A stretch of DNA of 64,000 bases from the NCBI GenBank assembly GCA_963422395.1, contig OY729431.1, forward strand, positions 1,440,001 through 1,504,000. The letters run 5' to 3'. Numbering within the stretch: position 1 is the first letter of the stretch; each line of letters opens with the position of its first letter. Shown here in pieces: positions 1-64,000 of the stretch. The notes below the pieces were generated by a model. That model searched no databases and had not been told where the DNA came from. It saw only the letters and a list, made by a program, of their open reading frames with translations. This stretch comes from Vicinamibacteria bacterium. GTDB lineage: Bacteria; Acidobacteriota; Vicinamibacteria; Marinacidobacterales; Marinacidobacteraceae. The translations under genes were made by a program, and so were the position numbers.

Positions 1-2
1 TC

Positions 3-851
3 GCGTGCGCCGAGGAAATGCGGGAGGCGCTCTCGCGGCTATCGGACCAGCACCAGGCGCGCCGCCGCGCCGCCGCGGAAGCCGAAGCCGCTGCCGCCGA
101 GTATCGAGAGCTCGCCGGGGAGCTCACCGAAGCGCGCCGCCGCGCCGCCGCCGAACTTCGCCGCGGCATCCAGGCAGAGCTCGCCGGTCTCGGGATTCCG
201 GGCGCCCGCTTCGCTATCCGGATCGAGCCGCTCGCCGGCGCCCCCCGAAGCGTAAGAGACGGTTCCGGCCAGAGCGCTCCAGCCGGGGATTCCGACCCCG
301 GAGATCCGGAAACCAGCGGCTTCCGCGAGCACGGAACCGACCGCATCGAGTTCCGGTTCAGCGCCAACCCCGAGATGGAGCCGGCGCCCATGGGGCAGGT
401 GGTCTCGGGCGGGGAATCTTCTCGATTCTTCCTCGCGCTCAAGGCCGCGGGAGCGGGGAAGGGGGGCCCGCCCACGATCATCTTCGATGAGGCCGACCAG
501 GGGGTCTCGGGCCGAATCGCCGATGCAGTGGGGCGCCGCCTGGCGCGTCTCGCGGAGTCGCGGCAAGTGGTCTGCGTGACCCATCTTCCGCAGGTAGCCG
601 CCCTCGGAAGGATCCATCTGGTCGTCGAGAAACTAGAATCCGATGGCTCGATCCGGATTCGTTCCCTGGAGGGAAGGGGCCGGGTCGAGGAAATCGCCCG
701 AATGCTCGCCGGTCCCGTGGTCACCGAGAGCGCCCGCCGCCACGCACGCGAGCTCCTCGCCGGCGCCCCACGAATTTCCCAATCGACTTCCCAATCGACT
801 TCCCAATCGACTTCCCAATCGACTTCCCAGCCGCCCTCCGGCCGGCCATGA
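3..851 (+). CDS. recN: DNA repair protein RecN, C-terminal part (5' truncated by window)
   Basis: ABC signature VSGGE, Walker B IIFDEAD, VCVTHLPQVAA and RVEEIARML motifs typical of RecN. Confidence 0.93.
   Translation, partial: ACAEEMREALSRLSDQHQARRRAAAEAEAAAAEYRELAGELTEARRRAAAELRRGIQAELAGLGIPGARFAIRIEPLAGAPRSVRDGSGQSAPAGDSDPGDPETSGFREHGTDRIEFRFSANPEMEPAPMGQVVSGGESSRFFLALKAAGAGKGGPPTIIFDEADQGVSGRIADAVGRRLARLAESRQVVCVTHLPQVAALGRIHLVVEKLESDGSIRIRSLEGRGRVEEIARMLAGPVVTESARRHARELLAGAPRISQSTSQSTSQSTSQSTSQPPSGRP
776..829 (+). repeat. 12-bp tandem repeat TTCCCAATCGAC, 4.5 copies, encoding the SQST tail of RecN
   Basis: Exact copies at 776, 788, 800 and 812, partial copy at 824. Confidence 0.95.
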
Positions 852-2392
852 CGCTGCCGCCGTTGCCCACCGCGCTTTCGCTGGCCGAAGCAGCGGACAC
901 GCGCTCTCCTCGAGCGCAGGGCCTCCGCTTCCGGATCGAGACTTGGGGATGTCCGATGAATGTCCACGATTCGGAGAAGATGACCGCGGCGCTCGGAAGC
1001 CTCGGCTGCCGGCCGGCCGGAGCCGGTTTCGGGAGCCGGGAGTCCGCCGAATCCGCCGAAATCGTGGTGCTGAACACCTGTTCGGTGCGCGAAAAAGCCC
1101 AGGAGAAGGTCTTTTCGCGCGTTGCGCAACTGATGGCCGGGAGGAAGGGGCGCCCGCGCTTCATCGGAGTGGCGGGCTGCGTGGCCCAGCAAGAGGGCGC
1201 CTCGATCTTCAGCCGCGCCCCCGCCGTTGACTTCGTGCTCGGTACCCAGAGCATCGTCCGGCTGCCCAAGATCGTGCAGCGGCTGCTCGCTGGCGAATCG
1301 CGGATCGTGGAAACGGGCCGGCATCCGGAGAACCTGGACATACCGCCGGAGCAGATCGAGCGGATCCCGGGAGTCAAGGCCTACATCACCATCATGGAGG
1401 GTTGCGACAACTTCTGCTCGTTCTGCGTCGTCCCCTTCACCCGCGGCCGGGAGCGGTGCCGCCCGGTATCCGCCATCGTGCGGGAAGCCGAGTCGCTGGC
1501 CGGCGCCGGGTTTCGGGAGATCCAGCTGCTCGGGCAGAATGTGAACTCCTATCGCGATCCCGAAGACGGGCGGAGGTTTCCCGAATTGACCGATGCGGTC
1601 GGCGCGGTTCCGGGCATCCGCCGCATCCGGTTTACGAGCCCCCATCCGAAGGACTTCAGCGAAGGACTGATGGACCGCTTCGCCGCCGGCGGCCCGTTGA
1701 TGCCGCACATGCACTTGCCGGCGCAGTCGGGTTCCACCAGCGTGCTCGGGCGGATGCGGCGCGGCTATGGCCGCCGGGACTTTCTTCGCCTCGTGGAGAG
1801 GGCGCGGAAGAAGATGCCGGAGCTCGCCCTGTCCACCGACCTCATCGTGGGGTTCTGCGGAGAGACCCGCAGCGAATTCGAGGACACCCTGACGCTCCTC
1901 GACGCGGTGCGGTTCTCTTCGGCCTATTCCTTCAAGTACTCCGAACGCCCGCACACGCTCGCCTCGAAACGGCTGCCCGACGATGTTCCAGAAGCGGAGA
2001 AGACCGAGCGTCTCATCGAGCTGCAGGAGCGGCAGCGGGACATCCAGCTCGGTCTCAACCGCCAGCTGGTCGGAAAGGAGGTCGAGGTCCTCATCGAAGG
2101 ACCGAGCCGCCGCGGCGGACAGCTCGCCGGACGGAGCCCCGACAACCGCGTGGTGAACTTTCCCGGGCCGGAGGAAGCCATCGGCACCTTCAGCCGGGTC
2201 GCCATCACCGGCTACGGGCCGAACAGCCTGCTCGGTGCGTTGTTGGAGCTTCCTGCACCCCGCGCCGGATTCGCCTCCGACTCGGGGAAAGGCCTCTGTG
2301 CCCCCGAAATACCACTCCCGGTGATCTCCTCGGGAGCGGCTCCCGTTCTGCCCGGCGCCGGAGCCGGTCCGATACCCGCTCCGGAGCAGTGA
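848..2392 (+). CDS. miaB: tRNA-2-methylthio-N6-dimethylallyladenosine synthase MiaB
   Basis: TWGCPMNVHDSE, NTCSVRE, radical SAM CDNFCSFC motif and C-terminal TRAM-like region. Confidence 0.95.
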   Translation: MTLPPLPTALSLAEAADTRSPRAQGLRFRIETWGCPMNVHDSEKMTAALGSLGCRPAGAGFGSRESAESAEIVVLNTCSVREKAQEKVFSRVAQLMAGRKGRPRFIGVAGCVAQQEGASIFSRAPAVDFVLGTQSIVRLPKIVQRLLAGESRIVETGRHPENLDIPPEQIERIPGVKAYITIMEGCDNFCSFCVVPFTRGRERCRPVSAIVREAESLAGAGFREIQLLGQNVNSYRDPEDGRRFPELTDAVGAVPGIRRIRFTSPHPKDFSEGLMDRFAAGGPLMPHMHLPAQSGSTSVLGRMRRGYGRRDFLRLVERARKKMPELALSTDLIVGFCGETRSEFEDTLTLLDAVRFSSAYSFKYSERPHTLASKRLPDDVPEAEKTERLIELQERQRDIQLGLNRQLVGKEVEVLIEGPSRRGGQLAGRSPDNRVVNFPGPEEAIGTFSRVAITGYGPNSLLGALLELPAPRAGFASDSGKGLCAPEIPLPVISSGAAPVLPGAGAGPIPAPEQ

Positions 2393-2403
2393 GGAGCCGA
2401 CCC

Positions 2404-2904
2404 ATGGAGATCGAGATGAGCATCAAGGCCATCCTCATGGTGCCCCGCACGAGTGCCGCGGTGGTGATGCTCAAGGAGGAGGCCGGAGACCGGGAAGTGC
2501 CGATCTGGGTCGGCCCCATGGAAGTCCGCGCCATCGGACTCCAGATCGAGAACTATGAACCGCCCCGGCCGTTCACCCATGATCTGATCCGGGAACTGCT
2601 GCGCGAGATGGATGCTCGGGTCACCAAGGTGGTGATCCACGATGTGCAGGACAACACCTTCTACGCCCATGTGCATATCGAGCGGAAGCGGCAGCGGATG
2701 GCAGTGGACGCGCGTCCGAGCGACGCGATCGCCCTCGCGCTGCGTACCCGCGCTCCCATCTTCGTGCACTCCCGGGTGATCGAGCGGGGGGCCAAGAGCG
2801 CCGAAGAACTCATGGCCGAGGATGTCGAGCCGCCCGAGGACAGCGAAGAGTTGGCCGACTGGCTGGAATCCCTCGACGAGGAAGATCTTGGCGACGCGCA
2901 CTGA
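2404..2904 (+). CDS. Bifunctional nuclease family (DUF151) protein
   Basis: VPIWVG, PRPFTHDL and DARPSDAIALA motifs; ATG at 2404 inside the longer ORF 1402..2904. Confidence 0.9.
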   Translation: MEIEMSIKAILMVPRTSAAVVMLKEEAGDREVPIWVGPMEVRAIGLQIENYEPPRPFTHDLIRELLREMDARVTKVVIHDVQDNTFYAHVHIERKRQRMAVDARPSDAIALALRTRAPIFVHSRVIERGAKSAEELMAEDVEPPEDSEELADWLESLDEEDLGDAH

Positions 2905-2923
2905 GGATTCGGAGACCGCGCGG

Positions 2924-3700
2924 ATGGGTGCCACCATCACCGTCGCCAACCAGAAGGGCGGGGTGGCGAAGACCACGACTGCGGTCAACCTCGCGGCGGC
3001 GCTGGCGGAAGCCGGGCACCGTACTCTGCTCGTGGATGTGGACCCCCAGGCGAATGCCTCGGTGAGCTTTCTCGGGCGGGATTCCGCCGAGGAATCCCTC
3101 TTCGATGCACTGACCGGAGAGGCGCGGTTCAGTGAAATCATCCGCCCCGCGCCGGTCGAACGCCTCTCGGTGGCGCCCGCCCGCATCTCGCTGGCCAAAC
3201 TGGAACGCCAGCTGCTCGGGGACATGGACGCCCACTACCGCTTGCGCGATCGAATCCAGCATGTCCGGGAGCAGTTCGATTTCGTGGTGATCGATACGCC
3301 CCCCACCCTCGGGCTGCTCACCGTGAACGCGCTCGTGGCGAGCGACTATCTGCTGCTTCCGCTGCCGCCGAGCTTCTATGCACTCGAGGGAGCGGACGAC
3401 CTGCTGGACACCCTGGAACAGATCCGCCGCCGGCCGAACCCCGACCTGACCCTCCTCGGAGTGCTGATCACCATGGTGGACAAGCGCACGCGGATCTCCC
3501 GAGATGCGGTCCGACGCATCCGCCGCCATTTCGACCGGGTCGTGTTCCGAACCATGATCCACCGGAATGTGCGGCTCGAAGAAAGTCCCGCCTTTCAGGA
3601 GTCCATCTTCGCTTTCGCCCCGACCTCCCGGGGCGCCGAGGACTACCGGAGTCTCTCGGAGGAGGTTCTCACTCGTGTCCAAGCGAACCGGCCTTCCTGA
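2924..3700 (+). CDS. parA: ParA/Soj family ATPase
   Basis: NQKGGVAKTTT deviant Walker A, DVDPQANA, IDTPP, RNVRLEESP. Confidence 0.92.
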   Translation: MGATITVANQKGGVAKTTTAVNLAAALAEAGHRTLLVDVDPQANASVSFLGRDSAEESLFDALTGEARFSEIIRPAPVERLSVAPARISLAKLERQLLGDMDAHYRLRDRIQHVREQFDFVVIDTPPTLGLLTVNALVASDYLLLPLPPSFYALEGADDLLDTLEQIRRRPNPDLTLLGVLITMVDKRTRISRDAVRRIRRHFDRVVFRTMIHRNVRLEESPAFQESIFAFAPTSRGAEDYRSLSEEVLTRVQANRPS

Positions 3701-4574
3701 AGCTGTCGGCCTGCGGCCCCGAGAACGCCACTATGTGGCTGGGCTCGCTCCCGAAGAGCCTGGCGCCCGACAGCGGATGATTCCGACCGCGCAGATCCAC
3801 CCGAACCCCGAGCAGCCGCGCCAGCGCATCGGGGCGCTGGATCCGCTCGCCACCTCGATTCGCGATCAGGGTGTGCTGCAGCCGATCCTGGTGCGCCGCC
3901 TCGGCCCCAAGGATTTCCAGATCATCGCCGGCGAGCGCCGCTACCGGGCAGCGGTGCTGGCCGGACTTCGCGAAGTGCCGTGTGTGGAGCGGGAGGCCAG
4001 CGCCGGGCAATCGCTGGAGCTCGCGCTGGTCGAGAATGTCCTGCGGGATGACCTGTCCCCTTTCGAGGAAGCGGCTGCGTACGAGGGGTTGATCCGCGAA
4101 CACGGACACACTCATGAATCGCTGGCGCGGCGGGTGGGGAAACCGCGGACTTCGATCACCGAGACGCTCGCGCTATTGAACATCCCGCAAGAGATCCGCG
4201 AACTCTGCTGGGCCGCCGGCCTCCACTCCCGGCGGCAGCTGCTGCGAGTCGCCCGGGAGCCGAACGCCGAAGCGATGGCGAATCGGGCCCAGCGGATCGC
4301 CCGGGGGTTGGAAGATCGGACACCGCCGCGCCGAAGGGCCTCCGAAACGCGAGCCCGTCCTTTCGTGTTCCGGTACGCCCCCAAAGGGGGACCGTTCCGG
4401 TTGCAGATGACCTTCCGCCGGAGCGATGTCGAAGAGACCGAGGTCGTGGAGGCGTTGCGTGACTTGTTGCGGCAGTTGGAATCCTCGAAAAAAGAAGGGA
4501 CACCCGATTCTGCTCCGAAAGCCGATGTCGGCGTGCCGACATCAGATGCAAGCGGTTCTAAATCAAGGACTTAG
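3675..4574 (+). CDS. parB: ParB/Spo0J family partition protein
   Basis: PNPEQPR, GVLQPILVR, IIAGERRYRA, ENVLRDDL and an HTH; GTG start overlaps the end of parA. Confidence 0.9.
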   Translation: MSKRTGLPEAVGLRPRERHYVAGLAPEEPGARQRMIPTAQIHPNPEQPRQRIGALDPLATSIRDQGVLQPILVRRLGPKDFQIIAGERRYRAAVLAGLREVPCVEREASAGQSLELALVENVLRDDLSPFEEAAAYEGLIREHGHTHESLARRVGKPRTSITETLALLNIPQEIRELCWAAGLHSRRQLLRVAREPNAEAMANRAQRIARGLEDRTPPRRRASETRARPFVFRYAPKGGPFRLQMTFRRSDVEETEVVEALRDLLRQLESSKKEGTPDSAPKADVGVPTSDASGSKSRT

Positions 4575-4662
4575 CTATCTAAACAGTGCACTGTCAACCC
4601 ATCCTAAAATGGCCCATCTCCTCCCGTCGGCACTTCCGGCGCCGGCTACAATAAGGTTGCTC

Positions 4663-5250
4663 ATGCGACAGACCTCCGCTTCCGTCTCTCTGCTACCGGC
4701 CGGCGTTGCCCTGGCGCTGGCGTTGGGCGCCTCCCCGACGCTGGCAAGTGCCCAGGGCACCGACACGCCGACTGTCCGGGTCGGAGATCCAGCTCCGGAT
4801 TTCACTCTCGAGGATGCCCGCGGCGTCTCCTATCGGCTGTCCGAGATGGTGAAGAATGGACCCGTCGTACTCGAATTCTTCCGTAGTGGTGATTGGTGAC
4901 CTTTCTGCATCGCGCAACTCGGCGAGTTGCAAGAGTCACTGGATCACTTCCGAGAGGCCGGAGCTGCGGTGCTCGGGATCTCGAAGTACGGGGCGGGGGA
5001 CACTCTCGCTTGGCTTTCGAAGCACGACTGGACCTTCCCGATCCTGGTGGACGGCGGCCCGGTCATCCGCCGCTACGGCATACCCAACCCGGACCATGAG
5101 GGCACCGATCGCCAAGGCATCCCGCATCCGGCGACCATCATCGTGGACCGAGACGGGATCGTGCGTTTCGTGAATATCTGGGTGAACTACCGCAATCGGA
5201 CATCTCCCGACGATATCCTCGCCGAGCTCGCCCGGCTCGCAGGCTCCTGA
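4663..5250 (+). CDS. Secreted AhpC/TSA (thioredoxin-fold) protein, probable selenoprotein (UGA at 4897-4899 read as Sec, motif W-U-P-F-C)
   Basis: ORFs 4426..4899 and 4927..5250 are in one frame. VGDPAPDFTL...FFRSGDW*PFC...HPATIIVDRDGIVRF forms one AhpC/TSA domain with TGA at the first Cys of CxxC. Confidence 0.88.
4914..4930 (+). promoter_or_regulatory. Candidate bacterial SECIS hairpin
   Basis: GCAACTC-GGC-GAGTTGC perfect 7-bp stem starting 14 nt after the in-frame TGA. Confidence 0.7.
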
Positions 5251-5263
5251 GAGGCCCACCACC

Positions 5264-5821
5264 ATGTCTCGTTTTCTCCGTAATCAACTGTTGGCAGGAT
5301 CGTTCGCTCTGCCTGCCGCCGGTGCGCTCGCAGTCCAGGTTCCCGTCATTCCCGACTGGGGGAATGCTGCTCGATTCGAACTCGTGGCATCTCAGATGCC
5401 GGTGCGGCCCGGGGACCGGTTCGAGGTCGCGGTGGTCGCCGAGCTCGATGCTGGGTATCACCTCTACGGGCCCGAAGAGGCGCCGCCAACAGCCACCGTA
5501 GTGGAATTCCTCGGCGGAGACGCCTTCGAGAGCGACGCCCCGGACTACCCCGAGCCGATCCGCCGGGACCTGTCCGGGCTCGGAGAGTACGATCTTTACG
5601 AGGGGACGGTGGCGATCCGGATTCCGGTCACTTCCGTCGTGAGGGGCGGTCGGTCCGCGAAAGCCGAAGTGTTGGTGCGCTATCAACTGTGCACCGACGA
5701 TGCTTGTAGTGCTCCCACGAGTGCGACTCTGGGGATCGAGATCCCGGTAGCGGAAAAGGGCGCGCCGGTGGAGAATCTGCACCCGGAGGTTTTCGAGGCG
5801 CCGCAGGGAGCGAACCGATGA
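5264..5821 (+). CDS. Stand-alone DsbD N-terminal-like (Ig-fold thiol:disulfide interchange) protein
   Basis: Signal-like N-terminus, GYHLYG, YEGTV and YQLCTDDAC motifs. Confidence 0.75.
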   Translation: MSRFLRNQLLAGSFALPAAGALAVQVPVIPDWGNAARFELVASQMPVRPGDRFEVAVVAELDAGYHLYGPEEAPPTATVVEFLGGDAFESDAPDYPEPIRRDLSGLGEYDLYEGTVAIRIPVTSVVRGGRSAKAEVLVRYQLCTDDACSAPTSATLGIEIPVAEKGAPVENLHPEVFEAPQGANR

Positions 5822-6303
5822 GCAGAGTGGTTCACACCTGCCACGCCCGCGTGGTGAAGCAGGCGGGTCCGGTTCGGGAGGCGTTCCTCGAAAATTTCGA
5901 GACACCGGTGCGCTTCGGAATCCACAGCGGGATCGCAGACTTCTATGGGGTGAGCCCGGCGGAGGAGCTGCCCGCTACTCTCGATTATGTGGTCGCTGCG
6001 ACCGGTGGTTGAATGGTCGGGACCTTCGGGCGGGCACTCGAAGCACGCGGAATTCCCAGCCAGCCGGGTCGGCTCTTCGCCGAGGTAGAAGGGGACATCG
6101 TGGACGAGGATGGAGTGATGGCGCTGCGCGCGCTGCGGATTCACTACCGGGTTTCCATTCCGCCCGGAAAAAAGGAAGAGGCGGAACGGGCGCTTCATTT
6201 CCACGAACGACGCTGCCCGCTGGCCAATACCCTTCGAGGGGTGGTGGAGCTCAGCTGCACCGCCGAGTTCTCCGAGCTGGAAGTCTCTGATCCCGCGCTC
6301 TGA
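5818..6303 (+). CDS. OsmC-like protein, probable selenoprotein (UGA at 6010-6012 read as Sec)
   Basis: ORFs 5818..6012 and 6013..6303 are in one frame. TLDYVVAATGG*MVGTF puts TGA at the OsmC catalytic Cys; second Cys in RCPLANTL. Confidence 0.85.
6024..6043 (+). promoter_or_regulatory. Candidate bacterial SECIS hairpin
   Basis: CTTCGGG-CGGGCA-CTCGAAG stem with one G-U pair, starting 11 nt after the in-frame TGA. Confidence 0.65.
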
Positions 6304-6316
6304 GAGTCGAGCGCCC

Positions 6317-6838
6317 GTGAGCGCAGATCCTTCCGCAGCCGCGCTTCGCGGGCTCATGCAGCGTGCGCCCCAGTTGGTCACCGTGGTGACCGCGAGCGGC
6401 GCGGAGGGGCCGCGTGGGATCACCGTGAGTTCCTTCGTCCCGGTGAGCATGGAACCGCCTCTGGTGCTCGTTTCCATCCAGCGCACCGCGAGAGCCCACG
6501 ACGCGATCTCCGCGGGCCGCTTCCGAGTCCACTTGCTGGCGGCGGATCAGGCCCGGATTTCCCGGCACTTCGCGAAACCGGGACTGGACTCGCAGCAGCA
6601 GTTCGAGGGAACATTTCGGGCAGGGGTCGAAGCGGCGGGGGCAGGGGCGCCCCCGTGGATTCCAGGCTGTATCGGCTGGACGGAATGCCGCACGGTCTCG
6701 AAGTACGCCGAGGGAGATCACACGCTGTTCCTGGGGCGGGTGGTCGAAGGCCGGGTGGAGCGCGGGGATGCGCCGCCGCTCCTGTATCACGACCGCGGCT
6801 ACCGGAAGGTCGGGGAGAGGCTCGATGCAGAAGGCTGA
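6317..6838 (+). CDS. Flavin reductase family protein
   Basis: VTVVT, GITVSSFVPVSMEPPLV, GDHTLFLG and PLLYH motifs. Confidence 0.9.
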   Translation: MSADPSAAALRGLMQRAPQLVTVVTASGAEGPRGITVSSFVPVSMEPPLVLVSIQRTARAHDAISAGRFRVHLLAADQARISRHFAKPGLDSQQQFEGTFRAGVEAAGAGAPPWIPGCIGWTECRTVSKYAEGDHTLFLGRVVEGRVERGDAPPLLYHDRGYRKVGERLDAEG

Positions 6839-7721
6839 CAGGATTCTGCTCGCCGCAGTCTTGCTTGGAGCGTTCGCTGCCGGGCTTTCTGGATGCGGCG
6901 GGAGTGCAGACGAGGAGCCGGCCCCGGTCGAACCGCCGCCGCCAGCGGAGCCCGCACCCGAACCACCGCCGCCGCCACCGGAGCCGGTCCGCACCCCGCC
7001 TTCACCGCCGGCGACCGGGAGGCTCGAGGTGAACGGCACTCCGGGCGCCGTGGTGTTTTGGGACGGTGAACGGCTCGGCGAGGCGCCGGGTGCGTGGGAC
7101 GATCTCGACGCTGGGGAATATTCGGTTCGGGTGGAAAAGGACGGCTTCCACCCTCTCGAAGTCACAATCACCATTCGGGGCGGCAGAACCCGCTCGTTGT
7201 CAGCGGAATTGACCGAAAAGCTCGGGTCCATCGTCGTCGAGAGCGATATTCCGGGTGCCATGGTCTTCCTGGATCGGACCTTCGAGGGCAACACTCCGGT
7301 CACTATCGAGGAGCTGCGCCCCGGTTCCTACACGCTGACCGTGTCAGCGGAGGGACACGAGGTGCACACCCGGCGCGTCGAAGTGGAGCGGTCTCCCGTC
7401 CCGGTGCGGGTGGAACTCGGAGAATCGGCGACGACGGCGGCGGTGGAAGTGCAGGTGACCGTGGTGCACAAGCACCGGTTCGGGTCATGCGATGGCGAAC
7501 TCGCGGCGACCGGAGACGGCTTCCACTACCGCACCGGGCACAAGGATGCCTTCGAGCTTCCGTTCGCTCGGGTCGAAGCCTTCGAACTGGACTATGTCCG
7601 GAACAACCTGCGGCTGAAGGTGCGAGGCGGGCGGACCTACAACTTCGAGTCTCCGACGGAAGACCTCGACAGCCTCTTCGTCTTCCACCGTGATGTCACA
7701 GCTCTCAAAGAATCCCAGTGA
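6825..7721 (+). CDS. PEGA-domain lipoprotein
   Basis: Lipobox LSGC, Pro-rich linker and two PEGA-like repeats (PGAVVFWDG...GEYSVRVEKDG; PGAMVFLD...GSYTLTVSAEG). Confidence 0.82.
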   Translation: MQKADRILLAAVLLGAFAAGLSGCGGSADEEPAPVEPPPPAEPAPEPPPPPPEPVRTPPSPPATGRLEVNGTPGAVVFWDGERLGEAPGAWDDLDAGEYSVRVEKDGFHPLEVTITIRGGRTRSLSAELTEKLGSIVVESDIPGAMVFLDRTFEGNTPVTIEELRPGSYTLTVSAEGHEVHTRRVEVERSPVPVRVELGESATTAAVEVQVTVVHKHRFGSCDGELAATGDGFHYRTGHKDAFELPFARVEAFELDYVRNNLRLKVRGGRTYNFESPTEDLDSLFVFHRDVTALKESQ

Positions 7722-7736
7722 ATACCGCACAATAAA

Positions 7737-7764
7737 ACTAAACATAATATACCTTATCGGAAGT
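7737..7764 (-). other. XerC/XerD dif-like chromosome dimer resolution site
   Basis: Minus strand reads ACTTCCGATAA-GGTATA-TTATGTTTAGT (11-6-11). The right arm matches the XerD arm consensus TTATGTTAAAT at 9/11; the site lies in a rare AT-rich intergenic patch. Confidence 0.82.
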
Positions 7765-7793
7765 CACTGAAAGACCTTCTCCAGACCACTTTA

Positions 7794-7816
7794 GAAGACA
7801 CCAAGCCTTGGTCTTC
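7794..7816. terminator. Hairpin between convergent genes, possible terminator
   Basis: GAAGA(CA)CCAAG-C-CTTGG-TCTTC inverted repeat; no U-tract. Confidence 0.35.
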
Positions 7817-7993
7817 ACCGCACAGCGGCCGGAGCACCGCTTTGGTCTTCCGCCGGGTAGAAGAACGACCCCCTGCTTCGCATCCCTTCGAGGGGTTGCC
7901 GTCGCAAGCCAGTGGCGGCTTGGTAGCGTGGCTGGTAATGGTGCCCGCTCGCGTCGGGGCTCGTTCCTTGGAAGCCCGTGAAGGGGTGAGAAC

Positions 7994-8458
7994 CTACGTT
8001 GCCGGCGCGCCGAATCGTTCCCGCAGCCGCGTGGTTCGGTAGGCGAAGATCCGCCGCAGGTCTGGCGCGACCAGAAAGCGGTGGACCAGCCAACCTCCCG
8101 GTGCCTGGTAGCGAACTTCGTCGGTAGCGACGACTATGGGTTTCTCGCCCTCCCGTTCCTGGACTTCGAAGCGGTGTTCGTGGATCCAGGTCCGATAGGG
8201 GCCGACCAACTGCTCGTCCACGAAGCGGTTGGGAGGATCCCAGGCAGTGATTTCACTGCGCCAGCGCAGCGGCAGACCGTGAACCCGTAACCGGTAGTCG
8301 ATCTGCGTCCCGATGGCCATCGGGATCTCGCCCTCGTTGGTCACCCGAAAACGGAGCCATGGGGGGGTGAGTTCTTGCAGATTCCTGGCATCCGCGAAGA
8401 AGCGGAAGATGTCGTCGAGGGGAGCGGCCAAGTCGATGGAACATCGAAAGACAGGCAT
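7994..8458 (-). CDS. SRPBCC (START-fold) family protein
   Basis: NLQELTPPW, W.SEITAWDPP.RFVDEQ..GPY..W.HEH motifs. Confidence 0.88.
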   Translation of the reverse strand: MPVFRCSIDLAAPLDDIFRFFADARNLQELTPPWLRFRVTNEGEIPMAIGTQIDYRLRVHGLPLRWRSEITAWDPPNRFVDEQLVGPYRTWIHEHRFEVQEREGEKPIVVATDEVRYQAPGGWLVHRFLVAPDLRRIFAYRTTRLRERFGAPAT

Positions 8459-8599
8459 CGTTATCCTGATGGTAACCTTCGTTCGTTACCTCCTCTTTCG
8501 ACGCGCTGACCGGGCGGTGCCAGATCTGCGGCCGCCCAACCCGCCGTCCCTCGGAACGAAGTCCCAGCCCACAGCGGCGGGCATGAGGCAACTACCGTA

Positions 8600-9043
8600 A
8601 TGGCGCAAGACCGCGCAGTCTCGGCGGAGGCTCGAATCCCCGGCATCGACTACGAACCGGACCGGAATGGGAAGGAAAACGGCGAACGGCAGAAGAGCGG
8701 TTCATCGACACCTGCGTCCTATTCGATGCTCGAGCCGCGCATGAAGTCGATCTACGGCCAGTTCTACAAGGAGACCTACTTTTCGGACGACCGCCACCTG
8801 GACCCGAAAGTCCAGGAACTGATCGCGCTCGCCTGTTCGCTCGTCGCCAAGTGCGAAGGGTGTCTCGACGGTCATGTGAAAAAGGCGATCAAGGCCGGCG
8901 CCACCAGGGAAGAGATCAGCGAGGCCATCGTGATCGCCATCGGTATCAACGCCGCGGCGATCGTGGATCAGACGGACCGCACGGCGGCCCGCCTCGGTCT
9001 GAACCACTTCCCGGCAGCGCTGCGCCCGCCGCGCGCCAAGTAG
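8600..9043 (+). CDS. AhpD / carboxymuconolactone decarboxylase family protein
   Basis: LDPKVQELIALA...CEGCLDGH...GATREEISEA; start could instead be 8726. Confidence 0.85.
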   Translation: MAQDRAVSAEARIPGIDYEPDRNGKENGERQKSGSSTPASYSMLEPRMKSIYGQFYKETYFSDDRHLDPKVQELIALACSLVAKCEGCLDGHVKKAIKAGATREEISEAIVIAIGINAAAIVDQTDRTAARLGLNHFPAALRPPRAK

Positions 9044-9066
9044 TCCCCTTCCCTCTCCGGCTCTAG

Positions 9067-9300
9067 CAGCCTGTGGACAAAGTCACACGGCCAAAGGCCG
9101 GAGATGCCCAGTTCTCCCGGTGGGGGCCCCGGCTGAACCGCCCCGTTTCACGGCGCTCGGCGTTGCGATTCCGTCGGAATACACCCGGCATGCCTCCCGA
9201 ATCGCGCCTTGTCCGCCGGGCGCCTCCCCGATCTTGGGGCTCGCGTGAACAACCTATCGCAAGGTCACAGCTAGTATCCGAAACAGGGGTCCGCAGACTC
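9067..9300. mobile_element. MITE-like non-autonomous element, about 234 bp
   Basis: Left end CAGCCTGTGGAC versus right end reverse complement GAGTCTGCGGAC (9/12). CTAG occurs at both boundaries; internal hairpin GCGATTC (9165) ... GAATCGC (9205). Confidence 0.55.
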
Positions 9301-9344
9301 TAGTTTTCGGACTTTCTCCGTCGAGGGTCGAGGCCGGCCGCGGC

Positions 9345-10445
9345 TCAGTCCGGCCCGAACACCCCGTCGGCAGCCTGTTTCGGATCGGGCGGCGCGCTCT
9401 GTCGGGAACGGAGCGCTTCCGCTTCGGCAGCCTGCACCTCTTCCCCGACATCCGCTTCGACCGCGTCCAGAACCGTCTCGGAAACTGGCGGAAAATCCTC
9501 TCCGCCGTACCGCAGGAACGCGCGATAGAGGCGGACAGGATCCCGCCTGCCGTAGTGCTCGAAGAGCTTCGGGGAAAGGATCTTCCGACTCTCGCCCTCG
9601 TCGTGGGTAGCGTGTCCGCCCATGCGGAAAGTATCGGCGAGAACCAGCGAGGGGCCTGACGAATCGAGCGCCTCGCGGCGCGCCAGGACGGTCGCAGCGA
9701 ACATGTCGAGGACATTGTTGCCGTCCGCCGGATAGGCCGGTGTGCCGTACGCAGCGCTCAGAGATCGAATTCGGGCTGCGGCCCGCTCGTCGAGCGGAGT
9801 TCCGAGCGCGATGCGGTTGTTCTGGACGACCACGACGAGGGGCACCCGCAGCGCGGCGGCAGAAGTCAGCCCCTCGTGGAATCCCGCGGTTCCGGTGGTT
9901 CCGTCTCCCGCCCAGGTGAGCGCCACCCGCTCCTCCCGGCGCAGTCGGAAGGCGAGCGCCATGCCGGCGCATACCGCAACGAGCGAACCCACCATGCTGA
10001 TCGGGGCTACGACCCCCCTCTCCGCATCCCCGAAGTGGAGATCACGCCCGCGTGCCGGGCCGTCCCCGGTCCCGAGCGCACCGCGGAACAGCTCGGCGAG
10101 CGGCATCCCGCGTTCGTGGCAGGCGCCGATATTCCGAATCATCGGTCCCACCACATCGTCCGGGCCGAGGGCGTGGCAGGCTCCCACCGTGACGGCCTCC
10201 TCGCCGACGCCGAGCCAGGCCTTGGAAAGCACCCCAGACCGCACCCAGCGCTTCAGCTGGAGATCGTGGAGACGGTTCCGGACCAGGCCCGCGTAGAGAC
10301 GCAGCCGGCGCTCTTCATCGAGCGAGCGAACGACCCGCAAACGTTCCGGATCTCGGGCCAGCGTCCGGGCAAACTCCTGGAGGAGCTCCGGGCGCTCGCG
10401 CCAATCGAGGTATTCCGGTGGGTCGAGTCCGAGGACCGCGTTCAC
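9345..10445 (-). CDS. TPP-dependent dehydrogenase E1 component alpha subunit
   Basis: GEEA, GDG...NN TPP motif, DGNN, RMGGHATHD, RDP. Confidence 0.9.
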   Translation of the reverse strand: MNAVLGLDPPEYLDWRERPELLQEFARTLARDPERLRVVRSLDEERRLRLYAGLVRNRLHDLQLKRWVRSGVLSKAWLGVGEEAVTVGACHALGPDDVVGPMIRNIGACHERGMPLAELFRGALGTGDGPARGRDLHFGDAERGVVAPISMVGSLVAVCAGMALAFRLRREERVALTWAGDGTTGTAGFHEGLTSAAALRVPLVVVVQNNRIALGTPLDERAAARIRSLSAAYGTPAYPADGNNVLDMFAATVLARREALDSSGPSLVLADTFRMGGHATHDEGESRKILSPKLFEHYGRRDPVRLYRAFLRYGGEDFPPVSETVLDAVEADVGEEVQAAEAEALRSRQSAPPDPKQAADGVFGPD

Positions 10446-10456
10446 GGCCGCGGCTG

Positions 10457-11977
10457 CTAACTAGCCGTGCCGACCCAGCGCACGAGTTCGGCGGCGACCC
10501 GGTTTTCGACGGCGTCGGCGTTCCACTGGTTGCGAAGACCGTTCGTGATCACCGAAAACCCGAGCGCCGGGCCCGCGCCGGCGCTCGGAAACGCGACCCC
10601 GGAAAGAGAACTCACCCCGGACAGACTGCCGGTCTTGGCGATCACCCGCCCCAGGGTCTCTTCTCCCCGAAGCCGCCGCGCCAGCGTGCCGTCCACTCCC
10701 GACACCGCGAGCGAACAGAGGAAATCGGAGCGTAGCTCCGGCTGACCGTAGAGATCGCGGACGACAGCTACCAGCAGCCGGGCGGTGAGCGTGTTCTGGC
10801 GGGAAAGGCCGGAGCCGTCAGCGATCCGGAAGTCTTCCGCCCGGAAACCGAGTCCCACCAGGTACTCCTCGATCGCTCTGGCTCCCTTGCGGACACTGCC
10901 CGGAGGCCCCCAGCGGTGCGCTCCGACTGCGTAGAAGAGCTGCTCCGCCGACCAGTTGTTGCTGTACTTACCCAGCGCTTCCACCACCTGAGTGAGCGGG
11001 GCGGATTCATGGAGGTAGAGCAGCACCCTCCGGGGCGCCTCGGCCATCGTCGCGCGCCGCGGTTCGCCCAACACCCGAACTCCGCGCTCGACGAGTTTTC
11101 CGCGGAGTGCGTGGCCGAAATAGAGCGCGGGCTCGGTCGCGGTGAGCCGGGCCACTCTTTCGCCGCCGCTTCGCAGGATCCGCCCCTGAAGCTGCACCCG
11201 CCCGCCCGCCCGCCGCTGGGCCAGGATGTAGGGGCGTCCGGAGTTGCGAAGGACCATCCGATTCTGGACCTCGTAGTACCCGTAACCCTCGTCGCGCACC
11301 TGGGGCCGATTCCCCTCGCCCGGGACTCCGGCCAGCTCCACCTGGTTCCACTGGTAGCCGAGCGCGCTCTGGATCGGCTCCCGATAGCGAATCCGCCGCC
11401 GGACGAGCTGCGGGTCGGTTTCCTGGGGTTCGAAGAAGGAGTCGTCCAGGAGCACATCGCCCCGGATCTCGGTGATCCCGAAGGCCGCCAGCGAGTCGGC
11501 GATGTAGTCCAGATCGTGTCGATTCAGGCTCGGGTCGCCGCTTCCCACCACTTGAACCGGCCCTTCGATCACTCCGGCGCCGGTCGGCGGAGCGTCCACC
11601 AAGAGCCGGGTCGGAAAGCGGTAACTCGGCCCCAAGTAATGGAGGCAAGCGGCCAGCACCGGCAGCTTCATCCCCGAGGCCGGGACGAAGCCGCGGTCGG
11701 CGTTGTGGCTGAAGAGCGGCGACCGGCTGTCGAGGTGCTCTACATGGATGCCGATGGCGCGCTGAAGCCCGAAGCGGCGGCGGACCGAGTGGAGGCGCTT
11801 CTCGAGATCTTCGATCGAGCCCTCGGAAAACGGTGTTCCCGCCCGCGCTCCGGCCCGAGCGGGCCCGGCGAAGGCGAGCCCGGCGGCAGCGCCCGCGAGG
11901 CGGAGAGCCCGCCGCCGGGTGAGCCGCCAGTCGGCGTCAGGATGCCGCGGACGAGGTGCGACCGGTTCCATTCCCAT
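10457..11977 (-). CDS. dacB: D-Ala-D-Ala carboxypeptidase/endopeptidase (PBP4, peptidase S13) with Tat signal
   Basis: PASGMK (SxxK), GSGDP, SNN, DGSGLS, KTG; TRRRAL twin-arginine leader; start approximate. Confidence 0.9.
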   Translation of the reverse strand: MGMEPVAPRPRHPDADWRLTRRRALRLAGAAAGLAFAGPARAGARAGTPFSEGSIEDLEKRLHSVRRRFGLQRAIGIHVEHLDSRSPLFSHNADRGFVPASGMKLPVLAACLHYLGPSYRFPTRLLVDAPPTGAGVIEGPVQVVGSGDPSLNRHDLDYIADSLAAFGITEIRGDVLLDDSFFEPQETDPQLVRRRIRYREPIQSALGYQWNQVELAGVPGEGNRPQVRDEGYGYYEVQNRMVLRNSGRPYILAQRRAGGRVQLQGRILRSGGERVARLTATEPALYFGHALRGKLVERGVRVLGEPRRATMAEAPRRVLLYLHESAPLTQVVEALGKYSNNWSAEQLFYAVGAHRWGPPGSVRKGARAIEEYLVGLGFRAEDFRIADGSGLSRQNTLTARLLVAVVRDLYGQPELRSDFLCSLAVSGVDGTLARRLRGEETLGRVIAKTGSLSGVSSLSGVAFPSAGAGPALGFSVITNGLRNQWNADAVENRVAAELVRWVGTAS

Positions 11978-12226
11978 CGAATCGGCCTCACCGGCGGCGG
12001 GGATCGTCCCGACGAAGGCGTCTTTCCCGTGCACTCCCAGCATCGAAGTTCCCTGCCCCATGACGAAAACTCTGCCGACTGCGGGCGCGATTCTTCCGAG
12101 CAGTGCCCCGATGAATCCCCCGCAGCAGCACGGAGCGGAAGGATACCCGGAAAACGGACGCTCCGGCGAGCACCTCCGGACCCCCGGCGAGTGGCCGATA
12201 GAATGCGAAAGGAGGGGGTTCGGGTG

Positions 12227-12550
12227 ATGACGAAGCGAACGAAACCGGTATCCATGACCCGTCGCCTGACCCGCCGGCAGCTGCTGGGCAGCGCGGCTGC
12301 GGCGCCGCTGGTACTCGCAGGCTGCGGCGAGCCGGCCGCGGATGATGGACCAACGCTCGCTGCCCTCGAACAGGTGAACCGCCTGACCAACCGACCGCTG
12401 TCTTCCGACCGGCTCTCCGCCATCCTTCCCGCAGTCCGAAGGAACCACGCCTTCTTCCGTACGGTCCGGGAACTCGGGATCTCGGACTTCACGGAACCGG
12501 CTGTCCGTTTCGTGGTCCAGGTGCCGACGCCGCAGGGAGAAGGTTCGTGA
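12227..12550 (+). CDS. Small Tat-signal lipoprotein, GatC/AtzG-like amidase partner
   Basis: AAGGAGG before the ATG, TRRQLL twin-arginine, lipobox LAGC, C-terminal EPAVRF; stop overlaps the amidase start. Confidence 0.7.
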   Translation: MTKRTKPVSMTRRLTRRQLLGSAAAAPLVLAGCGEPAADDGPTLAALEQVNRLTNRPLSSDRLSAILPAVRRNHAFFRTVRELGISDFTEPAVRFVVQVPTPQGEGS

Positions 12551-13971
12551 TCCCGGAACTCTGTCGGCTGAGCGCCCGCGCGCTCTCCGAACGAATCCGA
12601 CGCCGCGAGCTGTCTCCGGTCGAAGTCGTGGAAGCCCACCTCTCCCATATCGAAGCCACCGACCCGGCGCTGAACGCTTTCATCACGGTGACCGCGGACC
12701 TCGCCCGCGAGCGGGCTCGCGAAGCCGAAGCCGAAATCGCCGGTGGTGGTTGGCGTGGGCCGCTCCACGGCATCCCCTACGCCCCGAAAGACATCCTCGC
12801 CACTGCGGGAATTCTCACCACGAACGGCTCGAAGGCCACCGCCGACTGGGTCCCCGAGCACGAATCCACGATCACCGCTCGGCTGAACGCCGCCGGGGCG
12901 ATCCTCCTCGGCAAACTGAATCTGCTCGAGTTCGCCATGGGAAGCGGAGTACTCTCGGGATTCGGCCCTGCGCGCAACCCGTGGGCGACCGATTACTCCC
13001 CTTCGGGGTCGTCGTCCGGGTCGGGGGCGGCGCTGGCCGCCCGCATGGTTCCCCTCTCCATCGGCACCGATACCGGCGGCTCCATCCGGGGGCCTGCTGC
13101 CGCCTGCGGCATCGTCGGCCTGAAACAGACTTACGGGCGGGTCAGCCGATTCGGCGTCACCACTCTCAGCTGGACCCTCGACCACGCGGGGCCGATGACC
13201 CGGACCGTCTGGGACGCGGCGGCGATGCTGGGGGTGATCGCCGGCGCCGACCCGCGCGACCCGGGAACCGCCGCCAGAGATGTCCCCGACTACCTCGAGG
13301 GGCTGACCCCTGAGGTCTCCGGCCTGCGGATCGGGGTTCCCACGGCTGGATTCTTCGAATCGGCGACACCGGAAGTCGGGGAGGCGGTGCATGCCGCCAT
13401 CGGCCTGTTGGCCGCGGACGGCGCGGAGGTGGTGGAGGTCTCGGTTCCGCACGCCCACCTCGCCGGAAGCGCCGGCTGGATCGTGGCGATGGCGGAGGCG
13501 GCCGCCTTCCACGAGAAACGGCTCGCCGAGCAGCCGGAGGACCTCGACCCGCTGGTTCGCGAGCGGCTCGAAGTGGCGAAGTTCTATCCCGCTACCGATT
13601 ACCTCAAGGCACTCCGGGTGCGGACGATGCTGCAGCAGGAGATGGCTCAGGTCTTCGGCGAGTGCGAGGTGATGATCGTGCCGAGTTCGCTAGCGCCGGC
13701 CGCTCCGCTCCGCTCGGAAGAAGCTGCGAGGAGCGATGTCGCCCCCGGAGCCGACCCCGACCAGACGACGAGCCGCCCGGGGAATACCTTCCTCGGGAAC
13801 ATGACGGGGTATCCGGCGCTCACGATGGGGTGCGGGTTTTCCGACGAGCCGCCGAAGCGGCCGCTGGCACTCCAGATCTACGGCCCGCCTTTTTCCGAGG
13901 CCCGACTGCTCCAGGTCGCCCACGCCTACCAGGCGCGGACGAGCTGGCACGAAGAGCTGCCTCCGATCTGA
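12547..13971 (+). CDS. Amidase-signature family enzyme (GatA-like)
   Basis: GPLHGIPYAPKD, SGSSSGSG, GTDTGGSIR. Confidence 0.93.
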   Translation: MIPELCRLSARALSERIRRRELSPVEVVEAHLSHIEATDPALNAFITVTADLARERAREAEAEIAGGGWRGPLHGIPYAPKDILATAGILTTNGSKATADWVPEHESTITARLNAAGAILLGKLNLLEFAMGSGVLSGFGPARNPWATDYSPSGSSSGSGAALAARMVPLSIGTDTGGSIRGPAAACGIVGLKQTYGRVSRFGVTTLSWTLDHAGPMTRTVWDAAAMLGVIAGADPRDPGTAARDVPDYLEGLTPEVSGLRIGVPTAGFFESATPEVGEAVHAAIGLLAADGAEVVEVSVPHAHLAGSAGWIVAMAEAAAFHEKRLAEQPEDLDPLVRERLEVAKFYPATDYLKALRVRTMLQQEMAQVFGECEVMIVPSSLAPAAPLRSEEAARSDVAPGADPDQTTSRPGNTFLGNMTGYPALTMGCGFSDEPPKRPLALQIYGPPFSEARLLQVAHAYQARTSWHEELPPI

Positions 13972-14002
13972 CGCCCACTGACACCCAGCCGGCAGCGTGC
14001 TG

Positions 14003-15661
14003 TTACGGTGTGATTCCGCAGCCGGACGGGTCGCAAACGACCATCGGTTCACTCGGGCAGCCGCCGGAGCTCGAGCGCAGCCGCAGGCCAGCCCGCGCCG
14101 ATTCCGGCCAGGCGAGTTCCAGGGAATGGCGCACCACCGATCCCTCGCGCTCGATCTTCCATTCGGCGATGCTCAGGTCCAGCCACTCGGATCCGGTGCG
14201 CGGCGGATTCACATAGACGATCCGCTCCCGCCAGCGGGGTTTGATCCAGCTCCGGTACATGCCGGTCCAGTCGAAGACCACATCCTCGGATCCGGCCCCC
14301 CACTCCATGACGAGCTCGGTGGTGAGCCAGATGTCCCCGGCGAGGCCCTCATCGGGTATCGCTGCCGCGCGGGGGCCATCCGCCGGGTAGGGACGCTCGG
14401 CGCGGACGCGGATATCCGGACACGGAACGCCCCAGGTGTCGGTGATCGAAGAGCGCGGTTTCCGGCTCGCTCCGCCCGAGTCCGGCGGGGGCCTGCCCGT
14501 GCGGCCGATCCGCATCGGGATCGCCATCCCGCCGCCGGCAGCTCCTGCCTCCACTCGGACGAGACGGCCCCGCAGGGTGTCGTCCAGGTCCAGCGGAGCG
14601 CCGTTGAACATCAGCAGAGAATGGGCCTGGGGGATCACGATGTTGTGTGCCCAGAGGGTGTAGTCCCCCGGTTGCAACCCCTCGATCAGGAACCTGCCGC
14701 CCTCGTCGCTGAACGCGCCGACGCGGTCCCGCTGCGCATCACCTTTCGCCGGGAGCGCCCAGACATGGACCCACGCCGCCGGTTCGGCGCCGAGAATGAG
14801 GGTTCCGGAGATGCTCCCGGCTTTCGCCTGCCACCCGGCAGCGGGGCGCAGCAGCGAGGCGCCCACGACATCGTCGTCGGCGAGGTCGGTGGGAGCCGAC
14901 TGGACCACTCCGTACGACATGGCCGGATCTCCGGGATGGACCCGCGAGAAGGATGCCGCGTCCTGCTGCTGCCGCCCGGTGATGGAGACCGCGCCCGCAT
15001 GAGCGAGTCCGAGACAATGGCCGAACTCGTGGACGAGGACATATACCGCCTCATCGCGGAACCGGCCGCGGAATTCGTCGAGCGCTTCCGGAGGGACCCA
15101 GCTCGGCGGCTCGGCGGCCCAGCTGCCGAGGGCGATGTCGCATTCCGTCATCTCCCAGAGTCCGCCGGAGCTGTCCCGCTCGCTCCAGAGCGCGGCGTAT
15201 CCCCCCGCGGGGGATTCGGCGTCGATGAAGATCGAGTTGCGCTCATCCTCGATCTCGATTTCGTCGATCTCTCTGCCGACCCCTTCGAGCTTCCAGGAGA
15301 TGTCCGCCGTTCCGATCTCCATCCAGGCGGTCATCGCGCTCTCGATGTAGGGGAGCGCCTCCGCGGTGTCCTCGAACAACCACGCTTCGAAGTCCGGGTC
15401 CGGAGCGACTTCCCAGGCGAGCGTTTCGCCGGGCCCCCAGCGGTCGGGAGACCACCGGAGCGCGTCGGCGGCCGGGACGAGCCGCCAGGACGACAAGGGT
15501 TCATCCTCCCCTTTCCGATCGAAGAACCGATAGGCCTCGGCCGGTCCCAGGGCGCAGAGCAGAGAGATCAGCGCGCCGCCCGCCGCGACTCGTCGGAGGC
15601 GGGGTCTCGAGGGAAGCGGCTCGGATGGCCTCGCCCTGCGGGTCGTTTCCTGCTCGTTCAT
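14003..15661 (-). CDS. Secreted metzincin (matrixin/M10-like) metallopeptidase with beta-sandwich domain and Cys-containing C-terminal domain
   Basis: Signal peptide ending AEA, HEFGHCLGLAH zinc motif, Met-turn PAMSY, GRFLIEGLQPGDY. Confidence 0.8.
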   Translation of the reverse strand: MNEQETTRRARPSEPLPSRPRLRRVAAGGALISLLCALGPAEAYRFFDRKGEDEPLSSWRLVPAADALRWSPDRWGPGETLAWEVAPDPDFEAWLFEDTAEALPYIESAMTAWMEIGTADISWKLEGVGREIDEIEIEDERNSIFIDAESPAGGYAALWSERDSSGGLWEMTECDIALGSWAAEPPSWVPPEALDEFRGRFRDEAVYVLVHEFGHCLGLAHAGAVSITGRQQQDAASFSRVHPGDPAMSYGVVQSAPTDLADDDVVGASLLRPAAGWQAKAGSISGTLILGAEPAAWVHVWALPAKGDAQRDRVGAFSDEGGRFLIEGLQPGDYTLWAHNIVIPQAHSLLMFNGAPLDLDDTLRGRLVRVEAGAAGGGMAIPMRIGRTGRPPPDSGGASRKPRSSITDTWGVPCPDIRVRAERPYPADGPRAAAIPDEGLAGDIWLTTELVMEWGAGSEDVVFDWTGMYRSWIKPRWRERIVYVNPPRTGSEWLDLSIAEWKIEREGSVVRHSLELAWPESARAGLRLRSSSGGCPSEPMVVCDPSGCGITP

Positions 15662-15745
15662 TCGCTTTCTCCGAAGTTGGAACACGGTTTTCTCGAGTCT
15701 GCTGCCCGGCATCCCGGAATCCGGTCGTCGTTTCGCAGATCCAAG

Positions 15746-16285
15746 CTATGGCCTCAGTTCACAGCCGGTCGCGCCGCAGGCGAGCGACGGGCGGTCGCAG
15801 GCGGCCGCGGCGGCCCGGAAGTACAGGCCGACTTCGCGGAAAGGAGGCCAGCGAAGATCCAGGGTGTGCCGAGTTCCGCGGTTCGTGGTCTCCACCCTCC
15901 ACTCGGCGATGCTCATTTCCAGCATCGGCAGATCCCGCCCGTCGTCCTCGTCGGGATAGAGATCGAAGTACGGCTCCGACCAGTCGAAGCTGCCGACGGA
16001 TCCCTTCTCCCATTCGATGATCAGGGCCGCCCCGGCGAGCGAGGCTCCGCGATCGGTCGGCTCGCCGCGGACCTCGACTCCGGGACAGGGGCTGCCGATC
16101 AGCGGTGGGGCTGGGGGAGGCGGCGGCGGTATCCCTGCCCGCGGGATGGCCGGCGAGCCGCCTCCACAGGACGAGGCGGTCCAGCAGCACATCAGCAGGA
16201 CGAACCCCCGGAAGACGGTTGTCGGGAACACCCTCGGAATCGGACTGCTGGCCGTCTCCGGTTCCGGCGTCGTTCCCGGCGTCAT
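15746..16285 (-). CDS. Hypothetical lipoprotein paralogous to the C-terminal domain of 14003..15661
   Basis: Shared G.PCP.+.VR.E, L++SIAEW++E, RH+L+L.WP and terminal C-P-C-GC motifs; lipobox-like ASSC. Confidence 0.72.
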   Translation of the reverse strand: MTPGTTPEPETASSPIPRVFPTTVFRGFVLLMCCWTASSCGGGSPAIPRAGIPPPPPPAPPLIGSPCPGVEVRGEPTDRGASLAGAALIIEWEKGSVGSFDWSEPYFDLYPDEDDGRDLPMLEMSIAEWRVETTNRGTRHTLDLRWPPFREVGLYFRAAAAACDRPSLACGATGCELRP

Positions 16286-17421
16286 TTCCGGCCCCGCCCC
16301 ATGACGATCGAGATCCCCTGGGTCGTCTGGCCGGCCGAAATGGGTGCCGGATGCGCGAAGACCGCATCCTTCAGGTCGGTCCTCGCGCCGGCGGCCACCA
16401 GTCGGCGGTCCCGGATGGGGTGGGCCCAGAGAAGGTATTCACCGGGTTCGAGCCCTTCGATCAGGAACTCGCCGCGGCGGTTGGTGAACGCCCCCACCGG
16501 ATTCCAGGCTCCCGCCGGGCCGCGGCGCAACGCCCAGACATGGGCGTAGGGGACCGGCTCGCCTCCGGCTCGGAGCGAACCGGCCACGCTGCCGACGCTG
16601 GCGAGCCATCCGGTCCCCGGGCGCAGGAGCGAAGCGCCGATGCGCTGGTCGAGCGAGGGATGACCCGTTCCGGGCCACACCGGGCTCGGGTACTGCGGGC
16701 TCGAAAAAAAGTGATCGATGCGCTCCTGGAGGCCGCCGGAGGGTGGCTCGGACTCCCGCAGATGGACCGAGCCGGGGAAGCTGGCGGAGGCGCCGAGCCC
16801 GAGGCAAGCAGCGAACGAGTCGGTGAAGTCCCAAAGCGCCCAGCGGCGGCGATCGGCGAGCTCGGCCGTCGACTCCAGCCACCACGAAGGAGCACCGACA
16901 TCGCACTCGACGATCTCCCAGGTATGGCGCGAGGCGTTTCGAGAGAACCAGACGCCGACGCCTCCCTGCGACCCGTCGGGCGCGGAGCCGAAGAACACGC
17001 GGCTCGCGGAGTCCCGAACCCAGGTTCCCGGCGGCGTGCTGTCGGACCGAGAGAGCTGCCAGCGGATGTCCGCATTCGGAATCGCCGACCAGGCGGCGAA
17101 CGCCTCTTCGAGGACCGACTCGAACTCCTCTTGCGAACCGAATATCGCCGCCCACTCGGGATCGTTCCCGACGCTCCACGAGAGCGTTGCGCCGGGACCC
17201 CATGCCTCCTCGGACCAGCGGATGGCCTCGGTCGAGCCCACCACCGAATCGAGTGCGCCGTTGTCGTAGAGCCGGTACGCTTCGGCTCGACGGGAACCCG
17301 GCCCGCCGGCGAAGGCCAGCAGGAGCGCCGCCGCCGCGGTCCCGAACCGGAGCGCCGCCGCGGCGGAACAGCGGAGCCCCCGGGGCTTTTCCAGTGGCCG
17401 CGCCGGATTCGTCGAAATCAA
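16282..17421 (-). CDS. Secreted pseudo-metzincin, paralog of the N-terminal two domains of 14003..15661
   Basis: AEAYR, RWS..WGPG.TL.W, ECD, GASLLRP and FLIEGL.PG.Y.LWAH are shared; zinc motif replaced by DSFAACLGLGA. Confidence 0.78.
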   Translation of the reverse strand: MISTNPARPLEKPRGLRCSAAAALRFGTAAAALLLAFAGGPGSRRAEAYRLYDNGALDSVVGSTEAIRWSEEAWGPGATLSWSVGNDPEWAAIFGSQEEFESVLEEAFAAWSAIPNADIRWQLSRSDSTPPGTWVRDSASRVFFGSAPDGSQGGVGVWFSRNASRHTWEIVECDVGAPSWWLESTAELADRRRWALWDFTDSFAACLGLGASASFPGSVHLRESEPPSGGLQERIDHFFSSPQYPSPVWPGTGHPSLDQRIGASLLRPGTGWLASVGSVAGSLRAGGEPVPYAHVWALRRGPAGAWNPVGAFTNRRGEFLIEGLEPGEYLLWAHPIRDRRLVAAGARTDLKDAVFAHPAPISAGQTTQGISIVMGRGRK

Positions 17422-17545
17422 TGGAGCTAGTGTCTGCTCATCCTATTCCAAATACGGATGGATCGGCGCCGCGGTCAGGACCGGGATGGCCGGCCGTTTC
17501 CAAATGCCGGAGGCAGCAGCGGAGATCGTGGAATATGCTTGCGGC

Positions 17546-18187
17546 ATGATCCGTGTGGTTTTCTCCCGGCGATGCACAGTCGCTCGGCGCAGTTCGGCGG
17601 CCGTGCCCTCGGTTGCGGCCTTCGCCCTCGGAGCGGCGGTGCTCTTCGCCGCGGCTCCCGAAGCCGCCCAGCGAACCACCCAGCGCGGCGCGGAAGAGCC
17701 GGGCGGACGCGCTCGGAACCCCTACGCCTGGCCGTCGCTTTCCGAGCTCTTCGTTCGCGCCGAGACGATCGTGGCGGGAGAGGTGCTCGACATGCGGTCG
17801 TCTTGGACCGCGGACCGGCGCGAGATCTTCACCACGGTGACGATGCGCCCCGACCGCCGCTTCAAGGGGGGAGGCCGGGCGCTGATCCGATTCCGGATTC
17901 CGGGCGGCACCGTCGGGGACACCCGTTTGATGGTCACCCATTCACCGCAGCTCTCCGTCGGGGAGCGGGCGCTCGTCTTCCTCGCCGGTGAGAGCGGACG
18001 CTTGCCGCGGGTCGTGGGCGGCGAGGCGGGGAAGCGCCACCTGCGCGCTGGAGAGGACGGCTCCGAGACGATCCTGCCCGGTTTCGCGATCTCCGGAGGA
18101 AGGGCGGGACAGGCCCGCGGACTCGCCACCCTGGAAGAGCTCGCGGCAGAGATCCCCCGTTTGGCGGCGGCTGCCGGGTCGCACTGA
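17546..18187 (+). CDS. Secreted hypothetical protein resembling domains that accompany matrixin-like peptidases
   Basis: Signal peptide; LSELFVRAETIVAGEV, PGGTVG, P.LSVGERALVFL pattern; start uncertain. Confidence 0.65.
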   Translation: MIRVVFSRRCTVARRSSAAVPSVAAFALGAAVLFAAAPEAAQRTTQRGAEEPGGRARNPYAWPSLSELFVRAETIVAGEVLDMRSSWTADRREIFTTVTMRPDRRFKGGGRALIRFRIPGGTVGDTRLMVTHSPQLSVGERALVFLAGESGRLPRVVGGEAGKRHLRAGEDGSETILPGFAISGGRAGQARGLATLEELAAEIPRLAAAAGSH

Positions 18188-18224
18188 AGACGCCTCCCAG
18201 AAGAGCCCCCTCTGAAGAGCCCTT

Positions 18225-19244
18225 TTGCTGAAGTCCTTGCGCCGGTTTCTCGCCGCTGGCGCGCTCGCCGGCCGGCCTGTCTTGCTGCCGGCTTCGCTGG
18301 CGACCCTTCTGATCGCCGCCGCCGGGTGCGGGGGGGGCGGAGCGGACGAGGCGCCGTCCTTCGTGAGCCTCGGGACTGCGCCTCCCGGCGGAGCCTTCTT
18401 CGTGGTCGGAGGCGCACTGGCCGAAGTGCTGGGCGAAGCGGAGATGCGGGTCACCGCCGAGGCGACCAAGGGCTCCGGAGAGAACATCCGCCGGCTCGCT
18501 TCCGGCGAATTGGACCTCGCACTCTCGAACGCCGCGGTGACCTATTTCGCTTCCCGCGGCGAAGACGGCTGGGGCCGCGAGTATCCGGTCGAGGCGGTGA
18601 TGACCCTCGCGCCGAATGTGGCGACCTTCGTCTCCCCCCGGCGGCACGAAGTGAACCGCATCCAGGATCTCGCCGGGGAACGGGTCGTCGTGGGCGTCGC
18701 CGGGGCCGGATTCGAGCACTTCATCCGTCCCATCGTCGAGGCGCACGGAATCACCTACCAGGACTTCGTGCCCCTCTACAACACTCAGGCGGGTGCGGTG
18801 GACATGCTCACCGACGATTCGGCGGTGGCGGCGTTCCTCGGGGGAGCGATCCCCACCGCTTCTATCGTGCAGGCGACCGCGGGAATGGACACTCGGCTCG
18901 TGCCGCTCGATCCCGAAGTGCGGATGTCACTCCCCGAGCGGTACCCCTTCTACCGCGAAGCGGTGATTCCGGCGGAGACCTATCGCGGGCAGGACGAGGA
19001 CTACCTGGGGCTCGATGTGGGCTCGATGCACCTCATCACCCGCACCGATGCGGACCCCGAGATCATCTACCGGGTGACCCGGACGCTTTGGGAACAGCGA
19101 GCCTCGGTGGTGGAGAAACATCCCGCCGGCCGGGCCATCAACGAGAAGAACGCCGCCCGCGATACCGGCGTCCGCTTCCACCCCGGGGCGGTCCGCTTCT
19201 ACCGGGAAGCCGGCATCTGGCCCGAACCCGCGACCGGGCGCTGA
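18225..19244 (+). CDS. TAXI-family TRAP transporter solute-binding lipoprotein
   Basis: GTAPPGGAF, TKGSGENI, TYRGQ, FHPGA.RFY; lipobox AAGC. Confidence 0.92.
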   Translation: MLKSLRRFLAAGALAGRPVLLPASLATLLIAAAGCGGGGADEAPSFVSLGTAPPGGAFFVVGGALAEVLGEAEMRVTAEATKGSGENIRRLASGELDLALSNAAVTYFASRGEDGWGREYPVEAVMTLAPNVATFVSPRRHEVNRIQDLAGERVVVGVAGAGFEHFIRPIVEAHGITYQDFVPLYNTQAGAVDMLTDDSAVAAFLGGAIPTASIVQATAGMDTRLVPLDPEVRMSLPERYPFYREAVIPAETYRGQDEDYLGLDVGSMHLITRTDADPEIIYRVTRTLWEQRASVVEKHPAGRAINEKNAARDTGVRFHPGAVRFYREAGIWPEPATGR

Positions 19245-19257
19245 TCGTCCCGTCGCG

Positions 19258-21183
19258 GTGAGCGAGTCGGGAGCGGAGCCGCTCGCCGGCCCGCGCGGCT
19301 TCGCGATCCGATTCCTCACGCTGGCGCTGACCGGCTTCGTGCTGGTCGAAGTGAACCGGCCGGTACTTTCGCCTTCGGCACAGCTGGCGGCGTTCGCGCT
19401 CCTCGGACTGCCGCTCTCGTTCCTTCTTCGCGCGAGGGCCGATGATCGCTGGTGGCGGCGGGGTCTCGATGCCCTCGGTCTGGCGGCTTCGATAGCCGGC
19501 TGCGGCTTCGTCCTCTACTGGAGCGGCTTCGCCGGTACGACCCTCGGCGACCGCGCCGGCGGGGAGACGGCGCTCGACATCGCGATAGGGCTCCTCGGCC
19601 TCGTCGGAGTGCTCGCCGCTGCGTGGCGGGGGATCGGACCGGCACTCCCGCTGCTCACCGGGGTCTTCCTGCTCTATGCCGTTTTCGGCTCCCATCTTCC
19701 CGAGTTCCTGTTCCCTCACCGCGGGTATTCGCTCAGCCGGATCGCTTCGCAGGGCTTCTTGCAGAGCCAGGGGGTCTTCGGTATCGCGCTGAAGGTGATG
19801 TTCTCCTATGTGTTCCTGTTCGTGGTCTTCGGCGCTGCGCTGCAGCAGACGGGCGCCATCGGCTTCATCACTGCGGCGGCGCGGCGGGTGTTCCACGCCA
19901 CCGTGGGTGGTGCCGCCAAGGTCTGCGTGGTGGCGAACGCGATGATGGGTTCGCTCTCCGGGAGCGCGATCGCCGATGCCGCCACGACCGGGACGGTGAC
20001 CATTCCGCTCATGCGGAGTACTGGGTTTTCCGCCCGCTTCGCCGCCGGAATCACCGCCGCGGCGAGCTCCGGGGCGGCGCTCGTGCCGCCGGTGATGGGC
20101 GCCGGTGCCTACATGATGCTCGAGCTGGTGGATCCGCCGGTCCGCTATATCGAGATCGTGCGGGCGGCCATCCTGCCGGCGCTCCTCTACTACGCCGCGC
20201 TGCTCTCGATGGTCCATCTCGAAGCCCGCCGCCAGGCGGCCTGCGGTGAGCGGAAGCCGCCGCCCGTCGAACACCGCGGCGCGGTGCCGATCCAGGCCGG
20301 AATCGTCTTCGGGGTCGGACTCGTGTCCCTGGTCATCGCGCTGCTCGCCGGGCGCACCGTATTCCGCGCGGTCAGCATCGCGCTGGTCCTGGTGATCGCC
20401 GCCTCGCTCTGGCATCCCGCCACCCGCCCGAGCCCCGGGAAACTCTGGAACGCGCTCGGCCGGATCGCCGAGGGCGCGGCGCCGCTCATTGCCGCCGCCA
20501 GCTCGGTCGGGGTCATCCTCGGAATGGTGACCCTCACCGGGCTCGGTACCCGTTTTCCGGCGGCGGTGCTCTCGGTCGCCGGGGAGGGCCTGCTTCCCGC
20601 CCTCCTCCTCCTCATGGTCGGCTCGGTCGTGCTGGGCATGGGCCTTCCCTCCGCCGTCTGTTACCTCCTGATGGCGATCCTGATCGGCCCGGTCATCGGC
20701 CAGCTGGGAGTTCCCCCGCTCGCAGTCCACTTCTTCATCTTCTACTTCGGGATGATGTCCATGGTGACCCCGCCGGTGGCACTCGCTGCCTACACGACTG
20801 CGGGCATCGCCGGAACTCCCATCCTCCCCGCCGCCTTCACCGCCTTCCGTTTCGCGCTGGCGGGTTTCGCTCTGCCCTATTTCTTCGTCTTCCGACCGGA
20901 ATTGCTGCTCATCCTCGACGGCGGCCGGGGAGTTCCGGGAGCCGCCGCCGCCTTCCTCCTCGGACTCCTGGTGGTGTTCCTCCTCTCCGCCGGGATCACG
21001 GGATGGCTCTTCGGCGCCTTGCGTCGAGAGCTGCGGGCCGTGGCGCTGGCTTCCGCCGTCCTGCTGCTCTGGCCCCCGGAGCCCGGAGCACTCGTTTCGC
21101 CTCCGAACCTGGCCGGCTTGGCCGCGTTCGCCGTTTTCCTCATCCTGGCGCGGAGAAGAGGCCTCCGCAGCGTTCGGGAATGA
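19258..21183 (+). CDS. TRAP transporter fused 4TM/12TM permease
   Basis: GGAAK, TTGTVTIPLM, PPVMGAGAY, LGMGLP, TPPVALAAY. Confidence 0.93.
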   Translation: MSESGAEPLAGPRGFAIRFLTLALTGFVLVEVNRPVLSPSAQLAAFALLGLPLSFLLRARADDRWWRRGLDALGLAASIAGCGFVLYWSGFAGTTLGDRAGGETALDIAIGLLGLVGVLAAAWRGIGPALPLLTGVFLLYAVFGSHLPEFLFPHRGYSLSRIASQGFLQSQGVFGIALKVMFSYVFLFVVFGAALQQTGAIGFITAAARRVFHATVGGAAKVCVVANAMMGSLSGSAIADAATTGTVTIPLMRSTGFSARFAAGITAAASSGAALVPPVMGAGAYMMLELVDPPVRYIEIVRAAILPALLYYAALLSMVHLEARRQAACGERKPPPVEHRGAVPIQAGIVFGVGLVSLVIALLAGRTVFRAVSIALVLVIAASLWHPATRPSPGKLWNALGRIAEGAAPLIAAASSVGVILGMVTLTGLGTRFPAAVLSVAGEGLLPALLLLMVGSVVLGMGLPSAVCYLLMAILIGPVIGQLGVPPLAVHFFIFYFGMMSMVTPPVALAAYTTAGIAGTPILPAAFTAFRFALAGFALPYFFVFRPELLLILDGGRGVPGAAAAFLLGLLVVFLLSAGITGWLFGALRRELRAVALASAVLLLWPPEPGALVSPPNLAGLAAFAVFLILARRRGLRSVRE

Positions 21184-21316
21184 TGCTTCCGGCTTCCGGA
21201 TGCGGGGTCACACCGTTGCAGGGCTCCCCCGCCTACCGAGAACGAGGGTCCGACGACATCTCCACTCCCTCCCGCCCGTGACGGGAGAAGATCGGGCAGA
21301 CCTGCACGCGGCTCAT

Positions 21317-21776
<460 letters not shown>

Positions 21777-21869
21777 GCGAGTCCTCCTTCTAGGAAAGCT
21801 CCACATTGTAACTTTCAGCATTCGGCCTTTTCCAGCAGCGCCTCGTCCCGAGTCGGAAGCGGTGGTGCG

Positions 21870-22092
21870 TCAGCCCCCGATACAGTAGAGCGCTTCGGCG
21901 GTGCGGAGGAAGATCTGCCCGTCGGACATCGCCATCGAGCTGAGCGTGTAGGCGCCCATGTCGTTCGTGGCCAGGATCTCGAACCCGTCCGCAACCTCGA
22001 CCACGGACGCCAGCCCGTCCTCGTTGATCACATAGAGACGGCCTTCGGCGAGGACGGGCGAGGCGCTGTAGGTCCCCGGCGGCAGGCGTTCC
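21870..22092 (-). pseudogene. Duplicated 3' fragment of the beta-propeller gene 22732..24123
   Basis: Encodes the same terminal [12 protein letters not shown]...LYCIGG but lacks the rest of the gene. Confidence 0.88.
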
Positions 22093-22154
22093 TGATCGGC
22101 CCGGTCATCGGCCAGCTGGGAGTTCCCCCGCTCGCAGTCCACTTCTTCATCTCC

Positions 22155-22173
22155 CTCCCGTCCGTGACGGGAG
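22155..22173. terminator. Hairpin downstream of precursor copy B (variant copy at 21269-21287)
   Basis: CTCCCGT-CCGTG-ACGGGAG 7-bp stem conserved after both copies. Confidence 0.45.
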
Positions 22174-22209
22174 AAGATCGGGCAGACCTGCACGCGACCC
22201 ATCTACTCA

Positions 22210-22632
22210 TTACTTACACCTAAATATGAGACCACCCATTTCAAGGCGCTGCCCTTCCAAACCGCCGCTGATTTCAACTCTACCGCCTTTACAACTCACG
22301 GTATCGCCTTGGCTTATATTAAATGTTGAAAGACCGTAGGTGTCCACTTGGCTCTGAGTGATCCGGCAAGAATTGCCGTCGGAGACGGCTATCGCGCCAT
22401 TCTGAACCACACAGTCCGCTACAGAAACCGATGAGACCTGCGCTTGGGCACGGTTCGGCGACATCATGGCATGTACGGCCACCGGCGTCACCATGGCGAG
22501 CGAGCCGTAACGCCCGATGAAATCACGCCGTCCAGCTACCGGAGGCGCAACGGCAGCATCACGGGTGGCTTTCCCGGAGGGGCCATCCGGAACAACTACA
22601 TCACTTTTTCGGGGGGGGGGGGGGGGGAGCAT
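22210..22632 (-). CDS. Small secreted precursor-like protein, copy B (in frame through a C17 tract)
   Basis: AGGAGG then ATG at 22632; MLPPPPPRKS...RRDFIGRYGSLAMVTPVAVHAMMSPNRAQAQ leader and a four-Cys Ser/Thr/Gly-rich core. Confidence 0.8.
   Translation of the reverse strand: MLPPPPPRKSDVVVPDGPSGKATRDAAVAPPVAGRRDFIGRYGSLAMVTPVAVHAMMSPNRAQAQVSSVSVADCVVQNGAIAVSDGNSCRITQSQVDTYGLSTFNISQGDTVSCKGGRVEISGGLEGQRLEMGGLIFRCK
22611..22627. repeat. G17 homopolymer (poly-C on the coding strand)
   Basis: Directly visible, 2 nt after the start codon. Confidence 0.9.
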
Positions 22633-22665
22633 GCGATTTTTCCTCCTAGGAAAGCTCATACCATC

Positions 22666-22671
22666 ATTGTA
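22666..22671 (-). promoter_or_regulatory. Candidate -10 box TACAAT upstream of copy B (also 21805-21810 for copy A)
   Basis: GAATGCTGAAAGTTACAATG is conserved upstream of both copies; -35 element weak. Confidence 0.4.
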
Positions 22672-22731
22672 ACTTTCAGCATTCGGCCTTTTCCAGCAGG
22701 CGCCTCATCCCGAGTCGGAAGCGGTGGTGTG

Positions 22732-24123
22732 TCAGCCCCCGATGCAGTAGAGCGCTTCGGCGGTGCGGAGGAAGATCTGCCCGTCGGACATCGCCATCGA
22801 GCTGAGCGTGTAGGCGCCCATGTCGTTCGTGGCGAGGATCTCGAACCCGTCCGCAACCTCGACCACGGACGCCAGCCCGTCCTCGTTGATCACATAGAGA
22901 CGGCCTTCGGCGAGGACGGGCGAGGCGCTGTAGGTCCCCGGCGGCAGGCGTTCCGGTCCGAATCGGACTTCGCCGGTCCGAGCGTCGAGCGCGTAGAGGA
23001 CGCCGCCGTCGGTGACGACGAAGAAACGCTCGCCGTCGGTCACCGGAGTCGGCACATCCGGCCCGCGGTCGAAGGACCAGATCCGGTGGGATTCGGTGAT
23101 GTCCCCCTCCCCGCCGGTGCGGAGCGCGAGCAGCGGCTTCACTCGGGTGGGTGCGTAGATGATCCCGTCCTTCACGATCGGCGAGGCCACGATTCGGTAG
23201 GAGGTGCTGTTTTCGGGGTTCAGGCCGTCCGCGCGCCAACGCTCCCGACCGGTCTCGGGGTCGTGTCCGGTGACCACATCGCCCCCGGTGACCACCAGCT
23301 CGAAGCGCCCTTCGACCTCGTGCATGAACGGGGTGGTGTAGGAGTCGGGGGATTCGCGGACCGCATCCGTCGGGCGCTCGACCCGCCAGACCGTCTCTCC
23401 GGTCGCCGGATCGATTCGCAGCAGATAGGACGGATCGTCGGTCTTCATGCCATGGAGCACCTGCACGAAGAGCGCGTCCCCGAAGAGCAGCGGGCTGCTC
23501 GCGTAGCCCCAGTTCAAGCCGAATGCGCCGTAGTCGGCCGGAATGTCGCGGGACCAGATTTCGCCGCCCTCGAAGTCGAACGCCTTGAGGATCCCGGTGC
23601 CGGTCAGGACGAAGACCTGCTCCCCGTCGGTGACCGGCGACGGAGAGGACATGTTCTGCTTTCTCCCCCGCTGATCCCGTTCGCTCAGATGCCGGGTCCA
23701 GCGAACCGAACCGTCGGCCCGGTCGAGGGCCCAGAGCTCGATATGGCCGGAATAGGCGACATTGCCGCGCCCGGAGACGGCCCCGCCGCCCCGCCGCCTT
23801 CGACCGTAGCCTTCGGAAGGATTCGACGGAATGCCCGCTCCCTCGCCCGGGATCGAGACATTCAGGAACACCGTGTCGCCGGAGACGATCGGCGTCGCTC
23901 CGCTCCAGGCGGGCAGCGGGGTCTTCCAGGCCACTCCGTTCACGGTGTCCCATTCCACCGGGAGGCCGACTTCGGCGCTCACCCCGTCGCGGGTGGGCCC
24001 GCGCCAGTGGGGCCAGTCGGAAGCGGCGGCCAGACCAGAGAGCCCGGGCGCAACCGCGAGAAGCAACAGAGCAGGCAGGGGATACGAAAGACGCACGGCA
24101 GACCTCCTGGAAGTCCCCGTCAT
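22732..24123 (-). CDS. PQQ-binding-like beta-propeller protein
   Basis: Signal peptide, DWPHWRGP, repeated SP..DG / G...W blades, YSASP; alternative GTG start at 24096. Confidence 0.9.
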
Positions 24124-26285
24124 TCTAAGGACCCCAGACCGAACAGCCGGTCGATGGCGCGCAAGACCAGGATTCCGGCGCTGGCCGCCGGGGTGGCCAT
24201 CACGATCCGGTCGATGCTGTTCTTCGCCAGCAACTCGTACTCCGGGCCGGCGCGGATCACGAAGGTGTCCCCTTCCTCCGAAGTGAAGTAGAGCCGCCCG
24301 TCGGCGGCGATCGGGGAGGCGGCGTAGGATCCGCCCACTCCGCCGATCCGCGCCCGGTAGAGCCGGTCGCCGGTTTCCCCGTCGTAGGCGGCGAGGCGCC
24401 CGTTGTTGGCGTTCAGGTAGAGGATGCCCTGGTAGAACAGCGGCGAGGGGATGTACACCCCGCCGCGGCGGCGGCTCCAGGCCACCGCTTCGCTCGATTC
24501 CTCCCCTTTCGGAAGGGTGAGGTCTCCGATGCTCCCCGGGCGGACCGCGTAGATCGGACGGATCGGCGGGTAGCCGGCCTGCACGAACAGGAGTCCGTCG
24601 CCGAGCAGCGGGACGCCGATGGGAATCTCCGAGTTGGGTCCGAGCCGCCAACGCTCCGCACCGGTCGCGGCGTCGTAGCCGCGGATCGTGGTGCCGTTCA
24701 CCACGATCTCCGGGGCGCCGGCGGTCTCGTGGACCAACGGGGTGGAGAAGGTGGAGACCTCGTCGCGGGAGGTACGCCAGCGGGGCTCGCCGGTCTCGAT
24801 GTCGAAGGCGCCGAGGAAGGCCCCGCCGTGGACATCGGCGAGCACGATCACCGCTCCGGCGTGGACCACCGGCGACGAGGCGTGCCCCCACTGGTAATCG
24901 GGGTCGTAGAACCAGCCGCTGTTCAAGACCCCGACCTCGCGTTCCCACAGCAGATTCCCGTCGAGGTCATGGCACAGCAGCTTCCCCACGCTGCCGAGCA
25001 GGGTCACGATCCGCTCGCCGTCGGTCGCCGGAGTGGCGTTCGCCTGGCTCGACTTCGAATGGCGCTTAGTCTCGGGCACTCCCCGGTGGAGTTCCGTCTC
25101 CCAGACCGGTTCGCCGGTGCCGAGGTCGAAGGCCCGGAGGGCGAACCGGTGCTCGCTCTCGTTTTCGACCGGGGCTACATCCCCGTAGAGTCCGATCCGG
25201 AATTCCGAGTCGTCGGTGAGGCTCGCCGCGACCACCGCGAACACCCGGTCGCCCCAGACGACGGGGCTCGATACCCCGAGCCCGGCGAGCGGGACTTCCC
25301 AGGCGACGCCTTCTCCGCCTTCGGCGTTCCAGCGAAGTGGAACCCCCTGTTCGTCTGCGACTCCCGATCCTCCCGGCCCGCGGAACTGGGGCCAGGGACG
25401 CGCTCGGACCGGAACCTCGGCCTTGGAGTCGAGATCGGCACCCGGTGCCGTCTCGGCGGTCTCCCGAGCCGCCGCCCGGCTCTCCGACGCACCCTCGGGC
25501 TCGAAGGCTGCCGCCTCGCGGCCCCGCTCGACCACCAGCCGCTCCACCATCCCGCCGCGGCCAGGGAAGGCGTAGCGGATCCCGCTGGGTCCCTCGAAGG
25601 AGCGTTCGCCGATCGCCTCGAGCGATGAGGCCGGGCCCAGGAAGCGTTCCGGATCGCGGCGGAAGGCGCGGGCCCGGAGCCCGCCGCCGGCGAGCTCCAC
25701 GAGGACGCCCTCTTCGCGGGTCTCGTTCCAGTAGCGGCCGGCGAGCGGCACGAGCGCCTCTGCGGGCAGTTCCCGAACGCTCGGCGGCGGCGCCTCTACG
25801 CCATCGAGCGCGGCGGCGATCTCGTCGGAAGCCGCCGCCTGCCGCGCGGCGGCGAGCGCATCCCGGTCGAAGGCGGCGTTTTCGATCGCCGCGGCGAGGA
25901 GCTCCCGGTCGCCCTGACGCGCCGCCCGCACCAGCACCGCTCCGGCGCCCGGTGCACCCCGCCCGAGCAGGAACCGCACGACCTCCCGGTGTCCCCCGTC
26001 GGCAGCGCGGCCGAGCGGAGTCATTCCGTAGAAGCGGTCGGCGGTGCCGAGCGCGGCACCGGCTTCGACGAGCGTCTGCACCACTTCCAGATGGCCCCGG
26101 TCGGCGGCGAAGGAGAGCGCCGTCCGGCCGTAGCGGTCCCCGGTATCCACCGGGACTCCGGAGGCGAGGAGCTCTTCGACCCGCGCGATGTCGCCTTCGC
26201 GGGCCGCGTCTCGCAGCGCGGCGCCCGGGTTCGCCTGCGCGGCCGGGGCCAGCGCGAGCAACAGCGCGGCGAGGAGTGGACTCAT
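24120..26285 (-). CDS. Ankyrin-repeat plus PQQ-like beta-propeller protein
   Basis: Signal peptide, DRYGRTAL..AA..GH and GMTPL..AA..GH ankyrin repeats, then WPQFRGP propeller. Confidence 0.88.
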   Translation of the reverse strand: MSPLLAALLLALAPAAQANPGAALRDAAREGDIARVEELLASGVPVDTGDRYGRTALSFAADRGHLEVVQTLVEAGAALGTADRFYGMTPLGRAADGGHREVVRFLLGRGAPGAGAVLVRAARQGDRELLAAAIENAAFDRDALAAARQAAASDEIAAALDGVEAPPPSVRELPAEALVPLAGRYWNETREEGVLVELAGGGLRARAFRRDPERFLGPASSLEAIGERSFEGPSGIRYAFPGRGGMVERLVVERGREAAAFEPEGASESRAAARETAETAPGADLDSKAEVPVRARPWPQFRGPGGSGVADEQGVPLRWNAEGGEGVAWEVPLAGLGVSSPVVWGDRVFAVVAASLTDDSEFRIGLYGDVAPVENESEHRFALRAFDLGTGEPVWETELHRGVPETKRHSKSSQANATPATDGERIVTLLGSVGKLLCHDLDGNLLWEREVGVLNSGWFYDPDYQWGHASSPVVHAGAVIVLADVHGGAFLGAFDIETGEPRWRTSRDEVSTFSTPLVHETAGAPEIVVNGTTIRGYDAATGAERWRLGPNSEIPIGVPLLGDGLLFVQAGYPPIRPIYAVRPGSIGDLTLPKGEESSEAVAWSRRRGGVYIPSPLFYQGILYLNANNGRLAAYDGETGDRLYRARIGGVGGSYAASPIAADGRLYFTSEEGDTFVIRAGPEYELLAKNSIDRIVMATPAASAGILVLRAIDRLFGLGSLE

Positions 26286-26441
26286 TCCAGGTTTTCGGCG
26301 TTCAGCAGCAGGTTTTCGTTTTCGGTGAACCAACCGTCCCTCCCGGGGAAACACTCGGGATGGACCGGGCCTGCCCCCCCCCTCGCCACCCGGAGGAAGT
26401 CCGGCTCCACGCCACAGCATCGGCAGTCCATTCTCGGGCGA

Positions 26442-28235
26442 TTATGCCCGGAGGCCCACAGCCTTTGGCATGGCGGCCGTTTCCTCACCCTCTTCTCCGG
26501 TCATCGATTTTTCCGGCGGGGTAGCCGCATCCGCGAGGAGGTCCAGCTTCTCCCGGATCTCGGGGTCGAGGTCCGCGTCCGGGATGTGGGCCGCGAGCTC
26601 GTGGAAGCGCTTCTTCGGCATCCGGTTCGGCTCGCCGAGCAGGGCGAAGTACTCGTGGAACACCGGCTCGAGCCAGTCGTCGCTGGCCTTCGCGTCGGAG
26701 GAAGCGGGATCGAGACCGGGCCGGAGTATCCGAGCCGCGCTGCGGACCCGCCGGATCGCCTCCACCATGGCCCGGCGCCGGCGCTCGCCGCCCCCTTGAG
26801 CGAAGAGGTTCGGTGGACCGCCGCCCTTCGGCTTTCCGGCATCGGCCCAGGCGAGGAGCGTTCCTTCCGAGCAAAGGTAGTTCTCGATCTCCCGGCGCTT
26901 CCAGGTCCAGGCCGCCATATCGCCCATCTCCGGAAGTTCTTGCGGGAGCCGGTCGAAGAGCGCGCCGGCACGGAGCTGCGGCAGCGCTTCCCGGAGCCCG
27001 TGGAAGTGGTGGAGGGCTTTCGTGGGTTGGTTGCCGACCGGCTGGACGAAGGCGGCTTCGAGCGCCGCGGCGGCCTCTGGGTGGCCGACTCGCTCGGCAA
27101 GCGCCCGCAGCACCGCCTGGTCGGTCGTTCCTTCCACATACAGCACGAAGCCGGTCTTTCTCGCCGTTTCGTAGTCCGAATAACCGATGTCCCGAAGCGC
27201 CTTGAGAAGCTGGCTGCCCTGGTCCGCGATCCGGTGCGGGCGCCCGACGAAAGCCACGATGGTGTCGCGCCCGGCGGCCTCCCCGAGCAGCACCTCGGAA
27301 TGGGTCGCCGCGATGATCTGGCTGCCGCTCTCGTCTGCGGTGCGGACCAGCAAGTCGTACAGCCGGCGCTGGCGAAGGATCTCGAGATGGGCGTCCGGCT
27401 CGTCGAGGACCAGGACCGAGCCCTTGTTGAGGGCCAGATGGGCCAGCAGCAGAGTCGTCTGCTGCAGCCCTCTTCCCGAAGCGGTGATGTCGAACCGGAC
27501 TCCCCGCTCTTCATAGGACATGGAGATCTCACCGCGCTCGGCGAGGTGCCGGGGCGAGTCCAGCCGCGCTCCGAAGGATTGCTCGATTCGGGAAACCAGC
27601 CGCCGCCATTCCTCTGGCTGCTCCTCGCTGATGCGGAAACAGAGGTTCCGCAGGACTTCCGCGGTGCGCCCCTCCCCGAGGCGGACCGAAACGCCGCCGG
27701 GTTCGAGCCGCAGTTCGTTCGCCGCGAGTCCGGACATCGGGGGCAGGTAGGCGACCCGAATCGAGCCGGCCGGGTCCGGGACCGGCATGCGTTCCGCGCC
27801 GTCGGGTTTCCGGCGAAGCGGCCGGCAGTAGAGGGATTCTTCGTTCGCATAGTCGAACTCCAGCCCGGCGGTCCAGCAGGCTCCCTCGGATTCGCCCTCC
27901 ACGACGACCTCGATCCGGATGTTGTCGGTTCGTTGACGGCCGTCCTCCCGCCGGACATTCCGCACCCGGAGGTTTCGCCAGAGCTGTTTGGCGTTTTGTG
28001 TCGGAACCGCCAGCAGGTCACGCCGGTTCACGGTCACGCCGGGGCGTTCGGCAGGTGTTTCGGTCCCGTAACGCTTCTCGTTCCAGCGGCGGATCCCGAG
28101 ATCCCAGAGCGCGAGCGCCTGGAGCGCGGTGGTCTTGCCCGAGTTGTTCGGGCCGACGAAGAGGACCGGGCTGTCGAGATCGATCGAGACTTCACCGAAC
28201 CGCTTGAAATTACGGACGGTCAGCCGGGTCAGCAC
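26442..28235 (-). CDS. OLD-like ATP-dependent nuclease (ABC/SMC-type ATPase plus TOPRIM-like domain)
   Basis: VRNFKRF, GPNNSGKT, SGRG, VLDEPDAHL, ATHS, then YVEGTTD and REIENY. Confidence 0.8.
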   Translation of the reverse strand: MLTRLTVRNFKRFGEVSIDLDSPVLFVGPNNSGKTTALQALALWDLGIRRWNEKRYGTETPAERPGVTVNRRDLLAVPTQNAKQLWRNLRVRNVRREDGRQRTDNIRIEVVVEGESEGACWTAGLEFDYANEESLYCRPLRRKPDGAERMPVPDPAGSIRVAYLPPMSGLAANELRLEPGGVSVRLGEGRTAEVLRNLCFRISEEQPEEWRRLVSRIEQSFGARLDSPRHLAERGEISMSYEERGVRFDITASGRGLQQTTLLLAHLALNKGSVLVLDEPDAHLEILRQRRLYDLLVRTADESGSQIIAATHSEVLLGEAAGRDTIVAFVGRPHRIADQGSQLLKALRDIGYSDYETARKTGFVLYVEGTTDQAVLRALAERVGHPEAAAALEAAFVQPVGNQPTKALHHFHGLREALPQLRAGALFDRLPQELPEMGDMAAWTWKRREIENYLCSEGTLLAWADAGKPKGGGPPNLFAQGGGERRRRAMVEAIRRVRSAARILRPGLDPASSDAKASDDWLEPVFHEYFALLGEPNRMPKKRFHELAAHIPDADLDPEIREKLDLLADAATPPEKSMTGEEGEETAAMPKAVGLRA

Positions 28236-28285
28236 TCAGTATCGGGACTTGAAGCGAGACTCGGAGTGGGTGCTCGGTATCGGAA

Positions 28286-29746
28286 TCACTCGGGACCGAA
28301 GCCGTAGAGGTGCTCCACGGTACGGATGTAGAGGCGCGAGGGGGCGAGGGCTGGAGTGGCGTACACCGCTTCGTCCAGCGGGTTCATCTGCAGCACTTCG
28401 AATTCCGCAGCTCGTTCTCCGGGGGACAGCGGACGGACTACGGCGGCGAAACCGAGTTCGCTCACGAAGTAGATCTTTCCGTCGGCAGCGACCGGGGAGG
28501 CGTAGTAGGCGTCCACCGCGCCCGTAAGACGCCCCTGGACGAGCACCGCGCCGGTTTTCGGGTCGAGCGCGGTGACGATGCCCCCGTCGTTCACCAGGTA
28601 GAGCACGCCGCGGTAGAGCAGCGGCGAGGGAAGCTGCGGCACCCGGCGCCGGTAACTCCACACGGTGTTCGCCGCAGTGAGATTCCCTGCCTCGCCGGAG
28701 GCGCCGGGCCGAATGGCGAGGATGCCGTTCTGCGAGGCGAGGACCGCTTCGTAGTACGCCCATTCGTTCGATTCGAGAAAACCGTCGCCGCTCAGATCGA
28801 TCACTCCGAACCAGGACTCGGGGTGTCCTTCGGCTTCTTCGCGTCCGATTCTCCCGTCACCGTCACCGTCGAATGAAGAGAGCGCCTCCGCGAAGGACGG
28901 TGCGGTGCGCTGATTCCCGGGTTGGTTCAGCGGCGCTCCATAACCGTTCACGAAGACCATGCCGTCGCCTTGCACCGGCGTGGATTTCATCTCCCAGGGA
29001 AGGCCGCGCACCCACCAGCGAATCGAGCCGTCCCCGGCGCCGTAGGCGGTGAGCAGGAAGCTCCCCGGCGCCAGGATCTCGAGCCCGTCGGCAGTCTCGC
29101 GGAGGACCGGCGTCGAATGGCCGCTGGTGGCCTCGGGCCTCGGGGTGCGCCAGAGGGTCTCGCCGGTATCCTGCGAGATCGCGAGGATCTCGGAGCCGAG
29201 GTTCTGGTCGAGGACCAGAACCACCGCGTTGCCGACGAGGATCGGGGAAGCGCCCATTCCATAGAGGTTGTCGAACGGCCCGAGCGGCAGCCGCCACTTC
29301 TCCCTTCCCGCGCCGTCGTAGGCGAGCAGGCCCAGGTCGGGGAAGAAGGCGTACACCCCGTCCGGGGAAGCTGCGACGCTCGGGGAAGCCGCGTTGTTCC
29401 GGGAATCCACCTCGGTGACCCGCGGCCGCCGGGCGGTGCCCCGCCAGATCTCCTCGCCGGTTTCGCCGTCGAGTGCGATCGTGTGGAACTCGCGGTCCGA
29501 ATAGCCGGTCAGATGGACGCGGCCCGCAGCGAGGATCGGCGAGGAATGCCCCGGCGGCAGGGGGACCCGAAACCGGGCTCGTTCCGGCCCGAAGGCGGTA
29601 GGAAGTGCCCCGTCGGGGCCGATCCCGCTGCCGTTCGGGCCGCGGAAGCGGTCCCATTCCGAGGCGGAGGGCGCGGCGGGAGCCGGGATCGCAGCGGAAG
29701 CTCCCGCGAGCAGAGCGAAGAGGAGAAGCGCTCCGGCCTGACTCAT
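28286..29746 (-). CDS. PQQ-like beta-propeller protein with EF-hand-like insert
   Basis: WDRFRGPNGSG; DGDGDGRIGREE and DLSGDGFLESNE loops. Confidence 0.88.
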   Translation of the reverse strand: MSQAGALLLFALLAGASAAIPAPAAPSASEWDRFRGPNGSGIGPDGALPTAFGPERARFRVPLPPGHSSPILAAGRVHLTGYSDREFHTIALDGETGEEIWRGTARRPRVTEVDSRNNAASPSVAASPDGVYAFFPDLGLLAYDGAGREKWRLPLGPFDNLYGMGASPILVGNAVVLVLDQNLGSEILAISQDTGETLWRTPRPEATSGHSTPVLRETADGLEILAPGSFLLTAYGAGDGSIRWWVRGLPWEMKSTPVQGDGMVFVNGYGAPLNQPGNQRTAPSFAEALSSFDGDGDGRIGREEAEGHPESWFGVIDLSGDGFLESNEWAYYEAVLASQNGILAIRPGASGEAGNLTAANTVWSYRRRVPQLPSPLLYRGVLYLVNDGGIVTALDPKTGAVLVQGRLTGAVDAYYASPVAADGKIYFVSELGFAAVVRPLSPGERAAEFEVLQMNPLDEAVYATPALAPSRLYIRTVEHLYGFGPE

Positions 29747-29750
29747 CCGG

Positions 29751-31706
29751 TCAACTCCCGCTCAGATATTCGTCGAGGAAGGCCAGGATGCGGTCCGCGC
29801 TCTCGATCCGGTTGTCCCGATTGCGGAAGCCGTGCCCTTCGTCGGGGAAGACCACGTACTCCACCGGCACTCCGTTCGCGCGCACCGCCTCCACGATCTC
29901 GTCGCTTTCGACCTGGAGTACGCGCGGATCGTTCGCGCCCTGGACCACGAAGAGCGGGCGCACGATGTTTTCCGCGTGAAAGAGCGGCGAGATCGCGGTC
30001 AGCCGTTCGAGATCGGTTTCGGGATCGCCCAGTTCGGCGTAGAGAGCGTCCCGCTGGGCGCCCCACCAGGGAGGGATGGACGACAGGGTGCGCACCCAGT
30101 TCGTCACCCCGAAGATGTCCACTCCGACATCGAAGGCTTCGGGCTCGAAGGCGAGCGCCGCGGCCACCATGTACCCCCCGTAGCTGCCGCCCAGGATTCC
30201 CACCCGGCCGGCGTCCACCCAGTCGAGGGTTTCGAGGTACCGCCGCGCCTCGATGCAGTCCTTGAGGTCCACATCGCCGTGGCGCCGGTCGTCGAGGTGG
30301 AAGAAAGTCTTGCCGTAGCCGGACGAACCGCGGTTGTTCACCGCGAACACCGCATATCCGTTGTTCACCAGGTGCTGGATCTGCGCCCGGTAGCCCTTGC
30401 GGCTCTGGCCGCCGGGTCCGCCGTGGACCCAGACGAGCGCCGGCACCGGCGCATCGGCGGCCGCCTGGTGAGGGCGGTAGAGGATTCCCGGAATCGAAAG
30501 CCCGTCGAAACTGGGGTAACGAACCACCTCGCCGTCCACCAGCTGTTCTTGCGAAATTTCGGGATTCAGGGTGTCGGTGAGCCGAACGGCTTCCGAGTCC
30601 CCGATCTCCCAGACATGGAGGTTGGACGGCGAAGTGTCGCTGTTCACGAAGAACGCCATCTTCGTTTCGCTCGCTGAAAAGGAAACCCCGGTCACTTCTC
30701 CCTCGGGTATTCCCGGGAGGTCGAGCGCCTCGCCGGTCTCTCGGTCGAACACCGTGATTTCGGTTGCGGCATCCACATTGACGGCACTCACCCGATACCT
30801 CCCTCGTTTCGAGTAGTACACGGTGAGGACATCCCAGTCGGCCTGGAGGAGCGGGCGGTGTTCGCCGGTCTCGAGGTCGTAGCTCCAGGCTTCGACGAAC
30901 TCGCCGTGAGCGTCGGTTGCATACACCAGCTCCGCGGAGCTCTCTCGCGCCGGACGAAACACCAGCGGGCGATGGGAAGCGTCCCCCTGGTGGGGGGTGA
31001 GGTGTCGGGGGGGGCTCGCCGGATCCTCGAGATCCACCAGATAGACATCGCTGTCGGCGTTGTTCTTCGATTGATTGACCGCCAGGAAGCGGCCGTCCTG
31101 GCTCACCGGACCGGGCATGAACTCACCGGGGTTCTCGAAGACGAGGCTCCGGGAAAGGTCCTCCACGCGGTATTCGTAGAGGTCGAACGCCTGCGGGTCC
31201 CGCTCGTTCGTGGTCACGAAGAAACGCGAGCCGTCGGTGGTGAAGCCGTGGAACGAGGCCTTCAGGTTCTCTCCTGGGGTGATGTCCTGCGGGGTTTCCC
31301 CCGGAGCGAGGACATACAGGTGATGCAGCTCGTTCCCACCCTCGTCGGCAGTGAAGAGGATCCGGTCGTCTTCCGGGAAGAACGCCATTCCCAGATTGGC
31401 GTCGGTTTCCGAGACGGTGAGCGGCAGGGCCTCTCCGCCGGCGATCGGCTGCGCGTAGGCGTTCATCACCCCGGTCCGGTCCGAAGTGATCAGAATGCGG
31501 CTCTCGTCTGCCGAGAAGGACCCTCCGAAGACCTGTTCCGTTTCGTAGAAGTCGCGGGCGTCGTACCGCGGGATCTCGGGAGGCGGAGACGCACAGCTGG
31601 CGAGAAGCCCGAAGACGTAAAGGCCGGAAACGAGAGAAGAGGCCGGGGTTCGGGCGCCGGCCGAGGACTGTTCGGAAATACGGGTCCGGGGGAAGAGTTC
31701 GAACAT
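29751..31706 (-). CDS. S9 family (prolyl oligopeptidase / acylaminoacyl peptidase) lipoprotein
   Basis: HGGP, GGSYGG nucleophile, GANDPRV, DEGHGF; lipobox LASC. Confidence 0.93.
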   Translation of the reverse strand: MFELFPRTRISEQSSAGARTPASSLVSGLYVFGLLASCASPPPEIPRYDARDFYETEQVFGGSFSADESRILITSDRTGVMNAYAQPIAGGEALPLTVSETDANLGMAFFPEDDRILFTADEGGNELHHLYVLAPGETPQDITPGENLKASFHGFTTDGSRFFVTTNERDPQAFDLYEYRVEDLSRSLVFENPGEFMPGPVSQDGRFLAVNQSKNNADSDVYLVDLEDPASPPRHLTPHQGDASHRPLVFRPARESSAELVYATDAHGEFVEAWSYDLETGEHRPLLQADWDVLTVYYSKRGRYRVSAVNVDAATEITVFDRETGEALDLPGIPEGEVTGVSFSASETKMAFFVNSDTSPSNLHVWEIGDSEAVRLTDTLNPEISQEQLVDGEVVRYPSFDGLSIPGILYRPHQAAADAPVPALVWVHGGPGGQSRKGYRAQIQHLVNNGYAVFAVNNRGSSGYGKTFFHLDDRRHGDVDLKDCIEARRYLETLDWVDAGRVGILGGSYGGYMVAAALAFEPEAFDVGVDIFGVTNWVRTLSSIPPWWGAQRDALYAELGDPETDLERLTAISPLFHAENIVRPLFVVQGANDPRVLQVESDEIVEAVRANGVPVEYVVFPDEGHGFRNRDNRIESADRILAFLDEYLSGS

Positions 31707-31713
31707 CGGATTT

Positions 31714-33045
31714 TCATTTCTCCTGGTGAGGTTTTTCCTCGGAGATGGGCTCGGATGGTTCGGCGATCGCGTAGAGATGCTCGCTCCCCCGCAGGTAGAG
31801 GGTGCCGTCGACGATCGCCGGCGAAGCCAGGACCGGCTCGTCCACGCTGTTCGTGGCGAGCAGCGAGAAGCGGGCGCCAGTGCGCAGGATGTGGGTGTCT
31901 CCGTCTTCGCTGGTGAGGTAGAGCCGCTCCCCGGCGACCACCGGGGAGGAGAAGAAGCGCGACGGCAGCGGTGTGCGGATCCCCTCCTGGATCACTACGC
32001 CGGTTTTGCCGTCGAGTACGGTGAGGATGCCGCCGTCGCTGACGAGGATGAGCCGGCCCCGGTGGAAGACGGGTGACGGTACATACCCCTGCCCCTTCCG
32101 ATAGCTCCACACGAGCGAACCGTCCTCGACATCGAGGGCGAGGATCCGCTTCTGCGGATAGCCGGTGACGGCGAACACCAGACCGTCCCCGGAAGCCGCC
32201 GGGGTCGGGACCGCGTTGCCCGAGAGGCCCTCCGCGCGCCAGCGCTCCCGGCCGGTGGCACTCTCATAGGCAGCGATCGCCCGGACGCCCATGGCCACCA
32301 CCAGCGAGGTTCCGTCGCTGGTCTCGACGATCGCCGGGGTGGCCCAGCCCGCCGGCTGCTCCCGTTCTCGCCGCCAGGCGAGCTCCCCGGTGGCGGTATC
32401 GAGGGCGGCGAGGAAGGAGCCTTCGCCCCCCTCCACATCGTTTTGCAGCACTACCAGCCCCGCGCTCGCGACGACCACCGGCGAGATGCCCACCCCCATG
32501 CCCATCGTCCCGACACCGCCGAAATCCCGGGACCAGAGCGGCTCGCCGTCGAGGCCGAAGGCGTGGAGCCCCTGCGAGCCGAACCAGGCCACCACCCGTT
32601 CGCCGTCGCTCGCCGGAGTGGGGTTCGCGTAGGAGCTCACCCGGTGGCGGTTGTCGAAGGGCAGCGCCGAAGGCTGCGCCGTCCTCCGCCAGCGGACTTC
32701 GCCGCTTCGCCGGTCGAGGGCGAGCAGCACCGCTTCGAGCCGCCGATCGGCACCGAGGCTGTCGGGGTGGAGGAATTCCTCTTCCCCCATGAAGTGGATC
32801 ACCGCGCGGGCGCCGGGGACGGTCTCACCGGGGACCGCGGTGGTGAGGAACACCGCGTCGCCGACCACGATCGGCGATGAATTCCCCCGCCCCCCGATCC
32901 GCAGCTTCCAGAGGATGTTCTCGTCCTCCTGCCAGCGCAGCGGCCCTGCCGCGTCCACGACCGCCCGCCCGCCGGGGCCGCGCCAGCCGGGCCAATCCTG
33001 CGCCGCGAGCGAGAGGGCGGCCGCGGCCAAGAGGGCGAACTTCAC
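31714..33045 (-). CDS. PQQ-like beta-propeller protein
   Basis: GTG start overlapping the upstream stop, signal KFALLAAAALSLAA, DWPGWRGP, SSPIV. Confidence 0.88.
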   Translation of the reverse strand: MKFALLAAAALSLAAQDWPGWRGPGGRAVVDAAGPLRWQEDENILWKLRIGGRGNSSPIVVGDAVFLTTAVPGETVPGARAVIHFMGEEEFLHPDSLGADRRLEAVLLALDRRSGEVRWRRTAQPSALPFDNRHRVSSYANPTPASDGERVVAWFGSQGLHAFGLDGEPLWSRDFGGVGTMGMGVGISPVVVASAGLVVLQNDVEGGEGSFLAALDTATGELAWRREREQPAGWATPAIVETSDGTSLVVAMGVRAIAAYESATGRERWRAEGLSGNAVPTPAASGDGLVFAVTGYPQKRILALDVEDGSLVWSYRKGQGYVPSPVFHRGRLILVSDGGILTVLDGKTGVVIQEGIRTPLPSRFFSSPVVAGERLYLTSEDGDTHILRTGARFSLLATNSVDEPVLASPAIVDGTLYLRGSEHLYAIAEPSEPISEEKPHQEK

Positions 33046-34427
33046 TGCGGGGCCTCGCGGAAGGCATAGAGGTGGTCCACGCCGCGCAGGAAGATGGTCC
33101 CTCCGGCCACCGCGGGAGAGGCCCAGAGCGCCTCGGGGATCGAGCTCTCGGCGACGATCTCGAACTCGCGCCCGGCGCGGAAGACCGTCAAGTCGCCTTC
33201 GAGGCTGCCGATGAGGATGTTCCCCTCGTAGCCGATCGGCGAAGCGTGGTAGCGCCCCGGGTTCGACGGCCGCCCCTGGAAGAGAAGGGTGCCGCTCTCC
33301 GGATCGAGCGCGGTGACCACTCCGCCGTCCGACAGGAAGAAGAGGAGGCCGCGGTAGAGGAGCGCCGACGGCAGGTAGCCGGTGCCGCGCTCGTAGGACC
33401 ACCGGGTCTCCGGCGGAGCTGGGCCCGTGAGGGAAAGGGCGCGCATTTCCTTCCTGGGATATCCCGTCGAGACGAAGACGAGCCGCTCGCCGCCGAGGGG
33501 AGCGTGGACCGGAGTGTGGATCACATTCGAGTCGAAACCGGCAGTTCGCCAGATTTCGGCGCCGCTCGCCGGGTCGTAGCCGGCGATCCGGTCGTAGCTC
33601 GGGACCACCAGCTGCGTTTCGCCGCCGACCGGGAGCAGCGCGGGGGTCCCCCAGCTCTTCCGCACCCGGCGCGGAGTGGTCCAGACCACCACGCCCGAGC
33701 GCCGATCCACCGCGAAGATCCGGGACCTCTCCCCGCCGTCGTCGTCGCAGACGAGGAGGAGGAGCTCCTCGTGGAGCACCGGGGAGATGCCGTGGCCGAG
33801 CCCCCAGACTCCGAAATCGCCCAAGTCCGTCTCCCAAACGGGTTCTCCGTCCAGGGTGAAGGCGAAGAGCCCTTCCGAGCCGAAGAAGAAATAGACCCGT
33901 TCCCCGTCGGTCAGTGCGGTGGGGGAGGCGTAGGTGTTGCCGCGGTGGCGGTCGTCGTACACCGGGCCTTCGCGCACCGCCCGCCGCCATAGTTCCTCGC
34001 CGTTCGCGGCGTCGTAGGCGAGTGCGAGCAGGACATGCGACCGCTCGCCGTCCAGGCTCCCCGGGTGCAGGTACATTTCGCCGTCCCGGATGTGCTCCGG
34101 CGGCGCCTTCCCGGGAAGCACCTCGCCGGCTACTGCAGCGGAGACGAACAGGCGCCTGCCCCAGACGATGGGCGACGAGTGGCCTTCGCCCGGAGTCACC
34201 GTCTTCCAGATCCCGGTCGCTTCCGGATCGAAACGGATCGGGAGCCCGGTCTCGTTCGAGACGCCGTCGGCAGTCGGCCCCCGCCAGTTCGGCCAGTGCG
34301 CCGGCGGCTCACCGCTATTCGGCCCTCGCTCCGGGCTCGGCAAGGCCGGTCCAGCGGGAGACGGACCCACTCCTGAGAGGAAGAACAACGGGAGGAGCAG
34401 CGGGACCGCCGCAGGAGGGACGCTCAC
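33042..34427 (-). CDS. PQQ-like beta-propeller protein
   Basis: GTG at 34427 overlaps the nucleotidyltransferase stop; HWPNWRGP, GHSSPIVWG. Confidence 0.88.
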   Translation of the reverse strand: MSVPPAAVPLLLPLFFLSGVGPSPAGPALPSPERGPNSGEPPAHWPNWRGPTADGVSNETGLPIRFDPEATGIWKTVTPGEGHSSPIVWGRRLFVSAAVAGEVLPGKAPPEHIRDGEMYLHPGSLDGERSHVLLALAYDAANGEELWRRAVREGPVYDDRHRGNTYASPTALTDGERVYFFFGSEGLFAFTLDGEPVWETDLGDFGVWGLGHGISPVLHEELLLLVCDDDGGERSRIFAVDRRSGVVVWTTPRRVRKSWGTPALLPVGGETQLVVPSYDRIAGYDPASGAEIWRTAGFDSNVIHTPVHAPLGGERLVFVSTGYPRKEMRALSLTGPAPPETRWSYERGTGYLPSALLYRGLLFFLSDGGVVTALDPESGTLLFQGRPSNPGRYHASPIGYEGNILIGSLEGDLTVFRAGREFEIVAESSIPEALWASPAVAGGTIFLRGVDHLYAFREAPQ

Positions 34428-35713
34428 GGAGGCTTCTCCCGCGTATTGTGCATCTCTCCGGCGGCTTCCGAGGTGCGTTTCAGGAACCTTGTGCCGCCGA
34501 TCTCGCCCCCGTCTTCGAAGTCGCCGATCAGTCGGGGGTGGTGCTGCAACGCCTTCGCCTCCGCCCGCCTGCGGGCCTCGGAGAGTTTCGAGCGCGGGTG
34601 GATCAACTGGCGAACCCGCCGCCGGATCCGATGAGCGAGCAGTTTCGAACGCTCTCCGAAGGACAAGCCCGCCCCATCCGGCACGGCAAAGGTATTCGCG
34701 AGCCCGGCACGCCAGAACCTGCCGTTGGCGTGTTCCCGCAGAGTTTCGCGGGGAGTGTCCAGCCGGGCGATGGATTCCGCCAGCCATCGCGAAGTCGCTG
34801 CGCCAGGGATGTGGGTGGTGGCTGGGGCGTCCGGCCAGAACCAGATCAGCAGCTGCCGCGCCGCTGCCAGCTCCTCGGGGTGGCGGGTGAAGGCACGCTC
34901 GATCACCGACCAGTCGACTCGCCCTCCGGCAGCCGTGACTAGCAGGTAGATGTGATAGCTGTAGCGCAGATCGAGCGACCGATCGCGGTAATGGTGATGG
35001 TCGAGCAGGTCGTGGGCGATGGCCTGCGCGACTTTTCCCGACGAGGTCAGCTGCCAGGCGCGCAGCGGCGGGTCGAATTCCGGCGCGGCGACGGGTTCGC
35101 GCGCATCCGCAGCCAGCATCCGCAGCGGATCGCCGCCGTTCAGCAAGCGTCGGTGCAACTCGACGGTCACCCCGCCCGGTCCCACGAGAGCCGGAGCGTG
35201 CTTCTCCTCGCGTGCTTCCGGCCACGGGGAGAGATCCCCGGGTTCGATCTCCTGATAGCCGCGCTCGCGGAGTGCCCGCCAAGCAGAGCCTACTGTCTCG
35301 GGCGGAAGCAGCACATCCAGGTCCATCATGAAGCGCCGGCCGCGCAGATCGGCCGGCTCGCTCCATAGTTCTGCCGAGCCCTTGAACAGCAGCGGCTCGA
35401 TGCTGCGCTCGTTCAAGAACGCGACCAGGCGCATCAACTCATCTTCGAGCGCAGCATGACGCCGCTCGCTCCCTTCGATGAGCCAGCGGCAGTAGCCGCC
35501 GAGAGAATCGTCGCTGTCGGCGATGCGCAGCGGATGCCGCACCACTGCGTGGGCGAGCGCCGGCCCTAGCCAGAAGCGGTTGGCCAGCTCGAAGAGATCC
35601 GGCCAGTCCACCTGGGCCGCCGGCGGGAATTCGTCCCAGCGAGTCGGGTGCTCCAGAGTTGCGAGGGCGCGGCACAGATTCCGGATGAGAGCCTCTGTTC
35701 CCGATTCCTGCAT
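34424..35713 (-). CDS. Nucleotidyltransferase family protein (NTP_transf_5-like)
   Basis: LFKG...R.MMDLDVLL and VELHRR motifs. Confidence 0.85.
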   Translation of the reverse strand: MQESGTEALIRNLCRALATLEHPTRWDEFPPAAQVDWPDLFELANRFWLGPALAHAVVRHPLRIADSDDSLGGYCRWLIEGSERRHAALEDELMRLVAFLNERSIEPLLFKGSAELWSEPADLRGRRFMMDLDVLLPPETVGSAWRALRERGYQEIEPGDLSPWPEAREEKHAPALVGPGGVTVELHRRLLNGGDPLRMLAADAREPVAAPEFDPPLRAWQLTSSGKVAQAIAHDLLDHHHYRDRSLDLRYSYHIYLLVTAAGGRVDWSVIERAFTRHPEELAAARQLLIWFWPDAPATTHIPGAATSRWLAESIARLDTPRETLREHANGRFWRAGLANTFAVPDGAGLSFGERSKLLAHRIRRRVRQLIHPRSKLSEARRRAEAKALQHHPRLIGDFEDGGEIGGTRFLKRTSEAAGEMHNTREKPP

Positions 35714-37048
35714 CAGCCGTACCAGGCCACCGCCTGTTCCTCCATCCAGCGGACGACGCGATCGCAGGCGCCGTATCGAACCTCGAAGGCCGGCAGCGCC
35801 GCGAGGTGATCGACGAAGGCGATGGCCTCTTCGGCGTGTCCGATCCGCCGCTGGCGATAGCCGTTGCGGGTCATTGCGAGCACCGCTTCAGGCAGCGAGA
35901 GCGGCCGGACGGCCAGCTCCTCTCCCGGTACGAATCGAGGCGCGACCAGCACTGTGGGAATCGGGGGCTCCTCGGCGGGTGGTCCCTGGGCAGGGTCTTC
36001 CGTCCGCACCGCCGAAGGGAACTGATGGCGCCCATCTCTCTCTCTCTCTCTCTCTCTCTCTGGCAGAGGGCGGCCAGTAGAGGACGAACCGACGCCCGTC
36101 CGGGCGCTCCAGCACTGGAGGCAGGCCGTCGGGGTCCATGCCAGCGGCCTTCCAGGCGCCCTCCTTGATGGCGAGGGGCACTTCGGTGGGCAGCGGTCGG
36201 AGTTCCTCGTCGAGGACGATGGCATCGTCTGACGAACAGATGCCGCCCCGGTCGGTCAACACTTTCGAAAGGGTCGTCTTGCCGGCGCCGGTCGGAGCGG
36301 GTAGCAGCCACTGCACGCCGCGGAAGCACACAGAAGCGCCGTGACACCAGAATCGATACGGGAGTGCTTCGCAAACCGCCTCGAACGCCGCGGCGACGAC
36401 GGCTCCGGCGAGCTGCCCCAGGTTCGCGCAGGGGACGAGCCGCCCTTCCGGCAGGACGACCTGATAGGCATCGGACCCGAGGGAGTCCACGGCTAGCTCC
36501 ATCACTGGGCCTGGCGGCCTGTCCCCTCCTCGATCACTACGCCGGTGGACGGAGTCCACCGGCCGTCGAGCTGCGATCGCCTGGTCCGCCACTCGCCGCA
36601 GCAGGTGCGCCGCCCGGGCCGCCGCTCGCTCTGGGCCGCGGAAATTCACCCGCACCGCCGCCGGCGGAAACACGAACGACTCTGCGCGTTCCGAGAGCCG
36701 AGGGGTGCGAGGGGGGCGCTCGCGCCGTCTGTCTTGCCCCTCAGAGATCCGCCCCGGCCGGAACGGCAGGTCGGGCAGCGGGAGTGAGGGGTCGGCCAGC
36801 GTCGCCGCGTTGGCACGCGCGATTTCCAGGCTGGTGCCGCCGATGTCCGGCTCCAGTTCGTCGGCCGCCGGTTCCGGCCGTTCGGCTGCGAGTGCCTGCA
36901 AGAAGCGCCAGGAGGTCCAGTCCAGCCACACCAGCGACTGACGCTTGCGGCAGTAGACGAGCGGGCTGGAGACGAGCGGACCGGCCGCCGAACTGCCGAG
37001 TGGCGGCTCTAGAACCTCCCAGGCAACGAGGTGCGGAAGGCCGGACAG
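35713..37048 (-). CDS. RRE/PqqD-like plus HPr-kinase-like P-loop protein, frameshifted at an (AG)13 repeat
   Basis: HGASV, APTGAGKTT and SDD in frame 35888..36931. The C-terminal LVAPRF..G..PLS..EA..RYG lies in frame 35713..36225, whose TGA overlaps the next ATG; start uncertain (CTG 37048 or GTG 36931). Confidence 0.75.
36035..36061. repeat. (TC)13 / (AG)13 dinucleotide microsatellite
   Basis: Directly visible at the frame switch of the kinase gene. Confidence 0.93.
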
Positions 37049-37259
37049 CTCTTTCCTGGCAGCCTGCGCCGCAGGAAAGAGTGAGGTCGAGGTGGGGAGG
37101 ATGGGTGCGTCGGGAGGATGGACGAGGTTCTATCGGGGTTTCGCGGTAACCGCCGCAGGAGAGATGCGCACGTCAGGTCCCCGCGTATTGTCCGCTGGAG
37201 TGATAGCAGTGACTTTGGGCGAAGTGCCGTGTGACTTCATCCATGCATAGAAGGCTGTT

Positions 37260-37604
37260 TCAAGCCAAGAACCGAAAGGCGGCGAAGAGGAGCCCGGCGA
37301 TGGCCAGGGTGGCGAGCATGCCCCGGCGCTCGCTGGCGCTGATCGCTGCGGAGAGTTTAGCATAGCTCGTCTCGATGGCGGCTTCGAGGTGGACGCGGAG
37401 CGTGTCGAGGTCGGACTTCGCCGCGGCTTCGAGGCGCTCGAGGCGGGCGGTGAGCGCGGTTTCGAGGCGGTCGAGGTCGGACTTCGAGGCGCCGGATCCA
37501 TCGGCGAGCGCGAGCTCGGTGACGATGGCGCGGGCAATGGCAGGATCGGCCCCGGCGGCGATGATGCGTTCGGCGGCGGCTGCGGTATCGAGGGAGTAGG
37601 GCAT
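37260..37604 (-). CDS. Small coiled-coil protein with C-terminal TM helix (DUF1640/CCDC90-like)
   Basis: LDT...I.AAG....ARAIV, repeated KSDLD.L, hydrophobic tail; AGGAG RBS. Confidence 0.7.
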   Translation of the reverse strand: MPYSLDTAAAAERIIAAGADPAIARAIVTELALADGSGASKSDLDRLETALTARLERLEAAAKSDLDTLRVHLEAAIETSYAKLSAAISASERRGMLATLAIAGLLFAAFRFLA

Positions 37605-37741
37605 GGTGAGCTCCTGTGGTCGGGCGATCGGGAATTCGCAATCTACAGCATCGACCACCACCACCCCATCGGGCACCTCCACCTCGTCGAGGTTGTGTGC
37701 GGCCCTTCCCCTGAAGATAGCCAGCTCTGCTCGCGGCGACG

Positions 37742-40099
37742 ATGGCTTCGCGGCTTGGGTGCGTGCCGCCGCCGATAGAATCCCGGCCCGCCGTGCCTAC
37801 TGGACCCCCTTTCGGATTCTTTGCCGGCCCTTCCACCAGCCGGGCTGACTCTCGGATCCGGCCGGCGATCCCTCCCGCCCTGCCGGTGGTTTTCACCGCT
37901 TGTCTCTTCGCCGCCGGCGCTTTTTCAGCCGACTGGCCCGAGGGTCGAGGACCGACGCGCGACGGCCGCTCACCGGAGACCGGTCTTCCCGAATCCTGGT
38001 CGCCCGACGGAGAGAACCTCCTGTTCCGGGCGCCTTACGGCGGCCGCTCCACCCCGGTGATCCTCGGCGGCCGCCTGTTCCTCCAGACCGCGGTCGGCGA
38101 GGGCGAGACCCGCCAGGCCCGGCTGCTCGCCCTCGACGCCGGCACCGGCGAACTGCTCTGGGAAGAGCGCCGCAACATCTACCACTCCGATGCGCCCCCC
38201 CGGCGGGTGGGATGGGCTTCTCCGGCCGCCGACGCCGAGACCGGGACGGTGTTCTGGTTCACCGTCGGCGGCGGGCTTTCCGCCTTGGCTGCCGAAAGCG
38301 GAAACCTCCGCTGGGAGCGCTCGCTGCCCGAAGAACTCGGCCTGGTGACCACCCACGGGGGGCGGACCGCTTCGCCGCTGATCCTCGGGGACCTGGTGAT
38401 CCTTTCCGGTCTCACTTCCTCCTGGGGGGCGCAGGCGCGCGGCAGCCAGCGCTTCTTCGCCTTCGACAAGCGGACCGGCGAGATCGTCTGGCTCTCGACG
38501 CCCGGCGGCCGTCCCTTCGACACGACCTACTCCCCCGCCCTGGTCCGCAAGGTCGCCGGTCAGCGGCTTCTGCTGGTGGGCGGCGGCGACGGGGCGTTCC
38601 ACGCGATCCAGCCGACCACCGGAGCCTCGGTCTGGCGGTTCCCGATGAGCAAGCGCGGAGTGAACAGCGGGGCGGTGGTCTTCGGAAACCTCGCGGTGGT
38701 GAGCCACGGCGAGGAGAACCTCGAGTCCTCGCAGATGGGCCTGCTGGCGGCGCTCGACGCCCGCTCCTCCGGCGAGATCGCGCGAAGCGAGGCGCTCTGG
38801 GAAGCGCCGGGCTTCATGGGGGGCTATTCCTCCGGCGTCGGTGATGGAGAAATCCTCTACCAGCTCGACAACAGCGCGAACCTGACCGCTTTCTCCGCGA
38901 ACGACGGCGCCGAGCTCTGGTCGGAAAACCTCGGCACCATCCAGCGCGCCTCTCCGGTGCTCGCCGACGGCAAGCTCTATGTGGGGACCGCGAACGGCCG
39001 GTTCTTCATCCTGCGGCCGGGCCGCGAAGGCGTCCTCGTGCTCGACGACGACCGGCTCGGCACCGAAAGCGCCCTGGAGGAAATCCTGGCTTCGGCGGCG
39101 ATCAGCGACGGTGTCGTGTACCTGGTCTCTACCGGAGCGCTCTACGCGATCGGCGAGCGCCGCCCGACCCTCGAAGCTCCGCCCGAAGCTCCGATTGACG
39201 CCTCCTCCCCTGAGATCTCCCCCGAAGCTCCTTCTCCGCCGGTGCGTATCCCGGTGCGCCTGTTGGTCTCCCCCACCGAGGAGATCCTGGCGCCCGGGGA
39301 CGAGGTCCCGCTCACGGTGCGGGCCTTCGACGAGCTCGGCGATCCGGTGGACCCCCCGGCGGAACTTCGCTGGTCGGTGGCAGGATTCGATGCGGAGGTC
39401 CGGAACGGGACGCTTTCGGTCGGGGCCGATGCTCCGGAAGGAGCCGGAACGGTGATCGCCGCTGCGGGCGCCATCGAGGGAGCGGCGCGCTTCCGCGTCG
39501 TTCCTCCCCTGCCCTGGCACTGGGATTTCGACGGCGAAGACGCCAGGGTCCCGCCGCAATGGGTGAACGCCGCCGGCAAGTACGAGACGCGCACCGCCTT
39601 CGCCGGCGAGCGAGAGGAGCGCGTTCTGGTCAAGAAGGCCGACAACCCGTTCCTGCGCCGCGCGCGGGTGTACATGGGCGCTCCGACGCTTTCCGGATAC
39701 ACGGTTTCCGCCGATGTGCTGGCGAAGGAGCGGCGCCGCCAGCTGGGGAACGCCGGGCTCGTCGCCCAGCGCTATCAGTTCGTCCTGATGGGTTCCCACC
39801 AGCGCCTCGAGATCCACTCCTGGCAGGCGACGCCCGGCCGGACCGTCCAGATGCCGTTCGCTTGGGAACCGGACACTTGGTACTCCATGAAGTTCCAGGT
39901 CGTCGAGGACGAGGCCGGAACCGTCGCCCGCGGCAAGGTCTGGCAGCGGAGCGAGCCGGAGCCGGAGGCCTGGACCCTCGACTGGCGCGAGCCGCTGCCG
40001 CATCGCGAGGGGACCCCCGGCATCTTCGCCGACGCGGTGACCGCCGAAGTCTTCTTCGACAACATCCGCGTGGAACCGGGGAACCCGCCCGGAAACTAG
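37742..40099 (+). CDS. PQQ-like beta-propeller with C-terminal Ig-like and beta-sandwich domains
   Basis: ADWPEGRGP, repeated propeller blades, extra C-terminal ~280 aa; start uncertain. Confidence 0.85.
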   Translation: MASRLGCVPPPIESRPAVPTGPPFGFFAGPSTSRADSRIRPAIPPALPVVFTACLFAAGAFSADWPEGRGPTRDGRSPETGLPESWSPDGENLLFRAPYGGRSTPVILGGRLFLQTAVGEGETRQARLLALDAGTGELLWEERRNIYHSDAPPRRVGWASPAADAETGTVFWFTVGGGLSALAAESGNLRWERSLPEELGLVTTHGGRTASPLILGDLVILSGLTSSWGAQARGSQRFFAFDKRTGEIVWLSTPGGRPFDTTYSPALVRKVAGQRLLLVGGGDGAFHAIQPTTGASVWRFPMSKRGVNSGAVVFGNLAVVSHGEENLESSQMGLLAALDARSSGEIARSEALWEAPGFMGGYSSGVGDGEILYQLDNSANLTAFSANDGAELWSENLGTIQRASPVLADGKLYVGTANGRFFILRPGREGVLVLDDDRLGTESALEEILASAAISDGVVYLVSTGALYAIGERRPTLEAPPEAPIDASSPEISPEAPSPPVRIPVRLLVSPTEEILAPGDEVPLTVRAFDELGDPVDPPAELRWSVAGFDAEVRNGTLSVGADAPEGAGTVIAAAGAIEGAARFRVVPPLPWHWDFDGEDARVPPQWVNAAGKYETRTAFAGEREERVLVKKADNPFLRRARVYMGAPTLSGYTVSADVLAKERRRQLGNAGLVAQRYQFVLMGSHQRLEIHSWQATPGRTVQMPFAWEPDTWYSMKFQVVEDEAGTVARGKVWQRSEPEPEAWTLDWREPLPHREGTPGIFADAVTAEVFFDNIRVEPGNPPGN

Positions 40100-40116
40100 G
40101 AGGGGAATTCCGCCCC

Positions 40117-41652
40117 ATGCCCTCACGAAAAGGTCTGCCTCCGAGAAGCGTCTCCCGACAGGGCCTCTCCCGGCGAAGCCGGTTCCGACCGAACAGCGGC
40201 CCGGCCCCCGGACTCGCCGCTTTGGCGGCGGCAACCGCTTTGGCGGCGGCCTCGGGATCGGCTTCGGCCCAGGATTGGCCGATGTGGGGCGGCAGTCCCG
40301 ATCGCAACATGGTTTCGGAGAGCCCCGCCCGGCTGCCTTCCGAATGGGATGTGGACAGTGGCCGGAACATCCGCTGGTCAGCCCCGCTCGGCTCGCAGAC
40401 CTACGGCAACCCGGTGGTCGCCGGGGGCCGAGTCTTCATCGGCACCAACAACGAAGCGCTCTACGACGAGGAGATCGTCGGCGACAAGGGCATCCTGTTG
40501 GCCTTCGACGCCGCGACCGGCGAGTTCCTCTGGCAGATGGTCTCGGACAAGCTCGCCTCGGGGCGGGTGAACGACTGGCCCTACCAGGGGGTCTGTTCCT
40601 CGCCCCTCGTCGAGGGGGACCGCCTCTACTATGTGACGAACCGGGGCGAGGTGCTGGCCCTCGACGCCGCGGGGATGGCCGACGGCAACGACGGGCTCTT
40701 CACCGGCGAAGTGCTCGGGTCGCCGAACGACGGTGACATCGTCTGGAAGTTCGACATGATGGAGGAACTCGGTGCCTTCCCGCACAACATGTCGAATGCC
40801 AGCCCGGTGGCCCTCGGCGATCTCCTCTTCGTCAGCACCTCGAACGGGCACGACGAAACGCACGCCAACATCCCCTCCCCGCGCTCTCCTGCGATCATCG
40901 CGCTGGACAAGCGCACCGGCGAACTCGTCTGGGAGCAGAACCAGGTGGGGGAGAACATCCTCCACGGCCAGTGGTCTTCGGCGGGAGTCGGCGAGGTCGC
41001 GGGCCTGGCCCAGGTGGTGATGGGCGAGGGCGACGGCTTCGTCCGCGGCTATGCCGCGGCGAGCGGGGAAATGCTCTGGGAGTTCGATACGAACCCGGCG
41101 GGTTCCGTCTGGCCGCGCACTCGGAACAATGTGATCTCGACTCCGGTGATCCGCGGCGACCGGCTCTATATCGCGAACGGACAGGACCCCGAACACGGCG
41201 AGGGCATCGGCCACCTCTACGCGATAGACCCGACGCAGCGCGGCGACATCACCGAGACCGGACGGCTCTGGCACTACGACGCCATCCGGCGCTCGATCTC
41301 GACCGCCGCGGTGAAGGACGGCATCCTCTACCTTCCGGATTTCTCCGGCTTCCTCCACGCACTCGACCTCGAAACCGGGGAACCGATCTGGGTCCACGAC
41401 ACCTTCGCCGCCGTCTGGGGGTCGCCGCTGATCGCCGACGGCAAGCTCTACCTCGGCGACGAGGATGGGGATGTGGTGGTCCTCCGACCCGGTCCGACGG
41501 AGGAAGTGATCGCCGAGATGAACATGGGCAGCTCGGTCTATTCGAGCGCCGTCCCCGCGAACGGGGTGCTCTACATCGCCAGCCGGAACCGCCTCTTCGC
41601 CATCGAGGAGCGGGAAGAGGCCGCCTCAGGCGCCGGCGGCGGCAGCCGATAG
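40117..41652 (+). CDS. PQQ-like beta-propeller protein
   Basis: AQDWPMWGG..RN, GSQTYGNP, HGQWSS, WGSPLIADGK. Confidence 0.88.
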   Translation: MPSRKGLPPRSVSRQGLSRRSRFRPNSGPAPGLAALAAATALAAASGSASAQDWPMWGGSPDRNMVSESPARLPSEWDVDSGRNIRWSAPLGSQTYGNPVVAGGRVFIGTNNEALYDEEIVGDKGILLAFDAATGEFLWQMVSDKLASGRVNDWPYQGVCSSPLVEGDRLYYVTNRGEVLALDAAGMADGNDGLFTGEVLGSPNDGDIVWKFDMMEELGAFPHNMSNASPVALGDLLFVSTSNGHDETHANIPSPRSPAIIALDKRTGELVWEQNQVGENILHGQWSSAGVGEVAGLAQVVMGEGDGFVRGYAAASGEMLWEFDTNPAGSVWPRTRNNVISTPVIRGDRLYIANGQDPEHGEGIGHLYAIDPTQRGDITETGRLWHYDAIRRSISTAAVKDGILYLPDFSGFLHALDLETGEPIWVHDTFAAVWGSPLIADGKLYLGDEDGDVVVLRPGPTEEVIAEMNMGSSVYSSAVPANGVLYIASRNRLFAIEEREEAASGAGGGSR

Positions 41653-41789
41653 CGACTCGCGCACGCCGTCCCCCGATCCGGACACTCCCCTCACCCCGCT
41701 TTCAGCTCGACCGTCCTGGTGTGGACCGCCCTGCTCCTCACTGCCGTCTCAAGCGCTCCAAGCCGCACAACACCTCTGAACGAGGGGGC

Positions 41790-43082
41790 ATGAGCAACGA
41801 GAACTTCGGGGGCGAAACCGATTTCCCCGAAATATCCGAAGGCCGCTGGCGGCTGCCCACCGGGCCTTCCCCGCTGGTGCGCTCCGGGCCGGGCGCCCTC
41901 GCCGTTCTCGGGGAGCTCGCGCGGGAGTTCGGCTTTCAGCGAACCCTGGTGTGCTCCGATCCCGGAATCGCCGCTGCCGGGATCACCGGCCGCGCACTCG
42001 ACAGCCTGCGCGCTGCCGGGATCACCGCTGCCTGCTTTTCCGATTTCGCCGAAAATCCAAAGGAGTCCGAGGTGGCGCGCGGCGCGGAAGCCGCCCGGCG
42101 GCTAGGAGCCGACTCGCTCGCCGGAGTCGGCGGCGGCAGCTCGCTCGATGTGGCGAAGGGGGTCGGCTTCCTGCTCGCCGGCGGCGGGCGGATGGAGGAT
42201 TACCGGGGCTACGACCGCTGCCCGGCGCCGCTCCCCCCGCTCCTCGGAGTTCCCACCACCGCGGGAACCGGCAGCGAGGCGCAGTCCTACGCGCTGATCT
42301 CCCGCGACCGGGACCATCGAAAATGCGCCTGCGGCGCGCCCTCGGCGATGTTCCGCGGGGTGGTGCTCGACCCCGAGCTCTTGCCTTCGGCGCCGCTTCC
42401 GGTGATCGCCGCCGCCGGCTTCGACGCGGTGGCCCACGCGGTCGAGACTGCGGTGAGCTCGAAGCGCACCGAAGAGTCCCTGCCCCTGAGCCAGCGCGCC
42501 TTCCGGCTGCTCCGCCGGGCGTTTCCCGAAATTCTCGGCGGGCAACCCGGCGCGAGTGCCTGGGAGGCGATGCAGCGGGGCGCCTTCCTCGCCGGAGCGG
42601 CCATCGAGCGGTCCATGCTCGGTGCCGCCCACGCGCTGGCGAACCCGCTGACCCGCCTTCATGGTCTCGCCCATGGCCGGGCGCTCGCCATCACCCTGCC
42701 GCCGGTCACCCGCTGGAACGGAGAGGCGGATCGAAGCGGCAAGCGGGGGCGGGGGCGAGTGGGGGAGGGCTACCGAGCGCTCCTCCGCGCCGCCGACCTT
42801 TGCCCCCCGGGCAGCGGCGATCCTGCGAAAGGGTCCGGGAAGACGCCCGCCGAGATGCCCGAGGGAAGGCCGGAGGAGACGCTCGCCGAGCTGCTCGGGG
42901 AGTGGGTCCGCGCCGCCGGACTGCCGGAAAGCCTCGCCGCCGCCGGAATCCCTGCCCCCGAAACGCCTGCCCCCGACTGGTCGGCACTCGCCCGAGAAGC
43001 GGCCGAGGAGTGGACCGGGCGCTGCAACCCGCGCCCTTTCGATGCGGCCGCCGCACTCGCCCTCTATCGTTCCTGCGCTTGA
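41790..43082 (+). CDS. Iron-containing alcohol dehydrogenase family protein
   Basis: GGGSSLDVAK, PTTAGTGSE, DAVAHAVE, HALANPL...HG. Confidence 0.92.
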   Translation: MSNENFGGETDFPEISEGRWRLPTGPSPLVRSGPGALAVLGELAREFGFQRTLVCSDPGIAAAGITGRALDSLRAAGITAACFSDFAENPKESEVARGAEAARRLGADSLAGVGGGSSLDVAKGVGFLLAGGGRMEDYRGYDRCPAPLPPLLGVPTTAGTGSEAQSYALISRDRDHRKCACGAPSAMFRGVVLDPELLPSAPLPVIAAAGFDAVAHAVETAVSSKRTEESLPLSQRAFRLLRRAFPEILGGQPGASAWEAMQRGAFLAGAAIERSMLGAAHALANPLTRLHGLAHGRALAITLPPVTRWNGEADRSGKRGRGRVGEGYRALLRAADLCPPGSGDPAKGSGKTPAEMPEGRPEETLAELLGEWVRAAGLPESLAAAGIPAPETPAPDWSALAREAAEEWTGRCNPRPFDAAAALALYRSCA

Positions 43083-44347
43083 TGCGATCCCTCCGCTTCC
43101 GGCACCCCGGATTCCTGCCGATCGGACTCCTGCTGCTCTTCTCGGCGGCGCCCGCGCCCGCCCTCGGCCAACATCCCCCCGACCAGGCAGTGTTCGAGCC
43201 GGGCAGCGCGGACTGGCCGCAATTTCGCCGCGACGCCGCGCTCACCGGAGTGGCCGCCTCCGGCCCCGGGGACGCCCTGGAACCGATCTGGACCGTGCCG
43301 CTCGGCTTTTCGGTCGAGTCCTCCCCGGCGGTGGTGGACGGCTTCGTGTACGCCACCGCGCTTCCCGGGGTGCTGGTGAAGCTCGACCTCACGACTGGCG
43401 CTGAGCAGTGGCGCTATCAGCCGGGCAACGAGCCGGTAGCTATCGAGCCGGCGCCAGCCGCAGCTCCCGAGGAGGCCGCCGCCGCACCCGTCGCTTCAGC
43501 GCCCGACGGTTTCGAAGAAGACCGCTTCGGCGAGTCCTCACCGGCGGTTTCCGGCGGCGCGGTGTTCCTCGGCGACCTCCTCGGGGTGCTCCACGCGGTG
43601 TCTGCCGCTACCGGAGAGGCGCTTTGGAGCTTCACCACCGGCGCCGAGATCAAGGCTTCTCCGGTAGTGGCGGACGAGCTGGTGCTCATCGGCAGCTACG
43701 ACGAGCACTTCTACGCCTTGGAGCGGGAGAGCGGGGCGCTCGCCTGGTCGATCCGGACCGAAGGGCCGCTCCACGCGACCCCGGCGCGCCACCAGGGACT
43801 CGCCTGGATCACCGGCTGCGACGCGGTGCTGCGCGGAGTGCGGATCCGCGACGGAGTCGAGGTCCGGCGCTTCGACTCCGGGGCCTACACCGCCGCCTCG
43901 CCGGTGATCAGCGGCGGCACGCTCTTCTACGGCACCTTCGACAACGAGGTGCTGGCGGTCGACGCCTCCTCCGGCAGGCTCCGCTGGCGCTACCAGCACC
44001 CGGAACGGCACTTTCCCTTCTACGCTTCGGCGGCGGCGGCGGGAGAGCTGGTGATCGTCGCCGGACGGGACAAGCTGGTCCACGCGCTCGACCGGGAGAC
44101 CGGCGAGGCCCGCTGGACCTTCCGCGCCCGCGCGCGCTTCGATGCCTCCCCGGCGGTCGCCGGCGGCCGGGTGTATGCGGGGAACGCCGACGGGCGGCTC
44201 TATGTGCTCGACCTCGAGAGCGGAGAAAAGCTCTCCGAGTTCCACGCCGGCGCTCCCATCATGGGATCTCCGGCGATCAGCGGCGACCGCATCGTCTTCG
44301 GGACCCAGGACGGCACTCTCTTCGCGCTCGGCCCGAAGCGCCGCTGA
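43082..44347 (+). CDS. PQQ-like (BamB/AfsK-type) beta-propeller protein
   Basis: DWPQFR, repeated SSPAV / G...W.F blades; TGATG overlap with the ADH gene. Confidence 0.88.
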   Translation: MRSLRFRHPGFLPIGLLLLFSAAPAPALGQHPPDQAVFEPGSADWPQFRRDAALTGVAASGPGDALEPIWTVPLGFSVESSPAVVDGFVYATALPGVLVKLDLTTGAEQWRYQPGNEPVAIEPAPAAAPEEAAAAPVASAPDGFEEDRFGESSPAVSGGAVFLGDLLGVLHAVSAATGEALWSFTTGAEIKASPVVADELVLIGSYDEHFYALERESGALAWSIRTEGPLHATPARHQGLAWITGCDAVLRGVRIRDGVEVRRFDSGAYTAASPVISGGTLFYGTFDNEVLAVDASSGRLRWRYQHPERHFPFYASAAAAGELVIVAGRDKLVHALDRETGEARWTFRARARFDASPAVAGGRVYAGNADGRLYVLDLESGEKLSEFHAGAPIMGSPAISGDRIVFGTQDGTLFALGPKRR

Positions 44348-44453
44348 TCCTCCCTCCGGACGGGAGAGGAGACGGGAGAAATCCGTAGCGCGGAGCGGCA
44401 CGGTTCGGTGTCGGGTTCGGCTTCCGGGGCGGCCCGACGCTCGGGGAGGCTGT

Positions 44454-44657
44454 TCAGATCGGGACGCACATCCCCAGGCCGCACATCCCGAAGAAGAACA
44501 ACACCAGGATGAGGCAGCCCAGGCAGGCGATCCCTTTCACGACCGTTTTGACCGTGCGTTCGCCTCCGCTCAGGCCGGGATGCCGGATGCCGCAGTGCGG
44601 GCAGGTCTTCGCCTGGCTGGAGACCTCTTTCCCGCACTCGGAGCAGGACTGCATCAT
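44454..44657 (-). CDS. Small zinc-ribbon membrane protein
   Basis: AGGAGG RBS; CSECG.EVS..A..CPHCG followed by a hydrophobic Cys-rich helix. Confidence 0.75.
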   Translation of the reverse strand: MMQSCSECGKEVSSQAKTCPHCGIRHPGLSGGERTVKTVVKGIACLGCLILVLFFFGMCGLGMCVPI

Positions 44658-44755
44658 GATGCTTCCTCCTTCCCGGCTCCCCCGCCGGTTCGAATCGGGG
44701 CTCCTCGACGGAGCGTAGCGGAGGATCGGCTCTTCGGACGGAGCGGTGATCTCGT

Positions 44756-47700
44756 TCAGCCTTCGGGTTCGGCGTCGGGGCGGCCCGCCGCCAGGGCGTT
44801 TCCCCAGGCGAGGGCGAGGTCGCGCGATCGGTAGCTCCCGAATGTCTGCTGCTCCTGGCGTTCGAGGAGCGGGAAGGTCGAGTAGATATGCCGCACCTCG
44901 TCCCGGTCGCTCACTCCGTAGAGGTGGAAGAAGACTGCGTCGATCTTTGCGCGGAGGCGGAGGCGCCGGTCCTCGTTCCAGACGAAGGGCGGGCGGACCC
45001 GGCCGGAGGCGTCCAGATACCCGAGCTGCTCGGCGAAGGATGCCAGGTCGTTCGCGGTGTAGCTGAGCTCGAGCACCGCTTCGCGGACGATCTCGAAGGC
45101 GGTCTTCGGTCCGAAGCGGACGGCCTCGTAGGCCTCCGGCGGCACCACCGGCAGCTGCTCCAGCAGGAACAGGTTGAGGGTCTGACCCTGGACCTTCTGG
45201 CGGGCCACGAAGTCCAGCGGAATCGAGTTCAGATTGGCTGCCAGCAGCCACTCGCGCCGCTCGGTGAAAAGCGGGCAGAGAACCGGAATCTTGTTCCCGA
45301 AACCCACCGCCGGGAGGAGCGCGGCGATCACCGTACGGATGTTCGTCGTCGCAGTGATTTCCTTGAAACCGAGGACCCATCCCGTCTCCGGCTGCCAGCC
45401 GCAGTCGGCTTCCGGTATCCAGAACTGCGGCTCCGGCGACCAGTCGGGATCGCGGTGCTGTTCGAGGGCGGCGGGGACGGGGACGCCGGGGCGGTGCCGG
45501 TTCTCCGGATTCACCGCGACGCGCGCCGCCCGGTGATCGAACGCCTGCACCATCTTCCCCTCGTAGAGGGGGACGAAGGCGCCGGAAGGGCTGTCGAAGA
45601 GGTTTCCGCGGACGCGCCAGGCGCCCTCCTTCTCCTCCAATTCGGCGCGGGTGCGGAACCGCCGGGAATCGTTCGTCATGTCGAACATGCGGACATATTT
45701 CACCGGCCACGCCCGCACCGCCTCGCCAGCCGACCGGTCCACCAGCACCGGCAGCCGCCGGTAGATCGCGGTGGTGATCTCCTGGTCGCGCCGGCTGCGG
45801 AAGATCGGGGCAGTGCCGGTGTTCGGGTTCACCCGGCGGAAGTCCTCCGGGCTCAGCTCGAGCACCCGCTCCGGATCGCCGAGCTCCGAGATGCTCTGCA
45901 GGAAGAAGGCGCAGCGGGCGGGCGCGTTCGTCGGGGAGCGTCCCGCCGCCAGGACGCAGAATTTGAAGCGCGAGTCCACTGCCGGGAAAAAGGGCGGCGC
46001 GCCGAATCTCGTCCTCCGGTTCTCGAAGTCGTAGAGCGCCCGCAGCTTTCCCGCACTGGTGAGCGAGCGGAAGAAAGGGGCCGCCGTCTTGTCGGCAGCG
46101 ATCCCCGAAGGCACCAGCAGCCCCAGCACTCCCTCGGGGTGCAGCAGCGCCATCCCCCGCTCGACGAAGAGCGAGTAGAGGTTCAGGTCTCCCCTGCCGA
46201 GGAGCGGATAGTCGCCGGATTCCCGCGCCACCCGCGCGGCGGCCCGCGCCCGCCGGTCGGCCCGCGCGAAATCGGCGGCGAGCGGGTCCCCGCTCTTCCC
46301 GAGCGCCGCGATCTTCGCCTTCCGGTCGGAAGCGCGCTGGGCCCCGGCGATCTCCGGGCGGCGGAGTGCGAACCATTCGACCTGCTGCAGCTTCACCCGG
46401 TCCCAGGGCGGGTTGCCGATCACCGCGTCGAACCCGCCCCGCTCCGGGCTCTCGGCATCCGGCTCGGCGAAGACGCCCGGGAAGGCGAGCTCCCAGGAAA
46501 GGAAGCTCTCCTCGGCGGCGAGGCGGCGCGCCTCGTCGAGGAGTCCCCGGAACTTCGCCGCCAGCGCGCCCTCACCGGGGACCTCGATCTCGCCGGCGGC
46601 AGCCTCGGCAGCGAGAGCCACCGGATCGCCGAACCGCCCGCCCAGGTAGGCCTTCACCGCGGCGCGCGCCTCGCGCGACCGGTCCTCCAGCCAGTCGAGG
46701 GCGTGGAGCACCGACAAGAAGGCGGCGAAGGGGCGGGTCCGCTCCTGGATCTCGTCGAACAGGCGCTCCGATTCGCTCACCTCGGAGAGTTCGGCGTCGC
46801 TCAGCCGTTCGATGGCCGCCATCGGCGAAGCCGCCGCTGCTGCCCGGCGGATCGGTCCGGCGACGAAGAGCGGACCGCCCTCGGCGAGCGCGCGCGCCTT
46901 CCCCTCGCGCACCCAGGAACCGAAGAGGCTGTCGCCCGAGCGCAGGTGGTGGTCCAGGAAGGAGAGCGGCGCCCCCACGGTGAAGGAGTGGAGCCAGAGG
47001 GAGAGCTTGGCGAGCTCGACCGCCATCGGGTTCTTGTCCACCCCGTAGATCGAGCGTTTCAGCACCATCCGGCGGACCAGCTGCCGGTCGTCGAGCTGCG
47101 ACGGTTCCACCGTCCAGCCCCCGGCGCGCGCGTTTTCCAGGATCGTTTGGCGGATCTCGCGGATGCGGGCTGCGACCGGCGATTCGTAGCCCGGCGCCTG
47201 CTCGTGGGTGAGTGCGAGGGCCTCGATCACCCCGTCGGTGAGGTAGTCGAGCAGGCTCACCAGGAAGTGCCCCGAGCCCATCGCCGGATCCAGGACCTTC
47301 AGGGCGAGGATCCGCGAGGCGGCGTCCGCCGCAGCGAGCTCCGCCGGGTCGGCTTCGGGACCGGCGCACTCGGCAAACTCGTGCAGGGCCTTCTCCACCC
47401 GCGGGCTGACGGTCTCCTCGATCACCAGGCGGACCAGGGGCTCCGGGGTGTAGTAGCTGCCCGAATCCCTCCGCGCCGCCGAGTTCGGCCGCACCACCAC
47501 TCTTCGAGCGACTCCCCCTTCGTCTTCCTTTCCTGCTTCCCCTGCCTTCTCGTGGACGACCTCCTGTTCCAGGAGCCGTTCGTAGATCGAGCCCAATTGC
47601 GAGACCGAGAGGTCCCGGTAGTTGAGGTAGCGCCGGCCGCCCGGCGCTTCGCGGAAGCCCAGCCGGTCCACCACCCGCGCCACCGCCGCGTCCGACAGCG

Positions 47701-48856
47701 CGATCCGATCGAGGAGCGGCGCTCGGCTCCGGTCGAAGAGCCCGCCGTTGTAGGGCGGCAGCCCGAAGGCGGGGTCGCCGGAATCGAGGACGCGGCAGAG
47801 ATCGGTGATCTGGTGCCAGTAGCCGCTGGCCTGCTCCGAGAAGGCCTCCCCCCGGTCCAGCCGCTCGGCGATGTCGCCCCGGACCTGATGGCGCAGCCCG
47901 ATGTTCCGGTAGCGGGAGTCGCCCACCGGCAGCAGCCCCCGGTCTTCGGCGTAGAGGATGAAGAGCAGGCGATAGAGCAGCACCAGCGCCGCTTCCTGGA
48001 CCTCGGGGAGCGGGGCGTCCGGCGCCGCTCCGGCGATCCTGGCGGCGAGCCCCCCGAACACCTCGCCGAAGACCACCTTCGAGAGATCGCCGGCCACCTT
48101 TTCTGCGAAGTAACGCCCCTGTTCCAGGGCGAGATCGTGGACCGTCTCCCCACCGCCGCCCTCCGGCAGGAACCCGTCGCGCCGGAAGAAGAGGGTGAAG
48201 AGCGTCAGTTCGTCGAGCGGCTCGCCTCCCTCGAGCGGGAACCGATCGGGAGCGCTGCCGGTCGGATCCAACGCCCGATCCAGCTCCACCTCGAAGAAAT
48301 CGCCGGAGACCGAGCGCGCCTCGGTGTGGTAGAGGCGCCAGCGGGCGCCGTTCGTCAGGATGCCCCAGCGCACCCGCCCGCCGGTGGCGGTCCGCGCCCG
48401 TCGCAGGTAGCGGAGCATCTGGGTGGCTGGCGCCGCCCGGTCGGAACCGGAAGGCCGATCCAGATCCAGCTTCCAGCGTTTCGTTTCGACGAGGCAGACG
48501 CCGAAGGCGAATCGCCGGAATTCGTCCTCGACTCGGAGCGCCTGCGTCTTTTCGGCAGCGTTCAGGAACAGGAGTCCGTCGGGGATGTCCCGGCGGCCGT
48601 GGAGGCTCAGGTTCTGCTCCCGAAGCGTTTCGGTCCAGCCGAGTGCCCCGAGCACTCGCCAGACGAGTTCGTCGGCAGTGACCTGCTCGCTGACCCTCTG
48701 TTCCGACGCGCTCGGTGCGGGAAACTCGGCGCGGAGGCGCCGGAGCTTTGCGGCGAGGCCGGATGCGAGGTCGCCCCGCGCCGCTTTCCAGGCGGCGAGC
48801 TCGCGCACCCCTTCGGCGAGGAACTCACCGGAAAAGAGTGATCCCGCCGCCATCAT
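44756..48856 (-). CDS. Type IIG (Eco57I-like) fused restriction endonuclease / adenine methyltransferase
   Basis: PD...ETK nuclease, LTNG..WRLY, YNGGLF, GSYYTP, DPAMGSGHF (motif I), GNPPW (motif IV). Confidence 0.9.
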   Translation of the reverse strand: MMAAGSLFSGEFLAEGVRELAAWKAARGDLASGLAAKLRRLRAEFPAPSASEQRVSEQVTADELVWRVLGALGWTETLREQNLSLHGRRDIPDGLLFLNAAEKTQALRVEDEFRRFAFGVCLVETKRWKLDLDRPSGSDRAAPATQMLRYLRRARTATGGRVRWGILTNGARWRLYHTEARSVSGDFFEVELDRALDPTGSAPDRFPLEGGEPLDELTLFTLFFRRDGFLPEGGGGETVHDLALEQGRYFAEKVAGDLSKVVFGEVFGGLAARIAGAAPDAPLPEVQEAALVLLYRLLFILYAEDRGLLPVGDSRYRNIGLRHQVRGDIAERLDRGEAFSEQASGYWHQITDLCRVLDSGDPAFGLPPYNGGLFDRSRAPLLDRIALSDAAVARVVDRLGFREAPGGRRYLNYRDLSVSQLGSIYERLLEQEVVHEKAGEAGKEDEGGVARRVVVRPNSAARRDSGSYYTPEPLVRLVIEETVSPRVEKALHEFAECAGPEADPAELAAADAASRILALKVLDPAMGSGHFLVSLLDYLTDGVIEALALTHEQAPGYESPVAARIREIRQTILENARAGGWTVEPSQLDDRQLVRRMVLKRSIYGVDKNPMAVELAKLSLWLHSFTVGAPLSFLDHHLRSGDSLFGSWVREGKARALAEGGPLFVAGPIRRAAAAASPMAAIERLSDAELSEVSESERLFDEIQERTRPFAAFLSVLHALDWLEDRSREARAAVKAYLGGRFGDPVALAAEAAAGEIEVPGEGALAAKFRGLLDEARRLAAEESFLSWELAFPGVFAEPDAESPERGGFDAVIGNPPWDRVKLQQVEWFALRRPEIAGAQRASDRKAKIAALGKSGDPLAADFARADRRARAAARVARESGDYPLLGRGDLNLYSLFVERGMALLHPEGVLGLLVPSGIAADKTAAPFFRSLTSAGKLRALYDFENRRTRFGAPPFFPAVDSRFKFCVLAAGRSPTNAPARCAFFLQSISELGDPERVLELSPEDFRRVNPNTGTAPIFRSRRDQEITTAIYRRLPVLVDRSAGEAVRAWPVKYVRMFDMTNDSRRFRTRAELEEKEGAWRVRGNLFDSPSGAFVPLYEGKMVQAFDHRAARVAVNPENRHRPGVPVPAALEQHRDPDWSPEPQFWIPEADCGWQPETGWVLGFKEITATTNIRTVIAALLPAVGFGNKIPVLCPLFTERREWLLAANLNSIPLDFVARQKVQGQTLNLFLLEQLPVVPPEAYEAVRFGPKTAFEIVREAVLELSYTANDLASFAEQLGYLDASGRVRPPFVWNEDRRLRLRAKIDAVFFHLYGVSDRDEVRHIYSTFPLLERQEQQTFGSYRSRDLALAWGNALAAGRPDAEPEG

Positions 48857-48965
48857 CGGACCCGAGCGCGTCTCGCTCGGACCGGAGGCGAAGGCGGCCT
48901 GGCGAGCCCCGGCGCTGCTCTTCGGCAATCCCTGTCCCGGCGACTCCGGCTCTCAAAGGGGCGGG

Positions 48966-50183
48966 TCAGAGGCGGTTCATCGCTTCGAGAAGGGGCCAGA
49001 ACGAAAGCTGCTCCACTGCGTGGCTGCGGTAGATGCCGAGCCCGTCCATTCCGGCGGCGCGGGCGATGCGGGCCGCCTCCATCATCGCCCGCGGGTCTTG
49101 CAGGCTGCCCGGGTGGTAACAGGAGAACTCGGCCACCGTGGGCACCCGACCGCCGACCGTCTCCACGAAATGGCGGCAGCGCCGCTCGATCGTGGCGAGG
49201 TCGGTCGTGGAACGGAACCACAGGTGCATCTCGTCGCAAAGGCTCTGTTCCACCCAGGCGGCGAAGTCCTGCATCCGCGGGAGATAGCCGTCCACCCCGC
49301 GGTCGATCACGGTGATCGTGAACGCCGCATCGGCGCGGGCGGTTTTCACTCCGTCGCGGATGGCGCGCACCATCTCGGTCCAGCGGTCGGCGCGGAATTG
49401 CACCCACTCCGGATCGCGGTTCGGCAGCGCGAAGGGGTCCCGCCCGGTCGTCTCGCGGAAGGCGTCGGCGATCGAGTCCTCGTAGCCGTCGGTGCTGACT
49501 CCGTCCTCGTCCTCGTTGATGGAGACGAACTCGGCCTGGATACCGCGGGCACCGCTCCGAGAGAGCAGCTCGCCGAAGGCCCGCGCCTCTTCCGCTCGGC
49601 CGCCAGGCGATCCGGGACTCAAGAACACCCGCTGGTAGGGGCGGAGCGCGTCGGTTCGCTCCCGGTTCCGGTGGCGGTGTTCGGGGTGGTCTCGCAGGAA
49701 GTCGCTCAGGCTCTCGACCCGCCGGGGATGGCTCCAGATCGGGCGGTGGGCGTTCAGGACCGTCCGGCCTGCTTCGCTGCCGAAGCGCGGCACCATGAAG
49801 TTCGAAGACCAGGCCGGGTACATCCGCATCCCGCCGTGCGAGGCGACCGCCTTGTAAGGATGGACTTCGACCCCCACTGCGGCGCCCGCCTCGACGAGCT
49901 CGGCGCTCGCGCCCGGAGCGAAGACGCGGGAGACTCCGTGATCGGCGCACTTGCGGACATAGACTTCGACCTCGGTCTCCCCGGTGGTGCTGCGGAAGGC
50001 TTCCCCCAGGCCGAGGTCCTGCCCCCAGAGCGCCACCCCCGCCGGCGGCGGCCCGGCGGCCGGTCTGCCGGCAGGTTCGGCGCTGGCAGGCCGAACGCCG
50101 ACAGGTGCGGCCAGTACCGGAAGCGCGACCGCTCCCGGGAAAGCCAGGCCCTTCAGGAATTCGCGGCGGCGGAACGCGCTCAT
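48966..50183 (-). CDS. Tat-exported TIM-barrel protein, glycoside-hydrolase-like (DUF187/GHL10-like)
   Basis: RRREFLKG leader; EVHP, F...TG.DP, W..FR, QD...W pattern. Confidence 0.6.
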   Translation of the reverse strand: MSAFRRREFLKGLAFPGAVALPVLAAPVGVRPASAEPAGRPAAGPPPAGVALWGQDLGLGEAFRSTTGETEVEVYVRKCADHGVSRVFAPGASAELVEAGAAVGVEVHPYKAVASHGGMRMYPAWSSNFMVPRFGSEAGRTVLNAHRPIWSHPRRVESLSDFLRDHPEHRHRNRERTDALRPYQRVFLSPGSPGGRAEEARAFGELLSRSGARGIQAEFVSINEDEDGVSTDGYEDSIADAFRETTGRDPFALPNRDPEWVQFRADRWTEMVRAIRDGVKTARADAAFTITVIDRGVDGYLPRMQDFAAWVEQSLCDEMHLWFRSTTDLATIERRCRHFVETVGGRVPTVAEFSCYHPGSLQDPRAMMEAARIARAAGMDGLGIYRSHAVEQLSFWPLLEAMNRL

Positions 50184-51463
50184 CCGGTCACTCCGTTTCG
50201 GACGGCATCCTCGATCCCGGCAGCGAACAGATCCACCTCTTCGAGGGTGGTGAAGACGCTCGGCGAAACCCGGATGCAGTCGAACTCGCCCCGAACGAAG
50301 CGGGGTCGGACATGGACCCGATACTCGTGCTCGAGAAAGTCGGTCAACGCTCCGGAGTCCACCCCTTCGATCCGCATCGCCCCGATCCCGCAGGCTTGCC
50401 GGATGTCCGGCGGGTTCAGCACCCGAACCCCGGGCAGCTCCTGCACCCGCTCGGCCCAGCGCTGCCGCAGGTACAGCAGGCGCTCGGCCTTCCGCTCGGC
50501 GCCGAGGCCCTCGTGGAAGGTGACCGCCTCGGTGATCGGCCCTCGGAGCGCCACCGGGTTCGTCCCGATCTGCTCGAACTTGCGGATGTCGTCGGCCTGA
50601 CTCGCAGGCGCGCTCATCAGCGGCCAGACCCTCGGAATCTTCTCCTTGCGGACATAGAGGAACCCGGTGCCCACCGGGGCGAAGAGCCATTTGTGGAGGC
50701 TGGTGCCGTAGTAGTCGCAGTCGAGCTCGTCGCGGGTGAAGGGGAAATGGGCGAAGCCGTGGGCGCCGTCCACCAGCGTCTCGACGCCGCGGCGGCGGGC
50801 CATCCGGCAGATCTCTCCCACCGGGAAGATCTGCCCGGTGGTGTAGGTGGTGTGGCAGATCAGCAGCAGCTTCGTCTTCTCGGTGATCGCGCGTTCGAGG
50901 ATCCCGGTGAGTTCCGAGAGGTCCTCCGGCGGCGTGGGGTACGGGACCGTCCGCAGCACGATGCCGTCGCGCCGCTCCCGCTGGCGGAAGGTGGTGAGCA
51001 TCCGGGGGTAGTCCTGGGTGGTGGTGAGCACCTCGTCCCCGGCTTCGAGCGGCAGGCCGAACTGCACGATCTCCATCGCCTCGCTCGCGTTTCGGGTGAA
51101 GGCCAGCTCGTCGGCCCCGCAGCCGAAGGCTGCGGCGAGCCGCCGCCGCGCCACTTCGAGGCGCGGGCCGAGCAGCTCGTCCACATAGAGCGAGGGCCCC
51201 ATGTTGGTGATGTCCCAGTACTGCTGCATCGCCCGTTGGACCGAGACCGGCGCCGGGCTCACGCTGCCCGAGTTCAGGTTGATGTGGTTACGGTCGATGG
51301 TGAAGGCCTCGCGCACTCGGAACCAGAAGTCCTCGTCCCGGGCTGCCTCGGCCGCAGTGCGCCCGCCGAGCTGCGCGGCCGCCTTTCCGATCCGCGCTTC
51401 GGCGTCCTCTTGGAGCGCGGTGAGGAGGCCGCCGGCCGCCCCCAGAAAAGTCCTTCGGAGCAT
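50180..51463 (-). CDS. Tat-signal class V PLP-dependent aminotransferase (isopenicillin N epimerase-like)
   Basis: LRRTFLG leader, VDGAH, SLHKW PLP lysine, P.GTG. Confidence 0.88.
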   Translation of the reverse strand: MLRRTFLGAAGGLLTALQEDAEARIGKAAAQLGGRTAAEAARDEDFWFRVREAFTIDRNHINLNSGSVSPAPVSVQRAMQQYWDITNMGPSLYVDELLGPRLEVARRRLAAAFGCGADELAFTRNASEAMEIVQFGLPLEAGDEVLTTTQDYPRMLTTFRQRERRDGIVLRTVPYPTPPEDLSELTGILERAITEKTKLLLICHTTYTTGQIFPVGEICRMARRRGVETLVDGAHGFAHFPFTRDELDCDYYGTSLHKWLFAPVGTGFLYVRKEKIPRVWPLMSAPASQADDIRKFEQIGTNPVALRGPITEAVTFHEGLGAERKAERLLYLRQRWAERVQELPGVRVLNPPDIRQACGIGAMRIEGVDSGALTDFLEHEYRVHVRPRFVRGEFDCIRVSPSVFTTLEEVDLFAAGIEDAVRNGVTG

Positions 51464-51614
51464 GGAACCCCTCCCCTCGATCGGCTCCCGAACATACCAT
51501 CGGGCGCCGAACCGTTCTTGGGTACCCTTTCGAGCGCCTCCGTCTGCCCCGGGTCTCCCGCGCTGCCTGGCCGGCTTCGGGCATTTCGGGGATCGGAGCG
51601 GGGCGAGTGGAGAT

Positions 51615-52043
51615 ATGACCCGAACGACGGACTTCGCCGACGCCCATCTTCGGCACGGGGAGGATGCCGAACTGTTGTTCGGTTCGAAACGCTTCGGGGG
51701 TGCCGACCACCTCTACGGGCTGAGCGCCGAATGCGGTCTGAAGGCGGTCATGGAACGGTTGGGCATGGAGGTGGACGCGGCCGGCACTCCGAAAGATCCC
51801 CACTACAAGAAGCACATCCATGAGCTCTGGCCTATCTTCGAGGACTTCATCCAGAATCGGAAGCAGGCTCGGTTTCGACTCCCGCCGGGCAAGCCGTTCG
51901 CCGACTGGTCGCATCATGACCGGTATGCGCCCCGAAGCCGTTTCGAGGAGGGGAGCGTGGATCGGCACCGACTCGGCGCGAAGATGATTCTGCCCCTGGT
52001 GGAACGGGCACGGCTGGAGCTGGAACCACCGGAGCAGGAATGA
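51615..52043 (+). CDS. HEPN-like domain protein
   Basis: DAELL...YGLSAECGLKA, KHIHELW and DW...RY resemble HEPN signatures. Confidence 0.65.
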   Translation: MTRTTDFADAHLRHGEDAELLFGSKRFGGADHLYGLSAECGLKAVMERLGMEVDAAGTPKDPHYKKHIHELWPIFEDFIQNRKQARFRLPPGKPFADWSHHDRYAPRSRFEEGSVDRHRLGAKMILPLVERARLELEPPEQE

Positions 52044-53356
52044 TGAAGCACCAGTTCGTTCCCTTCGACGCCATGCGGAAGCGAGCCGCGGAGGCTGTCG
52101 ACGCCCTGCCGCCTGCACCGGCGGGACTCTCGAAGATCTGGCTGGTTCGGAACCTCCACGGTCGGCTGAGGATCTGTGTCGGAAACGAGTGCGAGGCCGA
52201 TCGCGAGATCCGGGAATTCCTGCGTGATGCCGCGGTGCGCCTCCACGAGGTGCTCGGAGTTCGGAGCCATGAGCCGGAGCAGGGAGTGCTGTTCGTGGGA
52301 GACCAACTGCTCGACTCCCTCGAGCAGGGCGGCCAGCCGCTCCGGCCTGGATCGAGGTTCTATCTGGCCGACCGGCTGGTGGCCGGAACCGACTGGTGGA
52401 CGGTTGCACCATCGTCGGAAGTCCCCGGCCGTCCGCAACGGTTCACGCTCTACTCGGTGAAAGGCGGGGTCGGGCGCAGCACCACGGCCGCGATCCTCGC
52501 CTGGGACCTGGCTCGGCGGGGCCGGCGCGTTCTGGTCTTGGACCTGGATCTGGAATCCCCGGGTCTTTCGCCGGTGATGCTGGAACGCGAGCGACGCCCT
52601 GAATTCGGCGTCACCGACTGGTTCGTCGAAGACCTGGTCGGTCAGGGAGATCGGGTCCTCGAGCGCATGGCCGCCGCGCCCGCCTGGGCTCGCGACTTCG
52701 AGGGCGCGGTGCACATCGTGCCGGCCCACGGCAGGAATCCGGGCGAATATCTGGCGAAACTGGGGCGCGTCTATCTGGGCTTCGGCCAGGAGGAGTGGAC
52801 CGCCCGCCTGAAGCGGCTCCTCCAGACCCTCGAAAAGCGGCACGACCCCGAGGTGGTGCTCATCGAGAGCCGAAGCGGGCTCCACGACATCGCGGCGGCG
52901 ACGGTGACCGACCTCGGCGCCGAGGTGCTGCTCTTCGGCACCGATTCGGAGAGTGCCTGGGACGGCTACCGCATCCTCTTCCGCCACTGGCAGGAGCTCG
53001 GACTCGCCCGAGACATCCGGGAGCGGCTCTGGACGGTGTCGGCGCTCACCCCCGAATTCAACACCGGCTCCTATCTGGCCCGCTTCCGGCTGCGCGCCTG
53101 GGAACTGTTCCAGGAGTACCTCTACGACGAATTGGCAGCCGGTGAAGGTGCGGAAAGCAACGCTTTCTCCTTCGGCGAGACCGACGACGACGCCCCGCAC
53201 CACCCCCTGCCCATCCACTGGAATCGGGGGCTCGCGGCCGGGGCATCGCTGCTCGACATCGCGGGGTTGCCCACCGGATCGGCCTACGGGGCGTTTCTCG
53301 AGCGCTTCCACGCCCGCTTTCCACCCCGCCCCAGCGCCGCCGGGAAACTGCGGTGA
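52040..53356 (+). CDS. ParA/MinD-like ATPase with KGGVGRS variant P-loop
   Basis: YSVKGGVGRSTT, DLDLESPG, ESRSG; ATGA overlap with the upstream gene. Confidence 0.85.
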   Translation: MMKHQFVPFDAMRKRAAEAVDALPPAPAGLSKIWLVRNLHGRLRICVGNECEADREIREFLRDAAVRLHEVLGVRSHEPEQGVLFVGDQLLDSLEQGGQPLRPGSRFYLADRLVAGTDWWTVAPSSEVPGRPQRFTLYSVKGGVGRSTTAAILAWDLARRGRRVLVLDLDLESPGLSPVMLERERRPEFGVTDWFVEDLVGQGDRVLERMAAAPAWARDFEGAVHIVPAHGRNPGEYLAKLGRVYLGFGQEEWTARLKRLLQTLEKRHDPEVVLIESRSGLHDIAAATVTDLGAEVLLFGTDSESAWDGYRILFRHWQELGLARDIRERLWTVSALTPEFNTGSYLARFRLRAWELFQEYLYDELAAGEGAESNAFSFGETDDDAPHHPLPIHWNRGLAAGASLLDIAGLPTGSAYGAFLERFHARFPPRPSAAGKLR

Positions 53357-54819
53357 GCACGATAAAGGCTGCCGAGGCGAGGGAGGCGCTGCGGCAGCTG
53401 CCGGAGGGGACGAGCCACGGCGATACGCCAAAGCTGGAGGAGGTGTACCTGCCGCGCTCCCACCTCCGGGCGATGGACCCCGACGCACTGGTCGTCACCG
53501 GCATGCGCGGCGCCGGCAAGACCTTCTGGTGGGGTGCGCTCCAGGACAAAGCGGTGCGGGCGATGCTCGGCAAAGTGCCCGGATTCCGCACGGTGGACGC
53601 CTCGACCGAAGTGCGAACTGGCTTCGGCGTTCGACCGGATTCCGGGAAATACCCGGGGAAGGACACGATTCGGCAACTGCTGGATGAAGGACACGAAGCG
53701 CGGATCATCTGGCGCACGGTGGCCGCCTGGCAGTTCACCCGGCAGTTCCCCCGCGAGGATCACCCGCTCCGGCAGAAAACCTCGTGGGCGGAGCGGGTGG
53801 AGTGGGCGGCGCACCATCCGGAATCGACGGAAGCGCTGTTCGAAGAGAGCGACCGGGCCTCGGATCAGCGGAAAACGCACACCCTGCTGCTCTTCGACGG
53901 TTTGGACCGATCCGCCGACGATTGGAAGACGATGTATGTGGTCATCCGCGGTCTCTTGCAGACCGCGTTGGATCTGCGCTCCTATCGGCGGCTGCGCGTG
54001 AAGGTCTTCCTCCGGTCCGACCAGCTCGACGAGGGACGCATCGCCGATTTCCCCGATGCCTCGAAGGTCCTCGCTTCCAGCGTCGATCTGAGCTGGCCCC
54101 GGCGCGAGCTCTATGGACTCCTCTGGCATTCGCTGGCGAACGGAGACGCCGGTAAGTTATTTCGGGCCTTCCTCGGAGACGACAGGCGGGCTCGGGCTGC
54201 GGCGGTGCTTCCGACTCTCTTCAATGTGCCGCGGCGGTTCGTCGCGGACGAAGACCGCCAGCGGGAGAAGTTCCATGCTCTCACCGGCCCCTGGATGGGA
54301 AGCGGCCCGCGCCGGGGCTTCCCCTACACCTGGATCCCGAACCATCTGGCAGACACCGCCGGACGGGTGAGCCCGCGCTCTTTCCTCGCCGCCCTCCGCG
54401 CGGCTGCCGAAGACACCGCCGAGCGCCATCCGGATTGGGATCACGCTCTCCACTACGAGAGCATCAAGCGCGGCGTGCAGGAAGCTTCCAGGATCCGGGT
54501 GGACGAGCTGCGGGAGGACTATCCCTGGGTCCACCGCCTCCTCAATGCCCTGAAAGGAATGGTCGTTCCCCTCTCCTTCGCCGAGATCGAGGAGCGTTGG
54601 CGGGAGCGGGGAGTGATCGAGGACCTCGATGGTTGGACGGGAGGGCAAGAAGTGAAAGTGAAGCTGCCGCCTGGCCGCCCCGGGCCCGAGGGGGCCCGCG
54701 AGGGCCTCGAGACCCTCGGGGTCTTCCAGCGCCTCTACGACGGTCGGGTGAACATCCCCGATGTGTATCGGGTGGGCTATGGGCTCGGACGCCGGGGCGG
54801 GGTGAAGCCGGTCCGCTGA
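53353..54819 (+). CDS. STAND-like P-loop NTPase
   Basis: GMRGAGKT, LLLFDGLD, VFLRSD, SPRSFL, wHTH-like C-terminus; GTGA overlap. Confidence 0.75.
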   Translation: MSTIKAAEAREALRQLPEGTSHGDTPKLEEVYLPRSHLRAMDPDALVVTGMRGAGKTFWWGALQDKAVRAMLGKVPGFRTVDASTEVRTGFGVRPDSGKYPGKDTIRQLLDEGHEARIIWRTVAAWQFTRQFPREDHPLRQKTSWAERVEWAAHHPESTEALFEESDRASDQRKTHTLLLFDGLDRSADDWKTMYVVIRGLLQTALDLRSYRRLRVKVFLRSDQLDEGRIADFPDASKVLASSVDLSWPRRELYGLLWHSLANGDAGKLFRAFLGDDRRARAAAVLPTLFNVPRRFVADEDRQREKFHALTGPWMGSGPRRGFPYTWIPNHLADTAGRVSPRSFLAALRAAAEDTAERHPDWDHALHYESIKRGVQEASRIRVDELREDYPWVHRLLNALKGMVVPLSFAEIEERWRERGVIEDLDGWTGGQEVKVKLPPGRPGPEGAREGLETLGVFQRLYDGRVNIPDVYRVGYGLGRRGGVKPVR

Positions 54820-54978
54820 GGACACTCCGCTACCCGGGAACTGCACCGACCGCATCGCCCCGCCGGTCTCCCGCCGGCCGCGGCGGAGACGCCGCGCCTT
54901 CTCCACCCGCCTTCGTGCTCCCTTTGCGTCTTCGTGCTTCCACACCTTCGTACCATTGCCGTTCGGAGGGTTCTCCCC

Positions 54979-56322
54979 ATGATGCAAAAAGCGCAAGACA
55001 TCCTGCCGTTCGCGGTCACTGCCGCGCTGTCGCTCTTCGCCGCCCCGGAAAACGGGGCGGCGCAGCCGACGGTCCCCCACCTGCCGGGAGAGGACGGCAT
55101 CCTGCCGCAGCCCTGGGCGGCGCTCGTGAACACCCAGGTCGTCGATGTGGAAGACGGCTCGATCATCGAGAACGCGGTGGTGGTGGTCCGGGACGGGCTG
55201 ATCGAGTCCGTGGGAACCGACCCGCCGCCCGAAGGGGCGCACCTCCTCGATCTCGGCGGCCGATACCTCATCCCCGGCCTCTTCGACGCCCACTGGCACG
55301 GGCGCACCCTCGACGGCCTCTACCGCGCCCTCGAATCCGGGGTCACCACGATGAAGAGCGCCGCGGTGGGCAGCTTTCTCGATGTACAGATGAACGACAT
55401 GGTGGAACGGGGCTACCTCGCCGGGCCCGAGATCTTCGCCGCCGGCGTCTATGTGCTGCCCCAGCTCGGGCAGTCGGCACTCGCCGACCCGCGTCTCTAC
55501 CGGTACCTCCATCGGGAGGTCCGGGGGGCGGCGGCAGTGCGCGAAGTGGTGCGGGTGGATGTGGACCGGGGCGCGCGTTGGATCAAGACCCGTTCCGGGG
55601 GCACCACTTCGGGGCCGAACGGACCGGACCCCAAGATGATGGTGTACAGCGTGGACGAGCTCACCGCCATCGTGGAGGAAGCCGACGCGCTGGGAGTCAG
55701 GGTCTCCTGCCACGCCCACGGGAAGGAAGTCGTTCGCAACGCCATCGTCGCGGGTTGCGCCACGATCGAGCACGGCTCCTATGTGGACGAAGAAGGCCTG
55801 CGGCTGATGGCGGAACGCGGGACGGCGTGGGTGCCGACCTATACCTCGGTCGTCGGCTTTCTGCTGCCGCACGACGACTACGACTCCTCGGCGAGTTTCC
55901 AGCGGGGCAGCCACCTGCTCCACTACCTGGAAAAGGGCTTTCGGCGGGCGCTGGAACTCGGGGTCACCGTCATCACCGCCACCGATACCCAGTACGGCCC
56001 GCGCAGCAACAACCGCATCTACCGGGAGATGACTCACTTCGTCGAGCTGGGGATGACCCCGCTCCAGGCGCTGCAGTCGGCGACGACCCGCTCCGCCGAG
56101 GTGTACGGGATCCGCCACCGCACCGGCGCCATCGAACCGGGTCTCGAAGCCGATCTGGTGTCGGTGGACGGCAACCCGATCGAGGACATCTACGCCACCC
56201 ACGAACCCATGTTCGTGATGAGCAACGGCCGCATCGTCTTCCACCGAACGGTGGATCCCGACCACTACATCCCCCGTCGGATGGGGGTTTCGGGGTTCGG
56301 AACCGGCGGTCCCCGCCCCTGA
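54979..56322 (+). CDS. Secreted metal-dependent amidohydrolase
   Basis: PGLFDAHWH, WIK, HAH, EHG, TD, G.EADLV. Confidence 0.9.
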   Translation: MMQKAQDILPFAVTAALSLFAAPENGAAQPTVPHLPGEDGILPQPWAALVNTQVVDVEDGSIIENAVVVVRDGLIESVGTDPPPEGAHLLDLGGRYLIPGLFDAHWHGRTLDGLYRALESGVTTMKSAAVGSFLDVQMNDMVERGYLAGPEIFAAGVYVLPQLGQSALADPRLYRYLHREVRGAAAVREVVRVDVDRGARWIKTRSGGTTSGPNGPDPKMMVYSVDELTAIVEEADALGVRVSCHAHGKEVVRNAIVAGCATIEHGSYVDEEGLRLMAERGTAWVPTYTSVVGFLLPHDDYDSSASFQRGSHLLHYLEKGFRRALELGVTVITATDTQYGPRSNNRIYREMTHFVELGMTPLQALQSATTRSAEVYGIRHRTGAIEPGLEADLVSVDGNPIEDIYATHEPMFVMSNGRIVFHRTVDPDHYIPRRMGVSGFGTGGPRP

Positions 56323-56384
56323 CGGATTTCCCTTACGGATTCCCCTGACGGATCTCCCTCGGTGGATCTACGCTGACGGATCGC
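56318..56384. repeat. Degenerate ~13-bp tandem repeat (CCTGACGGATYTC-like, about 5 copies)
   Basis: Units start at 56318, 56331, 56344, 56357 and about 56372. Confidence 0.75.
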
Positions 56385-56432
56385 CGTGGAGCGAATCGCC
56401 GGGCCGGGCCGGCCGCTTCCAGGCGGCAGCGG

Positions 56433-58970
56433 TCAGAAGCGGAAGCGGATTCCCACCGTCGGGACCCGGGGAAAGCCGAAACTCGGCGTCTGCTCGACGG
56501 TGGGCAGACCCCCAGCGGGATCCGAAACCACTTCGGTCTCGATCTCGACCCCGTTTTCACGGTTCAGCGCGTTGATGACCTCCGCATAGGCCTCGAAACG
56601 CCCGCCGCGGCCGCCGTGGCGGTAGGTCAGGCGCAGATCGAGGCGGGCGTAGGAGGGGAGCCGTGCCCGGCCGCGGTTGTCGAGGCCGCCGAAGTCCGCT
56701 GCCCAGGCGAGGTTCCCCGCGCCGTCCCGCTCGGGAACCAGCCGGCCCCGGGCGTCTTCGATCGCTGCGGCCCGAATCCCGACCGCCGGCGTGTAGGGGA
56801 ATCCACTGGCGAACCTCGCGGTGCCGGCGAGGCTCAGCCGGGAACCGAGCCGCACCCGGCCGACGAGGTTCAGGGCATGGGGCCGGTCGTATTCGAAGGG
56901 GTAGCGGCGCCCCCAGGTTTGCCGCTCTGCCTTCCCGTAGGCGTAGGAGACCCAGCCCGCCAGCCGCGCTTCCGGATCGAGTCGTTCCAGGTAGATGTCG
57001 AGCCCGCGGGCGCTTCCGTCGCCGCCGTTCACCGGCGCCACCGTGACTTGCGGAGCCGACGGCACGCTTCCGGCCAGCTCCTCCGGAAAGTCGTAGCGGG
57101 CGACACGGGCGAGCCTTACCGCTTCGGTCTCGAGTTGGCCCACGAGCAACCCGTCGAACTGCTTCCAGTAGGCCTCGACCTGCAGCCGCGCCTCTCCGGG
57201 CAGGGACTTTTCGATTCCCAGCACCGCATGGTAGGCCCGTTCGTGCTCGAGCTCGCGGATATCGCTGAGGTCGAGAAGCGTGTCCGAAGCGGAGAGCTTC
57301 TCCCACCCGGGGCTTTGGGTGTACACCCCGCCGGCGGCCCGAGCCTGGAGCCCGCCGCCGAAGTCCCAGCTAGCCGCGAAGCGGGGTGACAGGGTGGCGC
57401 GGCGATTCAGCGTGCTCCATTCCAGCCGCAACCCGGGCTCGATGGTGAACCGTTCGGAGAGGCGAAAGCCGTCCTGGACCCAAGCACCGCCGCGAAAGCC
57501 GGTAAGCGAGGAGTCGAGGGCATCGGGCAGCGCGGTGCCTCCCCGGACACTCGTCGGATCGGCCAGCGATTCGTTGCGGATGCCGCGGATCGTCTGCTGG
57601 AGGCCCGAGTCGAGGCGGTGCAGCTCGAAACCGGTCTCGACGAAGTGGGTCTCGCCGAAACGGATGCCGAGTTCCTGTCGGAGCGAGAGGTCGCGGACTT
57701 CACGGGTCTGGTCGAACACGATCGGCACCAACAGGTCGCGCTCGTCCGGTTCCTCGACGTTCACCGCGCGGTTGCCAGTGCGGACCAGGGCGTCGAAGTC
57801 CACCACCTCCACATTGCGGTACCAGGCGACGATGGTGGTCGAGGTCAGCCGATCCGAGATCAGCGCGTCGAAGCGGGCGGCGCCGAGATCGTTCTCGGCG
57901 TCGGCCAGCACCTCCACCCGCTCGTCTTCATCCTCCTCGTCGAAGGAGAATTCGGTGTCCTCCCGGCTGCGGATGCCGGTGAGGGTGAGGCGGTGGCCAG
58001 GTCCCAACTCCCAGTCGGCCCGCAGTTGGAAATCCGCGAAGGAGGGAAAGTCCTGATCGAGGATTCGTCCGGCGACCAGGTCGTAGTAGGTGCGCCGGCC
58101 GGTGGCGAGAAACGAGCCGGCGCCCGGCAGCGGCCCTTCCACGACCAGGTTCGCGTCGGTGACGCTGAGCGACGAAGTCCCTCCGAAGTCCCGCTCGCCG
58201 GACCGGTTCCTCACCATCAGCAGCGAGGAGAGCCGGTCTCCGTACTTGGCGCCGAACCCGCCGGCGGCCAGCGAAAAATTCGAGACCGTCTCCGGGTTGA
58301 ACGCGCTCACCAGACCGAACAGCCGGTAGGGGTTGTGGATCTCGACCCCGTCCATCAGCGTCAGGTTCTGGTCCGGGGTCCCGCCGCGCACCGAGAGGAA
58401 GCTGCCGAAGTCCGAAGTGGGAGCGACCCCCGGCAGGGTGGTGAGTGCTCGGAAGATGTTGTCCACCGAGCCCGCGGTTTCGAGCACTTCGGTCGGGGCC
58501 ACCACGGTGGCGGCCGCCCGGTCCGCCACGGGATTCCGCGCCGTCACTTCGACCTCTTCCTCGAAGGTTCGGGGCGCGAGCTCCACAGTGATCTCGGCGG
58601 CAGCAGCAGGCAATAGGATGGAAGCCTCGAAATATCCCTCGGCCGCGAAGGAAAGCGAACGGGCTCCCGCCGGGACTTCGATGCGGAAAGACCCGTCCGC
58701 TGCGCTTTCGACGGCGGCTTCCCCGGCGCGGATCTCCACTCCGGGAAGCGGCTCGCCGGACACTGCGGAAAGTACCCGGCCGGTGATCTCCTGGATCGTC
58801 TCGCGGTCCGTCTCCTGAGCCATCTCGCGGTCCGCCGGGGCGGCGGGTCCGGTCTGGGATCCCTGCTGGAATTCCATCGGAAACCCCATTTGCTCGGCGG
58901 CGGAGACGACGCCGGAAAAAAGCAGCGTCCCGAGGGCGGCGGCAGCAGCGGGAAGGAATCTTCGGCTCAT
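56433..58970 (-). CDS. TonB-dependent receptor
   Basis: N-terminal carboxypeptidase-regulatory-like domain, plug LPGV...VRGG..QN, C-terminal GIRFRF. Confidence 0.92.
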   Translation of the reverse strand: MSRRFLPAAAAALGTLLFSGVVSAAEQMGFPMEFQQGSQTGPAAPADREMAQETDRETIQEITGRVLSAVSGEPLPGVEIRAGEAAVESAADGSFRIEVPAGARSLSFAAEGYFEASILLPAAAAEITVELAPRTFEEEVEVTARNPVADRAAATVVAPTEVLETAGSVDNIFRALTTLPGVAPTSDFGSFLSVRGGTPDQNLTLMDGVEIHNPYRLFGLVSAFNPETVSNFSLAAGGFGAKYGDRLSSLLMVRNRSGERDFGGTSSLSVTDANLVVEGPLPGAGSFLATGRRTYYDLVAGRILDQDFPSFADFQLRADWELGPGHRLTLTGIRSREDTEFSFDEEDEDERVEVLADAENDLGAARFDALISDRLTSTTIVAWYRNVEVVDFDALVRTGNRAVNVEEPDERDLLVPIVFDQTREVRDLSLRQELGIRFGETHFVETGFELHRLDSGLQQTIRGIRNESLADPTSVRGGTALPDALDSSLTGFRGGAWVQDGFRLSERFTIEPGLRLEWSTLNRRATLSPRFAASWDFGGGLQARAAGGVYTQSPGWEKLSASDTLLDLSDIRELEHERAYHAVLGIEKSLPGEARLQVEAYWKQFDGLLVGQLETEAVRLARVARYDFPEELAGSVPSAPQVTVAPVNGGDGSARGLDIYLERLDPEARLAGWVSYAYGKAERQTWGRRYPFEYDRPHALNLVGRVRLGSRLSLAGTARFASGFPYTPAVGIRAAAIEDARGRLVPERDGAGNLAWAADFGGLDNRGRARLPSYARLDLRLTYRHGGRGGRFEAYAEVINALNRENGVEIETEVVSDPAGGLPTVEQTPSFGFPRVPTVGIRFRF

Positions 58971-58983
58971 GCAGGCCGGAAGG

Positions 58984-59901
58984 CTAGTCCGCGCGAACCG
59001 AGAGCCGAGGCGCGGAAGAGGCGGACGGGCGGCGCCGTGCTTCGTTTCCCTGCAAGAGCGCGACCGAGAGCACGATCAGCGCGAGAGCCAGCCAGACTCG
59101 CGGCGATAGGGGCTCGCCGAGGATCAGCCAGCCGAGGAAGACCGCGATCAGCGGGTTCACGAACGCGTAGCTGGCGGCGAGTGCCGGTTCCACATGGGCC
59201 AGCAACCAGGTGTAGGCGAGGAACGCGACGATGGAACCGAAGACGACGAGGTAGAGCACTGCGGCCACCGCCGACAGCCGCACCGCGGAGAGCGAGAACT
59301 CCTGCCAGTCGCCCGCCGCGGTGGCCACCAGCAGGAGCGCCGTGCCGCCCGCCAGCATCTGCGCTCCCGCCGAGAGCGGCAGACAGCGGGGCATCGCTTC
59401 CCGGCGCGACCAGAGACTCGCGGTCGCCCAGGCGACCGGGGCGGCGAGCATCGCGAGGACTCCCGCCGGGTCGAGCACGGCGTCGGCGCGCCACGGCTGG
59501 GCGAGCACGAGCACTCCGGAAAACCCGATGACGATGCAGAGCACCGTCACTCGCCGCGGAACCCGTCGGACCACGAAGGCTGCCTCGAGGCCCGGAATCC
59601 AGAACGCCGCCGTGGCAGCCAGCACCGCCGCTACTCCCGAGGGAATGCGCACCTGTGCCCAATGGCCGAGCCCGTGAGCGCAGGTGAAGAACAGCCCGCC
59701 GGCGAATCCCGCCTCCATCCATTCGCGCCGGGTGAGCGGCGCCCGCCCGCGGCGGGCGAAGCAGAAGAGAAGTGTGCCGGCGATCAGGAAGCGAACGCCC
59801 GCCATCAGGAACGGGGGCAGGTCGCGCACCCCGACGCCGATCGCCAGGTAGGTGGACCCCCAGATCAGATAGACGGCGGCGAACGCCAGCAGCGTGCGCA
59901 T
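58984..59901 (-). CDS. EamA/DMT family transporter (YedA-like)
   Basis: VYLIWGSTYLAI, YL..FGS, YAFVNP. Confidence 0.92.
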   Translation of the reverse strand: MRTLLAFAAVYLIWGSTYLAIGVGVRDLPPFLMAGVRFLIAGTLLFCFARRGRAPLTRREWMEAGFAGGLFFTCAHGLGHWAQVRIPSGVAAVLAATAAFWIPGLEAAFVVRRVPRRVTVLCIVIGFSGVLVLAQPWRADAVLDPAGVLAMLAAPVAWATASLWSRREAMPRCLPLSAGAQMLAGGTALLLVATAAGDWQEFSLSAVRLSAVAAVLYLVVFGSIVAFLAYTWLLAHVEPALAASYAFVNPLIAVFLGWLILGEPLSPRVWLALALIVLSVALLQGNEARRRPSASSAPRLSVRAD

Positions 59902-59985
59902 CGCGCCGGGGGAAAGCGCGATGGCTCGGTAAACCGGGAGCGGTTCCGTACCGGGGGCGGTGGAGCCGAGAGCGGATGGGCGGGT

Positions 59986-62190
59986 TCAGCGGAGCGAGGC
60001 GACGATGCGCTCCGCCTCCCGGACCTGGTTCGTGAGCTCGCCGAGCGCTTCGCTGACCACCCGCACATAGAAACGGGCTGCCTCCCACTCCTCTTCCTCG
60101 ATGCCCTCGCGGACGCCGGGGATGGTCTTGACCCCGTACCCGGTGTAGAAGCCCGGCGCATAGACCTGGTGGCGGAACCACTCGCGGTTCGGCAGCCCCT
60201 CGTCGTAGCCGAGGCGGCGTTCCGAGGTGTAGAGCAGTTGGTTCAGTTCCGACGCCCGAGACTCCGAAAGCACCGCATCCGCCGAAGTGCCGCCGAGCGC
60301 CCGGAGCGCCTGCTCATACCCCTGCCCGGCTTCGTCGAGGGCGGCGAGCGCCTGGTCGAGCGATTCGAAATCGATCGCTTCGGGCGAGTCCATCGCTCGG
60401 TGGGTCTCGCGGATCTCCTCCACATAGTCGCGCATCGCGGCCGTGAGGTCGGTGAACCCGAAGGGGAGGATCGCGGCGTTAGCGAGACGGAGGAGCGCGG
60501 TGCCGATGAGCTGCGAGAGCGCCCGGCCGAACACGAATTCGCTGTCGGAGAACTGCTGGTACCAATGGAACGAGTCATAGTTCGAGTGGTACACGCCGCC
60601 CGGACTGCCGCCCCCGAAGCCGAGGTTCAGCGAAGCCATCGTGAGGTGGTCGATGAACACGGTGTAATCCGATCCGGATCCCAGCGCGGCCAGCCGCAGA
60701 TCGTCGCTCTGTTCGATCTGCCGGCGGGCTTCCGGGTTCGCCGCGGTTTCGAGACGCCGGGCGCGCGCCGCCTCGAAGACGCTCACCCCCCGTTCCGGAT
60801 CTTCGATGTCGCGCGCCACTTCGTTCAGGAAGCGCTGCAGGGTATGGCTGCCCGCCATTCCCAGCCAGCCCTTTCCGGTGCTGTCGGAGTTGATGTAGGC
60901 GACGCCCTTCTCTCCGAGGTCGCCGCGGTGGGTTTCCGCCCACTCGGTCGAGCCGAGCAGGCCCCACTCCTCGGCGTCCCAGAGGGCGAAGATCACCGTG
61001 CGCTTCGGCCGGATCCCCGCCTGCAGCAGCTCGCCGAACCCGCGCGCGGTCTCCATGAGCTGGACCGCGCCGCTGATCGGATCGGTGGCCCCCGCGCACC
61101 AGCCGTCATGGTGGTTTCCGTGGATGATCCACTCGTCGGGCCAAGTGGAGCCCTCGATGCGGGCGATCACATTGTAGATGGGGCGGACCTGCCAGTCGAA
61201 GGCGGTGCGCAGGCGGACCTCGGTCGGTCCCGGTCCGAGGTAGTAGGTGATGGGAAGCGCCCCTTTCCAGTCGTCGTTCGGTGCCGGCGTGCCGCGGAGC
61301 TGCTCGAGGATGGGGAGGGCGTCTCCCCAGGAGATGGGGAGTACCGGGATTCGCACCAGCGTGCGCGCGGTCTCCCGCGTCAGCTTCTCCCGATCCTCGG
61401 TCGCCCCGAAGCCGGGAGTCAGGGGGTCGCCGGGGTGGATCGGCATATCCAGGATCGAGCCGCGCTGCACCCCCCACTCGGGCCGGTAGGGGCCTTCGGG
61501 GTAGGTGGGTCCCTGGTAGTAGCCGTCCTCTTCCGGGTCCGAATAGATCAGCGCCCCGATGGCGCCGTTCTCCTGGGCGAGCTTGGCCTTGATCCCCCGC
61601 CAGCTCCGGCCGTAGCGAGCGAGGACGATCTTCCCTTCGACCGAGATGCCCAGTTCGGCCAGCTTTTCGTAATCCTCGGGGATGCCGTAGTTCACATAGA
61701 CGACCTGACCGGTGACATCCCCGTCGGCGGCGTAGGCGTTGTAGGTCGGCAGGCGGCCCGCGTCGGAGGAATCTTCGTCTTCCGGAACCCCGGGCTCGGC
61801 GAGCCGCAGCGTATAGGGCTCCGGGCCGAGCACCTCCACATGCCGGTCCAGCGGGAGCGGCATGAGAGCCTCGGTCACCTCGATCGCGGCGTCGAGGCCG
61901 AAGGATCGGAACTTTTCGAGGGCGTATTCGGCCACCCGCCGGCTGCCGTGGCCCAGACCGGCGACATGCGGCTCTGCGGTCATGAAGGCCATGTACTCTC
62001 GGAGCCGTGCCGGGTCGGGCACCGCCCGAAAGCGCTCCTCGATCCCGCGCTGCGCCTCCCACTGACCGGCGAGGAAGCCCCGGGCCGGTTCCCTTTCGGG
62101 CTGGGCGGCAGCCGCCGACGCGAGGGCGAGGGCAGCGGCGGAGAAGAGGAAAACGGGGCGAAGAGCGGGGACGCAGGAGTTTCGGAGCAT
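59986..62190 (-). CDS. M28 glutamate carboxypeptidase II-like peptidase (PA and transferrin-receptor-like dimerisation domains)
   Basis: VYVNYG, VQRGS, GNHHD, DPISG, WDAEE, GSGSDY, YHS. Confidence 0.92.
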   Translation of the reverse strand: MLRNSCVPALRPVFLFSAAALALASAAAAQPEREPARGFLAGQWEAQRGIEERFRAVPDPARLREYMAFMTAEPHVAGLGHGSRRVAEYALEKFRSFGLDAAIEVTEALMPLPLDRHVEVLGPEPYTLRLAEPGVPEDEDSSDAGRLPTYNAYAADGDVTGQVVYVNYGIPEDYEKLAELGISVEGKIVLARYGRSWRGIKAKLAQENGAIGALIYSDPEEDGYYQGPTYPEGPYRPEWGVQRGSILDMPIHPGDPLTPGFGATEDREKLTRETARTLVRIPVLPISWGDALPILEQLRGTPAPNDDWKGALPITYYLGPGPTEVRLRTAFDWQVRPIYNVIARIEGSTWPDEWIIHGNHHDGWCAGATDPISGAVQLMETARGFGELLQAGIRPKRTVIFALWDAEEWGLLGSTEWAETHRGDLGEKGVAYINSDSTGKGWLGMAGSHTLQRFLNEVARDIEDPERGVSVFEAARARRLETAANPEARRQIEQSDDLRLAALGSGSDYTVFIDHLTMASLNLGFGGGSPGGVYHSNYDSFHWYQQFSDSEFVFGRALSQLIGTALLRLANAAILPFGFTDLTAAMRDYVEEIRETHRAMDSPEAIDFESLDQALAALDEAGQGYEQALRALGGTSADAVLSESRASELNQLLYTSERRLGYDEGLPNREWFRHQVYAPGFYTGYGVKTIPGVREGIEEEEWEAARFYVRVVSEALGELTNQVREAERIVASLR

Positions 62191-62380
62191 GGCCGGGAAT
62201 CGTATCCGGGGCGGCGAACCGCATTCCGCGGCATCCACCGCCGCTTCGCCGCATCCCCTCGGGTGCGGAACCGCCGCAGCGGGCGCTCGGCACCGCGGCC
62301 GCGGTCTCTCCGGTCCCCGAGGGGGCCCGGATCGAACTTCGTCGATCAGATTTCGCCAGTCGAACTTCGTCGGTCGGGCT

Positions 62381-63430
62381 TCATGTTCGGGGCCCGCCGA
62401 GGAAACGAATCAGGGTTTCGTTGAACACGCCGACATCGAGAAAGTAGTTCGGATACGCCCGACGCAGCGCTTTCGCCGATTCCACCGACACCAGACAGGT
62501 CAGGAAGCCGCTGCGGTCCTCCTGTTCGCGTTTCAGATACTCGGCCCGCGCCGCTTCGAATCCCGATTCCCGGTAGACCCGAATCCATACTTTTCGCTCC
62601 CGCGCGTCGAGCGTCATCAGAAACCAGGCAGCGCCGGGCAGATCTGGCACCCCGTCGACCGCTGCTCTCAATCCGGCGAGAGTTCGGGAGACCTCGAGAC
62701 TCTCGACCAACTCCCGGACTTCGGCCCGCAGCTCGGCGAGCGCGGCCGGAGTCCCCGGAACCCTGGCGCGCCCTTCTTCGATGGCGAACACGCTGCCCAT
62801 GAGCTGGAAGAAACGGTCCCAGCCGCCGTTCTCCGGCCCTTGCGTCTTCAATCGAGTTCCGGTGAGCGCATCCACGGTCTCGACCGCGGTGGCCCACGCA
62901 TGCTGCAGCCGGGAACGGAGCTGGACTTCGATGCGCAGCCCGTTCCACCCGGCATTGCGCTCGTTGCGCGAGCGATAGCGGTACACCAGATGGACGCTCC
63001 GATAGCCGCTGGACTTCGGCTGTTCGAGGTAGTCGTACTTCCTGACGAATTCGTGTCCTTGCCATTTCGTCTCATATACGGTGAGCAGCCGGTCCACATC
63101 GTCCGCAGTCGGCAGGATGGCGCGGCAGCCGCCGAGGTCCTGCATCCGCGAAACCAGCATCTTCGGGAATCGGCGGATCTTGGCCTCCACCGAGGCGAGA
63201 CGCTTCAGCCGCTGCGCGGTGACGCTGCTTCCGTTCACCTTCTGTGCTCTCCTTTCGAGGAGGACGCGAATCGCCAGCAGCGGATAACGGTGGGCGGCTC
63301 GCCAGTCGTCCACGATCTTCTGCGCTTCCCGGCGAGGCGCGCCGTCCGACCCGGGGGTTCTCCGCTGCGCGAGCCGGCGGCCGGCGTCATCCACCGCACT
63401 GCGGGAAAACCGAGAAGGTCGATACTGCAC
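62381..63430 (-). CDS. RelA/SpoT synthetase-domain protein (small alarmone synthetase-like)
   Basis: RLK...S...K, QDLGGCR, GYRSVH, EVQLRS..QHAWA; start approximate. Confidence 0.85.
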   Translation of the reverse strand: MQYRPSRFSRSAVDDAGRRLAQRRTPGSDGAPRREAQKIVDDWRAAHRYPLLAIRVLLERRAQKVNGSSVTAQRLKRLASVEAKIRRFPKMLVSRMQDLGGCRAILPTADDVDRLLTVYETKWQGHEFVRKYDYLEQPKSSGYRSVHLVYRYRSRNERNAGWNGLRIEVQLRSRLQHAWATAVETVDALTGTRLKTQGPENGGWDRFFQLMGSVFAIEEGRARVPGTPAALAELRAEVRELVESLEVSRTLAGLRAAVDGVPDLPGAAWFLMTLDARERKVWIRVYRESGFEAARAEYLKREQEDRSGFLTCLVSVESAKALRRAYPNYFLDVGVFNETLIRFLGGPRT

Positions 63431-63488
63431 GGGGAGAACGGCGGCTGCGGGCAACGGTAACCCGGTGCGCCGATCTCTTTGTGTTGCC

Positions 63489-64000
63489 TCAGCCGCGGCG
63501 GAGTGCGGCGAGCAGCGGGCCGCCCGCGGCGCTGCGGGCGGCGAGGGCTCCCGCGAGCAGGCCGAATCCGAGCACCCCGAGCAGCAGCAGGGTGACGAGC
63601 CCGACACTGCCCCCCGGCTGCCGCTCACCGAGCAGCGGGAAGATCGCGAGCAGCGCCGCGCCGGTCCCGGAAGCGAGCCCGGCGAGCAGCAGCAGCGCGT
63701 TCTCCCAGAAGCCGAGCGCGGCGAAATCGCGGGGGCGGTAGCCCGTCGCAGCGAGCAGCCCCCATTCCCGGCGGCGTTCGTCGGCGTTCCTGAAGAGCAC
63801 CGCCCCGAGGCCCAGGGTGCCGAGCAGCAGCCCGAGGCCGCCGAGCGCCTGGAAGGTCGAGAGGTAGGTGTTCTCCACTCGGTGGAAGTCGGCGAGCCGG
63901 GCGCGGACCGAGGTCGAGACCGCTCCGTAGTCGGCGAGCGCTTCGCCGAGCAGGCGGAGCGCCGCCGCCTCCGCCGCGGCGAGGTCTTCCCGGCTGTCCG
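63489..64000 (-). CDS. FtsX-like ABC transporter permease, C-terminal part (truncated by window)
   Basis: ERRREWGLL.A.G motif, TM helices, terminal ALR. Confidence 0.85.
   Translation of the reverse strand, partial: DSREDLAAAEAAALRLLGEALADYGAVSTSVRARLADFHRVENTYLSTFQALGGLGLLLGTLGLGAVLFRNADERRREWGLLAATGYRPRDFAALGFWENALLLLAGLASGTGAALLAIFPLLGERQPGGSVGLVTLLLLGVLGFGLLAGALAARSAAGGPLLAALRRG

Follow-up and report, generated by a model that had tools for sequence, protein, structure and literature searches.

Repeat-driven on/off switching is textbook in a few host-adapted pathogens. To our knowledge, it is scarcely on record for uncultured bacteria of high G+C content, whether environmental or symbiotic, and a literature search for simple-sequence-repeat phase variation in Acidobacteria, judged by title and abstract, returned no such case. 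Nor do we know of any reason for phase variation in the class of kinase gene described below. Among the closest described systems, a Mycoplasma mod gene is OFF with (AG)12 and ON with (AG)10, according to the available part of the report (PMC3498834), and the G tract of Streptomyces pglX sets a precedent, as given in an excerpt of its source (PMC4365076). With respect to gene content, the nearest comparison is the lasso tailoring pair (PadeK-type paeninodin kinase and PsmN-type pseudomycoidin nucleotidyltransferase), in which an HprK-like P-loop kinase adjoins a nucleotidyltransferase, as it does here. The lasso pair involves a PqqD/RRE peptide-binding element, and so would the present module, in which the putative element is fused to the kinase, unlike in the lasso pair; these points follow the accessible portion of PMC8498205, and no known example of phase-variable lasso tailoring enzymes was found in that portion.

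The locus lies in a stretch of 64,000 nucleotides from a Vicinamibacteria bacterium, the whole of which was analysed and is referred to as the window. Its features are as follows.

33042..34426, minus strand: adjoining same-strand gene for a PQQ_2 beta-propeller protein whose N-terminus resembles a signal peptide.
34424..35713, minus strand: nucleotidyltransferase of 429 aa, PF14907 (NTP_transf_5), whose ATG overlaps the kinase stop (TGATG).
35713..36034, minus strand: remainder of the kinase up to its C-terminus, in a frame shifted one base downstream, with stop TGA at 35713-35715; TIGR04352 positions 203-278.
35888..35890, minus strand: premature stop of the P-loop frame past the tract, read from the sequence.
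36035..36061, minus strand: dinucleotide tract, reading A(GA)13 in the coding direction, at which the frame breaks (Tandem Repeats Finder, shuffles).
36062..37129, minus strand: kinase gene upstream of the tract, in the P-loop frame, comprising the putative PqqD/RRE-like N-terminal domain and the beginning of the kinase domain.
36272..36298, minus strand: Walker A P-loop APTGAGKTT, read from the sequence and from invariant columns.
About 36755-36961, minus strand: predicted PqqD/RRE-like N-terminal domain (alignment with homologs P0006 and P0007; family profile against TbiB1, TfuB1 and HprK chains).
37046..37048, minus strand: CTG codon after AGGAAAGAG, non-canonical, the only plausible start upstream of the conserved LPHLVAWEV.

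Tandem Repeats Finder reported a perfect 27-base (AG)13.5 repeat on the minus strand (36035-36061; period 2, 100% matches). A 20-base (AG)10 probe matched the window at this tract only and had no match in any of 100 shuffled windows that kept the dinucleotide composition. This is a long perfect repeat within an ORF, its unit length is no multiple of three and its occurrence is far above chance. Within one gene, the tract separates the P-loop frame of the kinase, open over 35888-37129 and limited upstream by a stop at 37130-37132, from the C-terminal frame, which taken alone is an ORF of 170 aa (35713-36225; ATG 36225, stop 35713-35715) with the tract inside. The original prediction that an (AG)13 microsatellite breaks the frame of an HPrK-like kinase was thus borne out, at 13.5 copies and with two differing frames. 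These frames are one base apart, given that 36502 minus 36225 is 277, or 3 x 92 + 1, so a gain of two bases (one unit) or a loss of four (two units) joins them, in agreement with the repair first proposed. Among the changes that joined the kinase frames were losses of 1, 4 or 7 bases and a gain of 2, and a four-base step at the tract end gave one open protein running to the natural stop at 35713-35715. The overlap predicted between this restored stop and the nucleotidyltransferase start, TGATG at 35715-35711, is present (TGA 35715-35713, ATG 35713-35711). Out of frame, translation continues through 57 further open codons past the tract and stops 175 bases short of that ATG. Apart from this break no clear lesion is present, and about 400 codons show no other stops or shifts.

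Comparison with homologs demonstrated that the two halves come from a single gene. Intact proteins of 394 aa and 417 aa share 63% and 60% identity, respectively, with the joined protein over 99-100% of the latter's length. The intact homologs P0006 and P0007, which have no AG repeat, align end to end with it, and the C-terminal part is conserved with both from about PAEEPPIP on. The restored stop is the true end of the kinase, as had been proposed. Homologs ending before the repeat would have spoken against a frameshift; instead, full-length homologs cross the break. The hypermutable frameshift in the kinase gene is real.

TIGR04352 was the best family for both kinase halves and for all 65 relatives, and the halves are colinear on this one model (N half, positions 98-158; C half, positions 203-278; joined protein, E 6.6e-9). 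The equivalog cut-off of 200 bits was missed by a wide margin by the read-through protein (35.3 bits) and by the intact P0006 (30.4 bits). The window's kinase belongs to a distant sister group of the HPr-rel-A kinase A and is not an equivalog. The HPr-rel-A system pairs the HprK-related kinase A (TIGR04352) with a PqqD family chaperone (TIGR04353) as a separate protein; the window's kinase probably shares such a PqqD-type partner, in its case as a fused domain. It retains every column that is invariant in the 65 relatives (H, GK of the P-loop, K265). G283, K284 and T285 of the P-loop are invariant columns in the alignment with P0006 and P0007, and G226 and K227 of P0006 show no variation among the 65 relatives. 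The kinase family profile matched the HPr kinase chains 1ko7 (E 4.5e-5) and 3tqf, as well as TbiB1 (E 2.8e-10). The best Foldseek matches of a homolog model were PEP carboxykinases (E 1.2e-4, at a low TM of 0.34); HprK and PEPCK folds are kin, and an HprK/PEPCK-like fold with a Walker A P-loop is present. The N-terminal 143 residues have no Pfam or NCBIfam match of their own and align with the relatives, 41 of which (41/65) match PF05402. As far as profiles and alignments indicate, the gene product joins an HprK-related kinase to a PqqD/RRE domain for peptide binding.

The tract site corresponds to loop 294-313 in the predicted model of a homolog, where the block 301-310 has a pLDDT of 64 against a mean of 88, and the loop window holds 59 residues in the window's kinase compared to 30-47 in the 65 relatives. 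The tract thus falls in a surface loop that is variable and modelled with low confidence. At the other end of the gene, no canonical start (ATG, GTG, TTG) lies upstream of the conserved kinase N-terminus in that frame; the first is at 36931, within the conserved domain, and the CTG at 37046-37048 is the only plausible candidate. ATG 36502 was rejected as the start because it falls within 14 inserted residues missing from the homologs and because these extend about 140 residues further N-terminal, a part conserved in the window's upstream open frame.

The nucleotidyltransferase matched PF14907 with 62.4 bits (gathering threshold 31.2; profile positions 2-226 of 249), has an intact reading frame and is single copy in the genome. 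It contains G-S...DLD, which we take to be its motif. The genome collection yielded a single related locus, L017 in a Bryobacterales MAG, where the gene adjoining the kinase homolog is 62% identical to the nucleotidyltransferase and the two genes also overlap, with a GTG start 11 bases before the kinase stop. The PQQ_2 gene, starting at or adjoining the nucleotidyltransferase stop, has no counterpart beside the homolog in L017, placing it outside the conserved two-gene module. Using single-sequence tblastn, an insensitive search, over 1.5 kb of flank each, a nucleotidyltransferase relative was found in 4 of 29 other kinase loci. The module was found in none of the 24 same-family genomes searched, and in JGI metagenome contigs neither a search with the two tract flanks (5-35 base gap) nor a protein-based scan returned a match or a kinase relative, respectively. 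No Shine-Dalgarno-like sequence was seen by eye within 10 bases of the nucleotidyltransferase ATG, which makes the polar effect envisaged for the frameshift plausible.

No Rfam elements or tRNAs were found in the window, and neither promoter-like sites nor minus-strand terminator-like sites in 33800-37800. Two small ORFs lie upstream on the minus strand (37173-37244 and 37130-37240); neither has a C-terminal Ser. Recent horizontal transfer was rejected on composition (region 68-70% G+C, genome 68.4%), and a reading of the kinase and nucleotidyltransferase as a defence system was not upheld by PADLOC, which matched neither. No lasso cyclase or B2 protease occurs among the kinase neighbours in the window. 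Lasso-peptide membership was rejected because neither PF13471 (lasso B2; 0 matches) nor PqqD (PF05402, at E <= 0.001) was matched in the whole genome.

We compared the tract between strains and data sets using allele lengths read from assembled contigs, in which rare variants are lost and subpopulations do not appear. In the raw-read run X7, a Hi-C library sampled at about 1 in 100, no read fell on the stretch. In the X6 contig, which runs across it, the tract is 8 letters shorter (19 bases), and the sequence is otherwise identical. X1, a 2%-divergent strain, has 21 letters fewer in the tract. X2, with a depth of about 150-180, has no contig across the masked zone; two of its contigs break off inside the tract, each 28 letters into that zone. 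Repeat length therefore varies between closely related strains and data sets. None of the three alleles in these public contigs (27, 19 and 27 minus 21 bases) was in frame, an outcome expected by chance alone about 30% of the time. The X1 allele, out of frame with the tract nearly gone, suggests fixed inactivation in that lineage. Window and X1 differed by 12 nonsynonymous and 4 synonymous changes (n = 16; contigs at depth 5-6), split 9:3 in the kinase and 3:1 in the nucleotidyltransferase, and one difference is a P to R change at a position invariant in three close sequences. The 12:4 split of protein-changing to silent differences is as expected under relaxed constraint.

Long repeats also stood out elsewhere in the genome. 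Among dinucleotide repeats of at least 5 units, 33 of 35 have at most 6 units and the remaining two have 13 and 14; among homopolymers of at least 8, 68 of 75 are no longer than 11 and seven are 16-38. The genes interrupted by further long tracts are pglX, sspB and that of a Type IIG/DrmMI-like enzyme; a gene for an N6_N4 methylase has one at its 5' end, and two more lie at the 5' ends of genes for paralogous Tat-signal proteins. The positions of these other tracts are C1:2579287, 635512, 2451234 and 1015888, and 21736 and 22611 of the window. The genome's other long dinucleotide tract is the (CT)14 in the Type IIG gene, which needs a correction of +2 or -1 bases. As other very long repeats split defence genes, tracts of the contingency type are a recurrent feature of this bacterium. 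Seen as a genome-wide set of switches, the tracts are unusually long, G/C tracts measuring 16-38 and AG tracts 13-14, and the tally would be four defence genes (BREX pglX, sspB, DISARM-like Type IIG, N6_N4 methylase), two genes of Tat-secreted proteins and one kinase module.

We regard it as an even call that the tract is a genuine slippage hotspot in a two-gene module, forming a locus of the contingency type, OFF for the most part or at present and with its constraint relaxed. Slipped-strand mispairing at the AG tract would add or remove units in the kinase gene, bringing its C-terminal third in or out of frame, and an in-frame Arg-Glu run would be tolerated in the variable-length surface loop. 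Such frame switching would presumably be reversible. In the assembled genome the kinase is OFF, with translation ending at 35888-35890, and the nucleotidyltransferase would probably lose its coupled initiation. The module would comprise the PqqD/RRE-fused HprK-related kinase followed by the translationally coupled nucleotidyltransferase. By analogy with the lasso tailoring enzymes, the bound peptide may be phosphorylated and a nucleotide-derived group then added, and we infer this as the module's biochemical role. Of the claim that the locus is a contingency locus now OFF, the part that stood is the broken frame, the differing lengths and the company of other such tracts; a working switch did not emerge, with 0/3 alleles in frame. 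Evidence against an active switch comprises these 0/3 ON alleles, the absence of a canonical start codon and the 12/16 strain differences that change protein.

The same observations would fit a decaying pseudogene, in which the module is unused in the lineage, the repeat slips freely without selection and the tract is a symptom of decay. We consider this quite possible, if short of an even chance: all three alleles are out of frame, including X1 with its tract almost lost, 12 of the 16 strain differences change protein, the kinase has no canonical start codon, the module was not found in any of the 24 same-family genomes searched, and a partner pathway is not visible, the genome having neither a lasso B2 nor a PqqD match (E <= 0.001). 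However, decay sits poorly with a single clear lesion in about 400 otherwise open codons, with the retention of every family-invariant kinase residue and with an intact nucleotidyltransferase. A perfect 13.5-unit tract is also unexpected under neutrality in a genome where 33/35 dinucleotide repeats have at most 6 units, and the sample of 16 differences rests on contigs at depth 5-6. An assembly or consensus error, whereby the majority allele is in frame (e.g. 14.5 units) and the repeat was miscounted, is improbable. Long-repeat lengths are the weakest part of consensus sequences, and a systematic one-unit undercount predicts an identical +2/-1 fix for the (CT)14 of the Type IIG gene, which does require it. 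Nevertheless, independent contigs of another run bridge the tract 8 bases shorter, otherwise identical and also out of frame, so lengths other than in-frame ones exist, and a marker completeness of 93.8%, at the top of the family range of 86-95%, argues against pervasive frameshift errors.

It is very improbable indeed that both products are intended, the tract setting the ratio of truncated (RRE plus P-loop) to full kinase or ribosomes shifting frame on the repeat. The 57 open codons past the tract would permit this and nothing supports it directly; homologs without the repeat make one protein, the window has no Rfam element, and we know of no ribosomal frameshifting on AG repeats. A wider reading, which we hold to be rather unlikely, is that of a small-genome uncultured bacterium with genome-wide hypermutable switches, in which the kinase module is a phase-variable peptide-modification or unrecognised defence-related system; if so, it would provide the first example of repeat-driven on/off control over a tailoring pair of the RiPP type. 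Were the tracts real switches, BREX, Ssp and Type IIG defence would be toggled stochastically in a natural population together with a peptide-modifying pair, and the reading of 'broken' genes in metagenome-assembled genomes would be affected. Were the kinase decaying, it would be an ordinary pseudogene with a slippery repeat.

Returning to the slippage hotspot that we favour, its dinucleotide type has a counterpart in Helicobacter pylori oipA, whose frame is switched on and off by a CT/AG tract, as would be the case here; in the available part of that report the CT repeats lie in the 5' signal-peptide region of a pathogen surface protein gene (PMC10564699), whereas the product of the present gene is a cytoplasmic enzyme and the bacterium is uncultured. 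Another parallel is the Type III mod gene of Mycoplasma mycoides subsp. capri. According to the portion of the report at hand, it likewise has about 12 AG units in the coding region, the sequenced allele is likewise out of frame and truncated right past the repeat, and a two-unit change restores the frame, with slipped-strand mispairing proposed (PMC3498834). An active in-frame clone was isolated in Mycoplasma (PMC3498834, same portion), whereas here an ON allele was not seen, and the gene is one for a peptide-binding kinase instead of a methyltransferase. In contrast to mod, two-thirds of the gene precede the tract described here, which falls in a surface loop, and the genome has 68% G+C.

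The repeat at 36035-36061 has period 2 and 13.5 copies without a mismatch (Tandem Repeats Finder), and reads A(GA)13 on the minus strand. It was the sole match in the window to a 20-base AG probe, and the probe matched in 0/100 shuffles of the window. Two open frames of the HprK-related kinase gene meet at this tract, offset by one base:

37129 to stop 35888-35890, minus strand: P-loop frame, carrying APTGAGKTT
36225 to stop 35713-35715, minus strand: C-terminal frame

The frames are joined by a gain of two bases, or by a loss of 1, 4, 7 etc., and a single open protein (the joined protein) results when four bases at the tract's 3' end are read as one step. Homologs share the P-loop frame as far as VLYWPP, which lies immediately ahead of the tract, and the C-terminal frame from about PAEEPPIP on; the shift is therefore confined to an 87-base interval, in which the tract is the only repeat. 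This confirmed the observation of a frame-breaking repeat. The original prediction that the frames switch at the repeat and that +1 or -2 AG units restores one ORF agrees with the offset arithmetic, and the restored stop (TGA 35715-35713) overlaps the ATG of the following nucleotidyltransferase gene (35713-35711), as it had stated.

Against TIGR04352, the NCBIfam model for HprK-related kinase A, the N half aligned to positions 98-158 with E 0.0081, the C half to 203-278 with E 1.8e-4, and the joined protein reached E 6.6e-9. A homolog search of 5.8 billion clustered proteins returned 3622 candidates, two of which passed the cut-off (E <= 0.001) with the joined protein: P0006 (394 aa, 63% identical) and P0007 (417 aa, 60% identical). 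The proposed alignment of the repaired protein to full-length homologs was thus borne out, with both covering 99-100% of the joined protein and crossing the break. The AG repeat was absent from P0006 and P0007, and no period-2 array was found in L017, a homolog locus in a Bryobacterales MAG. By sequence comparison, the halves on either side of the tract are one gene, not two; that two products are intended from it is highly improbable. Homologs extend ~140 residues N-terminal beyond the ORF from ATG 36502. This ATG was rejected as the gene start, as it lies inside a 14-residue insertion and the window's open frame shows conserved residues further upstream. At L017:7895-8030, the homolog's conserved N-terminal end (MKMPILSERRGRDVPAFPHLVAWEA...) and the remaining gene lie in different frames, the shift falling at a G5 run; P0006 begins at an internal ATG because of this shift, which is probably a homopolymer error of the MAG assembly.

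Searched against 1.84 billion representatives, P0006 gave 1434 matches at E <= 0.001; the tighter cut-offs of 1e-10 and 1e-30 left 63 and 5. In an alignment of this query with 64 of 150 listed hits, picked by hand for ~355-440 aa, all 65 sequences matched TIGR04352 (best E 9.8e-34), 38/65 matched the lasso PqqD chaperone model, and Pfam matches comprised PF05402 PqqD (41/65) and Hpr_kinase_C (11/65). The N-terminus of the alignment profile matched the solved lasso B1 proteins TbiB1 (E 2.8e-10) and TfuB1 (6.2e-9), and its centre HPr kinase 1ko7 (E 4.5e-5). The best Foldseek matches to an AlphaFold model of P0006 built with this alignment (mean pLDDT 88, pTM 0.87) were PEP carboxykinases (E 1.2e-4, TM 0.34). 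Based on these family, profile and model matches, the protein is predicted to carry a peptide-binding PqqD/RRE domain fused to an HprK-like P-loop kinase. The joined protein scored 35 bits against TIGR04352 (curated cut-off 200) and is therefore a distant sister, not a member, of this equivalog. With the joined protein as query, matches at E <= 0.001 occurred in 7/41 related genomes (own genome and one weak match in an unpublished genome, G033, included) and in 0/24 same-family genomes; the wider family occurred in 212/401 genomes of the phylum sample at E <= 1e-8, including the unpublished genome G192. The tract falls in a loop at 294-313 of the P0006 model, where residues 301-310 form no secondary structure and pLDDT drops to 64. 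The segment matching P0006 286-324 spans 30-47 residues in the 65 relatives (median 35) and 59 in the window read-through (hand count); an in-frame Arg-Glu run should be tolerated in this loop.

The downstream PF14907 nucleotidyltransferase (62.4 bits) is the sole copy in the genome. Genes around the pair are unrelated (PQQ_2 propellers, S9 peptidase), and synteny with L017 is limited to the pair itself. Two small ORFs lie directly upstream of the kinase, within 37130-37244, and could be substrate peptides or what is left of a longer N-terminus:

37173-37244, minus strand: small ORF of 23 aa, ending ...GQYAGT
37130-37240, minus strand: small ORF of 36 aa, in frame with the kinase, only a TAG between

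Beyond these, 37260-37607 (minus) encodes a small coiled-coil protein with a hydrophobic C-terminal tail, which had no Pfam or PADLOC match and whose gene contains a tandem repeat (37405-37486; 33-base unit, 2.5 copies). The window also holds two intact defence-type genes, an AriA/OLD/GajA-like AAA_15/AAA_21 ATPase (26442-28235, minus) and a Type IIG/DrmMI-like enzyme of 1390 aa (44756-48928, minus), with at least seven PQQ_2 beta-propeller genes around them.

Across the genome (one contig, C1; 2,908,270 bases, 68.4% G+C), repeat lengths were sharply bimodal. Among dinucleotide repeats of at least 5 units, 33/35 had no more than 6 and the other two had 13 and 14; among homopolymers of at least 8 bases, 68/75 had no more than 11 and the other seven had 16, 17, 18, 19, 32, 32 and 38. 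The long tracts, with positions in excerpts of the genome (L numbers) where available, were:

C1:2579287-2579314 (L010:4288-4315), coding strand: (CT)14, the only other long dinucleotide tract
C1:635512-635530 (L053:512-530): G19, in the BREX methyltransferase gene pglX
C1:2451234-2451265 (L051:1234-1265): C32, in sspB (DUF4007) of an Ssp phosphorothioation system
C1:1015888-1015903 (L049:888-903): G16, with an ATG ahead of it and an N6_N4 methylase (PF01555, E 2.5e-31) behind
Window 22611-22627, minus strand (G17 on plus): C17, directly after the start codon of a small protein
Window 21736-21773, minus strand (G38 on plus): C38, directly after the start codon of a paralogous small protein
C1:681483-681514: C32, inside a 507-aa open frame with no Pfam match
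C1:189637-189654: G18, immediately behind an ATG; the 238-aa open frame it belongs to had no match

At the (CT)14 tract the frame changes between an 1108-aa Eco57I/MmeI-type restriction-methylase (PADLOC: Type IIG, E 8e-77; DrmMI, 3.4e-65) and the C-terminal region belonging to it, and relatives of that region lie in open frames of at least 900 aa in 27/36 matches outside this genome. Its correction (+2 or -1) is the same as for the kinase. This gene adjoins a DrmD-like SNF2+PLD helicase. Different frames likewise carry profile positions 3-568 and 599-1122 of pglX, and 2-82 and 84-279 of sspB, where the tract is part of an apparent insertion of ~95 bases compared with the profile. At G16 the ATG frame ends in TAG; a G17 or G14 run would restore the frame. 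Each of the C17/C38 paralogs has a strong AGGAGG ribosome site and the twin-arginine signal RRDFIGRYG. C17 keeps its gene in frame; C38 puts its gene out of frame, and C37 or C40 would be needed. Such ON/OFF assignments are provisional because long homopolymer lengths are uncertain in an assembly. Read with the G run on the top strand, five of the seven G/C runs of at least 16 bases have (A/T)TTC in front of them (GAATTC twice, TTTTC twice, ATTTC once). Cumulative GC skew is lowest at about 0.1 Mb and peaks at about 1.44 Mb, placing the window at the replication terminus; of the tracts away from it, 5/5 have their G run on the leading strand. Flanks and strand pattern may reflect a common origin or strand bias. 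The genome-wide pattern makes real contingency-type tracts likely in this organism, which raises the prior for the kinase tract being one.

Six public runs contain all or part of the stretch, and contigs were compared from three (X1, X2 and X6); a fourth, X7, gave no raw read on the stretch in the roughly 1 in 100 examined. X6, from another study, has one contig over 35961-36682 with 714 letters for 722 positions (8 gaps), otherwise identical. X1 (2015), a 2%-divergent strain, has 16 listed base differences and one contig with 21 fewer letters over 35985-36563. In both comparisons the repeat zone (36026-36070) was masked and no indel was listed outside it; X6's 8 missing letters were therefore assigned to the tract (9.5 units), and X1's 21 placed within the zone. 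In X2 (depth about 150-180), two contigs, approaching from either side, stop exactly 28 letters into the zone (9 flank + 19 repeat) and none bridges the tract; ends of this kind would fall at a branch point of a 31-mer graph were a 19-base allele present alongside longer ones. From these contigs, tract length varies between data sets. Neither -8 nor -21 restores the frame, so all three alleles (window, X6, X1) are OFF, an outcome with a probability of about 0.3 by chance alone. The proposal of a contingency locus now OFF was thus partly supported, for a length-polymorphic tract in the OFF state, but none of the three alleles was in frame and the gene carries signs of decay.

The kinase tract is real: it breaks the frame of a single gene, is polymorphic in length and belongs to the known contingency-locus kind. 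Chances are roughly even that it acts as a hypermutable switch which could be reversed, is OFF at present and evolves under relaxed constraint. Decay of the gene, with the repeat slipping without consequence, is a substantial possibility that falls short of probable. The conserved N-terminal frame has no ATG, GTG or TTG between the stop at 37130-37132 and 36931, where the start codon sits inside the conserved domain; a CTG at 37046-37048, preceded by AGGAAAGAG, was the only start candidate noticed. Twelve of the 16 X1 differences are residue-changing and four silent (kinase 9:3, nucleotidyltransferase 3:1), a small sample from contigs at depth 5-6 whose split fits neutral change, and the X1 allele has almost lost the tract yet is still out of frame. 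Against decay, no further stop or frame shift occurs in some 400 codons of the kinase, which keeps every column invariant in the 65 relatives, and the nucleotidyltransferase gene is intact. A consensus error is unlikely, although a systematic one would fit the same +1-unit correction at both long dinucleotide tracts.

In lasso peptide systems, HPr-kinase homologs phosphorylate the C-terminal Ser of precursors and a nucleotidyltransferase puts hexoses on that phosphate (PMC8498205). By analogy, the kinase and nucleotidyltransferase may work like such a peptide-tailoring pair. Both cases combine an HPr-kinase homolog with a nucleotidyltransferase; the pair here stands without a lasso cluster, which was ruled out as neither PF13471 nor PF05402 matched anywhere in the genome at E <= 0.001 and the neighbours are unrelated. 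For the repeats, published work describes phase variation via AG repeats in a Mycoplasma mod gene (PMC3498834) and via a G tract in Streptomyces pglX (PMC4365076), the same gene that is split by G19 here.

Follow-up and report, generated by a model that had tools for sequence, protein, structure and literature searches.

A translationally coupled HEPN, variant ParA and ORC/STAND-like ATPase cassette in a Vicinamibacteria bacterium, an additional member of a catalogued candidate defence family

Three overlapping genes in the genome of a Vicinamibacteria bacterium raise the question of whether they form a defence system and, if so, whether it is one already recognised. They occupy positions 51615–54819 of the window, by which we mean the whole stretch of 64,000 nucleotides analysed here (contig OY729431.1 of assembly GCA_963422395.1), and had been taken, in an original prediction made from the sequence without database searches, for a HEPN/ParA-variant/STAND-like candidate defence cassette. 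ORF reading of the window finds an intact cassette of three genes on the plus strand, joined by the predicted ATGA and GTGA overlaps; the family to which it belongs is already catalogued and computationally described, and the window copy is an additional member of it.

Three coupled genes and their distribution

Gene A (51615–52043, plus strand, 142 aa) begins with an ATG preceded by GGAG and encodes a HEPN-fold protein (PDC-M28A); gene B (52040–53356, plus strand, 438 aa) encodes an N-terminal domain followed by a ParA-like ATPase (PDC-M28B) and overlaps A by ATGA at the junction GGAATGATGAAG; gene C (53353–54819, plus strand, 488 aa) encodes a P-loop ATPase of putative ORC/CDC6-STAND-like type (PDC-M28C), starts with GTG and overlaps B by GTGA at the junction CGGTGAGC. 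These overlaps of stop and start codons couple the translation of A, B and C. The relatives of B align their first residue with its second Met, so that B may start at 52043. A 280-aa ORF at 51201–52043 does no more than prolong A upstream, over the antisense strand of the aminotransferase gene. A divergent intergenic region of 151 bp in the sequence (51464–51614), between this minus-strand gene and A, is the presumed promoter region; a scan of 51300–55100 for sigma-70 consensus sites returned 0 promoter-like sites against 0.2 expected, so that the promoter of the cassette is presumed and no more, and the number of terminator-like sites in the same interval was not above expectation.

Among the 78 assessable loci, B lies directly upstream of C in 77, A immediately precedes B in 72, and all three genes occur together in 66; the triad is strongly conserved, a point that the original prediction had proposed to check. 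B and C form a single ORF in five of the 77 loci (L038, L041, L045, L060 and L063), and the profile search with the N-terminal domain of B also returned proteins of 727–935 aa. Six of the 78 loci have no A ahead of B (L008, L024, L036, L060, L062 and L076), which indicates that B–C is able to persist without it. In L024 a large unrelated ORF lies directly upstream of B, in L060 an ORF that by eye resembles a membrane protein is found, and in L008 a Pro-rich ORF with no Pfam match; no swapped effector was seen in these three loci. No fourth gene is conserved across the 80 loci, the largest cluster of neighbours covering seven of them, and the cassette is a self-contained three-gene unit.

The loci are spread over Acidobacteriota, Gemmatimonadota, Latescibacterota, Binatia, Spirochaetia, Chloroflexota, Alpha- and Gammaproteobacteria, Desulfobacterales, Planctomycetota, Rhodothermales, Thermaceae and Candidatus Magnetobacterium. 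Homologues of C occur on 23 plasmids, and the triad is also carried by plasmids of cultured bacteria, being complete on pTM2 of Tistrella mobilis and, beside a tyrosine recombinase, on an Enterobacter conjugative plasmid of the IncF type. Phages yielded no homologue of C, a result that is neutral for a defence reading.

Membership of a catalogued family and genomic context

The three proteins match the PADLOC profiles PDC-M28A (E 1.9e-41), PDC-M28B (E 6.6e-132) and PDC-M28C (E 8.4e-170) in order, contiguously and over nearly their full length, with E-values of 1e-41 to 1e-170 that place the genes far beyond chance. PDC-M28 in PADLOC-DB v2 comprises the same three proteins in the same order, with no structural difference from the cassette. 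The PDC entries are, in the accessible part of their description, 145 untested PADLOC candidates that 'guilt-by-embedding' picked out within loci of BREX, DISARM and type I RM. A second description, HINPO (HEPN/inactive NTase-ParA/ORC-CDC6), appeared in October 2026 as an in-silico study (bioRxiv 10.64898/2026.10.19.760177), the accessible portion of which reports a HEPN gene followed by the gene for a ParA of clade ConB2, which is marked by Arg in the place of the Walker A Lys and has a PG motif following sensor-1, and then by the gene for an ORC-CDC6/STAND ATPase, at times fused to that ParA; it also reports a fast-evolving, catalytically inactive N-terminal domain of that ParA, placed in the Pol-beta nucleotidyltransferase superfamily, which includes the minimal nucleotidyltransferase (MNT). 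The cassette shares with HINPO the upstream HEPN gene (A is presumably its 'PA-HEPN1'), the ConB2-type ParA with both Arg and PG, the fast-evolving N-terminal domain, a downstream ATPase that is probably ORC-CDC6/STAND-like and the B–C fusion in some loci; it differs in that the Pol-beta fold was not reproduced here, and the likeness rests on the architecture as described. Two independent catalogues thus seem to cover one family under the names PDC-M28 and HINPO; the preprint, in its accessible portion, does not mention PADLOC, so that the equation of the two is drawn by the present analysis.

The original prediction had matched the cassette to no named and experimentally tested system. It was right in that no tested system matches, although two named entries do, and with them the implied novelty of the cassette is gone. 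No experimental study was found, searches under the names PDC-M28, KGGVGR and Sll1717 returned no literature, and under HINPO the only relevant item was the preprint (bioRxiv 10.64898/2026.10.19.760177), computational in its accessible portion.

Unlike the PDC candidates, the window copy is not embedded in a BREX, DISARM or type I RM system; a type IIG RM/DrmMI-like gene (44756–48928, minus strand) lies 2.7 kb upstream, close to the 3 kb predicted. The immediate flanks are a class V aminotransferase gene upstream (50180–51463, minus strand) and an amidohydrolase gene downstream (54934–56322), with a signal-peptide-like N-terminus as judged by eye; the claim that secreted-enzyme genes flank the cassette on both sides thus fails at the aminotransferase. 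No tRNA was found in 38000–64000 of the window, no convincing repeats flank the cassette within 50000–56500, and the GC content of 0.676–0.682 across 50001–56000 is no anomaly against 0.637–0.727 window-wide; hence these marks do not indicate a recent insertion. The aminotransferase, GHL10, amidohydrolase and TonB-receptor neighbours recur in none of the 80 loci, which share only RM-like matches with the flanks of the window. The absence of ParB was correctly predicted, no ParB domain being present among the scanned neighbours and no fourth gene being conserved across the 80 loci, so that the cassette lacks the ParB or adaptor gene beside ParA that defines a ParABS partition system.

Strong PADLOC matches were obtained for 19 of the 156 immediate neighbours, in 14 of the 80 loci; they are mostly DISARM, BREX and Hma genes, with DISARM DrmA/B/D/MI beside the cassette in five loci, BREX PglX in one and HmaC in one. 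A few percent of the genes of a genome serve defence, and this general background is the sole yardstick by which the neighbours can be called enriched. A link to defence genes is seen in a minority of loci, whereas 66 of the 80 have no strong PADLOC match among their immediate neighbours, and at most loci the neighbours are metabolic.

The three proteins and their nearest known relatives

The HEPN-like nature predicted for A is confirmed by its AF2 model (pLDDT 89.6), for which the ten best Foldseek PDB matches are all HEPN proteins (probability up to 1.0, TM 0.38–0.63), although at weak E-values of 0.036–0.65, 0.036 being the best. By sequence the affinity is fainter: Pfam HEPN_AbiV is matched weakly by 27 of 45 A relatives (best 1.7e-5), the window's own A has no Pfam match, and PDB sequence searches with the profiles of A and C gave chance-level matches only (E 0.26 and 1.6). 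A has 330 homologues, and its alignment contains 17 invariant columns; no fewer than 41 of 45 relatives conserve residues H11, R13, H14, E39, K43, H67, H101, D102, R103, Y104, H118 and R119. The conserved Rx4-6H motif that would mark a catalytically competent HEPN RNase is missing from the window's A, where the sequence from R103 is RYAPRSRF and positions +5 to +7 lack a His, and it is present from the invariant R103 in only 24 of the 45 relatives; the RNase activity of A is therefore not assured, and a variant active site is possible. Among known systems, A can be likened to AbiV, the HEPN RNase of a Lactococcus abortive-infection system, through the HEPN_AbiV matches in the relatives of A and through chain 9bj7, the fifteenth match of the fold search. 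According to the accessible part of the AbiV preprint, members of the AbiV family do not uniformly conserve Rx4-6H, and AbiV cleaves rRNA via R91/H97 and is paired, in a type III TA-like manner, with the RNA antitoxin abiV2. The cassette differs in having two ATPase partners instead of an RNA antitoxin, and its A lacks both the Pfam match and the Rx4-6H.

In B, the predicted replacement of the P-loop Lys by Arg is evident in KGGVGRS at residues 141–147 (52460–52480, plus strand), where Lys141 is kept and the P-loop Lys has become Arg146, and in the match to the NCBIfam model 'KGGVGR-motif variant AAA ATPase', NF047398 (3.1e-53), where the score of 180.9 bits clears the cut-off of 90; Pfam CbiA/ParA matches cover only the P-loop region. 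The motif KGG[VLM]GR is found in all 53 full-length B homologues in which the motif search succeeded, a count that leaves out two further loci with no motif in the frame read. B also contains a PG within HGRNPGEY, the G of which (G234) is at least 90% conserved in the B alignment, and P227 and G230, just upstream of this motif, are invariant. The NF047398 domain begins at residue 132, which indicates that the extra N-terminal domain of about 130 residues (52043–52435, plus strand) is real, as had been proposed. This domain evolves fast, with a mean column identity of 39% against 57% for the whole of B. Its profile finds 216 proteins, and the 150 of these that are listed are matched at their N-terminus or close to it, with lengths that fit full-length B, B–C fusions or fragments.

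The nucleotidyltransferase fold assigned to this domain by the preprint was not reproduced. The AF2 model (pLDDT 85.1) has as its best Foldseek PDB matches pieces of acyl-CoA ligase/PaaK (E 0.034–0.35, TMq 0.28–0.37), and none of the matches listed is described as a nucleotidyltransferase; none of the 36 members has an NTase Pfam match, an Atlas search with residues 1–130 of B gave no usable match, and the alignment retains an invariant Gly and conserves neither a DxD-type motif nor an acidic pair. The earlier statement that no MNT adjoins the HEPN gene is correct as far as the flanks of A are concerned, these being the aminotransferase and B, but the Pol-beta assignment in the preprint, not reproduced here, means that it may mislead. 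HEPN–MNT type II pairs resemble the cassette in the pairing of a small HEPN gene with a protein said, in the accessible portion of the preprint, to carry a Pol-beta-type NTase domain. They differ in that the cassette carries no small MNT gene of its own with an active GS...DxD motif, the putative NTase being fused to ParA and described as inactive, and in that its HEPN motif is degenerate. Such pairs, a common toxin–antitoxin type, work by neutralisation of the HEPN toxin through AMPylation; with a putative NTase that is inactive, as the preprint has it, this neutralisation would not apply to the cassette. Complex prediction for full-length B with A scored 0.00 in two runs, which gives no answer and speaks neither for nor against binding.

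C, with 1,411 homologues, matches NCBIfam NF047389 (P-loop ATPase, Sll1717 family) over residues 155–422 only (3.9e-19), and at 69.1 bits, below the cut-off of 75, it is a relative of the Sll1717 family and not a member by the curated rule. Its Walker A, GMRGAGKT (residues 50–57; 53500–53523, plus strand, read from the sequence), is followed by a Walker B-like LLFDGLDR at about residues 178–186; M51 to T57 and D182/D185 are invariant among 31 homologues, and G50 is at least 90% conserved. The ORC/STAND assignment is drawn from sub-threshold Pfam matches, to AAA_16 in the window's own C (3e-4) and, among 31 relatives, to AAA_16 in 26, NPHP3_N in 23, KAP_NTPase in seven and NACHT in three; among the Atlas neighbours of C are clusters in which ORC-CDC6-like (13% of members) or nSTAND1 (19%) domains are present. 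On this reading, C is, as predicted, a STAND-like NTPase with no fused repeat, sensor or effector domain detected by Pfam. C shares with STAND/Avs proteins the AAA_16/NACHT/ORC-like P-loop neighbourhood and a proposed switch role; it differs from their tripartite plan in that it has neither an N-terminal effector nor C-terminal repeat sensors, the effector of the cassette is encoded apart from it, with a second ATPase, of the ParA type, between the two.

Proposed function and alternative readings

The reading we favour, to which we assign a probability of about 0.55, is that the cassette is an anti-phage or conflict module in which a sensor/switch pair of ATPases governs a HEPN effector. The functional steps that we infer (sensing, switching, RNA cleavage and protection) would begin with C, its Walker A and B intact, sensing an invader cue, possibly DNA. 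B and C would act in one complex, in which B would be a ParA-type dimerising or multimerising ATPase that probably binds ATP and hydrolyses it slowly; the P-loop Lys-to-Arg replacement and the slow hydrolysis proposed suggest B as a latch or scaffold. The B–C pair would control A, which would arrest the cell or the invader via RNA. The earlier interpretation of a two-NTPase switch on a HEPN effector thus retains its architecture, the conserved triad and a link to defence at a minority of loci, but loses its implied novelty and any assurance that A is an RNase.

An unlikely alternative, stated as a hypothesis in the accessible portion of the HINPO preprint (bioRxiv 10.64898/2026.10.19.760177), is that C senses foreign DNA and guides B into multimeric ParA assemblies, which would be the primary effector blocking the invader, with A as a backup suicide or dormancy effector and the N-terminal domain of B as a nucleotide sensor. 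The occurrence of B–C without A in six of 78 loci, the fusion of B with C in five of 77 and a degenerate Rx4-6H that fits a dispensable or non-catalytic A would all agree with such a model; nevertheless, A is kept directly upstream of B in 72 of the 78 loci with its 17 invariant columns, which argues for a core and not an optional role, and a nucleotide-binding NTase fold of the N-terminal domain was not reproduced.

Quite improbable is a captured HEPN–MNT pair under the control of two ATPases, in which A, without Rx4-6H, would use R103-Y104 with H67/H101/H118 or would bind RNA non-catalytically, the N-terminal domain of B would be a dock or degenerate antitoxin and not a nucleotide sensor, and the Arg-bearing ParA with the ORC-like ATPase would provide an ATP-latched release. 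More doubtful still is a TA-like addiction or stabilisation module of mobile elements, the benefit of which would be maintenance of the element and not phage defence, with the HEPN toxin A bound by the N-terminal domain of B as a degenerate MNT-type antitoxin and the ATPases tuning release; the presence of the triad on plasmids, including the conjugative IncF plasmid beside a recombinase, the genomic context that differs between loci, the frequency of HEPN–MNT among TA types and the superfamily shared with the minimal nucleotidyltransferase in the accessible portion of the preprint would favour it, but the NTase fold was not reproduced, the N-terminal domain of B is retained in L008, L024 and L060, which lack A, and the copies are mostly chromosomal. 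Least likely is a non-immune module, which might regulate the programmed death or the development of multicellular bacteria, or might localise or assemble a cell component by means of ParA, since, although ParA/MinD relatives normally position cell components, according to the accessible part of the source, and the neighbours are metabolic at most loci, neither a ParB nor a cargo gene is conserved beside the cassette, DISARM, BREX or Hma genes adjoin it in seven loci, and its spread is patchy over many phyla and plasmids.

Those who would test the family should bear in mind that A departs from the canonical HEPN motif, that the nucleotidyltransferase fold proposed for B does not readily show, and that PDC-M28 and HINPO are apparently the same and mutually uncited. 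The family is widespread, reaching across many phyla and onto plasmids that cultured bacteria carry, and the window adds to it a compact, intact and translationally coupled copy. Should the cassette prove protective, no earlier tested immune system would combine, as it does, a ParA-type ATPase with a Lys-to-Arg P-loop and an ORC/CDC6-like ATPase.

Layout of the cassette in the window

The cassette comprises three plus-strand genes, A (51615-52043, 142 aa), B (52040-53356, 438 aa) and C (53353-54819, 488 aa), encoding a predicted HEPN protein, a ParA-like ATPase and a putative ORC/STAND-like ATPase, respectively; the reading frames and their junctions, ATGA between A and B (GGAATGATGAAG) and GTGA between B and C (CGGTGAGC), are read in the sequence as the original prediction had described, and these overlaps point to translational coupling. 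Since the N-termini of its homologues align with the second methionine of B, the start of this gene may lie at 52043. Upstream of gene A are a GGAG and a divergent intergenic region of 151 bp, in which a scan for the sigma-70 consensus found no site. A longer form of A (51201-52043, plus strand, 280 aa) was rejected as a mechanical upstream extension that runs antisense to the aminotransferase gene; the GC content is high everywhere in the window (0.64-0.73), and ORF length alone is misleading because long shadow ORFs are many in this DNA, such as 44888-48841 (plus strand) opposite the RM gene.

Upstream, all on the minus strand, lie a type IIG RM/DrmMI-like gene (44756-48928; Pfam Eco57I, 3e-20; PADLOC DrmMI, 9e-87), a GHL10 glycosyl-hydrolase-like gene (48966-50180) and a class V aminotransferase gene divergent from A (50180-51463); downstream follow an amidohydrolase gene (54934-56322, plus strand; 6.7e-34) and a TonB-dependent receptor gene (56433-58970, minus strand). 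The cassette had been placed between secreted enzymes, which is half right, as the amidohydrolase carries a signal-like N-terminus but the upstream neighbor is the aminotransferase. The RM gene product is a 1390-aa methyltransferase, matched by DrmMI in part (residues 481-841), and no other DISARM genes were seen among the scanned window neighbors. The aminotransferase weakly matches SspA (2.4e-22) and DndA (3.3e-20), the cysteine desulfurases of DNA phosphorothioation systems, which probably reflects generic family likeness. Between the convergent amidohydrolase and TonB-receptor genes, an 18-nt unit (CCCCTGACGGATTTCCCT-like) occurs three times with 13-nt spacing (56316-56359).

The three proteins and their counterparts in PDC-M28 and HINPO

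All three proteins match a single candidate system of PADLOC-DB v2, PDC-M28 (A to PDC-M28A, 1.9e-41; B to PDC-M28B, 6.6e-132; C to PDC-M28C, 8.4e-170). For A, with 330 homologues, a Pfam scan gave no match, and the AlphaFold2 model from a 45-sequence alignment predicts a four-helix core (pLDDT 89.6) whose ten best Foldseek PDB matches are all HEPN domains (including 1wol, 4nqf, 1o3u, 2q00, 3o10, 2hsb and 1ufb), with probabilities up to 1.0, E values of only 0.036-0.65 and TM scores of 0.38-0.63; AbiV (9bj7) ranked 15th. Among the 45 relatives, 27 weakly matched Pfam HEPN_AbiV (best 1.7e-5) and four matched HEPN, and the HEPN fold first suggested for A is thus supported at the level of the model. 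Unlike the fold, the catalytic signature is not supported by the sequence: the canonical RNase motif Rx4-6H, counted from the invariant R103, is found in 24 of the 45 family members and is absent from the window's own A, which reads RYAPRSRF there. Residues H11, R13, H14, E39, K43, H67, H101, D102, R103, Y104, H118 and R119 are also kept in at least 41 of the 45 relatives. A variant active site is possible in A, since rRNA cleavage by AbiV is reported to require R91/H97, and neither these residues nor their spacing are conserved across that family (10.1101/2024.05.05.592566).

Protein B belongs to NCBIfam NF047398, 'KGGVGR-motif variant AAA ATPase' (180.9 bits, cut-off 90), whereas Pfam recognizes only the start of the P-loop (CbiA, ParA). 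Its KGGVGRS motif (residues 141-147) bears out the predicted ParA-like ATPase with arginine in place of the P-loop lysine, and each of the 53 full-length homologues that yielded a motif match has KGG[VLM]GR, with arginine at that position and the signature lysine retained; two more loci lack it in the frame read. The additional domain at the N-terminus, about 130 residues long, is likewise present and much less conserved than the protein as a whole (mean column identity 39% versus 57%). Its AF2 model (pLDDT 85.1) has the order helix, two strands, long helix, strand, helix, strand, and the best Foldseek PDB matches are acyl-CoA ligase/PaaK pieces (E 0.034-0.35, TMq 0.28-0.37), with no nucleotidyltransferase description among the matches listed. 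A nucleotidyltransferase Pfam match was absent in all 36 members, and an Atlas search with the domain returned nothing. A profile search against 1.84 billion representatives recovered 216 proteins; the 150 listed carry the match at or near the N-terminus and measure about 430-450 aa or 727-935 aa (fusions), or are fragments. By these four approaches (Foldseek PDB, Pfam, Atlas and profile search), a nucleotidyltransferase fold was not reproduced.

Protein C, to which 1,411 of the scored candidates are homologous, falls just under the cut-off of NCBIfam NF047389, 'P-loop ATPase, Sll1717 family' (69.1 bits versus 75), and matches Pfam AAA_16 below threshold; among 31 relatives, sub-threshold Pfam matches are to AAA_16 (26), NPHP3_N (23), KAP_NTPase (7) and NACHT (3), and its Atlas neighbors fall in clusters that include ORC-CDC6-like (13% of members), nSTAND1 (19%) and Sll1717 names. 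The Walker A (GMRGAGKT, residues 50-57) and Walker B residues are essentially invariant. Pfam finds no repeat or effector domain, in keeping with the STAND-like NTPase free of fused sensor or effector originally proposed, but the ORC/STAND assignment itself is a weak one.

The PDC set comprises 145 untested systems identified from their position inside BREX, DISARM and type I RM loci ('guilt-by-embedding'), and the main text of that study does not name PDC-M28 (10.1101/2024.01.29.577857). The same architecture is described in silico as HINPO, in which, according to the preprint of Li, Burroughs and Aravind, a ParA of clade ConB2 with a PG motif and the Walker A Lys-to-Arg change carries a fast-evolving N-terminal domain, placed in the Pol-beta nucleotidyltransferase superfamily by structure searches and judged inactive, and is flanked upstream by a novel HEPN (PA-HEPN1) and downstream by an ATPase of the ORC-CDC6/STAND clade, to which the ParA is in some cases fused (10.64898/2026.10.19.760177). 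All testable features of the cassette fit this description, with two exceptions: the nucleotidyltransferase fold, and the ORC/STAND assignment, made by weak matches only. As the preprint does not mention PADLOC, we infer the equivalence of PDC-M28 and HINPO from our own comparison. The literature search found no papers on PDC-M28, KGGVGR or Sll1717, and for HINPO the preprint was the sole relevant source, the other titles listed concerning unrelated fields. The cassette had not been matched to a named, experimentally tested system; it is named twice, both times from computational work.

Conservation, fusion and decay of the triad

A one-genome-per-species scan yielded 184 relatives of C, and 80 loci were kept, which belong to Acidobacteriota (Bryobacterales, Vicinamibacterales, Thermoanaerobaculia), Gemmatimonadota, Latescibacterota, Binatia, Spirochaetia, Chloroflexota, Alpha- and Gammaproteobacteria, Desulfobacterales, Candidatus Magnetobacterium, Planctomycetota, Rhodothermales and Thermaceae. 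Leaving out two loci truncated upstream (L035, L075), B lies directly upstream of C in 77/78 (with at least 90% coverage in 71/78) and A directly upstream of B in 72/78 (at least 85% coverage in 68/78), and the full triad is present in 66 of 78 loci. The exceptions are loci without A (L008, L024, L060, L062, L076; L062 also without B), a remnant of A (L053), internal deletions (L004, L029, L079), divergent loci with 84% coverage of B (L069, L071), and L036, where C is followed by the A-like gene (8525-8899; 43% identity over residues 1-132), indicating that gene order is not absolutely fixed.

In L004, L029, L079 and L076, a truncated A is joined to a truncated B, or B is shortened, and C is full length, a pattern that resembles gradual decay with C outlasting the other genes. 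In L042, outside the 12 exceptions, an insert of about 1.4 kb (4602-6012), which may be an insertion sequence, splits B at query-alignment residues ~114 / ~109, and frame breaks occur in several loci from long-read MAGs (L006, L017, L033, L056, L074).

In 5 of 77 loci (L038, L041, L045, L063 and L060, the last read directly), one uninterrupted ORF encodes both B and C, a physical linkage that, as classical fusion evidence, argues that the two ATPases work together; the model of A adds a HEPN-fold partner. The comparison of the 80 loci shows no conserved fourth gene, its largest neighbor cluster spanning seven loci, and the three genes make up a self-contained unit with translational coupling. 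Very large TPR-containing ORFs (574-1733 aa) directly upstream and a NIPSNAP-domain gene downstream recur in one Vicinamibacterales group (L040, L050, L053, L057), probably as lineage synteny rather than parts of the system.

Proposed mechanism and defense context

Lys-to-Arg changes in P-loops generally spare nucleotide binding and cripple hydrolysis, and B may for this reason be a slow-hydrolyzing, ATP-latched dimer or multimer; C would be the sensor or switch and A the effector, acting on RNA, a mechanism to which we assign a probability of roughly 0.55. Considerably less probable is the model of the HINPO preprint, a computational inference in which the ORC-like protein detects foreign DNA and directs the multimerization of ParA, the ParA assembly being the main effector, the HEPN a backup effector and the N-terminal domain a nucleotide sensor (10.64898/2026.10.19.760177). 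An addiction module of the toxin-antitoxin type, with the HEPN toxin held by the N-terminal domain of B, appears unlikely.

Genes were called by a heuristic ORF picker, and 156 immediate upstream and downstream neighbors were compared with PADLOC (E<=1e-10). Strong matches were obtained for 19 of them, in 14 of the 80 loci, a raw count without background control, and 4 further neighbors gave weak partial matches; 66 of the 80 loci have no strong match among their immediate neighbors. The strong matches are DISARM DrmA/B/D/MI (L030, L041, L051, L054, L060), BREX PglX (L064), HmaC (L062), HEC-01A (L034, L037, L076), PDC-M50A (L006, L041, L045), DarG (L027), AbiLi (L022), PD-Lambda-2 (L030), PtuA (L045), IetA (L051) and PDC-M68A (L034). 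The gene for PDC-M50A, another PADLOC candidate (136-143 aa; 3e-42 to 1e-40; no Pfam match), lies immediately downstream of C in L006 (8567-8974), L041 (8449-8865) and L045 (8445-8873), the latter two being B-C fusion loci. In seven loci, type IIG/DrmMI-like genes related to the RM gene of the window lie no more than 7 kb from the triad, the best in L021 (50% identity over 830 aa, about 4.6 kb downstream) and weaker ones in the other six.

Homologues of C are carried by 23 plasmids and were found on no phage records; the whole triad, with order and overlaps kept, is present on pTM2 of Tistrella mobilis (A, B and C at 42%, 44% and 42% identity) and on a conjugative plasmid of the IncF type from Enterobacter bugandensis (31%, 33% and 35%), under the RefSeq labels hypothetical protein, AAA family ATPase and hypothetical protein only. 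A minority of loci thus has a mobile, defense-associated context. A non-immune role of the cassette is the least probable of these readings.

In summary, the cassette is real and its first reading correct in outline, and it is not new as a kind, being already catalogued as PDC-M28 and described in silico, with the same architecture, as HINPO. What is added here is the cross-reference between the two, the triad and fusion counts, the plasmid copies in cultured bacteria, the degenerate Rx4-6H of A and the failure to recover the nucleotidyltransferase fold in B; the cassette of the window is a new, intact member of a kind so far known computationally.
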